Shown here piece after piece: positions 1 through 45,601 of a stretch of 45,601 nucleotides of DNA. Source of the DNA: a candidate division WOR-3 bacterium (GTDB taxonomy: Bacteria > SDB-A). The DNA lies in assembly GCA_016934535.1 (NCBI GenBank), contig JAFGSQ010000056.1, positions 62,001 to 107,601 of the forward strand, read 5' to 3'. The first letter of the stretch is position 1. The number at the start of each line of letters is the position of its first letter. The notes under the pieces are model-generated. The model had not been told where the DNA came from. It did not search any database and saw only the letters and a list, made by a program, of their open reading frames with translations. The position numbers and the translations under genes were made by a program.

Positions 1-804
1 GTTGCCGTTTCCGAGTCTGTAAACGCCTCTGGCGCCGCTGAAAGGCAGTGTCCTGAATATAGTTCCGCTCGTGTCAAAATCAGTGACGTTGTTCGCGGAA
101 AATCCGGCTACCAGAAATTCTCCTGGCTGAACCGGATCGGAAATTATCTGCTCGGGAAAATTAATAGATATAATTTGTTTCACGAAACTCCCCGAAGCGT
201 CGTAGAGTCTTACGTTGTCTGAAGATCCTTCTATGTCGGCCACAAGAGCGCTTCCGTCCGAGAGGAAAAATATGTCGAAAGGATCTATGGTTCCTGCGGG
301 GACGAAAAAGCCCGCAGACGAATGAGGACCGCTGAACATGAAAATAGCCTTGTTGCCGGTTCCTCCGCATGTGACGAACAGAGTGTCGTTTCTGAAAGCG
401 ATTCCCCTGACGTTGTCCAATCCGTCGGAGGCGTCTGCCGCTATGTACAAGAAATTTCCCAGAGAATCGAAAGCGTATACGGCGTCTGATACTTGATCTG
501 AGAGGAAAATAATATTAGATGGTCCCTGTATGGCGTTGATAGGTGTTTGAAGGTCGTAATTGAGTCCGGTGGGATCGTCTACAATTATGTTTCCGATGTA
601 TGTTCCGTCGTAGGGCGAAAACATGCCTACTACGTCGGCGTTTGAATCCGGGATAAGAAGAACCGACGCCTTGGGCATAGAAGATTTCTCATAGACTTGT
701 TTTCCTGTCCAAGGATTGATACCCGACATCTCAGCCTCTTCCTGATTTGCAAAAATCATGATGGGAAGAGACAACAAAAACATGACACTGATTAAACGCT
801 TCAT
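1..804 (-). CDS. Secreted beta-propeller (NHL/SMP-30-like) protein, 3' end runs off the window
   Basis: Not in the ORF track because its stop lies outside the window. Manual translation from ATG 804: MKRLISVMFLLSLPIMIFA (signal-peptide-like) then LLIPDSNADVVGMFSPYDGTYIG...IFLSDQVSDAVYAFDSLGNF...DNVRGIAFRNDTLFVT...ALVADIEGSSDNVRLYDASGSF, i.e. repeated blade-like motifs. GGAGG RBS at 809-813. Open to position 1. Confidence 0.75.
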   Translation of the reverse strand, partial: MKRLISVMFLLSLPIMIFANQEEAEMSGINPWTGKQVYEKSSMPKASVLLIPDSNADVVGMFSPYDGTYIGNIIVDDPTGLNYDLQTPINAIQGPSNIIFLSDQVSDAVYAFDSLGNFLYIAADASDGLDNVRGIAFRNDTLFVTCGGTGNKAIFMFSGPHSSAGFFVPAGTIDPFDIFFLSDGSALVADIEGSSDNVRLYDASGSFVKQIISINFPEQIISDPVQPGEFLVAGFSANNVTDFDTSGTIFRTLPFSGARGVYRLGNGN

Positions 805-839
805 TTTTCCTCCTTTTTTCGTTACGGTTAATATAATTA

Positions 840-848
840 ATTATAACA
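840..848 (-). promoter_or_regulatory. Extended -10 promoter element (TGtTATAAT)
   Basis: Perfect TATAAT preceded by TGn, 35 nt upstream of ATG 804. Confidence 0.45.
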
Positions 849-881
849 TAATTACAGGCGTTGAAAAAAGAAACTGAGGTC

Positions 882-1235
882 TCAACCACCGAAAATCGTC
901 TTTCTGAAAATGAAAAAAACGGCGCCGAGAATGCAGAGTCCGGCCCAGAGAAAATCAATGTCGGGTTTTTCTCTGAAATAGAAAACAGAAAAAGGAATGA
1001 AAACGGAAAGTGTTATGACTTCCTGGAGGATTTTAAGCTGTCCTAAGTTCATCGCCTGATGACCAATCCTGTTGGCCGGAACCTGAATAAGGTATTCGAA
1101 AAAAGCGATTGCCCAGCTGGCAATTGAGGCTATTATCCAGGGTTTTTGCGATAAATTTTTGAGGTGTGCATACCAGGCGAAGGTCATAAAGATGTTGCTG
1201 CAGATCAATAGAATTACCGTAATTAAATAATGCAT
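882..1235 (-). CDS. DMT-superfamily small membrane protein (DUF486-like)
   Basis: Signatures SNIFMTFAWYAHLK, SWAIAFFEYLIQVPANRIG, QLKILQEVITL; about four TM segments. Confidence 0.9.
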   Translation of the reverse strand: MHYLITVILLICSNIFMTFAWYAHLKNLSQKPWIIASIASWAIAFFEYLIQVPANRIGHQAMNLGQLKILQEVITLSVFIPFSVFYFREKPDIDFLWAGLCILGAVFFIFRKTIFGG

Positions 1236-1325
1236 ATAAAATCCTTTTAGCCGGAAATTATAAGGGATTTTTTATTCCTGCAAAGTATTATTTGCGCCGA
1301 TTTTAATGCGGAGAAAAATTCTTTC

Positions 1326-1334
1326 TGATAGAAT
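1326..1334 (+). promoter_or_regulatory. Extended -10 element (TGaTAGAAT) for the cyclase gene
   Basis: TGATAGAAT followed by a GAGAGGA SD-like sequence and ATG 1352. The same 12-mer TTCTGATAGAAT occurs at 6752-6763. Confidence 0.45.
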
Positions 1335-1351
1335 TTCGGCAGAGAGGACGG

Positions 1352-4300
1352 ATGAAAAATTCAATGAAGACAAGAAGGTTAGTCCCAAACATTGTCGAAG
1401 ATTTTTTCCTCAATAAAATACAGTTCAAAGAGTTTGAAGGAGCGGTTTTGTTCCTCGACATTTCCGGCTTCACTTCGACAACGGAAGAGCTGATGAAAAA
1501 CGGAAAAGAAGGCGCTGAGGTACTTTCAAAAATAATAAACGACGTCTTCACTCCGGCGATATCCGCCGTCGAAAGACATTCCGGGTTCGTCCCAGTTTTT
1601 GCAGGAGACGCGTTTTATGCCGTGTTTCCAGCCGGAAAGAAAATTAATAAATCCTCCACAGTGTCCGCTCTTTTAGCCGCCGGCGAGATTGTGAGTGAAT
1701 TCACCGGTTTGAATCCCGTCAAAACCAGGTTTGGAGATTTCGTTTTCTCGCCTAAAATCGCCCTATCGTCTGGTAAAATCATTTTTAAGACAATCGATTG
1801 CGGCGGACGGTACTTGTATTATTTTCAGGGAAAACCGTTTGACGAGACGGCTGAACTGCAAAAAAAATGTGGTGACAATGAAGTTTTGGCGAATACAAAA
1901 ATAAAAAAAGCCGTAAAAACTGACAAAAGATACAAGTTTATAAAGAAAACCGAAAATTTTTTTGCCGCGGATATTAGATTAAAAAAAAACAAAGAGCTGA
2001 AAAAACAGTCGAAAAAGATTTCGATCCGAATTGCAGAAAAATTCATTCCAAAGAGTGTTCTTTCCAAAAAAGAAACGGGTGAATTCAGGGACACAGTGGC
2101 GTGCTTCATTTCTCTGGAAAGAGTTAAAGACATTGATCAGGCAATAAAAAACGCCGTCGTCATTTCAGAGAAATTCGGTGGGTACATGAACAAAATAATC
2201 GCAGGCGACAAAGGGGTTGTAGCCCTGACTATTTTCGGCGCTCCGACGGCGGTCGAGAAACCTCTTGAAAAAGCCGTCAGATTCTCACTTGAGCTCAATT
2301 CGGTGTCAAAACGCTCTGTGAAGACGGGAATTTCCCGAGGAGTGACCTACGCTGGATTTGTCGGATCCCCGGATATGAGCGAATACACTGTGATGGGAAA
2401 AAGCGTCAACCTGGCGGCAAGATTGATGGTAAAAGGTAAAAAAGGGCAAATTCTGATTGATGAAAGAACAGCACAGGCGTTAACGGACAGATTCATTCTA
2501 AAGACTGAAGGAAAGCGGAAATTCAAAGGAATCAAGGAAAGAATGGATTTGTTTTCAGTTGATGAGGCGGGCAAAGAAGAAATCACGGGAAATTTTGACG
2601 ACCTTTTTGTAGGAAGAGAAAAGGAAAGAAATCAGATCATTGATGTTCTGAAAAAGACTTTGAAAGAAAAGGTCAACGGAGGAATGATTTTCATCGACGG
2701 AGAACCTGGCATGGGCAAGACCAGACTCGTGTCTGAAGTTCTGAACGAAGAGGAAATAAAAGATTCGTTCACGATTGTATTTTTATCATTTGAACCTTCG
2801 CAGAGTGAAAGCCTGTCGCCTTTCGTAAAATTTTTGAAAAACTACTTTTTCAGTGCAAAAAACGATTTCGACGCTGTTTTGAGTGAACTGGCTGAAAAAA
2901 CCGGAGACAGAGTTTTGAGGGAAGAGCTTTTGCGGGGAAGAGATTTTTTGGCTTACTTCACCGGTGTTGAAAAAGACTTGATCAATTACCCGGGAATCAA
3001 ACCCGAAAAAATAAGCGAAAATTTTTTTTACGCTTTTAAAGCGATGATCAAAGCGCTTTCTTCATTTAAGCCGATCATTTTGACCGTGGATGATTTTCAA
3101 TGGGTGGATGAAGATTCTATAGATCTTATGAGGGTGCTTTCGATAAACGTCGAAAAATTCCCTTATGTCTTTTTAGCTACCTGCAGATTGAAAGACGACG
3201 GTCAGGTCTTTGACCCGGAGACTGAATTTCCTGTTGTCAAAAGAATATTAATAGAACATTTCGGCGTAGAACTGACGGGAAAAATGCTTGAAAACACATG
3301 GAAGTCAGAAAAACTGCCCCAAAAGACTATTGAGTTTTTTCACGAAAAAACCGGTGGGAATCCGTTTTTTATAGAACAGTTCGCGCTTTATTTCATGGAA
3401 AATAAACTTTTAAGTCCAGATTTCAGCATAGCAGGCCAAACCGATGGTATTCCCTCTGATATAAATTCGGTCATAACAGCCAGATTCGACAGGCTGACGG
3501 ATGATTTGAAAGAAGCCATCAAAAACGCGTCTGTTCTCGGCAAGGAATTTGCCGTCGATGTTTTGTCCCGGATGCTGAGAAATAAAAGGATATCCCGCGA
3601 CCTAAGGTCGGGAGAAAACGAACAGATATGGACGAGGATTGAAAAAATTAGATACATGTTCAGGCACGTTCTCATAAGAGATTCAGTCTATCAAATGATA
3701 CTCAAAGAGAAACTGAGATCTCTTCATAACCTCGCAGGAAGCATAATCGAAGAGATATACGCCGAAGATATTTCAAGTCATTATGTCGAACTTATTGAGC
3801 ACTGGGACAGGGCTGAAAACGCCGATAGAGTTATTAAAACCGGGAGAGACGCCGTCAAACATGCCGCTGAAAAAGGTATGAAAAAAGACTCTCTGACCTG
3901 TTATGAAACTATGGACAGGTATTTGACCGGTTCGGAAAAGACTGTCAACAAAATACAGTGGGCGCAGACCCTTTATAATACTTCGAATTTCAAAAAAGCG
4001 ATTGCCGTGGCTGAGGAAGCTCTCATTGAAGCTGAAAAAGATCATGACAAAAAATCTCACAGTAGATTGGTCAATTTGATTTTCGAAGTGAAGCTTCACG
4101 TCGGAGACAGGGAAGAAATCAGAAGAAAGTTCGACGCATTAAAAGAGCTTCTGGAGAACACAGACGACCCTGTATCTCTGATCAACACTCTCGACAATAT
4201 TGCCATGTATCATCATCACTCCGGGTATGAAGAACAGGGTTATGTCTACGCAAAGAGGGCTTTGGAAGAGGCAGAAAAACTTGCAGATTCATCGGAGAAC

Positions 4301-5185
4301 AGACAGTATCTCAATATACTTGCAAAAAATTACAGCATAATATCCGTGTTTTTCGGAAGGGAAGTCGGCCTTGACAGGGTTTTTGAGTATCTGGACAGAG
4401 CTCTTAAAATCGCTGAAAGAATTGAAAGTAAACCCGCCAAGGCTGTTTTGTACGGTAATCTCGGTCTTTCATACATGGAGATAAAACTCGACGCGGATAA
4501 AGCCATGTTTAATTTTAAAAAAGCCCTGGAACTATACGAAGAATTCCAGGATAGAAACGGATCGGTGACGACACTTAACAACATGGCATTGATTGCTCTG
4601 CACAAAAAAGAATTAAAAAAGGCCGAAGAATTGTTCAGAAGAGCTCATTCAATATCGATTGAAATCGGAGACATTCCTGTACAAATACTCTGCCTTATCA
4701 ATTTGTGCAGTGTCGAGAGAAATAGGGGCAGGTACGATAAAGCTCTCGCGTTGCTGGACGAAGCAATTGAAAAAGTGAATAAATGCGGCAAAGACCTTTT
4801 TCTTGCGGAACATTACGACATCAGGTTTGGAATCAATATCCTGAAAAAGGACTATGAAGAAGCCGAAAAGAGCAACGAAGCCCTTCTTGCGATGCACGGA
4901 AAACTTAAAAATGATTATCTGCTTTTCAGGTATGAGATAAACTCAGCCGAATTGGTTTACGAGCGGGGTGACGCAGAAAACGCTGAAAAAAAACTGAATC
5001 AAATGCTCGAAAAATGGGGAAATACGATCCAAAAGGCGGAAATATTTTACTTGATGTGGAAAATCAAACGGACAAGCGAGTCCAGGCAAAGGGCTGCATA
5101 TCTATACAAAAAACTGATAGAAGAGGAAACCGGAGAGTACAAACAGCTGTCCTATATTGACAAGTATGAAGAATTGACTTCTTAG
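1352..5185 (+). CDS. Class III adenylate cyclase (tandem sAC-like C1/C2) - STAND/AAA ATPase - TPR protein
   Basis: C1 LFLDISGFT...FAGDA; C2 YMNKIIAGDKG...EYTVMGKSVNLAARLM; FVGREKE; Walker A GEPGMGKT; Walker B ILTVDDFQWVD; TGGNPFF (GxP); C-terminal TPR-like repeats (LYGNLGLSY, TLNNMALIAL, CLINLCSV). Confidence 0.9.
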   Translation: MKNSMKTRRLVPNIVEDFFLNKIQFKEFEGAVLFLDISGFTSTTEELMKNGKEGAEVLSKIINDVFTPAISAVERHSGFVPVFAGDAFYAVFPAGKKINKSSTVSALLAAGEIVSEFTGLNPVKTRFGDFVFSPKIALSSGKIIFKTIDCGGRYLYYFQGKPFDETAELQKKCGDNEVLANTKIKKAVKTDKRYKFIKKTENFFAADIRLKKNKELKKQSKKISIRIAEKFIPKSVLSKKETGEFRDTVACFISLERVKDIDQAIKNAVVISEKFGGYMNKIIAGDKGVVALTIFGAPTAVEKPLEKAVRFSLELNSVSKRSVKTGISRGVTYAGFVGSPDMSEYTVMGKSVNLAARLMVKGKKGQILIDERTAQALTDRFILKTEGKRKFKGIKERMDLFSVDEAGKEEITGNFDDLFVGREKERNQIIDVLKKTLKEKVNGGMIFIDGEPGMGKTRLVSEVLNEEEIKDSFTIVFLSFEPSQSESLSPFVKFLKNYFFSAKNDFDAVLSELAEKTGDRVLREELLRGRDFLAYFTGVEKDLINYPGIKPEKISENFFYAFKAMIKALSSFKPIILTVDDFQWVDEDSIDLMRVLSINVEKFPYVFLATCRLKDDGQVFDPETEFPVVKRILIEHFGVELTGKMLENTWKSEKLPQKTIEFFHEKTGGNPFFIEQFALYFMENKLLSPDFSIAGQTDGIPSDINSVITARFDRLTDDLKEAIKNASVLGKEFAVDVLSRMLRNKRISRDLRSGENEQIWTRIEKIRYMFRHVLIRDSVYQMILKEKLRSLHNLAGSIIEEIYAEDISSHYVELIEHWDRAENADRVIKTGRDAVKHAAEKGMKKDSLTCYETMDRYLTGSEKTVNKIQWAQTLYNTSNFKKAIAVAEEALIEAEKDHDKKSHSRLVNLIFEVKLHVGDREEIRRKFDALKELLENTDDPVSLINTLDNIAMYHHHSGYEEQGYVYAKRALEEAEKLADSSENRQYLNILAKNYSIISVFFGREVGLDRVFEYLDRALKIAERIESKPAKAVLYGNLGLSYMEIKLDADKAMFNFKKALELYEEFQDRNGSVTTLNNMALIALHKKELKKAEELFRRAHSISIEIGDIPVQILCLINLCSVERNRGRYDKALALLDEAIEKVNKCGKDLFLAEHYDIRFGINILKKDYEEAEKSNEALLAMHGKLKNDYLLFRYEINSAELVYERGDAENAEKKLNQMLEKWGNTIQKAEIFYLMWKIKRTSESRQRAAYLYKKLIEEETGEYKQLSYIDKYEELTS

Positions 5186-5190
5186 CTGGG

Positions 5191-5670
5191 TTAGTTCTTT
5201 TGACGGCGTTTTTGTAAAAAAATCAGGTCTGATAAAAAGGCGGCTGTCAAAACAGCAAAAATTGTAAATGTTTCGAGTCTAAAAAAACTTCCTTTGACTT
5301 CGGGAAGATTTTGAAACAGAACAATGAAAATTGTCTTTATGGGCTCAAACCAACTTTTTGCTTGGGTCAGAACGTCAATTCTTACAAGATAAAATACAGC
5401 GCAAGCCGCCACGGCCAAGAAATACAAGCAGTTCAACAGCCTTTCTTCGGTTTTGATCTTTTTTCTTCTTGCCGAAACGGCTTTGACCGTTTTGATTGTG
5501 AAGTCCCTAGGTATTTCAGTCCTCTCAGAAGAGAGGTGTTTGAAAAGAGTCTCGTATTCACTTAGTTTCTTTGAACAGGACGCGCAGTGGGAGAGATGGT
5601 CTGTCACAGATGCGTCTTTTTTCCCCCCGTCGAGAAATTCCTGAAAAATGTCTTCGTCAACATGCTTCAT
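5191..5670 (-). CDS. Zinc-binding (ZAS-type) membrane anti-sigma factor
   Basis: N-terminal H...FLDG...DHLSHCASC (HxxxCxxC), two TM segments, overlaps the 3' end of the ECF sigma gene. Confidence 0.8.
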   Translation of the reverse strand: MKHVDEDIFQEFLDGGKKDASVTDHLSHCASCSKKLSEYETLFKHLSSERTEIPRDFTIKTVKAVSARRKKIKTEERLLNCLYFLAVAACAVFYLVRIDVLTQAKSWFEPIKTIFIVLFQNLPEVKGSFFRLETFTIFAVLTAAFLSDLIFLQKRRQKN

Positions 5671-6253
5671 TTGCCGCCTCCTGCGTTCTTAATACCATAT
5701 CTTTCAGGTTTTTTCGAGCCCGGAATAGATAATTTTTTACCGTTCCTAAGGGCATCGATAAAGCGTAAGATATTTCTTCGTATGAAAAATTTTCCGTATG
5801 ATAAAGGGATATTATCTCTCTCTGGACAGGATGAAGCCTCTCCAGGCATTTTTCTACCAGCTGATTGCACTCCTCCCTTTGCCGGTTAAGAGAGGATTCT
5901 TTATGAGAATTTTGTAAGGACTTTTCATCCAAAAATATCTCTTCTTTTTCTCCAAAATTCATTTTGCTGAAAGATACGGTTTTTTTTCTTTTTTTAAGCA
6001 AGTTGCACGCGTGATTGTATGATATTTTCGCTATCCACGTAGAAAGTTTACAACCGTGTTTAAAAGAGCCGAGGTTTTCATAGATTTTTATGAATATTTC
6101 CTGACAAGCGTCCTCGAGATCGTCGCTGTCTTCAATCAGTTTTCCCGCGACGTGAAAGACCAGTTTTTTGTATGAATCAATGAAAAAAACGAGAGCTTCT
6201 TCGTCTCCCGACATTATTCGCCGGATTAATTCTTTTTCTTCTTTTTGATCCAT
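5657..6253 (-). CDS. ECF-family RNA polymerase sigma factor
   Basis: Region 2 EDACQEIFIKIY...LSTWIAKISYN; region 4 FSYEEISYALSMPLGTVKNYLFRARKNL. Confidence 0.95.
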   Translation of the reverse strand: MDQKEEKELIRRIMSGDEEALVFFIDSYKKLVFHVAGKLIEDSDDLEDACQEIFIKIYENLGSFKHGCKLSTWIAKISYNHACNLLKKRKKTVSFSKMNFGEKEEIFLDEKSLQNSHKESSLNRQREECNQLVEKCLERLHPVQREIISLYHTENFSYEEISYALSMPLGTVKNYLFRARKNLKDMVLRTQEAANEAC

Positions 6254-6267
6254 TTGATTATTATATC

Positions 6268-6295
6268 AGACAAAAGCAGACGGTGTTTTGTTGCA
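6268..6295 (-). promoter_or_regulatory. Putative ECF promoter TGCAAC-N18-GTCT upstream of the sigma gene
   Basis: Minus strand reads TGCAAC aaaacaccgtctgctttt GTCT. It overlaps a sigma70-like TGaTATAAT (6268-6260). Confidence 0.6.
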
Positions 6296-6316
6296 GAATA
6301 TTGATCTGAAATTTTA

Positions 6317-6344
6317 TGCAACCATTTCGCTTCCCCGATTGTCT
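6317..6344 (+). promoter_or_regulatory. Putative ECF promoter TGCAAC-N18-GTCT upstream of the divergent membrane-protein gene
   Basis: TGCAAC catttcgcttccccgatt GTCT; same boxes and spacing as the opposite-strand copy. Confidence 0.65.
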
Positions 6345-6368
6345 TATTGTTCAAAAGGAGGTGTGAAG

Positions 6369-6695
6369 ATGAACGATTTTTTACCCATGGCTGTCTTTTT
6401 AGGAACGATTTACGGCATAGTGAAGCTGTCGATGGACTACAAAATAAAAAAGAGACTGATAGAAAAGGGAGACAACAATTTCGATCTCAACAGTTTGTCG
6501 AAAAACGGTCCCGGGTACGCAGTTCTTATGTGGGCGATGATCCTCATATCCCTGGCTGCTGCAATTTTGCTGGGATTTCTTTTCTTCCCTGAAATCAGGA
6601 TGGAAGCGACAAGCGCAATGATGCTCGGACTGAGCGGCTTCAGCATGATAGTGTATTTTGTCATAAGCAAGATTCTTGACAGAAAGAAAAAATAA
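6369..6695 (+). CDS. Small three-TM membrane protein (DUF6249-like), probable ECF target
   Basis: AAGGAGG RBS at 6355-6361 supports ATG 6369 over 6288. TM, then KIKKRLIEKG, then two TMs; divergent from the ECF sigma. Confidence 0.7.
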   Translation: MNDFLPMAVFLGTIYGIVKLSMDYKIKKRLIEKGDNNFDLNSLSKNGPGYAVLMWAMILISLAAAILLGFLFFPEIRMEATSAMMLGLSGFSMIVYFVISKILDRKKK

Positions 6696-6715
6696 TCCTC
6701 TGTTCCTGCCGTTTG

Positions 6716-6744
6716 ACCGGGGGTGAATCCCCCGGTTTTTTTTT
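6716..6744 (+). terminator. Rho-independent terminator
   Basis: ACCGGGGG-tgaat-CCCCCGGT stem followed by a T run, 20 nt after stop 6695. Confidence 0.9.
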
Positions 6745-6769
6745 GCCTGGATTCTGATAGAATATTCAG

Positions 6770-7696
6770 GTGACTAAAGATGAATTTCAGAAAACGGCCG
6801 ACTCTGTCGGACTTGTCAGCGATAATAAAAAAAATGGTACTTTCGAAATAATCCTCGACAAAATCGAAAGTATGAAAAAATACAATTCCGTGGAATGCCA
6901 TCTGGTTTTGTATCCTTATTCGGACGAAGTCTCGTCCAGGGATTTTGTATTTACTCCGTACGAGGAATACGTCCGCGACATTCTGGTCAAACAAAGATCT
7001 GCTTATGCTGAAATGACAGACAGGTTTGGAAATTTTTTCGGGCTTTTCCTCGGTGTTGTCATCATTGCAATTTTTGCGATATTCAAACCCGAAGATCTCC
7101 TGTCTGTCGAATCGCTGGTGTCGGTCATTGGCTCTTACCTCATAGGGAAAGAAATATGGGATGACATAGAAAACATTCTCATAAATCTCACGAAAAAAAT
7201 GACAGTCAGGATGGTCGAGAATTATTACAGATTTCAGCTCGAAAAGCATTCCACGCTGACGTTATATTCATTGTTCGCCAAAAAAAGAAGGTACGGAAGG
7301 GAGACCATCGTCCCGGAAAAGATAGATTTTATCCAACACAGCAATTCCCAGACCCTGAGGCTTTATTTTTCAAAAAAAGAGATAAGAAAGATACCCGGTT
7401 CTTCAGCCCTGATGGTAACTTTGTCCGTCACTCCCGACAAAATTACCGAATTTCTCGAAAAAGGCTGGCTTTTCGGAGTAAAACTGAGCCTGAACAAGAG
7501 TTTTATTTGTTTCAAGAAAAGTGTCGAACTTTTTCAATCCCTCGACGGCCAGAAGAAGGGATGCCTCGACGAGGCAGGCAATTGGCACGAGGGATCGGTT
7601 TTTAAAAGGAAAACTTTTACTTTTTGGAAGATCAAGGCTTTTTTGTCAAAAAAACTGACCGATGATTTCTCTCTTGTTTATTCGAAGAGTGAATAG
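6770..7696 (+). CDS. Hypothetical membrane-associated protein (308 aa)
   Basis: Long ORF filling the gap, GTG start, central hydrophobic hairpin (FFGLFLGVVIIAIFAIF...LVSVIGSYLIG); no recognisable family motif. Confidence 0.7.
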   Translation: MTKDEFQKTADSVGLVSDNKKNGTFEIILDKIESMKKYNSVECHLVLYPYSDEVSSRDFVFTPYEEYVRDILVKQRSAYAEMTDRFGNFFGLFLGVVIIAIFAIFKPEDLLSVESLVSVIGSYLIGKEIWDDIENILINLTKKMTVRMVENYYRFQLEKHSTLTLYSLFAKKRRYGRETIVPEKIDFIQHSNSQTLRLYFSKKEIRKIPGSSALMVTLSVTPDKITEFLEKGWLFGVKLSLNKSFICFKKSVELFQSLDGQKKGCLDEAGNWHEGSVFKRKTFTFWKIKAFLSKKLTDDFSLVYSKSE

Positions 7697-7714
7697 ACGG
7701 TTTTTTGATTTATA

Positions 7715-10678
7715 TCAGTAATTATTACCTGAAAAAACCGCTCCGGATCCGTTTCTGCCGTCCATGAGGACGGTCAATCCTTCGGGGAATTCCACGTGGG
7801 CGCAATATTCTTTTGCACAGGTAATATTCTTCTTTTTGATGATATCCCAGTTTATGAAATCTTTTTCGCTGTTGTAAGGAACTGTCAGATAACCTATGTT
7901 GAGAGTGGTAATGTTGTGAAAAAAATGAGAACCCAGCGAAGGATCTATCTGAAAATCCTTTGTTCCGTATTCGACTATCGTTCTGGCGCCTGAAATCTGG
8001 TTCCATTTGACAGGTATCCCCAGGAACCTGTCGCTCGTCCCCCATCTTCCAGGGCCTATCAGGAGATAAGGCTTTTTCGCGTCTTTTAGCTTCTGATTGA
8101 AGTGTTCTACTTCTTCGGCGATTTTGAGCGTTTCCATCTTTTTGAACTTTTCGGGAAAAACGAAAACTACGTCTTTTATTCCTTCCACTTTGCCGTTTCC
8201 CAGGGTTTGTGTTGTCGATATGAAAACGTTTTTACCTTCGAGCTCCGAGGAGTCAATTTCGTAATTGTCGAAATTTCTTATGAAAGGCTTGAGCTGGAGA
8301 ATGTAAAAAACGGGTTTTTTACCGAGTTCGACCGCGAATTCAATTTCAACGGGTGTTCCGAGAGCGGTTTTAAAGACTGCGAGAAGTTTTTGAAGAACGT
8401 CAGAAAGTGGAAAAGATTCGTATTTCAATATGTTTGCAAAATTTATTATTCTCGGTCCATCGGTTCCCAGGTATCCGGAAAACCTGTTGTTCTGCCAGTC
8501 CCAGACTGAAGCAACATCTTTCAGAGCGCCGTCTTTTTCAGCGTCTTCGAGGGAGGATTTTACAAGGGTGATGTCTTCGCCGAGAGAAAGATCGAAATCG
8601 CTTTTTCCCATATCGAGCGCCCAGAAATAGGTCTGTGAATTTTTAAGCTGGTCGTCAGATGAATAAAAGTCGATTTTTGGGTGCTTGGGGCAGAACCTGA
8701 AAGCCCTGTCGCCGTCTACGACGTATGTTCCAAGGCCAAGAGCAACGACCGCGATGCCGTCTTCCGGTTTTATATAGGAAACAGGATAGTAATTGTATGA
8801 CTGGGCGACTCCGGAAAATGACGGATAAAACCTTCCGTTAACCGAATTTCCGACCAGTTTCTGTATGACAACAGCCATTTTTTCTTCTTCTATGTTGTAG
8901 CCGATGGATTCGAAATAGGTCTTGGCGACCTTGGAATAAACCGAAGAGTAAACAAGTTTTACAGCGTCCGTGAACTGCTTGTATCTGATCTCGAAATTGT
9001 AATTGGAGTTTGGTATTATGTATGTCTCGTAAATGCCTGAAAAGGGGTGGGATATCGAGTCTTCGAAAACCGCTGTAGATCTGACTGCGAGAGGATGGTT
9101 GATTTTCTGAAGAAGTATCCTGAATTTTTTTTCGAGATCCTCAGGAAGCGAAGAAGAAAGAAATTTTTGTTTGATTTTTTCATGGTCGTCCTCTTCAATG
9201 GCAAATTCCAGAAGGTCGTTTTTTTCGATGAACTGGTCGAATGAATCCGTACCGACCAGGTATGTTTTCGGTATTCTGATGCTTGCACCCTGCACTGAGT
9301 TTTCAAGAGCGCTGTTTTGAAGAAGTGAACTGATAAAAGCGATTCCCCTTCCTTTGCCTCCGAGTGCTCCCGCCGAAAGCCTCACAATGCTGTCTCCTTC
9401 GGTGAGGTATTTGTCGTCGAAATTGATTATTTTTCCCTTCGATTTTTTGTATTCTACAAGCTTTGTCATATTGGACAAATGGAACTTGATTTCTCTGGGG
9501 CTTTCAAAATCGACTGTTTTCATCCTGCGCAAGCTTTCGGCAATTTTAAATTCGCCTCTGGCAGCGAACCATGTCGAAAAATCATTTCTTTCGAAATGGT
9601 AAAAAATGGAATCTTCGGGTATTTTTTCTATTTTTTTCTCGAAATCGTCCAAATTGAGAGCTTCGTCGAGAATATCACCCGTATCATTCTTGAACAAAAA
9701 AGGGCCGAAACCGAGTTCATTTTTGATGAAATCTCTGACCTGGGTTGAGAGCCGGTCAGAATTTTTGTCAATAAAAGAAACTTTCAAATCTTTCGCTTTT
9801 TCTGCCGTCGAGGGTTCCGAAGATTGAAGAAGAGCTATGAGGTCGGGAGAAGTTTTCCTGAATTCTTCGATCAAGGAAATGCCTGCCGATTCGTCCAGAA
9901 AACCTTCTTTGGGAAAACGGCGGTCCGTAATAAGGCACATCAGGTAATTTTTGAAATTGGTAAAAATTGTCCGGGCTTCCTCGAAATTCATGGCGAGGAG
10001 GACCTTGGGCCGGGTCTTGTATCTTGTTATCTTTCTCGTTTCGTCGAATTTCTCTTCGGTTATCAGAGTGTGTGTCTGTTTTATTATTTCACGGTACAGA
10101 AGCGGAAGATATTTTGAATAATAGACCGGCGAGTCTTCGACAAGAAGGATTATCCTGACAGAAGCGAGAGAGGTGTCGTTTAAAGCGTTTTTATAATCTT
10201 CGACATATTTGCTCATCGCCAGGAATATTTTCGCGTCGCCGTTCCAGATGAAAATCTTGTCTATGGCGCTTGGTCTGTCTTTCCACTGTTCGACGATCTT
10301 TATGTCGGAATTGTCGTTTAACAGAAGAAACACCGGCAAATCGGGATCTAATTCCCTTATTGAAAGACTGGTTTCGTAAGGTTGAAAGTCGTCTATTCTC
10401 ATTGTCAGTATTACAAGATCGATTTTTTTTTCTTTTATCGCCTGAACAGCTTTTTCCTTGGAATAGACAGAAGTTATTCTCGGCGCGTCCGCCAGGCTGA
10501 TTTTGAAATACTCTTCGAACAGCATGTCACTGAGAAGTCCTTCTTCTTCAAGAATATAAGAATCGTACAACGTCGCGACGAGTAGAATTTCTCTTATCTT
10601 GAAAGGAGAAAGTCCACGGTTTATGTCGGAGCTTATCCTGAGATTTTCCTCGTATTGAGTGAGTTCAAAGTCTGACAT
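7715..10678 (-). CDS. Receiver-domain-containing PEP synthase/PPDK-like ATP-grasp protein (no C-terminal pyruvate-binding barrel)
   Basis: REC-like EILLVATLYD and IILLVEDSP...LITD...LQSS...IDK; helical linker SIFYHFERNDFSTWF; ATP-grasp LGGKGRG, LAVRSTAVFED, MAVVIQKLVG, PVEIEFA, ILQLKP; C-terminal GPGRWG...GSHFFHN. Confidence 0.85.
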   Translation of the reverse strand: MSDFELTQYEENLRISSDINRGLSPFKIREILLVATLYDSYILEEEGLLSDMLFEEYFKISLADAPRITSVYSKEKAVQAIKEKKIDLVILTMRIDDFQPYETSLSIRELDPDLPVFLLLNDNSDIKIVEQWKDRPSAIDKIFIWNGDAKIFLAMSKYVEDYKNALNDTSLASVRIILLVEDSPVYYSKYLPLLYREIIKQTHTLITEEKFDETRKITRYKTRPKVLLAMNFEEARTIFTNFKNYLMCLITDRRFPKEGFLDESAGISLIEEFRKTSPDLIALLQSSEPSTAEKAKDLKVSFIDKNSDRLSTQVRDFIKNELGFGPFLFKNDTGDILDEALNLDDFEKKIEKIPEDSIFYHFERNDFSTWFAARGEFKIAESLRRMKTVDFESPREIKFHLSNMTKLVEYKKSKGKIINFDDKYLTEGDSIVRLSAGALGGKGRGIAFISSLLQNSALENSVQGASIRIPKTYLVGTDSFDQFIEKNDLLEFAIEEDDHEKIKQKFLSSSLPEDLEKKFRILLQKINHPLAVRSTAVFEDSISHPFSGIYETYIIPNSNYNFEIRYKQFTDAVKLVYSSVYSKVAKTYFESIGYNIEEEKMAVVIQKLVGNSVNGRFYPSFSGVAQSYNYYPVSYIKPEDGIAVVALGLGTYVVDGDRAFRFCPKHPKIDFYSSDDQLKNSQTYFWALDMGKSDFDLSLGEDITLVKSSLEDAEKDGALKDVASVWDWQNNRFSGYLGTDGPRIINFANILKYESFPLSDVLQKLLAVFKTALGTPVEIEFAVELGKKPVFYILQLKPFIRNFDNYEIDSSELEGKNVFISTTQTLGNGKVEGIKDVVFVFPEKFKKMETLKIAEEVEHFNQKLKDAKKPYLLIGPGRWGTSDRFLGIPVKWNQISGARTIVEYGTKDFQIDPSLGSHFFHNITTLNIGYLTVPYNSEKDFINWDIIKKKNITCAKEYCAHVEFPEGLTVLMDGRNGSGAVFSGNNY

Positions 10679-13013
10679 CGGTATCGATTCCGTTTAGTTT
10701 TAAAAAACCAATTGCGTAAGAAGAATCGCCATCCATGACTATTTCGCCTGAATAACCTTTGGCCTGTTCTTCAATGTCAATAACCCTTATCACGCTTTCG
10801 AAGAGCTCTTTTTTTCCAGGAGAGAGATTGACGAGTGAAGAAAGACTGTTTTTTGATAAAGTGAAAAAATCATTGTTGAAAACAGAGTTCTCGTCGTCCG
10901 GGTAAAGTGGGAGGTATTTTATCTGTGATTCGACCAGATCCTGGAAAAAATGGGTTCCGAAAGACAGCTCCGGCATGTATCCTTTTTTCTGTTTTGCTAT
11001 TTCGATGAGCATGGCGGTGTTGTTTATGTCGCTGTACGTCACTCTGACGCCGAGTTTGATATCACCCCTGCTTCCCCATCTTCCGGGTCCGGCCAAAATA
11101 AATTTCTTTTTGGGTAGTTCCGAGTTGAGCTGTGAAACTATTTTTCCCACAGTGATCAGATCGTTGAGCTCTTCCATGGAGTCGTATGCGAAAGGGTCTA
11201 TGAAAACTATGTACCGGATGTCTTTTACGAGTGCGTTGGTGACATATTTTTTAGCCGTGAAAAGAATTTTGTCCCGAGGTATGTCGCGCGGCATTGATAC
11301 CGAAATTATCTCTTTTGAATGACTCTGAGGTCTGCACTGGAGCAGGTAAAACTTCTCGGTTGCGGCGTTGAATGCAAATTCGATGTCAACAGGATAACCG
11401 AGAGCTCTCTTGAGAACATCGAGTATCGTTTTAATATAGTTTATGAACCTGCCTTTTTTTATCAAATTCGCAAAGGTGATTACAGGTTCGCCTTTTGAGA
11501 GATCGACGAGGCTTCCGACAGACTGGTGAAGCTGTCCGTCTGAAAACAACGAAACTATGTCGGGCAATCCCGGCAGATTTGTTCCTGCGTCTTCAATGAG
11601 TTTTTCGAGTGATATGGATTCGAATTTTCTGGTCTCGAGGTTAATGACGTCAATGTATTTTTGTGAATAATGGAAGGATTCTTCGGGAGTGGAGTTGACT
11701 TTCAAGCCCGGTTGGCCTGGACACAAAAGAAGGGGATAGTCGTCACCAAGCCTGTCGACGGCTCTGGTTCCGAGTCCCGCGACGAGCCTTATTATTCCGT
11801 CGTCCTTTTTTATCCTCGGCGACCATCTGAACTCGTTGTCTGTGAAGGCTACACCGGCGAAAGCCGGAAGATAGTACTTGCCGATTTTTGTGCCGACGAC
11901 TTCCTGAATCATCAAAGCCATTTCTTCGTTGAAATCCAGCAGGCCGTTCTCTCTCCTGTATTCTATGACGTCCGGGCTGAATACGCTGGAGTAAACTTCC
12001 TCTATTGCATCTATGAGAGCTTCCAGCCTCTCTTTCTTTGTCCCCTGGTTGGAAACGAAAAGGCTTTTGTATTTTCCTGCGAATGCAGCTTCGGGGCTGT
12101 CTTCGAGAAGACTCGACGAGCGGACTATAATTGGGGAATCTCCGAAATCGTCAAGAGCAACGCTGAACATCGAAATGAATTCGAGTGGCATTATCGAGTT
12201 TTTAAAAATCTGTTCGATGTAGGGATACTCTTTCCTGATCTCAAGCGGGTCGTGGTACTTTATCCTCTGGAATTCTTCAAGAGCGTTGGAATGAAGAAAT
12301 TCAAAAATGCCGTCTGAAGTTATGAACCATGTCTTGGGAGTCTGGATTTCACCGAGCACGCTGAATTCTTCGGACTTGCTTTTGAGTATCTGTTTCGCCC
12401 TTATCATTCCCGCGGCTTTTCCTCCCAGTTTGCCGTTGCCTTTCGACGGGCCAATGGTTTTGTTGAGGATGTCAATGAAGTCATCGATTGTAATGTGGTC
12501 CTTAAGAGTGTTTATGTAAGACAGATTGTTGCTCAAAAATCTTCTTATCAGAGCCACCCTCACTCCCAGTCTGTCTTCCTGAGTCAGAGCGTCTTTCAGG
12601 TGAGGCTGTTTGGAAAAAGTGTACAAGGCGTTGTGAATCTCATCGAAAGCGACGTCTCTTTTCTCAGCTGATTTCATAAGGAAATTCAGGTTCTCATTTT
12701 TTATCCACATCCTTATCACATTTGTAATTTCTTCATCTCCGATTTCATCTTCGGCAATTTTAAAGACTTCTCCTATCATTTTTTCCAGAGTTTGTGTGTT
12801 TATTCGCGGATGGGGTTGATTGTCGTCCAGGCTTTCCTCGAAATCGAACATAGTCACGGATTTGTCTATGTTAAGGACTATGTTTTCAATTTTCGTAATG
12901 TCTTTTTTAAACAGGTAGTTCATCATTCTTCTGCCGAGCCTCTTGTACAGCACAGGATTCGCCTCTTCGAGAAGATCTATTATTATTCTCCACTCAGGTT
13001 TATTTGAGGACAT
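10665..13013 (-). CDS. PEP synthase/PPDK-like ATP-grasp protein (no C-terminal pyruvate-binding barrel)
   Basis: LGGKAAGM, IIVRSSSLLED...FAGKYKS, MALMIQEVVG, PVDIEFAF, LLQCRPQ; C-terminal GPGRWG...GTHFFQD; ~185-aa N-terminal extension. Confidence 0.85.
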   Translation of the reverse strand: MSSNKPEWRIIIDLLEEANPVLYKRLGRRMMNYLFKKDITKIENIVLNIDKSVTMFDFEESLDDNQPHPRINTQTLEKMIGEVFKIAEDEIGDEEITNVIRMWIKNENLNFLMKSAEKRDVAFDEIHNALYTFSKQPHLKDALTQEDRLGVRVALIRRFLSNNLSYINTLKDHITIDDFIDILNKTIGPSKGNGKLGGKAAGMIRAKQILKSKSEEFSVLGEIQTPKTWFITSDGIFEFLHSNALEEFQRIKYHDPLEIRKEYPYIEQIFKNSIMPLEFISMFSVALDDFGDSPIIVRSSSLLEDSPEAAFAGKYKSLFVSNQGTKKERLEALIDAIEEVYSSVFSPDVIEYRRENGLLDFNEEMALMIQEVVGTKIGKYYLPAFAGVAFTDNEFRWSPRIKKDDGIIRLVAGLGTRAVDRLGDDYPLLLCPGQPGLKVNSTPEESFHYSQKYIDVINLETRKFESISLEKLIEDAGTNLPGLPDIVSLFSDGQLHQSVGSLVDLSKGEPVITFANLIKKGRFINYIKTILDVLKRALGYPVDIEFAFNAATEKFYLLQCRPQSHSKEIISVSMPRDIPRDKILFTAKKYVTNALVKDIRYIVFIDPFAYDSMEELNDLITVGKIVSQLNSELPKKKFILAGPGRWGSRGDIKLGVRVTYSDINNTAMLIEIAKQKKGYMPELSFGTHFFQDLVESQIKYLPLYPDDENSVFNNDFFTLSKNSLSSLVNLSPGKKELFESVIRVIDIEEQAKGYSGEIVMDGDSSYAIGFLKLNGIDTDVRL

Positions 13014-13031
13014 TGTTCACTCCGTGTTGAG

Positions 13032-13060
13032 AAAAAACAGGGGCGGAAAATATCCGCCCC
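13032..13060 (-). terminator. Intrinsic terminator/hairpin after gdh
   Basis: Minus strand GGGGCGGA-tattt-TCCGCCCC then TGTTTTTT, 10 nt after the gdh stop. Confidence 0.75.
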
Positions 13061-13070
13061 AAAAATTGGA

Positions 13071-14357
13071 TCAGACCCAGCCTCTCACCCTGCATGATTC
13101 GGCGACTCTTTGGACAGAAATCATGTAGGCGGCGTCTCTCATGTATAAATTCTGTTTTTTGGCAAGGTCGGCTACGGCGCGGTATGCCGCTGTCATTTTC
13201 GTGTCCAGGTTTTTGAGAACTTCTTCTTTAGTCCAGAAATAGTTCATGTTGCATTGAACCTGCTCGAAGTAACTGCAGGTCACTCCGCCTGCATTGGCCA
13301 GAAAATCAGGCACGATGTATATGTTTTTTTCTTTCATATATTTGTCTGCTTCAGGAGTAGTGGGTCCGTTGGCTCCTTCCGCAATGAGTTTGACTGAAGG
13401 TTTGATCTTTGCGACATTGTCACCGGTTATCTGGTTTTCGAGGGCCGCAGGGACAAGTATTTCAGCTTCCTGTTCGAGCCATGCCTCTCCGGGAAGGACT
13501 TCATAGCCGAGAGATTTGGCTTTTTCCTTGTTAATCCCTCCGAATCTGTCCGTAATGTCACGCAGTTCATCTATGTCGAATCCCTTTGTTTTCTTGAATG
13601 AATAAGAGGTCTGATCTTCCTGATCCCAGCAGGAGACACAAACAGGCGTTCCTCCGTATTCGACGTACAGACGGATTGCGTACTGGCTGACGTTGCCGAA
13701 TCCCTGGAATGAAGCTCTCGTTTTTTTTATGTCGAGACCGAGATCCTTGAGGGCTTCCCTGACAGTGTACATAACGCCGTATCCGGTGGCTTCCGTTCTG
13801 CCGAGAGAGCCTCCTACGCCGACAGGTTTGCCGGTTATCATGCCTGGATATTTTCCGGAATGAATTCTCTCGTATTCGTCGAGCATCCATATCATGTGCT
13901 GACCGGAGGTCATCACGTCAGGAGCCGGCACATCCTGCAGAGGACCTATTTCGTATGATATCTGCCTGACCCATCCTCTGCAAATACCTTCCTGTTCTCT
14001 TTCTGAAAGATGATGCGGGTCACAAATAACTCCCCCTTTTCCCCCTCCGAGAGGAATGTCCACAACCGAACACTTCCATGTCATCCACATCGCCAGAGCT
14101 CTCACAGTGTCGAGCGTTTCAAGCGGGTGAAACCTGATTCCGCCTTTACAAGGTCCTCTCGAATCGTTGTGCTGGACTCTGAACCCTCTGAAAACCTTGA
14201 CCGAACCGTCGTCCATCCTTACCGGGATGCTGAATGAATATTCTCTCAGGGGAGTGCGCAGCAAGTCCCTTGTGGCTTGATCTAAACCGAGTTTTTCGGC
14301 CGTGTTGTCGAATTGCTGCTGAGCCATTTTGTACGCGTTGAAAGACTTTTCAGACAC
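13071..14357 (-). CDS. gdhA: Glutamate dehydrogenase (Glu/Leu/Phe/Val dehydrogenase family)
   Basis: GFRVQHN, KGGIRF, MTWK, GGGKGG, DVPAPDV, GRTEATGYG, QGFGNV, EGANGP, ANAGGVTCSYFE. Start placed at GTG 14357, 5 nt after GGAGG (14363-14367). Confidence 0.93.
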   Translation of the reverse strand: MSEKSFNAYKMAQQQFDNTAEKLGLDQATRDLLRTPLREYSFSIPVRMDDGSVKVFRGFRVQHNDSRGPCKGGIRFHPLETLDTVRALAMWMTWKCSVVDIPLGGGKGGVICDPHHLSEREQEGICRGWVRQISYEIGPLQDVPAPDVMTSGQHMIWMLDEYERIHSGKYPGMITGKPVGVGGSLGRTEATGYGVMYTVREALKDLGLDIKKTRASFQGFGNVSQYAIRLYVEYGGTPVCVSCWDQEDQTSYSFKKTKGFDIDELRDITDRFGGINKEKAKSLGYEVLPGEAWLEQEAEILVPAALENQITGDNVAKIKPSVKLIAEGANGPTTPEADKYMKEKNIYIVPDFLANAGGVTCSYFEQVQCNMNYFWTKEEVLKNLDTKMTAAYRAVADLAKKQNLYMRDAAYMISVQRVAESCRVRGWV

Positions 14358-14520
14358 AAACACCTCCTAAAAAAGTTAAAAATAAATATGCAGATTATGC
14401 AATTTTATGATATTTTGTCGAATAAGTTAATAGGAATAGAAATTTTTAAAAGATTAAATATTTCCGGAATAGTATTTTAAATTATGTGTGTAACTTACAG
14501 TATACCGGGAGAAGTGAATA

Positions 14521-14955
14521 ATGAATATTGTATTCAGAAAATATGAAGACAGCGACCACGAAAATCTTGTCAAGCTTTGGGAAAAAAGCGGTTTACCGTA
14601 CAAACTGAGCGGCAGGGACGGAAAAAGCTTGACCCTGAAACAGTCTCTTCTTGAAAATGTCTGTTATTATCTCGCTGAAATCGATGGAAAAGTCGTGGGC
14701 AGTGTTTTCGCGACGCATGACGGCAGGAAAGGATGGGTCAACAGGCTCGCAGTCGATCCGGATTTCGGGGGAAAAGGTATCGCCGGACTGCTCGTGGAAA
14801 AAGCAGAAGAATGGTTCCGAAGTAAAAGCATAAAAGTTTACGCCTGCCTGATAAATGAGGAAAACGAAAGGTCCAAGAGAGTTTTTGAAAAAATGGGTTA
14901 CTCTCTGAAAGACCACATAAAATATTTTGTCAAAAAACCTGCCGGCGATGTCTGA
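14521..14955 (+). CDS. GNAT family N-acetyltransferase (YpeA-like)
   Basis: GSVFATHDGRKGWVNRLAVDPDFGGKGIA; N...F..MGY motif B. Confidence 0.9.
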   Translation: MNIVFRKYEDSDHENLVKLWEKSGLPYKLSGRDGKSLTLKQSLLENVCYYLAEIDGKVVGSVFATHDGRKGWVNRLAVDPDFGGKGIAGLLVEKAEEWFRSKSIKVYACLINEENERSKRVFEKMGYSLKDHIKYFVKKPAGDV

Positions 14956-15622
14956 AATGTTTCGGATTAAAACCCCTTTTCTCGCCGTTTTCGACATGGA
15001 CGGAACGCTTTACAGATCCGATGCTTCGTTTATTCCCGCCGTAAAATCTCTTCTTTCGAACAACGGCTTAGAAGTACCGGCCGACGATTTCCTGTTTTCT
15101 TTCATTGGGGAGCCCGACAGCGTTTTTATTGATTGGCTGGCGAAATTATCTTCAAACGGAAACGCTGACTCTCTTTACAATGAATTTCAAAGAAGCGAAT
15201 TGAACATGGTAAGAGAAAGGGGAGAATTGTATGACGGAGTCCTCTCTCTTCTTGACTGGCTCAAAGAAAACGGTTTCACATTGGCCGTTTGTTCAAACGC
15301 TACAAAAGTTTATATTGATACGGTACTGGAGAAGTTCAGACTAACCGAACTATTTTCGGCAGTGAGAGTCCCTGCGGGTTCTGAAAGCAAAAAAAAGATG
15401 CTGAAAGAAATCAGTGATCAGTTTTCTCCGGAAATAGGTTTTATGGTGGGAGACAGGATTCACGATATGCAGGCGGCTTTTGAAAACGGATTTGCATTTA
15501 TCGGAGCTCTTTACGGTTTCGGAAGGAAAGAGATAGAGACAGCCGAAAATTGTGCTGAAAGCCCGTTTGAGATTAAGCCTATTTTTGAAAAAAGACTTTC
15601 AGATGCAAAACTTCAGATCTGA
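14948..15622 (+). CDS. HAD-family phosphatase
   Basis: FDMDGTL, VCSNA, MVGDRIHD; ATG 14948 overlaps the GNAT end. Confidence 0.9.
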   Translation: MSEMFRIKTPFLAVFDMDGTLYRSDASFIPAVKSLLSNNGLEVPADDFLFSFIGEPDSVFIDWLAKLSSNGNADSLYNEFQRSELNMVRERGELYDGVLSLLDWLKENGFTLAVCSNATKVYIDTVLEKFRLTELFSAVRVPAGSESKKKMLKEISDQFSPEIGFMVGDRIHDMQAAFENGFAFIGALYGFGRKEIETAENCAESPFEIKPIFEKRLSDAKLQI

Positions 15623-16312
15623 ATCTTCAATTTTGAATACGGTTTCTTTCTTGCCTGCGTCAAACCACATTGATCCATCATCTTCCTGAAAGCCTATTTT
15701 TCCACGGAATGGTTTTGACAAATAGAAGTCGATAATCGAAAAAGGAAGCTTGGGACAGGCGTGAAAAAAAATCGATGAACTTACGCATTGAATACCTGAA
15801 AATGCGTAAGTTCTGTACCCGGGATTTGAATACTTGCTGGAAGATGTCTTTCTTTTAAGAAGGAATCCGTTTTCGTCGAACAGAAGATGCCTCATTGTGT
15901 CGCGTTTTTTCACGGACAGTGTAGCCAGGTTTGATGAACCGGCGTGATAATCGTAAAGAGAAAGCAGGTTCGTGTCTGATATGATGTCGACATTGTGGAC
16001 GAGGAATTGCTTGGAATCTTTAAAAAAATTTCTGGCATTGAAAATACCTCCTCCCGTACCCAATGGGAAACTCTCTTCTCTATAGAAGGATATCTCGGCC
16101 CCGAAAAATTTTTTGGACTCAGCGTATGAGATCACGTCGTCGGCGAAATGATGGACGTTTACTGCAATTTCTTTGAAACCCTGGCTGACGAGCTTGCGAG
16201 CGACGATTTCAATCAAAGGAATACCTTTGATTCTGACGAGAGCTTTTGGAGTATTTCGCGTCATCGGCATCAGTCTTTTACCGAATCCTGCGGCGAGAAT
16301 CATTGCCTTCAC
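15599..16312 (-). CDS. Sugar-phosphate nucleotidyltransferase (MurU-like)
   Basis: KAMILAAGFGKRLMPMT..TPKAL, LGTGGG, VHNVDI, AFSGIQ, WFDAG; GTG 16312 in a GTGA overlap with the upstream stop. Confidence 0.85.
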   Translation of the reverse strand: MKAMILAAGFGKRLMPMTRNTPKALVRIKGIPLIEIVARKLVSQGFKEIAVNVHHFADDVISYAESKKFFGAEISFYREESFPLGTGGGIFNARNFFKDSKQFLVHNVDIISDTNLLSLYDYHAGSSNLATLSVKKRDTMRHLLFDENGFLLKRKTSSSKYSNPGYRTYAFSGIQCVSSSIFFHACPKLPFSIIDFYLSKPFRGKIGFQEDDGSMWFDAGKKETVFKIEDSDLKFCI

Positions 16313-17730
16313 TTGAAATCCGTTTCGAGGTGAGATATCTGGACAAATACTTTTTTGTCGCCTTTTAGGAGGTCTTTCAGTTTTTCTGCGCAGTAGACTG
16401 ATCTGTGCTTTCCTCCGGTGCACCCGAAATACACGTCGAGCTGTTCAAAGTTTCGTTCTATGTAGTTTTCCAGAGCCCCGTCCACCGTTTTTTTCATGTT
16501 GGCGATAAAAGATGAAACCCCTGGATCCTTGTCGAGGAAAAGGGCGACTTCAACGTCTTTGCCTGTCAAAGATGCAAGTCCGGCTTCTCTTCCGGGGTTG
16601 ATCAGATGCCTGCAATCGAAAACGAACCCCCCTCCGTGAACTCCAAGGTCCCGAGGTATCCCTTTTTTGTATGAAAAACTCTTTATCCTGACCGTGAGTT
16701 TGCCCTTTTCAAGAGAAGGCGTGAGCCCGGCTATCTTTTCGAGAGATTCATTCAGGGATTCTTCTACGGCGGGAAATAATCCGGAACGAATTTCACGGAT
16801 TATTTCCAGGGCGTTTTCTACGGCTTCACCGACACAGTTTTTAAAAGAAGCGTTCTGCCCGTGATAGCCTCTCAAACCGTAAGCACCCAAGTTTTGAAGT
16901 ATTCTGAGAAGAGCGCACAAAAAAAAGTTTTCCAAAAAACAGGGAGAAGATGAGAAAGGTCTTATTTGGTCTGTATGTGAATAGAAATCAAAAAGCTGTT
17001 TTCGTTCGCTTTTTTTCAAGCTGGCTCTTGTCTGAAATATAAGGGAAGCGGCGTCGTACAGAAGGGGTCCATTCCGGCCGCCGGTGAAGTCTAATACGTA
17101 TATTTTTTCGTTTTTGAATATTATGTTTCTCGATTGAAAATCCCTGTGCACGAAAGCTCGTTGCGGAATTTTGTTTACCAGAGAAGACATGAGTGAAAAT
17201 TCTTTTTCGAGTCGCGGTTCGTCGAAAGTAACTTCGAAAAGCTTAAGAAAACAGTATTTAAAGTAATAAAGATCCCACAGCACTGAATGCCTGCTGAATT
17301 TATTTATCGGCCGGCACATTTTGTAATCAATTTTTTTATCAACTTCCGTCTGCATCAGAGCGAGAAATTCGAGAGCCTTTTTGTACAGCGACATTGTTTT
17401 GGCGTTTAAATGATGAGAATCGGTTTTTTTTGACAATGACAGGAGTGATTCTTCACCGGCGTCTTCGCAAAGAAATATTCGTCCGGTTCTGTCTTCTATG
17501 TATATTTCGGGGACGCTGACAGAGGAATCCTTCAAAACTCCCGTCAGATAGGAAAAAACATTCCCTTCATTTTTGCTCTTAAAATACTGGCAAAAAGCCG
17601 CTTGGTCGCCTCTTTTTATTCTGGCGAACAACTTGGATGAGTCGGTGGAGCTGAAAAAGGAAAATTCTTCGGCTTCGGCGCCGAAGTGCTTCTTAAAAAG
17701 CGAAGAGGCTTCAGATCTGAAGTTTGTCAA
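16309..17730 (-). CDS. AmgK-like aminoglycoside-phosphotransferase-fold kinase fused to a RapZ C-terminal domain
   Basis: HRDFQSRNI, LDFTGGRNGPLLYDAASL, LQNLGAYG; C-terminal SFSYKKGIP...FVFDCRHLINP...FGCTGGKHRSV. Confidence 0.85.
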   Translation of the reverse strand: MTNFRSEASSLFKKHFGAEAEEFSFFSSTDSSKLFARIKRGDQAAFCQYFKSKNEGNVFSYLTGVLKDSSVSVPEIYIEDRTGRIFLCEDAGEESLLSLSKKTDSHHLNAKTMSLYKKALEFLALMQTEVDKKIDYKMCRPINKFSRHSVLWDLYYFKYCFLKLFEVTFDEPRLEKEFSLMSSLVNKIPQRAFVHRDFQSRNIIFKNEKIYVLDFTGGRNGPLLYDAASLIFQTRASLKKSERKQLFDFYSHTDQIRPFSSSPCFLENFFLCALLRILQNLGAYGLRGYHGQNASFKNCVGEAVENALEIIREIRSGLFPAVEESLNESLEKIAGLTPSLEKGKLTVRIKSFSYKKGIPRDLGVHGGGFVFDCRHLINPGREAGLASLTGKDVEVALFLDKDPGVSSFIANMKKTVDGALENYIERNFEQLDVYFGCTGGKHRSVYCAEKLKDLLKGDKKVFVQISHLETDFK

Positions 17731-17745
17731 AGATTTTCGCCTGCT

Positions 17746-18870
17746 TTAAATATTTTTTACAGAGATCTGCACGCCTTTTTCTCTGAGGAAATCCAGAATA
17801 AAAGAAAAACAGCCCTCATCGCGGCCTATAAATTCAGGGGCGAGGACGCCTCGTTCCTTTATCTTTCCTTCAAGAAAAAGCATGCAAACAGCGCAGCAGG
17901 TAAATCCGGTTGTTCTCGCCATAGAGAGTTCCCTGCTGTTCTCGTCGAACGAATCGAAGAGATAGTATTCGTGCGAAGCATAGATGGAGCCGGGATTGTT
18001 TTCGACGGTTATTTTCATGCAGGTGATGTCTCTGTCTTTTTCCGTTATTCTCCAGTTTTCAGAAAGAAGAACTTCGCTGAAATCACACGGCTTCAGGTTG
18101 ACGCCTTTGATATGGACGGGTTTATCTGAAAAAAAGCCCGTGTCCTTAAGTACCTTCAGGTATTCGTATGTTCCCGGGTAACGCAGAGTTTTTTCCGTCA
18201 TGAAAGGCACGTCAGCGGTCTTGATAAGCGTCCTTAAACCGTCTGTGTTGAAAGCGACGAGAGTTCCAACTCCCTCGAAGTCTACAAGTTCCGGTTCTGA
18301 CAACGCCGGTTTTATTCTGATTTCACCGTTTTCAACAATCCTGGCCTCCCGAACGTATTCGGCTATCACGTCAGAAGGAGAAAAGACTGATTTGTATTCG
18401 AAAGGAAGAAACCTGGCCCGGACAAGGCCGCCGACGAGACATTTATAGGAACGGACTTTTCCGAGACCGATGTGGTGTCCCAATATTATGTTGCACAGCC
18501 CTGGCGCGATGCCGCAGTCTATCAGAGCGGAGATTCCCTGTTTACGCGCCAGTTCGTCCAGAGAAAAAGGATCCTCTTCGAAAAAAGATATGTCAACTGT
18601 GTTTGTGCGGTTTTCTATCAGCGTACGGAGCGTGTTGTAGCCCATGAAACCCGGAAGGGCGAGGACGGCCAGGTCCGCAGTGGAAACCGCTTTTATAATC
18701 TGATTTCTTTCCGACAGGTCGCATTGAATGATTTTGACGCAGGTGTTCGAGAACAGCTGTTCAAGACGCGAGGAGTTCATGTCAGCACATGTCACTTCGA
18801 AAGATCGGCTGAGTTCCTTTGCTATCAATCCCCCTACGATGCCTGAACCGAGAACCGTGACCTTTTTCAT
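17746..18870 (-). CDS. Saccharopine dehydrogenase / lysine 6-dehydrogenase-like oxidoreductase
   Basis: VLGSGIVG, VDISFF, DCGIAPGL, NTDGLRTL, KTLRYPG, MARTTG. Confidence 0.85.
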   Translation of the reverse strand: MKKVTVLGSGIVGGLIAKELSRSFEVTCADMNSSRLEQLFSNTCVKIIQCDLSERNQIIKAVSTADLAVLALPGFMGYNTLRTLIENRTNTVDISFFEEDPFSLDELARKQGISALIDCGIAPGLCNIILGHHIGLGKVRSYKCLVGGLVRARFLPFEYKSVFSPSDVIAEYVREARIVENGEIRIKPALSEPELVDFEGVGTLVAFNTDGLRTLIKTADVPFMTEKTLRYPGTYEYLKVLKDTGFFSDKPVHIKGVNLKPCDFSEVLLSENWRITEKDRDITCMKITVENNPGSIYASHEYYLFDSFDENSRELSMARTTGFTCCAVCMLFLEGKIKERGVLAPEFIGRDEGCFSFILDFLREKGVQISVKNI

Positions 18871-20273
18871 TTTTCTTCACCCGCGAATTTACGGTCAAGT
18901 TCGCAAAGCGATTCGGCGAGAATGCGGGTGAAGAGGAAAATATCTTCCGTGTGCATATATTCATCGGGCTGATGAGCCATATTTTCTCTCCACGGGAAAA
19001 CAGGGCCGAATGCCACCGTGTTGTCGAACGCCCGTGCGTATGTTCCGCCGCCTATGGCTACGGGAGGCGTATCGTCTCCTGTGATTTTTCTGTATGTTTC
19101 AAGGACAGTCGCGATCAGAACGGAATTTTCCGGTACGTAAAGACCGTCGACGAATTTTTCGAGATTTATTCTAAGTTCAGGAAATTCAATCTTGTTAAAC
19201 AGGCCGATGATTTCTTCGGCCGAGTATTTTATCGGGCATCTGATGTCGTTGAAAAGAGTGACATGTCCGTTTTTTGTCTCCAAAACTCCCGGATTGATCG
19301 TAAGTTTTCCAGAGACGTCGTCCTCCAGCGCTACACCGAGTTTTTCCCCCCAATGATCGTCTTGAAATTTAGAGTTGTAAAAGTCAACAAAATGCCGGAA
19401 CAGGTCGTTTTTCGGCATCAGAGAACCGAGAAAAGCGAAGAGAACCGAAATAGCGTTGATGCCCTTATCGGGAACGCTTGCGTGAGCGGACTTTCCCTTC
19501 ACGGACGCGATAATTCTGCCGTTTTCTTTTGTCAAAGAGATGGAGTCTTCGAACCGGTCGGCAACAATTTTTCTGATCTCATTCTCGGGGAAGGTGTCCT
19601 GGAAAACAGCCGTAGCCTTTTCCGGAACCATGTTTACTGCCTTGCCTCCCGAGACAGAATAAAGCGAATCGGATCTGAAAGGAGCTGTCAAAGATATTCT
19701 CGCTATGTTTTTTTCAGCAAAAATGACGGGAAACTGTGAATCAGGCGTCAGTCCCCAGGCGGGAATCTCTTCGTTTTGTTTATATTTGTCTACACATTCC
19801 CAGCCCGATTCTTCGTCGCCTCCGAGTATGACTCTCAGCCTGCCTTTTATTCCTGAAGTCTTCTGAATACAGTGAAGAGCATAAAGAGAGCAGACAGCCG
19901 GGCCTTTGTTGTCCTCTACACCTCTGCCGAACATTTTTCCGTCGGCTACGGTGCCCTTGAAGGGAGGGTGAATCCATCCGGATTCGGCCGGAACGACGTC
20001 CAGATGGCATAGAACTGCACCCAGGGGTCCTTTTTCGCCTATTTCGAAATAGATGTAATGTCCGTCTTTCGAAAAAGCTTTTAACCCGAGTTTTTTTCCT
20101 ATAGAAAGAGCAGTCTCGAAGGCCCGGGCGACTTCGGAGCCGAAAGGAGCTCCGGGAAGGGGTTCTTTTTTGAGGCTTGGGATTTCAAGTATTTTCATGA
20201 TGTCTGAAAGTAAACCATCTTTCACTGATTCGAGGGCTTCTTCAAGGGGTGTCATAAACGAATCCTTTCTCAT
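18867..20273 (-). CDS. pepV: M20 family dipeptidase (PepV/Sapep-like)
   Basis: HLDVVP, GRGVEDNKG, DEESG, PDSQFP, GKSAHAS, GGGTYAR, AHQPDE. Confidence 0.85.
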   Translation of the reverse strand: MRKDSFMTPLEEALESVKDGLLSDIMKILEIPSLKKEPLPGAPFGSEVARAFETALSIGKKLGLKAFSKDGHYIYFEIGEKGPLGAVLCHLDVVPAESGWIHPPFKGTVADGKMFGRGVEDNKGPAVCSLYALHCIQKTSGIKGRLRVILGGDEESGWECVDKYKQNEEIPAWGLTPDSQFPVIFAEKNIARISLTAPFRSDSLYSVSGGKAVNMVPEKATAVFQDTFPENEIRKIVADRFEDSISLTKENGRIIASVKGKSAHASVPDKGINAISVLFAFLGSLMPKNDLFRHFVDFYNSKFQDDHWGEKLGVALEDDVSGKLTINPGVLETKNGHVTLFNDIRCPIKYSAEEIIGLFNKIEFPELRINLEKFVDGLYVPENSVLIATVLETYRKITGDDTPPVAIGGGTYARAFDNTVAFGPVFPWRENMAHQPDEYMHTEDIFLFTRILAESLCELDRKFAGEEK

Positions 20274-21787
20274 TTGACTTCTATGTCAGGAAGAAATCCT
20301 CCGTCCCAGCGGCTGATTTCAATGTTGTCGTTGACGCACCACACTGATATTTGATCTCCAGCCGCCGAAGGATCGAGAACGGCTTCCACACTTATGTTTT
20401 TTTCTTTTGCGAGCGAAACGAAAAATACGGACAGTTGGTTGGATATGAATTCGTAAAGCCTGCGAGGGCACCTTATCTGAATTATTTTGCCTGACAGTTT
20501 TGCGGAAATGTTTCTCAGCCAGCGTTTCATCGAGCCTGTAATGTAATAATCTTCGAAGAGGAGTCCGGACCCTTTACAGAAAGGACAGTTTTTCTGGAGA
20601 TTTTGAACGACGGAAGGACCTGTTCTTTTACGAGTCATCTGAAGGAGACCAAGTTCGCTTATGGGAAGCGTGTAATAATTGGTTTTATCTTTTGCCAAAT
20701 GCTTTTCGAATTCAGCCCTTACAGCCCTTCTGTGCTCTTCCGACTGCATGTCAATGAAATCAATGACAATAAGGCCTCCGAGGTTTCTCAATCTCGTTTG
20801 TTTTGCTATTTCTCTTGCGGCTTCGAGGTTTATCTTGTACGCGAGCTCTTCGGGGTTGTTTATTGTAGAGTATCTGCCGCTGTTGACGTCTATGGCGACC
20901 AGAGCTTCGGTGTGCTGAAATATAAGATAAGCGCCCGACAGAAGGGGGACCACGGGAGAGAAAAGTTTTGTTATTTCGTCTTCTATCCCGAAATGTTCAA
21001 ACACGGGTAATCTTTCATTGTAAAGCTTGATTTTTTTCAGAAGGTCACCGGATTTGTTTGTAGAAGAAAGATATCTTTGTATTCTTTTGAACAATTGAGG
21101 GTTGTCTATGACGAGCTGTTCCGTCGAACCCAGAAGGTGATCTCGCAATATCCTCATGATTGGATCGTCTTCCGTGTGAAGCAAAGCCGGGGCTTCTTTC
21201 TTTTTAGAAAGATCTTCAATTTCCCTCCACTTGGATTTAAGTAAATCGAGGTCGGAAAGGATTTCATCTTTTGTCCTGTTTTGCGCTTCGGTTCTTAATA
21301 TTATTCCGAAATCCTTTGATATCAATTCGCGACCAAGGGATTTCAGTCTTTTTTTCTCGTCGCGGTTTTTGATCTTTCTCGATATACCGACAATTTTTCT
21401 GCCGGGCATAAGTACTGAATATCTTCCGGGTATCGAAATGTATGTGGTCGCTCGCGGTCCCTTTTTCCCCATCGGGGATTTGGTAATCTGAAGGTATATT
21501 ACTTTTCCTTTTTCAAGCCGTTGTTTTTCTTCGGGAACCTCGCCTTCAAATTCTATCGAATCCGACATGACTTCAGAAAGGGGCAGAAAGGCGGCTTTTT
21601 CCTGCCCTATATCGATGAAGGCGGCGTTCAATCCTGTATTGACCTGAGTGACAATTCCCTTGTAAATATCACCGACAAGCTTCTTTTTGTCGAAAGTCTC
21701 AATAAATATGTCCGACAGCCTCCCGTTCTCTATTACTGCTACACGCAATTCGTCATCGAATGAGTTGATGAATATTCCATTTTCCAT
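20270..21787 (-). CDS. rng: Ribonuclease E/G family (RNase G-sized)
   Basis: GDIYKG...AAFIDIG (S1 domain), TEALVAIDVNSG, RLRNLGGLIVIDFIDM, CPFCKGSG zinc link. Confidence 0.93.
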   Translation of the reverse strand: MENGIFINSFDDELRVAVIENGRLSDIFIETFDKKKLVGDIYKGIVTQVNTGLNAAFIDIGQEKAAFLPLSEVMSDSIEFEGEVPEEKQRLEKGKVIYLQITKSPMGKKGPRATTYISIPGRYSVLMPGRKIVGISRKIKNRDEKKRLKSLGRELISKDFGIILRTEAQNRTKDEILSDLDLLKSKWREIEDLSKKKEAPALLHTEDDPIMRILRDHLLGSTEQLVIDNPQLFKRIQRYLSSTNKSGDLLKKIKLYNERLPVFEHFGIEDEITKLFSPVVPLLSGAYLIFQHTEALVAIDVNSGRYSTINNPEELAYKINLEAAREIAKQTRLRNLGGLIVIDFIDMQSEEHRRAVRAEFEKHLAKDKTNYYTLPISELGLLQMTRKRTGPSVVQNLQKNCPFCKGSGLLFEDYYITGSMKRWLRNISAKLSGKIIQIRCPRRLYEFISNQLSVFFVSLAKEKNISVEAVLDPSAAGDQISVWCVNDNIEISRWDGGFLPDIEVK

Positions 21788-21790
21788 ATT

Positions 21791-24103
21791 TTACCTCTGT
21801 ATTATTTCCGTTCTTTCCCAAATCGTGTCTTGTTCGATTCCAAAATATTTCTCCAATTCCGCTGGCCTTACTGATCCGGTGCTGTTGTATATAACGCTGA
21901 AAACAGTACCCTCGCAGGTGTTTTCAATTTTCATCAGGTATTTTTTCATGTCCAAAGTCTTTTTTCTGCCTTTTGTGTTCCTTTCTATAGTGCAAGAAGT
22001 TTTCGAGAAAAAATCTTCCACCGTTTGTCTGTCTGCTTCATAATTTCTGCACAAGTATTTTATTTCGAGTTCGGAAGACGTTATCGGCGGGTGGCTTTTC
22101 TCGAAAAAAAATATATCGAGAGGAGATATGCCCACAGGAAAATGCTCTTGCAGCTTTTTATGAGCGCTCTTTTCGAGCAAGTTCGTCGATGAAAAATCTA
22201 AAAGTTCGGTATTTGACACGGCACCGCACGGAAGAGGAGGTCCGAAATTTACAGCGGGTTTCGGTCTTTTGCCTTTTGTGTAAGGCATTTTGATACCGGC
22301 TCTTTTCAAAGATCTCAAAACTGCTGTTGTCAGTTCAAGATGTGAAATAAAACGGAGGGGGAGTTCTTTTGAATATTTTAGCCTGTAGTGAAAGATCGTC
22401 TCTTCGGCTTCGGTTACGTTTAAAAACGATTTTACGGGCATTGAAATGGCGGAATCGTTTTTCCGTTGAACGTTGAAAAAATCGCTTCGTGAACCGGTTC
22501 TGATTTTATCCCATCTTCCTGACCCGCCGTTTGTGTTCCTGAGCTCCGCTGAAAAGTCTATTCCGGCTTTTTCCATGGAAGAACGCCAGACGTCGAAACT
22601 GAAATTTTCAATCCACTGATCGAACCTCGATCCTTTCCTGAAAGCCTCGACCGCGACTGTTGAGATTTCGTGCCCCCCCCTTGCTATGATGCCTTCTACG
22701 GCGGCGGTTCTGGGATCCCTGAAATTGACGAATCTTCTGATTTTTTTCAATTTTTCGGATATCAGGCGGTATTTTCCGGTGATTTCTTCGGGAGTTGACT
22801 GCGGACATGTTTCAAACGGAGTATGAGGCCTCGGTACGAAAGGAGCAATAGATATCTTGAAGCTGTTTTTTTTCATGGCTTTGGAAATTTCGATTGCCAA
22901 ATCAGCTATGTCTTCTACGTCTCTATCAGTTTCTCCGGGAAGTCCGACCATGAAGTAGAATTTGATCCTGCTGAAACTGTTTCGCAGAGCTTTTTCAATT
23001 GAACTGAATATGTCATTGTCTTTCATCGTTTTTCCGACGTCTGATCTGAGAGATTCGTTTCCGGCTTCAGGAGCGAGAGTGAGTGTTCTGTGTCCGAGAA
23101 TGCCTGCTATTCTTAGTGTTTCTTCACTGACGCTGTCGGCGCGCAGTGAAGGCAGGGACAGGAAGATGTGATTTTTTTTCAGATAGGGGAACAGTTCGCC
23201 AAGTATCGAGCCGAGTTCCGGATGATCGCTGACTGAAAGGCTCAAAAGGGAAAGTTCTTCCCATCCGGTCGATTCCAGTCCTTCTTTCGCTATTCTCACT
23301 ACGTCTTCGGCGTTTCTATGCCGGACTTTTCTTGAAACACAGCCTGCCTGGCAAAACTTGCAGGATCTAGCACAGCCTCTTGTAATCTCGACGACATGTC
23401 TGTCGTGGATTATCTGCATGTGAGGAAGAAGAGGCGGAAGCGGAGCCTGCTCGTATTTTAATTCTTCAACCCGCAGGTATTCGACGTCAGTATTAGTGAT
23501 ACCCGGCACGTAAACGCCCTTGAGACGGGATAATTCTTCGACGAATTCTGTCCTTCGCAGCAGCTTTTGTCTGTATTGTCTGGCTAAACAAGCGATATGA
23601 AGAATTACGTCTTCGGCTTCGCCGATTACGAAAGCATCTATGAAGTGAGACCACGGCGACGGATTCAGAACGGAGGCTCCTCCGGCGATGACAACGGGAT
23701 CTCCATCGGAGCGGTCGAGGCGCGAAACAGGGATTCCACCCAGAAAAAGAATGTTAATAATATTGGTTATGTCGAGTTCGCATTCGAGAGAGAATCCCAA
23801 AACTGAAAAATCGCTGACCGGGATTCTGCTTTCGAGTGAAAAAAGAGGAAATTTACCCGACAACAACGCTTTCTCGAGATCCTGTGCCGGGCAATAAACT
23901 CGTTCGACGCCATATCCGTTGTTCAGCAGGACTCGTCTGAGTATCTGAAGACCGAGATTTGACATTCCTATCTCGTAAATATCAGGATAGCAAAGAAGGA
24001 CAAGAGCATCTTCGGGATTATTAACCGAATGGAATTCGCTGCCTATGTATCTGGTCGGATGTTCTACTTTGCGTAATATATCATCCAGGTCATTTTTTAC
24101 CAC
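21791..24103 (-). CDS. B12-binding radical SAM protein (TIGR03960-like) fused to a TIGR03936/DUF2344-like domain
   Basis: YPDIYEIGMSNLG, EITRGCARSCKFCQAG (CX3CX2C), APEAG, YFMVGLPGE; C-terminal LRFISHLE...PKP...FGPPLPCG. Start uncertain (GTG 24103 or 24124). Confidence 0.88.
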   Translation of the reverse strand: MVKNDLDDILRKVEHPTRYIGSEFHSVNNPEDALVLLCYPDIYEIGMSNLGLQILRRVLLNNGYGVERVYCPAQDLEKALLSGKFPLFSLESRIPVSDFSVLGFSLECELDITNIINILFLGGIPVSRLDRSDGDPVVIAGGASVLNPSPWSHFIDAFVIGEAEDVILHIACLARQYRQKLLRRTEFVEELSRLKGVYVPGITNTDVEYLRVEELKYEQAPLPPLLPHMQIIHDRHVVEITRGCARSCKFCQAGCVSRKVRHRNAEDVVRIAKEGLESTGWEELSLLSLSVSDHPELGSILGELFPYLKKNHIFLSLPSLRADSVSEETLRIAGILGHRTLTLAPEAGNESLRSDVGKTMKDNDIFSSIEKALRNSFSRIKFYFMVGLPGETDRDVEDIADLAIEISKAMKKNSFKISIAPFVPRPHTPFETCPQSTPEEITGKYRLISEKLKKIRRFVNFRDPRTAAVEGIIARGGHEISTVAVEAFRKGSRFDQWIENFSFDVWRSSMEKAGIDFSAELRNTNGGSGRWDKIRTGSRSDFFNVQRKNDSAISMPVKSFLNVTEAEETIFHYRLKYSKELPLRFISHLELTTAVLRSLKRAGIKMPYTKGKRPKPAVNFGPPLPCGAVSNTELLDFSSTNLLEKSAHKKLQEHFPVGISPLDIFFFEKSHPPITSSELEIKYLCRNYEADRQTVEDFFSKTSCTIERNTKGRKKTLDMKKYLMKIENTCEGTVFSVIYNSTGSVRPAELEKYFGIEQDTIWERTEIIQR

Positions 24104-25083
24104 TTCAGGACCGTGGCTCCCCAAGTCAGTCCGCCGCCGAAAGCGTCGAGAAGAACGACGTCTCCGGGTTTTATGGTTCCTTCTCTGACGGCTTCGTCAA
24201 GAGCGACCGGAATTGTCGCCGCAGACATGTTGCCGTATTTATGGATGGTTATGTAAACTTTATCAATGTCTATTCCGGCTCGTACTGCTGTGGATTCCAT
24301 TATTCTGTAATTGGCCTGATGAGGTATGAATACCTTCACGTCTTTACCCGTCAAGCCGGCCTGTTTGAGAACCTCTATTGCAACATTTCCCATTTTTGTG
24401 ACAGCGTGCTTGTATGTTTCGTTTCCCTGCATTTTAAGATAGTGCATTCTGTTCTTGACCGTTTCTTCCGTCGAAGGATGCCTAGATCCGCCGGCAGGGA
24501 GTTCGAGAAGTTTTGCCAGGCTTCCATCGGAATATATTTTTGTTGATATGATGCCGCTTTTGCCTTCCGAAGGACCTAGAATTACAGCACCAGCCCCGTC
24601 TCCGAAAAGGACCACCGTGCTTCTATCTTCTTTGTCGGCTATTTTGGACAGAATTTCAGCGGCGGCTACAAGTATGTATTTCGCTGTTTTATTGGCTATA
24701 AAATTCCGGGCGATTTCCATCGCATAAATAAAACCTGTACAGGCCGCTGAAATATCGAAAGCGGGGATGTTTTTGAGGTGCAGTTTATTCTGGACTATGC
24801 ATGCGGTTGAAGGAAAAAGATGGTCGGGGGATATTGTAGCGATTATAATCATGTCGATCTTGTCCGGATCAATACCGGAGCTCTCTATCGCTTTTTTTGA
24901 TGCTTCAATGACCATGTCTGATGTTGCCTGATCGTCTCTGACCCATCTTCTTTCTTTAATTCCGGATCTTTCCGTAATCCACTCGTCCGATGTGTCCAGA
25001 TATTTCTCGAAGTCTTTGTTCGTTATTATCTTATCCGGGACGTAAGAGCCGGTTCCGTAAATTTTTGCCCTGTACATTTTCAC
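24097..25083 (-). CDS. fabH: 3-oxoacyl-ACP synthase III
   Basis: DTSDEWITERSGI, AACTGF (Cys), FGDGAGA, PHQAN (His), YGNMSAA (Asn), FGGGLTWG. Confidence 0.97.
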   Translation of the reverse strand: MKMYRAKIYGTGSYVPDKIITNKDFEKYLDTSDEWITERSGIKERRWVRDDQATSDMVIEASKKAIESSGIDPDKIDMIIIATISPDHLFPSTACIVQNKLHLKNIPAFDISAACTGFIYAMEIARNFIANKTAKYILVAAAEILSKIADKEDRSTVVLFGDGAGAVILGPSEGKSGIISTKIYSDGSLAKLLELPAGGSRHPSTEETVKNRMHYLKMQGNETYKHAVTKMGNVAIEVLKQAGLTGKDVKVFIPHQANYRIMESTAVRAGIDIDKVYITIHKYGNMSAATIPVALDEAVREGTIKPGDVVLLDAFGGGLTWGATVLKW

Positions 25084-26003
25084 TTCTCCATTCGCGCGGC
25101 GGATACGATTGCGGCCAGAGCTATTGAATAATATTTTGTTTCGTCGCTGTCCGATCTGGAAACCAGAACTCCGGGAGCCGATGCGCCGACGATTATAGCC
25201 GCCACCTGGCCTTTGGCAAGATGTATAAGTCCTTTGTAAAAAGCGTTTGCACCTTCTATTGCAGGAAATATTAAAACGTCGGCTTCGCCGTTGACCGGTG
25301 AATTGATTTTTTTACTCTGGAGGCAATGTGTGTTAACCGATATGTCGAGGGCGAGCGGGCCGTCGACTATGCAGTTTTTTATCTGACCCCTTTCCGCCAT
25401 TTTTGTCAAAAGAGCCGCGTCAACCGAAGACTGTATTTTTTGTTCCACTTTTTCCGAAGCGGAAAGAACTGCGACTTTGGGCATTTTGACACCCAGGAAA
25501 TTGGCAATCTCGACGCAGTATTCTATCATCAAAGCTTTTTGACTGAGGTCAGGCTGGGGAAGAATGGCGACGTCCGAAAGAATCAAGAATTTAGGGTAAG
25601 TTTCGACTTTTGCTATTGTGACGTGCGTCAGCGTTGATTTCGGAGGCATAAGGCCTTTATCTTTATCGAGAATAGCCCGCGCGTAATCAGACGTCGAAAT
25701 CATTCCTTTCATTATTATGTCCGCTTTTTTTTCTCTGACGATTTCTACGGCTTTTCGACCCGCCAGTTTTTTGTCGGTTTCTTCGACGTACTCGAATACT
25801 TTTGGATCAATACCGACTTTCTTGGCAAGTTCCTGCGTAGCTTTACTGTCTCCGACCATGATAGCGTGTATGAATCCTTCGTTTGCCGCCCTTGCAATAG
25901 CTTCGATAGTGTCGGGATCGTCTCCGCAGGCGACCGCGACTGTCTGTTTGCGGCATGATTTTGCTTTATTTACCAGTTCTTCGAATGTTCGTATAACTTC
26001 CAT
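25080..26003 (-). CDS. ptb: Phosphate butyryltransferase-family phosphate acyltransferase
   Basis: DIIMKG, PKVAVLSASEKV, VDGPLALDIS, GEADVLIFP, VLVSRSDS. Confidence 0.85.
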   Translation of the reverse strand: MEVIRTFEELVNKAKSCRKQTVAVACGDDPDTIEAIARAANEGFIHAIMVGDSKATQELAKKVGIDPKVFEYVEETDKKLAGRKAVEIVREKKADIIMKGMISTSDYARAILDKDKGLMPPKSTLTHVTIAKVETYPKFLILSDVAILPQPDLSQKALMIEYCVEIANFLGVKMPKVAVLSASEKVEQKIQSSVDAALLTKMAERGQIKNCIVDGPLALDISVNTHCLQSKKINSPVNGEADVLIFPAIEGANAFYKGLIHLAKGQVAAIIVGASAPGVLVSRSDSDETKYYSIALAAIVSAARMEK

Positions 26004-26011
26004 TCTGCCTC

Positions 26012-27181
26012 CTATTTTTTCTGTGCCAACTCGTGAATGAGTTTGGTCATTATGATGGACCTTTGTATTTGGTTCGTACCTTCGTATATTTGAGTAATTT
26101 TTGCGTCTCTCATCATCTTTTCCACGGGATAGTCCTTCATGTATCCGTAACCACCGAGGATCTGAACGGCGTCAGTCGTCACTTTCATTGCGACGTCGCT
26201 TGCAAATACTTTTGTCATGGCTGAAAACTTGCCGATGTCCTTCGCCCCGGAGTCTATGTATTTGGCGACGGTGTAATTGAAACTTCTCGCGGCCTGAATG
26301 GAAGTTTCCATGTCGGCTAACATAAAACCTATTCCCTGAAAATTGATTATTGCCTGGTCGAACTGGATTCTTTTCGAAGCGTAATCTGCGGCCGCTTCAA
26401 AAGCTCCCTGAGCTATTCCGATGGCTTGGGAGGCGACACCCGGTCTTGAGTGATCGAAAGTATCCATCGCTATCCTAAAACCTCTTCCTTCGCCTCCGAT
26501 GAGGTTTTCTTTAGGTATTTCACAATCGTCGAAGACGAGTTCCGTGGTTATTGAAGCTCTAATTCCCAGTTTTTTTTCTTTTTTTCCGAACGAAAAACCA
26601 GCGGCTCCTTTTTCGACTATTACGGCGGAGAGTCCTCTTATCCCTTTACCGGGATTGGTCGTAACGAAGACGACGTAAATGTCAGCTTCGCTGCCTGAGG
26701 TTATGAACTGTTTGGTGCCGTTCAAAATATACCGGTTCCCCTTTAAAACGGCTTTTGTTTTAATGTTTGCCGAATCCGAACCGGCTTCAGCTTCTGTTAT
26801 AGCGAATGCGGCTAATTTTTCACCGCTTGCGATTTGAGGAAGGTACTTTTTTTTCTGCTGTTCATTCGCATGAAGAAGAAGAGGCATGGATCCAAGTCCG
26901 CTCGCGGCATAGCAAATCGCTATCCCGCCGCATATACGCGAAAGCTCCTCGGTCACTATCGAAAGTTCGGAAGCTCCACCGCCGAGTCCGTCGTAAGATT
27001 CAGGGATAAAGACCCTGAACAAATCGGCTCGGGCCAATTCGGCGAGTATTTCTCTCGGAAAAGTTTCGTTTTCGTCGAATTCCGCGCGAATTGGAAGGAT
27101 TTTTTCCTCGGCGATTTTCCTCGTCAGGTATTTTATTTCATTTTGCTCCTCGGTGTAAAAAAAATCTGTCGGCGAATTCAT
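26012..27181 (-). CDS. Short/branched-chain acyl-CoA dehydrogenase
   Basis: FAITEAEAGSD, LNGTKQFIT, KLGIRAS, QILGGYGY, IYEGTNQIQR. Confidence 0.95.
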   Translation of the reverse strand: MNSPTDFFYTEEQNEIKYLTRKIAEEKILPIRAEFDENETFPREILAELARADLFRVFIPESYDGLGGGASELSIVTEELSRICGGIAICYAASGLGSMPLLLHANEQQKKKYLPQIASGEKLAAFAITEAEAGSDSANIKTKAVLKGNRYILNGTKQFITSGSEADIYVVFVTTNPGKGIRGLSAVIVEKGAAGFSFGKKEKKLGIRASITTELVFDDCEIPKENLIGGEGRGFRIAMDTFDHSRPGVASQAIGIAQGAFEAAADYASKRIQFDQAIINFQGIGFMLADMETSIQAARSFNYTVAKYIDSGAKDIGKFSAMTKVFASDVAMKVTTDAVQILGGYGYMKDYPVEKMMRDAKITQIYEGTNQIQRSIIMTKLIHELAQKK

Positions 27182-28495
27182 TCACTCCTCCTTTTCCGAA
27201 TCGAGAATCCTTTTGAAAATCAAATCAACATTTTCTATAAATTTATCTTCGTCGGCTGTACGTCGAATCTCCTCAATTGTGAAAAATCCGGAAAAAGCTT
27301 TGTCCTTTTCCAGAATTTCAGATAACGAAATTCCATTCTCCTGCGCTTTCAGCGCAGCAGATTGAATTATCCTGTAAGCCTCGTCCCTGTTTACCCCTTT
27401 TTCGCATAGTTTTAAAAGAAACGCTCCGGATAAATACCTCTGCCCGGACTTTTCCTTGTTCTGTTTCATTCTGCCTGCGTCCGTTGAGAGGTTCTCAATA
27501 ATATACTCCATTTTTCTGAGCATATAAAGCAATATACTCGTCGCTTGCGGTAAAACAATTCTTTCCACCGACGAATGGCTTATGTCTCTTTCATCCCACA
27601 AAGACACGTTTTCCAGAGACGCGGAAGTATAACCCCTGAAAAGCCTTGCGAGTCCGCAAATTCTTTCGCAAATAACCGGATTCTTTTTATGAGGCATCGC
27701 TGAGGATCCTTTCTGGCCGACAGAGAAAGGTTCTCCGAGTTCGGCTGTTTCCGTTCTCTGCAAAAGCCTTATCTGCAGAGCCGTCCTTTCAAGAGCGGCT
27801 GCCAAATGAGCGAGAGCCATGACAAAATAAAGATGGCGGTCTCTCGGAACAACCTGTGTGGCGACCGGTTCTGTTTTAAGTCCGAGGATGTCGAGAGTCC
27901 TTTCCTCAAGGGAAGGATCGAGATTTCCGTAAATACCTACAGGCCCTGATATTTTGCCGTACCTGACGTTTTCAGTTGCTTCTTTCAGTATTTTGAGGGA
28001 TCGTTTGAAATTTTCCCTGTGTGACAGAAGCTTCACTCCGAGCGTGACAGGTTCGGCGTGAACACCGTGGGTTCTTCCCATCATAACCAGATGTTTTGTC
28101 TCCAGAGCCTTTATTTTCGTTTTTTCTATGAGAGATTCGAGGGATTTCAGGATTATGTTTCCCGCTTCGATTAAAATTAAAGCCTGAGCCGTGTCGAGAA
28201 CGTCGGAAGAAGTCATGCCGAAGTGTATGTGCCTGGAAGGTTCTCCGACTTTTTCGGATACGGAGCTGAGGAAAGCAATGACGTCGTGCTGAACTTCATT
28301 TTCAATTTCTCTTATTCTGTTCAGATCGAAACCGGCCTTTTCCTCTATCACGTTGAATTCTTCTTTAGGAATCAATCCTTTTTCCATTCTCGCTCTGCAG
28401 GCGGCTATTTCGACTTTCAGCCATGTCCTGAATTTGTTGTCTTCCGACCAGAGTTCTTTCATCTCCGGGAGCGTGTATCTGTCCAAAAGGCTCAT
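27182..28495 (-). CDS. purB: Adenylosuccinate lyase
   Basis: [40 protein letters not shown]; start ATG 28495 (MSLLDRY) after GAGAGGA. Confidence 0.96.
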
Positions 28496-28508
28496 GTCTG
28501 TCCTCTCT

Positions 28509-29297
28509 TTACGTTCCGGTAAACAGGTTTGTGAAGCTTTCCGCGTAAAAATTCCTATCCTCATCCGAGTATATGACTCTGTAAAGATAAAGTCCATCTG
28601 CCGGGGCTGTGAATCCTCCGTATTTTCTACTTCTCAATGACAATGAGAGAGCCGTTTGAGAAGTCGCTGTTTTTCCTCTTCCGATATCGTACAGCATTCC
28701 TACCAGGGATCTCAGCATTTTGTGAAGGAACCTGTCTGCGGCAAAAAAAAATAAAAGTCCGTTTCGGATTTCGTGTATCTCTGCTTTCCTGAGGTCGACA
28801 AAAGTGTTGCTTTTGAGGCTTTTGGCGATGCAAAAAGACGAAAAGTCATGTTTCCCGGTTATACCGCTTAATGCCTCTTTCATGTTTTCAACGCAGAGTC
28901 TTTTTTTCAGCTGCCATACAAGACCTCTTGTGAAAGGATTTCCGTTTGAATATTCTATCCTGTAAACATATTGTCTTTCTTTCGCGCTTTTTGTCGAATG
29001 AAAAGACGGATTTTCTGTAAAGAGTTCAAGAACTGTCATATCCTGCGGCAATTTTGAATTGACAGCTCTCAGAAGATCCGTATCACCGAGGCTCGTAGAG
29101 GAGTCAAAGTGAGCGGTTTGTCCGATAGCGTGAACGCCTGTGTCCGTTCTGCCGGCTCCTGTAACGCGTGATTTCTCGTCAGTAATTGTCAGAACGGCTT
29201 TTTCCAATTCGCCTTGCACTGTTCGGAGACCGCTTTGGAACTGCCAGCCGTAGAATTGCCTGCCGACGTAAGATGTTTTTATCCGTATTCTTCTCAA
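28509..29297 (-). CDS. truA: tRNA pseudouridine(38-40) synthase
   Basis: FYGWQ, TVQGELE, GAGRTDTGVHAIGQ, HDFSSF, FLHKMLR, TAPADGL; likely TTG 29297 (TTGA overlap, GGAG upstream). Confidence 0.95.
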   Translation of the reverse strand: MRRIRIKTSYVGRQFYGWQFQSGLRTVQGELEKAVLTITDEKSRVTGAGRTDTGVHAIGQTAHFDSSTSLGDTDLLRAVNSKLPQDMTVLELFTENPSFHSTKSAKERQYVYRIEYSNGNPFTRGLVWQLKKRLCVENMKEALSGITGKHDFSSFCIAKSLKSNTFVDLRKAEIHEIRNGLLFFFAADRFLHKMLRSLVGMLYDIGRGKTATSQTALSLSLRSRKYGGFTAPADGLYLYRVIYSDEDRNFYAESFTNLFTGT

Positions 29298-29929
29298 AAC
29301 AGGAATCTCCAAGACGAAAAGAGAATTATGAACGAATACAACAGAGTGTCACCCAAACGGAACAGAACGGTTTTGCCGGGAAAGTTCAAATCGTCGGTGT
29401 CACGGAATCCTCTCGAACTGAGAGACAGAAACAAGTCACGCTTCCGGTGTTCTATTTTCAGAACGCTCCAGTTTGCGAGCATCGGGAAAAGAGTCATACT
29501 ACCAGGTATTTTTTGCCCGTTGATTTTTACAGTCAAGACAGCTCCCTTCAATTCTGATCTGATAAAAGGAGCGAAACTCGACGAGATTTCACAAATCATG
29601 TAGAGGCTCTTCATTATTGCAGATTTGCCCGTAAATGGGAGAGACAACAAATCGTCTACAGAAAATATTCCCGCGAAAAAGAAAGAAAAGTAAAGCATTG
29701 AAATCAGCTTCCAAACTTCCGGTTTTGCGGGGAAACCCATATTATGGAGGACAATAAAAACCAGCGTTCCGAAAAGAGGGTGCAAAGCCTTTTTTATGGA
29801 GCCTGAAAGTGAAAGGAATATAGCGACGGAAGAAAAAATTAAAGCAGAAAAAAGCAAAGAAGGAGAACAAAGTAATAAGAATGAAGAAAAAAAAACGAAA
29901 ATGATTTTTGACATAGATGAAAAAGGCAA
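29294..29929 (-). CDS. Divergent EcfT/CbiQ-like membrane protein
   Basis: Hydrophobic N-half; FAPFIRSE and LSLSSRGF resemble EcfT F(I/V)PxxxxE and AMxARG(F/Y); final TM after RLGD; position directly upstream of truA. Confidence 0.55.
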   Translation of the reverse strand: MPFSSMSKIIFVFFSSFLLLCSPSLLFSALIFSSVAIFLSLSGSIKKALHPLFGTLVFIVLHNMGFPAKPEVWKLISMLYFSFFFAGIFSVDDLLSLPFTGKSAIMKSLYMICEISSSFAPFIRSELKGAVLTVKINGQKIPGSMTLFPMLANWSVLKIEHRKRDLFLSLSSRGFRDTDDLNFPGKTVLFRLGDTLLYSFIILFSSWRFLF

Positions 29930-29931
29930 AC

Positions 29932-31680
29932 TTAAACCGCTTTTTGGTAATGTCTTTCAAGGCAGGCTTGAATGAATCCTTTAAATAGTGGAGAGGGGTC
30001 TATAAGACTCGACTTGAATTCCGGATGAGCTTGGGTGGCTATGAAGAATGGATGGTTTTTCAGTTCAATGAATTCCATGAGAGGCTCTTCGTTCTCATGA
30101 CGAAGATGAAATCCCGAGAAAACAATGCCGGCTTTTTCGAACCTGGATATGTAATCCGGATTGACTTCATATCTGTGTCTGTGCCTTTCTATGATTTCAG
30201 TGAATTTGTCTTGTTTGGGAACCGCTCCCAGTCTGAAGCTTTCCGATCCCTTAAAAAGCGTTTCTATTATCAGCGCGTCCTTTTTTACTCTTTCTGTTTC
30301 AAGGTAAAGCGATTCGACTTTAGTGCCTTTTTTTATGTTGGCGAGATAAGCACCGAGTCTCATGGTCGCTCCGTATCTGGAATGCTGCATTGCCTCTTCC
30401 TGAGAAGGCAGAAGAGTGATGACGGGATGAGGTGTGCCGGGTTCGTTTTCCGTCGAATCGGCGTTATCAAGATTCAAAATGTTTCTGGCGGTTTCAACCA
30501 GAGCGAGCTGCATTCCGAGGCAAAGGCCGAGATAAGGAATGCCGCATGTCCTGGCAACATTTATTGCATTGATTTTTCCTTCGACTCCGAGTTTACCGAA
30601 TCCTCCCGGAACTATTATTCCGTCGAGATTTTCCAGAACTGATCTGCATTCGCTTCCCGATTCGACAGATCCGGCGTTGATCCAGCATATTTTCACCCTG
30701 CAATCGAGATTCGCTCCGGCGTGTTCGAGAGCGTGTTTGACAGAAATGTAAGCGTCTTCGAGCTGATAATTTCCCGTTTCGATATATTTGCCTATCATCC
30801 CCATAGATATTTCCTTAGACGGATTGGTTATGCGTGAAACGAGTTTTTGCCATTCTGCCCAGTTTCCTTCTTTAATCGGCTTGAGATTGAGGGTCATCAG
30901 AATTTTTTTTCCGAGGCTTTCCCTTTCGAAATTCAACGGCACTGAATATACAGAAGAAATATCCGGTGCAGAAATGACCATGTCAGCCGGGATGTTCGCA
31001 TAAATCTCAATCTTCTTTTTTCTGACCTGATCGGTCTCGGTCTTGGCTCTGCAGAGAATAATGTCGGGAAAAATGCCGTGTTGAGAGAGAAGTTTGATAG
31101 CCTGCTGAGTAGGTTTGGTTTTCATTTCTCCAATGTTTCCGGGGATCGGCAGGTAGGTCAGGAGCACGTAAGAAAAACTGCCTGCTCCCAGTTTCCTTTC
31201 CAGGCTTTTTAATGCGAACAAAAAAGGTATGTTTTCATAGTCTCCTATCGTTCCGCCGATTTCTATTACCGCTATGTCGTGATCTTTTGTAGATTCTTCA
31301 ATCCTGTGTATTATCTCATCCGGGATGTGAGGAATGAATTGGACGGTTTCGCCTAAAAATTTGCCGCTTCTTTCTTTTTCAATGACAGACCAGTACACCT
31401 GGCCGGTTGTTATGTTATTTTTTTTCGGAATTTGTTCGCCGATAAATCTTTCATAGTTACCAAGATCCTGGTCTATCTCGCCGCCGTCATCTGTCACCCA
31501 GACTTCGCCGTGTTCAGTGGGTCTAAGAGTGCCGGCGTCGAAATTTATGTAGGGATCGATCTTAACGGCGGTAGTCCTGTATCCATACTCTATGAGGATT
31601 TTTGCTATGGAAGCGGATGCGATGCCTTTGCCGACTCCGCTTATGACGCCTCCAACGACAACGACGTATTTATTTGCCAT
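29932..31680 (-). CDS. pyrG: CTP synthase
   Basis: GGVISGVGKG, KIDPYIN, KTKPTQ, VPGGFG, GLCLGMQ, ERHRHRYE, HPEFKS. Confidence 0.97.
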   Translation of the reverse strand: MANKYVVVVGGVISGVGKGIASASIAKILIEYGYRTTAVKIDPYINFDAGTLRPTEHGEVWVTDDGGEIDQDLGNYERFIGEQIPKKNNITTGQVYWSVIEKERSGKFLGETVQFIPHIPDEIIHRIEESTKDHDIAVIEIGGTIGDYENIPFLFALKSLERKLGAGSFSYVLLTYLPIPGNIGEMKTKPTQQAIKLLSQHGIFPDIILCRAKTETDQVRKKKIEIYANIPADMVISAPDISSVYSVPLNFERESLGKKILMTLNLKPIKEGNWAEWQKLVSRITNPSKEISMGMIGKYIETGNYQLEDAYISVKHALEHAGANLDCRVKICWINAGSVESGSECRSVLENLDGIIVPGGFGKLGVEGKINAINVARTCGIPYLGLCLGMQLALVETARNILNLDNADSTENEPGTPHPVITLLPSQEEAMQHSRYGATMRLGAYLANIKKGTKVESLYLETERVKKDALIIETLFKGSESFRLGAVPKQDKFTEIIERHRHRYEVNPDYISRFEKAGIVFSGFHLRHENEEPLMEFIELKNHPFFIATQAHPEFKSSLIDPSPLFKGFIQACLERHYQKAV

Positions 31681-32422
31681 TAAAATTTTCTCCCTTTATT
31701 AGATTACTGGCTTTTATGAAGTCCTCTTCAGTATCTATACCGAAAGAAGGTTTTTCCGCAGCCACAAGTTTTATTTTCGCGCCCATTTCGAGCGTTCTCA
31801 GCTGTTCCAGTTTCTCGATATCTTCGAGGACTCCTGTCGGAGTGTCGGAGAATCTGAGTAAAAATTCTTTTTTATAAACGTAAAGTCCGAGGTGGCGGAG
31901 ATAATTGACAGGTTTCCCGTCTCTCGAAAACGGTATTTTAGCTCTTGAAAAATACAGGGCGTAATTTTTTTTGTCTGCGACTATTTTGACAGTCGAGGGA
32001 GAAGAGGGATTGTCGTTTTCAGAAAAAGGAACAAATAAAGTGGAAACGTCGGCCCCGGGGTCTTCCTTAAGAGCGCTCACGGCTTTGTCAATATCCCTGA
32101 AATCTAGAAACGGTTCGTCTCCCTGAATGTTCGCCACTATTTCAGCAGAAGGGTAATTACGGGCCACCCATGCAACTCTGTCTGATCCACTCGGCAGTTC
32201 CGGAGTTAATATGCACTCGACGTTTTTCAGGGACGAAGCTTTTTCAATTATTTTCTCGGAATCTGCAGCTATAATGATTTTGTCAATAGTTTCGCTTTTG
32301 AGTGCATTTTCAGCCGCCCAAAAGAAAAGAGGCTTCCCGCCGAGCTCCAAAAGAGGCTTGAAGGGAAGCCTTGTAGAGCCAATCCTCAAGGGTATGACGC
32401 CGAGGATCATGCTTTCTCTCAC
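31670..32422 (-). CDS. kdsB: 3-deoxy-manno-octulosonate cytidylyltransferase
   Basis: IPLRIGSTRLPFKPL, SGSDRV, NIQGDEP, ALYFSRAKIP, HLGLYVY, EKLEQLR. Confidence 0.93.
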   Translation of the reverse strand: MRESMILGVIPLRIGSTRLPFKPLLELGGKPLFFWAAENALKSETIDKIIIAADSEKIIEKASSLKNVECILTPELPSGSDRVAWVARNYPSAEIVANIQGDEPFLDFRDIDKAVSALKEDPGADVSTLFVPFSENDNPSSPSTVKIVADKKNYALYFSRAKIPFSRDGKPVNYLRHLGLYVYKKEFLLRFSDTPTGVLEDIEKLEQLRTLEMGAKIKLVAAEKPSFGIDTEEDFIKASNLIKGENFNGK

Positions 32423-32437
32423 TAAACCCTCAAAGCA

Positions 32438-34087
32438 TCAGGATTCTGTGTCTTTACTCTGAGAATCTGACGGAGCCGCTTCTTTTTCTGATAAAAGTAT
32501 TCTGCGGCCGTCGGAGGACATCTCTATGATCTTGAGGTCCAGATTGTCTCCAATTTTGTAAACATCGGAGGGTTTCTTTATGTTGTCGTTGACGAGATGA
32601 GAAAAAGGAACGAAACCTCTCGCGTTGTCCTCAATTTTAACAACGATGCCTCTGTCCTTGAGTTCGACAATGCTGCCAATTATGTTGTCTCCGGGTTGAT
32701 GGGAAGAGATGAATTTCTGAACCGGGTCTTCTTCGAGTTGTTTTATACCGAGAGAAATTTTCTTCGATTCCTTGTCTATCTTGAGGACTTTGCACTGAAC
32801 GGATTTTCCTTCTTTTAATATTTGCCTGGGAGTCTCTATTCTTTCCACCCAGGACATGTCGGACACGTGAATTAATCCGTCTATGCCTTCTTCAAGCTGA
32901 ACGAAGGCGCCGAAGTTGGTAATAGTTCGGATTTTGCCTTCGACGATTGAACCGACCGGATATTTTTCCTCTATGGTTTCCCACGGGTCAGGATGCACCT
33001 GTTTGAGACCGAGAGATATTCTCTGCTTGTCGGCGTCTATATTGAGGACGATAGCTTCTACGGCCTGATCGACGTCTAAAATGTCGGAAGGCTTTTTGAT
33101 GTGTTTAGTCCACGACATCTCGGAAATGTGAATGAGACCTTCGACCCCTTTCTCAATTTCGACAAAAGCACCGTAGTCTGTCATCGAGACTACTTTTCCG
33201 TTGACCTTTGTTCCTTCGGGATACTTTTCTGTTATGTTTTTCCACGGGTCGGGGACGAGTTGTTTCATACCGAGAGAAACTCTGTTTTTTTCTTTCTCAA
33301 TACCGATTACCATGACTTGAACTGTGTCTCCAATGGAAAGCACTTCGCTGGGATGCTGAATCCTGCCCCAGGAAATATCGGTGATGTGAAGAAGGCCGTC
33401 AATTCCTCCGAGGTCTATGAAGGCTCCGAAGGGAGTAATATTCTTGACTTTGCCTTCGAGAACCGAGTTCACGTCGAGATCGTGAAACAGTTGTTTCTTC
33501 TTTTGTTCTCTGTCTTCTTCGAGTATCTGTCTTCTAGACACGACTATGTTTCTTCTTTTCCAGTTCAATTTGATTATCCTGAAAAGGAATTTTTTGGCGA
33601 CTAGTGAGTCCATGTCTTTGCAGGGTCTGAGATCTATCTGGCTTCCGGGCAGAAAAGCTTCCACTCCGAAAACAGAGACAATCATTCCGCCTTTGACCCT
33701 TCTTGTTACAGTCCCTTCGACCGGTGACTTGTCGTCGTAAGCAGCTTTAATGTCGTCCCAGACTTTAATAAAATCGGCTTTCTGTTTGGACACAACTGCG
33801 AAGCCTTCTTCTCCTTCGAGTTCTTCAAGAAAAACCTCGATCGTATCGCCGACTTTCAGCGCAAAATCTTCAGGGAATTCAGATGCCGAGAGAACTCCCT
33901 CGCTTTTCTGACAAATGTCGAGAACGATGTCTTTGGGCCCTATCCTGACGACAGTTCCTTTGACTATTTTTCCTTCTTCGAGAGTGGGAGAATATTTATC
34001 GATGAGAACCGAAAGCTCGTCATCGGTTATGTCCCAGATTTCAAAATTCTTCTGTTTTTCGCTTTCCACAACGTTCTGATTGTCCAA
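32438..34087 (-). CDS. rpsA: 30S ribosomal protein S1 (six S1 repeats)
   Basis: AFLPGSQID, FGAFIDLGGIDGLLHITDISW, YGAFVEIEKGVEGLIHISEMSW; start TTG 34087, 5 nt after GGAGG (34093-34097). Confidence 0.96.
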   Translation of the reverse strand: MDNQNVVESEKQKNFEIWDITDDELSVLIDKYSPTLEEGKIVKGTVVRIGPKDIVLDICQKSEGVLSASEFPEDFALKVGDTIEVFLEELEGEEGFAVVSKQKADFIKVWDDIKAAYDDKSPVEGTVTRRVKGGMIVSVFGVEAFLPGSQIDLRPCKDMDSLVAKKFLFRIIKLNWKRRNIVVSRRQILEEDREQKKKQLFHDLDVNSVLEGKVKNITPFGAFIDLGGIDGLLHITDISWGRIQHPSEVLSIGDTVQVMVIGIEKEKNRVSLGMKQLVPDPWKNITEKYPEGTKVNGKVVSMTDYGAFVEIEKGVEGLIHISEMSWTKHIKKPSDILDVDQAVEAIVLNIDADKQRISLGLKQVHPDPWETIEEKYPVGSIVEGKIRTITNFGAFVQLEEGIDGLIHVSDMSWVERIETPRQILKEGKSVQCKVLKIDKESKKISLGIKQLEEDPVQKFISSHQPGDNIIGSIVELKDRGIVVKIEDNARGFVPFSHLVNDNIKKPSDVYKIGDNLDLKIIEMSSDGRRILLSEKEAAPSDSQSKDTES

Positions 34088-34158
34088 TATTTCCTCCACG
34101 AGACATACGGTTAGATTGTTAGAAACATTTTCTCTGTCACTGCATTTATCAGCGGTTG

Positions 34159-35016
34159 TTAAAGGCAAAATTCTTCGACAGCTCTTTTTACATCTTCAAT
34201 CACCGAGAGAGGGGTAGAAGCCCCCCCGGTTATTCCAACGCATCCGGCTTCGTCGAAAAATTCACGACGTATCTCTTCGGGGCTTTCTATTTGAAAAGCC
34301 TTGTAGCCTTTTTCAAGCAGGAAATTCGTAAGCTCTCTCGTGTTAGAGCTGTTTTTTCCGCCCACCACTATATTTACGTCTGTTTTTTCAGCTACGCTCA
34401 GCGACTCTGTTCTTCTGATATATGTCGCGTTGCATATTGTATTGTAGACTAAAATCTCCTTATAAAGCAAGACAATTTCACCGGTGATTTTTTTGAATTC
34501 GTTTCCGGAAAAAGTCGTCTGAACTATTATTACAGTTTTGACGTCCGGTTTGAAGTTTAAATTTTTTACTTCGTCGAAAGAGCCGATCACGATAGCGTTG
34601 TAAAGACTGTGAGAAAGCAAGGCTTTGACTTCGGGGTGCTCTTTTTTTCCAATGATTATAAGCTGGTTTTCCTTTTTAGAATTCTGATCTGCGATTATCT
34701 GGGCTTTTTTTACGAAAGGACATGTTGTGTCTACTATGCTGAAGTGAAGTCTTTTCGCCTTTTCAATGACTTCGAGCGGAACTCCGTGACTTCTAAGAAT
34801 AAGCTTTCCCGGCTCGACGGCTTCGAGATCCTTTTCGTCGATGGTTACGGCCCCTTTTTCCTCGAGCATTTTCACGGTCTGCGGATTGTGGATAATTTCT
34901 CCGAGTATGTAGATTTTTTCGTTTGCTTCAGAAGAATCGAGCACTTCTTCCGCCATTTTCACCGCTCTTTTGACGCCGAAGCAGAAACCTGCATTTTCAG
35001 CTATTATTACCTGCAT
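34159..35016 (-). CDS. ispH: 4-hydroxy-3-methylbut-2-enyl diphosphate reductase
   Basis: AGFCFGVKRA, IIHNP, RSHGV, DTTCPFV, HPEV, NTICNAT, SSNT, GASTP; start ATG 35016. Confidence 0.95.
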   Translation of the reverse strand: MQVIIAENAGFCFGVKRAVKMAEEVLDSSEANEKIYILGEIIHNPQTVKMLEEKGAVTIDEKDLEAVEPGKLILRSHGVPLEVIEKAKRLHFSIVDTTCPFVKKAQIIADQNSKKENQLIIIGKKEHPEVKALLSHSLYNAIVIGSFDEVKNLNFKPDVKTVIIVQTTFSGNEFKKITGEIVLLYKEILVYNTICNATYIRRTESLSVAEKTDVNIVVGGKNSSNTRELTNFLLEKGYKAFQIESPEEIRREFFDEAGCVGITGGASTPLSVIEDVKRAVEEFCL

Positions 35017-35663
35017 AATTCTTTCATCTGTTTCTTCCAGATTGCCGCCATTGTGTCTGCTGTTCTGGACGCCGGCATTGTTCCTGAAAAAGGATGTATC
35101 GGTTTTCCGAACTTTACATCTACGCGCATTTTGCCTTTCAACAAGTCTTCTTTCAATGGATTCTTGTATTTTATAAAACAAGGAACCAGCGGAACTTTAG
35201 TTTTTATAGAAAGAAAAGCCGCTCCCGATTTGATTTCTTCCAACTGATTGTCGATTTTCCTTGTGCCTTCAGGAAAAACCATCAGAACGTACCCTTTGTT
35301 CAGGACGGAAAGCGCTTTTTTAATTGCCGATAAGTCTTTACCAGTTCTGTCGATTTTGATCGAATTGTATAAAGTCAAAACCGCGCTGTAAAGAGGATGA
35401 ACCAAAAAAAGTTCTTTTTTAGCGAGAAAATAACACATTCTCGGATATATGCTGAATGCGGCCACCGGAGGATCGAAATTATTTTGATGATTCGGCGCAA
35501 GTATGAATGCTCTATCCAAAGGGAGGTTTTCCGAACCTTGTATTCTCAAGCCGAGAACATGTCTGAAAAAGAAGCTTGCTACAAAATGTGAAAAAGACCA
35601 AAGAGCAGAAGGTCGGGGAATCAGAGTCCTATGTCGGCTGTTATCTTTTCTACGACTTGGCAT
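35007..35663 (-). CDS. plsC: 1-acyl-sn-glycerol-3-phosphate acyltransferase
   Basis: NHQNNFD (HX4D), FLAKKELF, FPEGTR. Start uncertain (ATG 35663 overlaps cmk by 43 nt). Confidence 0.88.
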   Translation of the reverse strand: MPSRRKDNSRHRTLIPRPSALWSFSHFVASFFFRHVLGLRIQGSENLPLDRAFILAPNHQNNFDPPVAAFSIYPRMCYFLAKKELFLVHPLYSAVLTLYNSIKIDRTGKDLSAIKKALSVLNKGYVLMVFPEGTRKIDNQLEEIKSGAAFLSIKTKVPLVPCFIKYKNPLKEDLLKGKMRVDVKFGKPIHPFSGTMPASRTADTMAAIWKKQMKELCR

Positions 35664-36265
35664 ATTGTCAGTTCGGTTGTGTCTATTATAGTTGACCCTT
35701 CAGGGACTTTCAGGGGGGAGATGCTTCTTTCAGAATCGTATTTGTCCCTGGCCGAGAGTTTTTCTCCGACCTCTCTGCAGTCCATTTCAACACCCATGAC
35801 GAGAAGGTCTTTTTTTCTTCTTTTTGCTCTTTGATTCAAAGAAGCCGTCATAAAAAACTTGTGTTCGGCCTCCGGGAAAACAACCGAACCCATGTCTCTG
35901 CCTTCGCAGACAATTCCTTTTTCATGAAAAATACTTCGCTGAAGTTCGACCATTTTTTTTCTGACTTCAGGAATCGCGCTGACCGGGCTCACAGCTTCGC
36001 TGACGTCGGGTCGTCTAATTCTGTTTTCGACGTCTTTCCCGTTGAGAAAAATCCTGCCGTTTTCGTATTTGACTTCAATATCGTCCAAAACGGAAGAAAT
36101 TTTTGTTTCGTTGTTCACGTCTATGCCGTTTTCGATGAGAAAAAGCGTAACGGCTCTGTACATTGCGCCGGTGTCGAGGTACAAAAATCCCAGTTTTTCG
36201 GCGATGATTTTAGCCACAGTGCTTTTACCTGCGGCGGCAGGTCCGTCTATTGTTATCAAAATCAT
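35621..36265 (-). CDS. cmk: Cytidylate kinase
   Basis: ITIDGPAAAGKST, YLDTGAMYRA, EGRDMGSVVFPEA, RDKYDSER. Confidence 0.97.
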   Translation of the reverse strand: MILITIDGPAAAGKSTVAKIIAEKLGFLYLDTGAMYRAVTLFLIENGIDVNNETKISSVLDDIEVKYENGRIFLNGKDVENRIRRPDVSEAVSPVSAIPEVRKKMVELQRSIFHEKGIVCEGRDMGSVVFPEAEHKFFMTASLNQRAKRRKKDLLVMGVEMDCREVGEKLSARDKYDSERSISPLKVPEGSTIIDTTELTICQVVEKITADIGL

Positions 36266-36273
36266 GTTCAGGC

Positions 36274-36302
36274 AGTTTATTGATTCGAAATCGGCGTGTC
36301 AA
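36274..36302 (-). promoter_or_regulatory. Sigma70 promoter of the cmk operon
   Basis: TTGACA (36302-36297) - 17 nt - TAAACT (36279-36274), 8 nt before the cmk ATG. Confidence 0.75.
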
Positions 36303-36332
36303 TTCAATTATTAAGGATGATACAATGATGGT

Positions 36333-36626
36333 TCAGATTTCTTTCGTCAGTTTGAGATAATCTTTGTAAGGGATGGCGGTCCAGCTCTGGGATTCAAAAG
36401 CGCCGTTAAGCAGGCTTATCATGGATACTTTGGCGGCTGTATTTTCGTCGGGAGCTTCGTATATGTCCATGAAATCGAATTCACCAAGCAAAGCGTAATG
36501 AGAGACAAATTTTACTTCCGGACATTTATCTTTAACCTGTTCGAGCCAGTCTCTGCCGGCCGAAGATCTGTTTTTCACTTGTTTGGAGACTTCGGGGGAG
36601 AGTTTTGTCATCAGAATGAAAGTCAT
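36333..36626 (-). CDS. GYD-domain protein
   Basis: YALLGEFDFMDIYEAPD in a 97-aa protein; AAGGAGGTG RBS. Confidence 0.8.
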   Translation of the reverse strand: MTFILMTKLSPEVSKQVKNRSSAGRDWLEQVKDKCPEVKFVSHYALLGEFDFMDIYEAPDENTAAKVSMISLLNGAFESQSWTAIPYKDYLKLTKEI

Positions 36627-36636
36627 AACACCTCCT

Positions 36637-36668
36637 TTGAAAATAACAACTTGAATGATATTATATCA
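36637..36668. promoter_or_regulatory. Overlapping divergent extended -10 promoters
   Basis: Plus: TTGAAA (36637-42) - 16 nt - TATTAT (36659-64) with upstream TG. Minus: TGaTATAAT (36668-36660). Confidence 0.5.
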
Positions 36669-36693
36669 CAAAATCAAACGGGAAGAACGAATC

Positions 36694-37299
36694 ATGAAAA
36701 TAACGCGTTTTATAGTGGGCCAGATTGAAACCAACTGTTATTTTGCGACTTCAATGGATGAACTTCTGATTGTCGATCCCGGTGGCTTTTCCGAGAAAAT
36801 GTCCGATTTCAGGAAGAATTTTATATGCAAGTATATTTTTCTCACGCACAATCATTACGATCACACTGCCGGCGTGTTGAAGATGAAAAGTCTTTTTCCG
36901 GAAGCCGAAATTACGATACACGAAAATGACGCCGCGGGTCTCAACGACCCTTTTTACAACGGCTCACTTCTTTTCGGTGCGCATCCAAAAAAAATAATTC
37001 CCGACTTCGTCTTGAAAGGAAATGAAAAACTTACACTGGCCGGGCGTGAGATTTCTCTTTTGCACACTCCCGGTCACACGGAAGGTTCGGTTTCTTTGTT
37101 TACGGAAAACGTTCTTTTCTCGGGCGACACTCTCTTCAAAAACGGCGTCGGAAGGTGCGACATGCCGTCGGGCGATTGCATCAAACTCGTAAAATCGCTC
37201 AAGTCATATTACGGGCTGAGAACCAATTACAGAATTTTGCCGGGTCACGGAGAGGAAACGGATCTCGAAAGCGAAAGAGATTTCGTTTTTTCTCTCTGA
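36694..37299 (+). CDS. MBL-fold metallo-hydrolase (glyoxalase II-like)
   Basis: TNCY, VDPG, THNHYDH, HTPGHTEGS, FSGDTLF, PGHG; ATG 36694. Confidence 0.92.
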   Translation: MKITRFIVGQIETNCYFATSMDELLIVDPGGFSEKMSDFRKNFICKYIFLTHNHYDHTAGVLKMKSLFPEAEITIHENDAAGLNDPFYNGSLLFGAHPKKIIPDFVLKGNEKLTLAGREISLLHTPGHTEGSVSLFTENVLFSGDTLFKNGVGRCDMPSGDCIKLVKSLKSYYGLRTNYRILPGHGEETDLESERDFVFSL

Positions 37300-37309
37300 A
37301 AATTTTATT

Positions 37310-38836
37310 TCATTCCGAAAGGTTGCCCGTCACATTTTCAACTTCCGTGAGAATTTCGCAGGATTTGACAAGTTCTTTCATTTTGTTGTGATCGCTGTAA
37401 AGAGGTCTGTCGATGTCGAGAAAATCCACGTGTTTCCTTATCGTCTTTTTCGCGGTTAAAGTCCCATTGCCTGTTTTGTATTCCCTGAAATCCAGTGCCT
37501 GCGCCGCCGCCATTAATTCTATGCCGAGTATCCCGTAGGCGTTGTCGAGTATTTGAAAATTTTTCAGGGCTGTGTTCATGCCCATGGAAACAAAATCTTC
37601 CTGATCCGCAGCCGCAGGTATTGACTGAATGCAGGCAGGAGAAGACAGGATTTTCTGTTCGACTATCAGGGAGTCGGCGGTGTACTGACTGAGCATCAAG
37701 CCGGAAAACATGCCGGCGCCTTTCGACAGAAAAGCGGGAAGCCCGACGTTAAGAGCCGGATTGTTCAGGCGATTCATCCTTCTCTCGGACAAAACGCAGA
37801 CCATCGTTATCACGGTGCCTGCAAGTTCCATCGGAACGGAAACGGGGCTGCCTTGAAAATTCGCTCCTGAAAGCTGGGTGTTTTCTTCCGGGAAAAATAT
37901 CGGATTGTCGCCTACTCCGTTGAGTTCAATCTCAACCTGGCTTTTCGCGTACGCTATCGCGTCGTGAGCGGCTCCGATGACCTGCGGTGTCGAGCGCATT
38001 GAATAGGCATCCTGAACTTTGCATTTTATCCTTTTTTCAAACACGTCGCCGTCGGTCATAAGTTTTCTAAGAGCTTTTGCGCTTCTGATTGAGCCCTTGA
38101 ATCCTCTTGCCATGTGTATCCTTTCGTCGTAGGGAGAGGGATTGGCTCTTAAAGCCTCCAACGACATTGCCGCGGCAATTTCGGCTTGTTTTAAAAATCT
38201 GTCGGCGTCATAAAGAAAAATGGCGCTCATGGCGGTTATGAAATTAGAGCCATTTATTGTCGCCAGGCCGTCTCTCGCCATGAGACCGGGAACTATGATG
38301 TCTGCTCTTTCCATAGCTTCTCGACCCTCAAGTAATTCACCTTTGTAGCAGGCTTTCCCTTCGCCCATCAGCAGTAGGGCTATCTGGGACATGGGGGCGA
38401 GATCACCGCAGGCGCCGACCGAACCCTTTTGGCATACTTGAGGAGTGACGCCTTTGTTAAGCATTTCGACGATGGTTTTTGTGATTTCGGGTCTGCAACC
38501 GGAATTGCCGTTGGCGTGCACGTTGACTCTGCCGAGCATGGCACCTCTGACGTATTCTTCCGGCATGGGTTCGCCAATTCCGGCCGAATGGTTGTAAATC
38601 AGGTATTTCTGAAAATCCTTGATTTGACGCTCATCGAGGACAATTTCAGAAAACTCGCCTATACCCGTGTTAATTCCGTACATTGTTTCACCCGCAGAGA
38701 TTTTATTTTCGAGCATATGCCTGCATTTTTCGATTTTCTCAAGGCTTGAGGGGTGGACAGAAACTGTGCCGCCATTTCTCGCCACGTCAACCAAAGTTTC
38801 AACCGTCAGGTTTTTGCCGTTCAATTCGTGATGCAC
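37310..38836 (-). CDS. Aromatic amino acid ammonia-lyase (HAL/PAL/TAL family) with Ala-Cys-Gly MIO triad
   Basis: YGINTG, GSVGACGDLAP, GLATING, VQDAYSMR..PQV, DNP, QEDFVSMG. Confidence 0.92.
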   Translation of the reverse strand: MHHELNGKNLTVETLVDVARNGGTVSVHPSSLEKIEKCRHMLENKISAGETMYGINTGIGEFSEIVLDERQIKDFQKYLIYNHSAGIGEPMPEEYVRGAMLGRVNVHANGNSGCRPEITKTIVEMLNKGVTPQVCQKGSVGACGDLAPMSQIALLLMGEGKACYKGELLEGREAMERADIIVPGLMARDGLATINGSNFITAMSAIFLYDADRFLKQAEIAAAMSLEALRANPSPYDERIHMARGFKGSIRSAKALRKLMTDGDVFEKRIKCKVQDAYSMRSTPQVIGAAHDAIAYAKSQVEIELNGVGDNPIFFPEENTQLSGANFQGSPVSVPMELAGTVITMVCVLSERRMNRLNNPALNVGLPAFLSKGAGMFSGLMLSQYTADSLIVEQKILSSPACIQSIPAAADQEDFVSMGMNTALKNFQILDNAYGILGIELMAAAQALDFREYKTGNGTLTAKKTIRKHVDFLDIDRPLYSDHNKMKELVKSCEILTEVENVTGNLSE

Positions 38837-38847
38837 TGACTTCTCCT

Positions 38848-39762
38848 TCAGTGTGAAGAATTTAAAATTAATGGAATCCCGGAGGATGAGGGATTTGTCG
38901 GTATGACGTAAAAAACCGAATTACCAGATTCTCCGAGCAATTTTATTGCCTCGACAGCGTTCCACTGTATGTACCTGTCCGTGAGATTTGATGAAATTAT
39001 CAACTGCGCAGAAGCTATTCCACCGGCTTCGACCACTCTCTTGATCGAATCCTGTCTTGCAATGGCAATTTCGTATTCTCTTCTTTGAAGTTGCTGTTCG
39101 GCAGAAAGCTTTTCCTGAATCGCGAGATCGACGCTCGTGGGAGGCGTGATGTTTCTTAAAAGGACATTGTCTACTTTGATACCTTTGGGATTCAGATACA
39201 AAGAAAGGTCTCTCAAAAGCTGAAGACGTATGTCGTCCCTTTGCTTGAAACACTCGTCAAGTTTGTACGTGCTGAAAACGTCTCTGAGTATTGCTCTCGA
39301 CGCAGGTCTTACTAAAAGATCGCGAAGCTGATCGGTGTTTGTCGCTACCCTCGAGTAAATAGATGCTGCGGAATCGGGATTGACCGACCACCATATTGTT
39401 ATATCGACAGTCACTTCGGAGTTGTCGAGAGTTCTCGCCGTTATCGGGTCGGGATTATAACGTATTCCTTCGCCGGGGGCGATGCTCATAGTGTATTCCT
39501 GAAGGCGTATAGAGTATGTCACTATCTTGGCAAAAGGATTTTTAACGTGAAGGCCTTCGGTCATGGGTTTTGCAAGAACCTTGCCGAAAAGAACCTGAAG
39601 CCCGATTTCACCCGCGTCAATAACAGTGAGAGTCTGCGCGAAAAAAGAAAGCACCAGAAAAACTATAAAAACGGCTATTCCAGGCCCTTTTTTCTTGAGG
39701 GCGATGAGTGAAATACCTCCGGACACCGCGAAAATAAAGAAAAGAAACGATAGAAAAGTCAT
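38848..39762 (-). CDS. SPFH/prohibitin family membrane protein
   Basis: Two N-terminal TMs, IDAGEIGL..LFG, EGLH..NPF, VLLRNITPP, AIQEKL, EAGG. Confidence 0.88.
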   Translation of the reverse strand: MTFLSFLFFIFAVSGGISLIALKKKGPGIAVFIVFLVLSFFAQTLTVIDAGEIGLQVLFGKVLAKPMTEGLHVKNPFAKIVTYSIRLQEYTMSIAPGEGIRYNPDPITARTLDNSEVTVDITIWWSVNPDSAASIYSRVATNTDQLRDLLVRPASRAILRDVFSTYKLDECFKQRDDIRLQLLRDLSLYLNPKGIKVDNVLLRNITPPTSVDLAIQEKLSAEQQLQRREYEIAIARQDSIKRVVEAGGIASAQLIISSNLTDRYIQWNAVEAIKLLGESGNSVFYVIPTNPSSSGIPLILNSSH

Positions 39763-39877
39763 TTTTGCCTCCCTTGTTCATATTTTCCTTGATTTTATGA
39801 CGAAATTTCTATAAACCTTCTTTTTAACTTATAAGCATAAAAATATACAGCATATCCCGTTTGCCGTCAGCAGAGGA

Positions 39878-40300
39878 ATGCAAAATGTTTTTTTGAAATC
39901 AAGGGAGGCTCTATTGAAGAAAGAGGAAACCATCAAGGCGAGAGTACTCATGGATTTTCTCAGAAAGAACCTTAAAGGGATCGGCATCAATGAGATCATG
40001 TCTGAACTGGAGATAAGCGGAATAACCGGAGAAGAATTGGAAGAGGAAATACTAAGCTTGATACCGCGTTTTCGTCAGAGCGGGAAAGGCGAAATTTTCA
40101 GCGACGAAAGGCTCCTTTCTCTCATAGACAATCTCACTGAAGAAGGAATGATGCATTTTCTGCAAATTTGGGACAGCGGAATGCTCGACGAGAAGGACAT
40201 AAATTTCTTTCTCGAAATGATTGAAAACAGATCGGAAGAAAAAATGAACGTCAAAACTGTTGAAATAATTATCAACTGTCTTTTGATTAACAAGGGGTGA
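39878..40300 (+). CDS. Hypothetical protein, possibly Smg/DUF494-like
   Basis: 140-aa acidic helical protein 1 nt upstream of topA; LTEEGMMHFLQIWDSGMLD..DINFFLE loosely follows the Smg C-terminal pattern. Confidence 0.5.
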   Translation: MQNVFLKSREALLKKEETIKARVLMDFLRKNLKGIGINEIMSELEISGITGEELEEEILSLIPRFRQSGKGEIFSDERLLSLIDNLTEEGMMHFLQIWDSGMLDEKDINFFLEMIENRSEEKMNVKTVEIIINCLLINKG

Positions 40301-40301
40301 C

Positions 40302-42512
40302 ATGGCTAAAAATCTTCTCATTGTCGAATCACCGACCAAGGCGAAAACGATAACCAAAATTGTGGGAAAGGATTTTTCAGTTCTTTCTACGTTCGGACAC
40401 ATAAAAGACATGCCCGTCTCAAGACTCGGTGTCGACGTTGAAGACAACTTCAAAACGATCTTCGTACTCAATAAAACAAAACTCAAGCAGATAGTCAAAA
40501 TCAAGGAATCGGCAAAAAAAGCCGATACAGTTTACATAGCGACGGATCCCGACAGAGAAGGAGAGGCCATCGCTCAACACATAAGCGAAGAGCTTCCGTC
40601 AGGAAAATCGGTCAAGAGGCTTCTTTTTTACGAAATGACTCCCAAAGCGATAAACGAAGCCATAAAAACCCCGGGTGAAATAGATTGTCTTAAAGTGGAC
40701 TCGCAAAACGCAAGGAGAATATTAGACAGGCTGGTCGGATACAAAGTGAGCCCGCTTCTTTGGAAACGGATAAAAAGCGGCTTGTCCGCAGGCAGAGTCC
40801 AGACGGTAGCACTCAAGCTGATTTGCGAAAGAGAGAACGAAAGGAGAAAGTTTGTCTCCCAGGAATACTGGGACGTAATGTTTGTCCTGGAAAAGGACGG
40901 AAAGCTTGTCACCGCAGCTCTCTCGAAAAAAGCCGGAAGAAAAATAAAGATAGAAAGCGGGAAAGAGGCGGAAAAACTAACTGAGCAGGTTAAAAATAAC
41001 ACTGTTAAAGTCCTGGATATGACTTTTCAGGAAAGGAAGAAAAAGCCCAAACCTCCGTACACTACGAGCACGCTTCAGCAGGACGCAGTCACGAGGCTCG
41101 GTTACAGCGCCAGCAGAACCATGATGGTGGCTCAGAAGTTGTTCGAAGGCGTCGATATTGAAAACGAAACTGTCGGATTGATAACCTACATGAGAACGGA
41201 TTCAGTGAGAGTTTCCCCCGAAGCCGTCAGCCAAGCGAGGAAATTCATGTCTGAAAGCGGATTGAAGCGCCTTTTGCCTGAAAAACCCAACAAATACGCT
41301 GACTCCAAGAAAAATGTCCAGAGCGCGCATGAAGCTGTAAGACCGACGGATTTATTTAAAACACCGGATAGCCTGAAGGGAAAAATCGAAAAAGACATGC
41401 TCAATCTGTATTCGATGATATGGAAAAGGTTTATCGCTTCCCAATGCAGAGACGCTGTTGAGAAGATATCGACTCTGACATTTTCTGCCGGTACCGATTT
41501 GGAGTTGAGGGCTTCAAGAACCGAAACGGTTTTCGACGGATTCAAGCACTTTTTCGACGGCAACGGAGAAGAGAATGAAACAGAAAAGCTTCCTGATCTC
41601 AAAAAAGGAGACGAAATGAAAGTCGTCTCAGAAAAAGCGGAACAGCATTTCACTCAACCTCCTGCGAGATTCACGGAGGCGTCTTTGATAAAAGAACTCG
41701 ACGCACTTGGCATAGGAAGGCCGAGTACTTACGCACCGATCATTTCAATAATTGTTGAACGCGGATACGTGCTGAAGTCCAACAGAAGCCTTTCTCCGAC
41801 CAAACTCGGAGAAGTTGTGCTTAAGTATCTCGTAGAATCTTTTCCTGAAGTATTCAACGAAAAATTCACCGCTCTGATGGAGGAAAGGCTTGACGAGATA
41901 GAGCAGGGTAAATCGAAAAAAGAGACCGTACTCGTGGAGTTTTACAAACCCTTCGGAGCGAGAATGGAACAGGTAAAAAATTCAAAGATCACAATAGAAA
42001 TTCCTGAAAACGAAAAAATATGTCCGGTATGCGGCAAACAAATGGCGTTAAAGAACAGCAGGTACGGGTCTTTCCTCGGGTGTACCGATTACCCGAAATG
42101 CAAAGGTAAAAAGGACATTTTTTCCGAAAACGACAATGAAACCGAAACTGAAATTGCGTGCCCGAAATGCGGACAGAAAATGATTTCGATGAACGGGAGA
42201 TACGGAAAGTACCTGAGATGCAGGAATTACCCCCAATGCCCCACGACTACTCCTTATTATATTGGAGTTGATTGCCCTCACGATAAATGCCGGGGTAAGA
42301 TAGCAGAGAAGAAAAGTGCAAAAGGAAGAAATTACTGGACCTGCGACGAATGTAAGGCCGTATTCTGGACTAAACCAATCTCAAGGAAATGTCCGAACTG
42401 TAAAAGTAACGCCATGCTTGAAAAAAAGACAAAAAAAGGAACGATACTCACATGCCCGCTTTGCAATGCAGTGGTCGCGCCGGAAGAATACATGGGAGAG
42501 ATGTCTGAATGA
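40302..42512 (+). CDS. topA: DNA topoisomerase I
   Basis: LLIVESPTKAKT, ATDPDREGEAI, SAGRVQ, LITYMRTDS (catalytic Tyr), AHEAVRPT, GIGRPSTY; C-terminal zinc ribbons. Confidence 0.98.
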   Translation: MAKNLLIVESPTKAKTITKIVGKDFSVLSTFGHIKDMPVSRLGVDVEDNFKTIFVLNKTKLKQIVKIKESAKKADTVYIATDPDREGEAIAQHISEELPSGKSVKRLLFYEMTPKAINEAIKTPGEIDCLKVDSQNARRILDRLVGYKVSPLLWKRIKSGLSAGRVQTVALKLICERENERRKFVSQEYWDVMFVLEKDGKLVTAALSKKAGRKIKIESGKEAEKLTEQVKNNTVKVLDMTFQERKKKPKPPYTTSTLQQDAVTRLGYSASRTMMVAQKLFEGVDIENETVGLITYMRTDSVRVSPEAVSQARKFMSESGLKRLLPEKPNKYADSKKNVQSAHEAVRPTDLFKTPDSLKGKIEKDMLNLYSMIWKRFIASQCRDAVEKISTLTFSAGTDLELRASRTETVFDGFKHFFDGNGEENETEKLPDLKKGDEMKVVSEKAEQHFTQPPARFTEASLIKELDALGIGRPSTYAPIISIIVERGYVLKSNRSLSPTKLGEVVLKYLVESFPEVFNEKFTALMEERLDEIEQGKSKKETVLVEFYKPFGARMEQVKNSKITIEIPENEKICPVCGKQMALKNSRYGSFLGCTDYPKCKGKKDIFSENDNETETEIACPKCGQKMISMNGRYGKYLRCRNYPQCPTTTPYYIGVDCPHDKCRGKIAEKKSAKGRNYWTCDECKAVFWTKPISRKCPNCKSNAMLEKKTKKGTILTCPLCNAVVAPEEYMGEMSE

Positions 42513-43960
42513 ACTGGAGGAAATATCCATCCGTTATCGAACTGCACACGAAAATCTGGCTCGACAATCTTTCCGTCGAAAACGGATACAAAGTAAATTT
42601 TGACAATTTTCCCGAAAAAGAGTTGGAAAAAATCAGAGAAAGCCACTTTGACGGTTTGTGGCTTATGGGCATTTGGAAGAGAAGTACAGAGGCAAAAAAA
42701 ATGGCTCTGAACTGTAAAAATTTAATTTCGGCCGGAAAAAAACTGCTTGAGTCATTTGATCCCGAAAAAGATTTGGACGCTTCAGCGTATTCGATTTGTG
42801 ACTATGTCATTGATGAACGATTCGGAAGCACGGAAGGTTTTCTGAATTTCAGAAATAATATCGAACCAAAGAAAATAATTCTCGATTTTGTTCCTAATCA
42901 CACTTCCCGGGACTGTGTTTGGCTGAGGGAAAAGCCTGAGATTTATATGGCTGCAGATGAATCACTTCTGATGGAGAACGCGGCTTTTATGATAGACGGA
43001 AGAGCCGTAGCGATGGGCAAAGACCCAAACTTTCCGGCTTGGAACGACACTGCTCAACTCGATTACTCGAAAAGTGTTACGAGAGAGACTATGATCGGAA
43101 CCCTGAAGAACATCTCAGGTCTTTGCGACGGTCTGAGATGCGACATGGCGATGCTTGTCACTAACGATGTTTTTTCAAAAACATGGAAAAAGAAGATCGA
43201 GATTTCCGAGGAATTCTGGAGCAAGGCAATAAACGAAATCAAAAAAATTAAAAATGATTTTCTTTTTATAGCCGAAGTTTACTGGGGGATGGAATGGGAC
43301 CTTCAGCAACAGGGTTTTGATTATACATACGATAAAACACTTTACGACAGGCTCAGATACGGAGAAAACTCTTCTGTTTACGGACATCTGCACGCGGAAA
43401 AGATTTATTATGAAAAACTTGTCAGATTTCTTGAAAATCACGACGAGGATCGATCTGCGGCTTTGTTTGAAAACAGAAGGCTCTATGCTGCGGCGATTTT
43501 GACTTTTCTTCTTCCGGGCATGAGGCTTTTTTTTGACGGACAGTTTCAGGGGAGAAAGATAAAGTCTCCAATTCAATTCACAAGATGGCCAGAAGAAACA
43601 ATTGATACGGCAGTATCGGATTTTTACAAAAATTTATTGTCCCTTCTTTCAGACGACACTCTTCATTCGGGAAAATGGACGCTTCTTAACGCTTTTCTGC
43701 CGGATGAACCCGAATTTTCCGGAGTATTTTCTTTCATGTGGTCTCTTAAAGAGTGCGATGTAATTGCCGTTGTAAACAACACCCCCTTTCATAAAAATGG
43801 ATTCTCGAAGATTGAAAGGATTTATTCGTCGGGTAATACAATAACTTTCAAAGATGTTTTTACTGACAAAGTGTGGGACAGAGAAAAAGAGAGCATCCTT
43901 TCTTCGGGGCTTTATTTTGATCTGGAACCCTACGAATACAAGATTTACCGGATCAGCTGA
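42509..43960 (+). CDS. GH13 alpha-amylase family glycoside hydrolase (cytoplasmic)
   Basis: LDFVPNH, DGLRCDMA (nucleophile Asp), IAEVYW (Glu), FLENHDE (Asp); no signal peptide; ATGA overlap with topA. Confidence 0.9.
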   Translation: MNWRKYPSVIELHTKIWLDNLSVENGYKVNFDNFPEKELEKIRESHFDGLWLMGIWKRSTEAKKMALNCKNLISAGKKLLESFDPEKDLDASAYSICDYVIDERFGSTEGFLNFRNNIEPKKIILDFVPNHTSRDCVWLREKPEIYMAADESLLMENAAFMIDGRAVAMGKDPNFPAWNDTAQLDYSKSVTRETMIGTLKNISGLCDGLRCDMAMLVTNDVFSKTWKKKIEISEEFWSKAINEIKKIKNDFLFIAEVYWGMEWDLQQQGFDYTYDKTLYDRLRYGENSSVYGHLHAEKIYYEKLVRFLENHDEDRSAALFENRRLYAAAILTFLLPGMRLFFDGQFQGRKIKSPIQFTRWPEETIDTAVSDFYKNLLSLLSDDTLHSGKWTLLNAFLPDEPEFSGVFSFMWSLKECDVIAVVNNTPFHKNGFSKIERIYSSGNTITFKDVFTDKVWDREKESILSSGLYFDLEPYEYKIYRIS

Positions 43961-43974
43961 AAAGAGGTGAAGCA

Positions 43975-44718
43975 GTGAAAAAAAATGAAAATAAAAAAGT
44001 TAAAAAGAAGATTTCTCCGCAAATAAAAAATAAATCAGTTTCTGCAAAACCAAAAACGGTAAAAAGTGAACCGGTTTTGAACGACAGAAAAATTCCCCCT
44101 AAAAAGGAAAGCGGAGTATCAGTTTTTAAAGACAGTATCCTGTATGCTTCCGGAGATTTGAATATTTCTTCGGTTAAAAACAACGAATTTTTTCTCGCCG
44201 CGCGCGCTAACGTCAAAATCACGGGAAAAAAAACATCTGTCGAAATAAAGGGCATAGTTAAAATAACACTGCCGCAAGGTGAGAATTTGGCTGAAAACGT
44301 TTTTTTCAACTGGCTGGACAGAGAAATCCAAAGAGACCACATATTCGAAGACAGAGAGAAGAAATGGCTGGGAAAATGGATAAAATCAATAGAGTCGTTC
44401 AATAACCTCGATGATAAAAATATAAAAAAAATTCCGATTGACTGGGATTTCATAGCAAAGAAAAACGGATTCAGTGCTGAAACAACAGATTTTCTCAAAT
44501 CGGTGCATTCGGCAGGCTGGGCAAAATCATACGAAAATCCGATTTCAATAAATTCAGTGAAAAGCAAAAAAGGCAAATACAAACCGGGTCATTACAAAAC
44601 CGTCATTCAAAAAAACCCGCTCCCCATAATAGTCCCATTTTACAGATTTCTCGATGGAGAAGGAAAAAGGATATTCGACAACGAATGCATAAGGGATCTG
44701 ATTGTTGCTGAAAACTAA
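43975..44718 (+). CDS. Hypothetical basic protein with Lys-rich N-terminus
   Basis: 247-aa ORF, GTG start after GAGGTG, co-directional with neighbours; no recognised motif. Confidence 0.65.
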   Translation: MKKNENKKVKKKISPQIKNKSVSAKPKTVKSEPVLNDRKIPPKKESGVSVFKDSILYASGDLNISSVKNNEFFLAARANVKITGKKTSVEIKGIVKITLPQGENLAENVFFNWLDREIQRDHIFEDREKKWLGKWIKSIESFNNLDDKNIKKIPIDWDFIAKKNGFSAETTDFLKSVHSAGWAKSYENPISINSVKSKKGKYKPGHYKTVIQKNPLPIIVPFYRFLDGEGKRIFDNECIRDLIVAEN

Positions 44719-45478
44719 ACCGGCTTTTCTTGTTTTATACATATTCGCTTTATCAGGCTGTTCTGTTCCGGGTCCAGTCGACCTCGGCATTGACAACGGA
44801 GAAGAAATTCCACTCTGCTTGGATGTCTGCTCAGACACTTTGAGAGTAATAATCATGAACAATTCGAGCCTTTTTCAAGCAGTCGCTTCGTCATTTTACG
44901 ATCAAAACTCGAGAGAAATAGATTCTTTTCTGAGCTTGACCGGAAGAATATATATTGTTGAGAAGGCCAACAGTTTTTTTGCACCTCCCGAAAGTTCGGC
45001 TACTTATATTCTATACTCTCTTGCCGACGAAGAAGATTCATCGCAAGCTGGAGAATGCATAGATTTTTTTTGTGAAATTTTTTTGAGAAAATATTTGTTG
45101 AACATAAATGCAAGCAGGTGCGTTTATTTTTCTCCCGGCAGAATTTTTTTCAGACCGGCACTTTCTTTTTCTTCTATGAGTAGCCTGCCTTATTTTATTC
45201 ACGCAGCATGCAGGTCGATCGAAAGGGAGAGAGGGAGTGTCTGGCCGAGACACAGAAAAGAATGGGACGAAAACATTCTCTTTATGTCGCGCATAAATAA
45301 AATTTCTGTCGCCTCCTCGCGTTCCGAAGAAAGCATGCCTCAGTACATGAATGTAGTGAGTTATCCTTCTTTTGCTGGAGAAAGTCTCGCTTCTTCAATA
45401 CCTTCTGTCAGGCTCAGAGAAGACAGGATTATTGTCGTCCTTGGAAAGGACGCCGGAAAAGCCCTGGGTTTCAGATAA
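44702..45478 (+). CDS. Hypothetical lipoprotein
   Basis: Basic N-terminus, hydrophobic stretch and lipobox LSGC; fills the gap up to the tRNA promoter. Confidence 0.6.
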   Translation: MLLKTKPAFLVLYIFALSGCSVPGPVDLGIDNGEEIPLCLDVCSDTLRVIIMNNSSLFQAVASSFYDQNSREIDSFLSLTGRIYIVEKANSFFAPPESSATYILYSLADEEDSSQAGECIDFFCEIFLRKYLLNINASRCVYFSPGRIFFRPALSFSSMSSLPYFIHAACRSIERERGSVWPRHRKEWDENILFMSRINKISVASSRSEESMPQYMNVVSYPSFAGESLASSIPSVRLREDRIIVVLGKDAGKALGFR

Positions 45479-45481
45479 AAC

Positions 45482-45509
45482 TTGACACGAAGAAAGCCTT
45501 TGATAAAAT
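45482..45509 (+). promoter_or_regulatory. Sigma70 promoter of tRNA-Gly
   Basis: TTGACA (45482-87) - 16 nt - TAAAAT (45504-09) with TG at 45501-02. Confidence 0.8.
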
Positions 45510-45520
45510 CAATTTTAAAC

Positions 45521-45593
45521 GCGGGAGTAGCTCAGTTGGTAGAGCGCCACCTTGCCAAGGTGGATGTCGCGGGTTCGAATCCCGTCTCCCGCT
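45521..45593 (+). tRNA. tRNA-Gly(GCC)
   Basis: Acceptor stem GCGGGAG/CTCCCGC, D arm GCTC-AGTTGGTA-GAGC, anticodon arm CCACC-TTGCCAA-GGTGG (GCC at 45554-56), T arm GCGGG-TTCGAAT-CCCGT, U discriminator; CCA not encoded. Confidence 0.98.
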
Positions 45594-45601
45594 TTTATTT
45601 C

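Follow-up and report, generated by a model that had tools for sequence, protein, structure and literature searches.

Two paralogous proteins, A and B, encoded beside a glutamate dehydrogenase gene (gdh) in the window, the 45,601-nucleotide stretch of candidate division WOR-3 DNA analysed here, are not PEP synthases; our preferred but still tentative reading is that together they form a phosphotransfer enzyme of the dikinase type, one subunit each, which is under signal control and dedicated to the GDH encoded next to them.

Organization of the gdh-A-B locus

The ORF list of the window places gdh, A and B co-directionally on the minus strand. The gdh ORF occupies 13071..14363 (430 aa counted from the first GTG); an in-frame GTG at 14357 with AGGAGG in front of it is the likelier start, coincides with the end coordinate in the initial annotation and predicts a product of 428 aa (13071..14357), a member of the module-linked glutamate dehydrogenase clade (GDH1). 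The gdh product matches ELFV_dehydrog_N (E 6e-53) and ELFV_dehydrog (E 6e-71) in Pfam, and its closest solved relatives in the PDB, at about 405-410 bits, are hexameric GDHs of full length from Thermococcus/Pyrococcus. The promoter-like site 5' of gdh (14394..14421, minus strand; TCGACA, a 16-nt spacer and CATAAT, 10/12 matches) is a consensus match only and not functional evidence. A (10665..13013, minus strand, 782 aa) and B (7715..10678, minus strand, 987 aa) are paralogs, 31% identical across 535 aligned positions (E 9e-55), and they overlap by 14 nt, the TGA stop codon of A lying at 10667..10665 and the ATG of B at 10678..10676. Gene order, orientation, paralogy and overlap are as the initial annotation had described them, with one amendment: a terminator-like, G+C-rich hairpin (13040..13060, minus strand; 8 pairs, 7 of them G-C, then a T run) separates the stop codon of gdh from the start of A. 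Of six genomes inspected, five have a hairpin at this junction; the one in G005 shows compensatory changes, and that in G009 has another sequence. Its presence suggests that A-B is expressed far below gdh.

Dikinase-type ATP-grasp domains without a PEP/pyruvate barrel

The sole enzyme domain detected by Pfam in either protein is PPDK_N, nearly the whole profile of which is covered in both the ATP-grasp domain of A (aa 195-572, 11298..12431, minus strand; E 1e-54) and that of B (aa 438-801, 8276..9367, minus strand; E 2e-37). Foldseek searches with the full-length model of A ranked rifampin phosphotransferase (RPH, 5hv1; E 1.4e-11), PEP synthase (2ols) and HpeI (9goj) first, which bears out the earlier assignment of this domain to the dikinase type. 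R117 and T136 of RPH, described as contacting the alpha-phosphate (PMC4844700), align with R298 and S317 of A, which in turn align with R533 and T552 of B, and these residues are invariant among homologs of A and B. The near-complete PPDK_N domain and the conserved alpha-phosphate residues suggest that both proteins are catalytically competent.

The PEP/pyruvate barrel PF02896 gave no Pfam match in A or B, as had been claimed for both proteins. Genome-wide, PF02896 occurs only in a complete PPDK on contig C45 and in two enzyme-I-like genes, no free-standing barrel was found in the whole genome, and the classical phospho-His domain PF00391 is likewise found only within these genes. The NCBIfam PEP-synthase equivalog models scored A and B at 50-62 bits, compared to cut-offs of about 600-740. 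A true PEP synthase or PPDK whose barrel is supplied in trans would fit the names that homologs receive automatically, 'pyruvate, water dikinase' or 'PEP/pyruvate-binding domain-containing protein', yet the confinement of both domains to these genes, the full PPDK already present on C45 and scores so far under the equivalog cut-offs leave this explanation with next to no credence. We conclude, in agreement with the initial annotation, that A and B are not PEP synthases.

Another explanation is that A-B acts as a kinase on a metabolite of the GDH node (e.g. 2-oxoglutarate, glutamate or a nicotinamide cofactor), turning ATP into AMP and Pi in the manner of RPH, PigC, phenylphosphate synthase and HpeHI. 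Two-component dikinases exist, and A is 50-60% identical across phyla, as metabolic enzymes often are. Moreover, the barrel-less RPH (PMC4844700) and HpeHI (PMC12167813) are described in the cited texts as using small molecules, VadK being the exception among the characterised relatives considered here. However, no domain for substrate binding, comparable to HpeH or the RIF-binding domain, was detected in A or B, and the NCBIfam models for RPH and PigC scored 30-69 bits against cut-offs of 999-1300 (RPH, 30-41 bits against 999).

A shared C-terminal domain with an invariant histidine

A and B end in domains of one family (hhalign, 99.7%), comprising residues 573-782 of A (10668..11297, minus strand), with a GPGRWGS loop and a G-T-H-F-F motif, and residues 802-987 of B (7718..8275, minus strand). 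Its histidine, His688 in A (codon 10950..10952) and His918 in B (codon 7925..7927), sits at the N-terminal end of a predicted helix and is invariant in 49/49 sequences of the A and B alignment. Together with an Arg, an Asp and a Glu, it is conserved without exception across both paralog families, which points to chemistry rather than binding alone. PF00391 is absent from A and B, and relaxing the threshold to E<=0.1 still left 0/35 A homologs with a match; by sequence or by profile (hhalign probability 1% or less), the C-terminal domain is not similar to it and does not contain the swivel-domain motif T/S-x-x-G-G-x-x-x-H described in PMC12167813. Judging from these searches, it is an undescribed and unclassified domain, standing where PF00391 would be.

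Modelled alone with AF2, the C-terminal domain of A reached a pLDDT of 92.7. In VIA-align comparisons, its top structural match was the swivel domain of RPH (residues 759-867; Z 5.2-5.6, rmsd 3.2-3.3, 102-105 aligned), followed by the PPDK carrier domain 2fm4 (Z 5.2, rmsd 3.7, 117 aligned), Z scores in a range that the tool itself grades 'middling'; further matches were enzyme I, maize PPDK and the C-terminal domain of pyruvate kinase, and a Foldseek search with the domain model returned no match at E<=0.001. In the full-length model of A, residues 645-690, which include the invariant loop and His, have a pLDDT <50 and a secondary structure unlike that of the domain-only model, so that the fold assignment rests on the latter. 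We conclude that the C-terminal domain weakly resembles the phosphoryl-carrier domains of PPDK and RPH in fold. Of the ATP-grasp/His pair initially proposed, the ATP-grasp half stands, whereas the His half stays weak, its invariant histidine being set against missing PF00391 similarity and Z scores of only 5.2-5.6.

The absence of the classical phospho-His motif and the low confidence around the His in full-length A would also suit an ATP-sensing allosteric partner of GDH that carries out no phosphotransfer, its ATP-grasp and C-terminal domains serving as ligand sensors or scaffolds, and allosteric nucleotide control is common among GDHs. Such a role leaves unaccounted for the invariance of the alpha-phosphate-binding residues in both paralogs and of the C-terminal His, Arg, Asp and Glu in two paralog families, and we regard it as improbable.

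Interchangeable regulatory modules

The N-terminal domain of A (aa 1-194, 12432..13013, minus strand), which consists of helices only in the AF2 model, is specific to the A family and belongs to no known family: it has no Pfam match and, by hhalign (0.8%), no relation to B's DUF5752 region. That region, a linker (9368..9742, minus strand; Pfam match spanning aa 284-404), was found in 35/40 homologs. B was initially credited with two receiver-like domains, and indeed has one that is degenerate and one that is canonical. REC1 (aa about 25-165, 10184..10606, minus strand) carries Thr92 at the acceptor position, where 34/40 homologs have Thr and 0/40 have Asp; it is related to REC2 (hhalign 74.9%, E 2.6e-5). 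REC2 (aa about 166-312, 9743..10183, minus strand) has conserved E181, D252 (codon 9923..9925), S286 and K305, each in 40/40 homologs, and D182 in 32/40. The Response_reg match in the window's B lies under the Pfam cut-off (25.7 vs 30.2 bits), and 40/40 B homologs match this profile at E<=0.001.

To place these domains in context, we surveyed 80 loci with an A homolog, from submitter-labelled lineages of at least a dozen phyla. A receiver-bearing B occurs in only 13 of them; 17 consist of gdh and A only and 18 of gdh, a short B and A, and layouts without any receiver dominate. Long forms of A possess an N-terminal extension and an MNT-type nucleotidyltransferase of the Pol-beta superfamily, which the window's A does not have. 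The receiver-bearing B is the sole B partner in 8/21 loci whose A is without the nucleotidyltransferase extension and in 0/51 loci whose A has it. By alternating with this extension the receiver behaves as an input domain would, and the putative sensor modules, either a receiver or the N-terminal extension with its nucleotidyltransferase, are on this evidence interchangeable. Natural fusions of a short B with a long A (P0243, P0244, P0245 and P0286) each contain two PPDK_N and two C-terminal domains; these fusions, the 14-nt overlap and the complementary regulatory parts suggest that A and B act together, probably as a complex.

The initial annotation had proposed a phosphorelay free of histidine kinases, from His to a receiver Asp or to GDH; in its receiver version, Asp252 in B itself would take phosphate from the His of A or B, as the main output. 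A histidine kinase is indeed missing from the window: none was present among the 35 ORFs scanned, tblastn with 25 kinase regions of the genome found no match there, and the genome's 28 HATPase_c matches, of which about 25 are strong, all lie on contigs other than C71, which carries the window. REC2 also retains every acceptor-site residue and shares a protein with a His-bearing domain. However, most surveyed loci have no receiver that could take the phosphate, and the receiver is swapped for the nucleotidyltransferase extension like an input. Furthermore, at L061 and L068 the gene directly upstream of a B-type gene encodes a conventional TPR-PAS-HATPase_c sensor kinase, a hybrid kinase adjoins gdh at L014, and several of the genome's own kinase-type ATPases are hybrid or orphan. 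We therefore no longer uphold the relay, whose chances we put very low.

Linkage of A and B to gdh

Counting a GDH as belonging to the same clade when it matched at >=500 bits, we found the GDH1 clade in 53/80 loci; where at least 3.5 kb of upstream DNA was available (59 loci), it was present in 49 and not found in 10. A PPDK_N paralog lies near all 53 of these gdh genes, within 400 nt in 48 and within 2.5 kb in 5. Among 41 related genomes, eight encode a GDH of >=69% identity, beside an A homolog every time (8/8), and 13 have a best GDH that is 39-47% identical and no A. The linkage of A homologs to gdh is thus strong, and its conservation across many lineages had been anticipated. In 11/15 cases, a second GDH type directly adjoins a paralog, be it A, B-REC or a third type, for which partner-specific recognition is a better fit than a shared small substrate. 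None of 69 longer GDH homologs is a GDH-dikinase fusion, which is weak evidence against a dedicated pair.

Linkage to gdh would suit a shared pathway and would equally fit a small-molecule substrate from glutamate/2-oxoglutarate metabolism. Still, one metabolite needs one enzyme, not a separate paralog for each GDH type; signalling proteins are where modules of the receiver, sensor and nucleotidyltransferase kinds are typically found, and the hairpin between gdh and A also speaks against a metabolite kinase, which we consider unlikely.

Alternatively, A-B may act on or under another nitrogen-control protein (PII, glutamine synthetase or an NrpR-type repressor), with gdh merely co-regulated. 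In G023 an NrpR-type nitrogen regulator is encoded between GDH and a paralog, the MNT-type nucleotidyltransferase of long A forms represents the enzyme class of GlnE and GlnD, and three genomes have B-type paralogs without the GDH1 clade: G040, G016, whose sole GDH sits on another contig, and G036, which has no GDH match at E<=1e-20. By contrast, among the window's ORFs from 1 to 22000, gdh, A and B are the only ones that turn up again at the 80 related loci, and GDH1 and A co-occur without exception in the related genomes, which makes this target doubtful at best.

Discussion

In the dedicated phosphotransfer enzyme that we favour, each ATP-grasp domain would bind ATP the way PEP synthase and rifampin phosphotransferase do, and phosphoryl would be loaded on His688 of A and His918 of B, within a strongly diverged, enlarged swivel-like carrier domain. 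The carrier would then modify a GDH-tied target, most likely GDH itself, as a covalent on/off or tuning switch; such transfer to GDH itself is possible. REC2 of B would serve as the input, through which a conventional histidine kinase encoded elsewhere would set A-B activity. The regulatory character of the system is suggested by the interchangeable sensor modules, the hairpin after gdh and the NrpR-type neighbour in G023.

A precedent for phosphotransfer by A-B is VadK (Rv1127c) of Mycobacterium tuberculosis, which the cited text describes as a PPDK relative that lacks the barrel, phosphorylates itself on His and has metabolic enzymes as interaction partners (PMC13400623). As portrayed there, VadK shares with A and B an ATP-binding dikinase domain, a His-bearing domain and the lack of a PEP/pyruvate barrel, as well as a proposed regulatory link to central-metabolism enzymes instead of PEP synthesis. 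Its His was placed by overlay on canonical PPDK, whereas A and B have an enlarged, unclassified domain in which PF00391 is undetectable; unlike VadK as described, they form a pair of paralogs equipped with receiver or nucleotidyltransferase modules, and their presumed partner, GDH, is suggested by gene linkage. RPH-Lm (5hv1, 5fbu; PMC4844700), the best structural match for A's ATP-grasp domain, likewise has its His-bearing domain at the C-terminus and not mid-protein, according to the cited account. A and B differ from it in having no RIF-binding-type substrate domain, no sequence similarity in the His domain, and an extra helical N-terminal domain and receiver domains. In HpeHI and phenylphosphate synthase, dikinase function is also split over two side-by-side gene products, with the ATP-grasp in one subunit and the substrate and swivel domains in the other, as set out in PMC12167813, whereas A and B each have an ATP-grasp and a C-terminal domain and neither has a phenolic-substrate domain. 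With PEP synthase and PPDK, finally, A and B share the PPDK_N ATP-grasp, and they contain neither PF00391 nor PF02896.

GlnE/GlnD exert covalent control over nitrogen enzymes and AceK controls isocitrate dehydrogenase. The analogy to A-B is functional only, namely an enzyme dedicated to modifying a central metabolic enzyme, encoded near it or together with it and responsive to nutritional signals: the core domains are not homologous, modification of GDH is here a proposal, and the Pol-beta superfamily nucleotidyltransferase that recalls the GlnE/GlnD theme belongs to long A forms. Our literature search found no paper on the gdh-linked A/B module, a gene partnership with the central nitrogen enzyme GDH that recurs in many bacterial phyla.

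Organization of the gdh locus

Three co-directional minus-strand genes, gdh, A and B, occupy positions 7715..14363. The glutamate dehydrogenase (GDH) gene most likely starts at the GTG of 13071..14357, which has AGGAGG in front of it, and a promoter-like site (14421..14394, minus strand) is predicted from the sequence upstream. A G+C-rich hairpin with a T run (13060..13040, minus strand) starts 11 bases past the gdh stop, and the ATG of A (782 residues, 10665..13013) comes next, at 13013. The TGA stop of A (10667..10665) and the ATG of B (10678..10676; 987 residues, 7715..10678) are placed such that the two genes overlap by 14 nt, and a convergent ORF without a known family ends 19 nt from the end of B (7715). 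The GDH protein carries both ELFV domains (Pfam) and aligns over its full length with solved hexameric GDHs, best with those of Thermococcus and Pyrococcus (~405-410 bits). Invariant in the GDH alignment (A5) are K71, K95, G104-G105-K107-G108 and D147, which we take to be the conserved Lys/Gly-rich catalytic motifs. Since its best equivalog score, with the NCBIfam model GdhA_Arch, is 464 bits against a cut-off of 750, we name the protein at family level only, without substrate or cofactor.

The genome assembly comprises 2.23 Mb in 76 contigs. A 36-kb wastewater contig from a metagenome run (X2) spans the whole gdh-A-B stretch at ~95% identity (351 differences in 6901 bases, window 7600..14500), and the two indels listed, at 14377 and 14447, are both intergenic and upstream of gdh, consistent with gdh, A and B being intact in a related strain. 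Two metatranscriptome runs of the same study yielded only a few short contig pieces, with 90-95% likeness to the window.

Just beyond the module lies the gene for a large signalling protein of 1277 residues (1352..5185, plus strand), with an adenylate/guanylate cyclase catalytic domain, an AAA_16 ATPase and MalT-like TPR, followed by an ECF-type sigma factor (5657..6253, minus strand). Two predicted ORFs without family, 6437..7249 (minus) and 6770..7696 (plus), overlap on opposite strands and are candidates of which possibly one is real; a strong terminator-like hairpin (6715..6737, plus strand; 9 pairs, 7 of them G-C, then T7) follows a 135-residue ORF with a weak DUF6249 match. On the other side of gdh, a 473-residue protein joins an APH-type phosphotransferase domain to the C-terminal domain of RapZ; its gene and that of a nucleotidyl transferase overlap (15599..17730, minus strand), and the two may form a sugar-1-phosphate kinase/nucleotidyltransferase pair with an unusual RapZ_C fusion.

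A and B outside the PEP synthase, PPDK and RPH families

PPDK_N (PF01326) is the sole Pfam match in A (residues 195-572, E 1e-54, profile positions 3-318 of 328), and in B it covers residues 438-801 (E 2e-37), accompanied by a DUF5752 match (284-404) and a sub-threshold Response_reg match. The two proteins are paralogs (31% identity over 535 positions) whose similarity covers the ATP-grasp and continues into a common C-terminal domain. In a profile alignment, the invariant R298 and S317 of A fall on R117 and T136 of rifampin phosphotransferase (RPH), which the RPH study describes as binding the alpha-phosphate, rifampin resistance being abolished when either is mutated (PMC4844700); the B equivalents are R533 and T552. 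With a PPDK_N match and these conserved alpha-phosphate residues in each protein, the ATP sites of A and B therefore both look intact.

The initial annotation had described A and B as a barrel-less pair and not as PEP synthases, and on both counts it stands: beside PPDK_N in each protein, Pfam gave no match in either to the PF02896 barrel or to the PF00391 swivel domain (the latter found in 0 of 35 A homologs even at E<=0.1), and the best scores with the NCBIfam PEP synthase/PPDK equivalogs, 61.7 bits for A and 53-61 for B, lie far under the cut-offs of 598-883. A true PEP synthase could still arise if the barrel were supplied in trans, and the genome does encode PF02896 and PF00391; in a whole-genome search both were confined to a complete PPDK (contig C45) and two enzyme-I-like genes, and we consider this explanation essentially excluded. 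The RPH model (NF041857) scored 40.6 (A) and 30 bits (B) against a cut-off of 999, and PigC 44 and 68.5 against 1300; A has no RPH/PigC-like large substrate domain between the ATP-grasp and the C-terminal domain, which meet directly at residues 572/573. We rejected membership of A and B in the PEP synthase/PPDK, RPH/PigC and HpeHI families because the defining domains were tested for and not found. A separate observation concerns the two enzyme-I-like genes, which lie with neighbouring kinase and receiver genes at almost identical coordinates on contigs C72 and C33; these shared coordinates suggest that the assembly, with a contamination figure of 3.92%, contains a duplication or a strain-variant region.

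The AF2 model of full-length A (mean pLDDT 76, pTM 0.74) divides into an N-terminal domain made of helices only (residues 7-184), the ATP-grasp and the C-terminal domain. An hhalign comparison (0.8%) showed no relationship of the N-terminal domain of A to the DUF5752 region of B. Foldseek placed RPH (5hv1, E 1.4e-11), PEP synthase (2ols) and HpeI (9goj) on top, followed by PPDKs, and the first three are structurally closest to the modelled ATP-grasp of A. In overall architecture, an ATP-binding domain plus a His-bearing domain and no barrel, A and B, as known from sequence, agree with VadK (Rv1127c) of Mycobacterium tuberculosis, a barrel-less PPDK relative that, according to its report, autophosphorylates on His and interacts with methylcitrate-cycle enzymes (PMC13400623). 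On the reading we favour, A-B would work most like VadK. No paper on the A/B family or its gdh link was found in the literature outside subscription journals (PF01326 papers being judged by title and abstract), and a search for GDH co-transcribed with a water dikinase found only unrelated archaeal work.

The common C-terminal domain is probably a diverged relative of the carrier domain

Twelve positions are invariant in an alignment of 24 A-type and 25 B-type C-terminal domains (N630, G644, R645, G647, D651, G655, E671, S684, H688, F689, F690 and Y700 in A numbering), and they make up a GPGRWG[ST]..D loop and an S-x-G-[ST]-H-F-F motif. The A and B domains recognize each other at 99.7% in hhalign, whereas comparison with 23 genuine PF00391 domains from related genomes gave at most 1% probability, no better than a receiver used as negative control. 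A profile of the domain found no significant match among PDB sequences (best E 0.086, the glycine loop of KtrA), and the C-terminal part of a homologue matched only fragments of its own family in the ESM Atlas. Folded alone, the domain gave a model with pLDDT 92.7 and pTM 0.90, in which a helix has His688 as its second residue and two beta strands are each followed by a loop with invariant residues; in the full-length A model, residues 645-690, which hold the invariant loop and the His, have pLDDT under 50 and a secondary structure that differs from that of the domain-only model.

Foldseek found 0 PDB matches to the domain-only model at E<=0.001. VIA-align, run over 48,161 representative chains and with the tool's own warning that Z under 8 can reflect a common arrangement, returned a tied top group at Z 5.2 that includes the PPDK carrier 2fm4 (rmsd 3.7, 117 of 128 residues aligned), the RPH swivel 5hv1 759-867 (rmsd 3.2, 102 aligned) and the PEP-utiliser-like C-terminal domain of pyruvate kinase (2e28 475-582). 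Below this group came Enzyme I (Z 4.7) and maize PPDK 385-518 (Z 4.6), and the remaining list consists largely of RraA, LeuD, aconitase-X, chaperonin apical, transferrin-receptor apical and CPS small-subunit domains, which we take to share the SCOP 'swivelling beta/beta/alpha' fold with the phospho-His domain. When the Foldseek candidates were re-examined, RPH 759-867 again came first (Z 5.6, rmsd 3.3, 105 aligned). The swivel motif T/S-x-x-G-G-x-x-x-H, given for known swivel domains in PMC12167813 and carried by the C-terminal swivel of RPH, is absent from the C-terminal domain of A and B, whose local motif is S-x-G-[ST]-H and whose fold matches RPH 759-867 at Z 5.2-5.6 only. The structural matches to carrier domains are weak but consistent, and we conclude that the C-terminal domain is probably related to the carrier domain, though strongly diverged and enlarged; this fold likeness does not amount to PF00391 membership.

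The C-terminal profile retrieved 2437 clusters at E<=0.001 from a library of 1.84 billion proteins, and PPDK_N precedes the domain in 11 of 11 longer library matches scanned. Two library proteins, P0271 (1524 residues) and P0291 (1557 residues), are B-type with an extra N-terminal extension of ~770-970 residues, without Pfam match, before the receiver, DUF5752, PPDK_N and C-terminal domains. The invariant alpha-phosphate residues and the His that is invariant across both domain types speak against a purely allosteric ATP sensor, a reading of A-B that seems to us improbable.

Linkage of A-B to one GDH clade

A scan for A homologs with one genome per species confirmed at least 533 relatives, and 80 of their loci were analysed. 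By the submitters' labels these represent a dozen or more phyla, with one cultured organism, Syntrophomonas zehnderi OL-4; the lineages of the pair include WOR-3, Riflebacteria, Fermentibacteria, Caldisericota, Aminicenantes, Calditrichota, Ignavibacteria, Chloroflexota, Bacteroidota and Syntrophomonas, and A homologs retain 50-60% identity across phyla. GDHs of the window's clade (at least 500 bits) are present in 53 of the 80 loci and in 49 of the 59 that have at least 3.5 kb upstream of A, and the linkage to gdh, which the initial annotation had mentioned for other anaerobes, holds; the ten exceptions include two loci with a second GDH type and one with a GDH fragment. Conversely, a PPDK_N paralog is near every one of the 53 window-clade gdh genes, within 400 nt in 48 and within 2.5 kb in 5, and among the window ORFs of positions 1-22000 only gdh, A and B recur at the 80 loci. 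Across 41 related genomes, a GDH at least 69% identical to the window's is present in eight, with a contig-end fragment in one more, and A adjoins it each time; A homologs are lacking from 13 genomes in which the identity of the best GDH is 39-47%. No GDH-dikinase fusion was seen among 69 longer GDH homologs, a blank that counts as weak evidence, and PADLOC defence models gave no match to gdh, A or B.

Compared with the 13 unlinked GDHs, the linked clade has 34 clade-specific conserved positions and three short insertions in the dinucleotide-binding half. The insertions lie at residues about 244-249, 279-282 and near 325, and examples of clade-specific residues are H115, H154, Y193, W244, K279, Y285 and W293. 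Such features could mark a docking or modification surface; as candidate modification sites, the residues were set aside, since any clade has residues of this kind.

The second GDH type (~35% identical, 455-500 residues) has a paralog directly adjacent in 11 of 15 cases, namely A in 6, a receiver-bearing B in 2 and a third type of 850-880 residues in 3; the window genome's own second GDH, on contig C46, has no adjoining paralog. In four loci (L034, L038, L045 and L078) the gene immediately downstream of the second GDH type encodes the third type, here 843-867 residues long with ~400 bits to the A core and lacking the A-type N-terminal domain. Two genomes are counter-examples to the linkage: G036 has a B-type paralog and no GDH match at E<=1e-20, and in G016, also with a B-type paralog, the sole GDH lies on another contig. 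These cases would fit a pair that acts on another nitrogen-control protein, an explanation to which, with gdh, A and B alone recurring at the 80 loci and the close GDH beside A in eight of eight related genomes, we give little weight. As a further variant of the gdh-A-B module, locus L129 (G023:C145, 1418..6610) has a co-directional series of a GDH with 48% identity to that of the window, a nitrogen repressor of the NrpR type (HTH_12 + NRD1_2), from a 2-oxoglutarate-sensing regulator family, and an 878-residue PPDK_N paralog.

Receivers, locus layouts and kinases

Among the 80 loci, gdh-short B-A (18) and gdh-A (17) are the most common layouts, followed by loci with A alone (15, for the most part on short contigs). 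In the common layouts B is a bare core of ~590 residues, and A, at ~1065 residues, carries an N-terminal extension and a C-terminal MNT-type nucleotidyltransferase; the window's layout, with an extension-less A and a receiver-bearing B, belongs to a minority. Natural fusions of short B and long A (P0243, P0244, P0245 and P0286) each have two PPDK_N and two C-terminal domains. Of the 21 loci with an extension-less A, 8 have a receiver-bearing B and no other B partner; of the 51 with an extended A, none does. The regulatory module thus sits on either subunit, which speaks for joint action of A and B, with the receiver serving as an input device.

The two N-terminal receiver-like domains of B, REC1 and REC2, are related to each other (hhalign 74.9%, E 2.6e-5). 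REC1 has lost its acceptor site, since none of 40 homologs has Asp at position 92, where 34 have Thr, and its acidic-pair, Ser/Thr and Lys positions are changed too. The active site of REC2 is kept, with E181, D252, S286 and K305 each present in 40 of 40 homologs and D182 in 32. Response_reg matches all 40 B homologs, the window B's own match being under the cut-off (25.7 vs 30.2 bits), and DUF5752 matches 35 of 40; DUF5752 occurs nowhere else in the window genome, and we found no mention of it in the literature.

The initial annotation had read the module as a histidine-kinase-free phosphorelay, and a search of the window bore out its observation that no histidine kinase gene lies there. In the single-chromosome genome G042, none of the kinase matches listed falls within the locus, a result we left out of account. 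The relay could draw on the preserved REC2 site; nevertheless, the receiver-bearing layout is a minority, genes for TPR-PAS-HATPase_c sensor kinases immediately precede the B-type gene in two loci (L061 and L068), a hybrid kinase adjoins gdh in a third (L014), and other contigs of the window genome encode about 25 kinase-type ATPases and about as many receivers. With the receiver as an input and with kinases adjoining or elsewhere in the genome, a kinase-free relay is unnecessary and cannot be the core mechanism, and we regard it as very unlikely in that role, although a transfer from His to Asp252 may occur in the window's B.

A possible covalent switch of glutamate dehydrogenase

Five of the six genomes inspected have a hairpin after the gdh stop, with compensatory changes in one (G005) and unrelated sequence in another (G009), which suggests that most gdh transcripts end before A. 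We see in this hairpin, and in the NrpR-type repressor gene placed between a GDH and a paralog in G023, signs that the role of A-B is regulatory rather than stoichiometric. The main rival explanation is a small-molecule dikinase of the glutamate/2-oxoglutarate node, for which the small-molecule substrates of the barrel-less relatives RPH and HpeHI and the linkage to gdh would both speak; beside the signs of a regulatory role, it strikes us as unlikely, if less so than the other alternatives. The best-supported reading, which we hold tentatively and at somewhat below an even chance, is that A-B is a GDH-dedicated, signal-controlled dikinase-type phosphotransfer pair.

In its most specific form, this phosphotransfer reading would have A-B covalently switch GDH through a phosphohistidine carrier, a novel and larger form of the swivel carrier domain, and would wire the pair to two-component signalling in the window or to a sensor/nucleotidyltransferase module elsewhere. 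A-B would then be the first dikinase-derived phosphohistidine-carrier enzyme that covalently switches GDH, a control layer at the carbon-nitrogen branch point that is widespread in anaerobic and uncultured bacteria and has gone unrecognised; taken as a whole, this proposal is possible and still doubtful.

Glutamate dehydrogenase stands at the junction of carbon and nitrogen metabolism, and we know of no dedicated covalent control system for a bacterial GDH. The A-B pair is highly conserved and is found alongside one particular clade of this enzyme. If A-B modifies GDH, it would constitute a new kind of metabolic switch and also a new branch, with a novel carrier domain, within the PEP-utilising dikinase superfamily, and thousands of 'PEP synthase / pyruvate, water dikinase' annotations, which now distort metabolic reconstructions of uncultured anaerobes, would be corrected.
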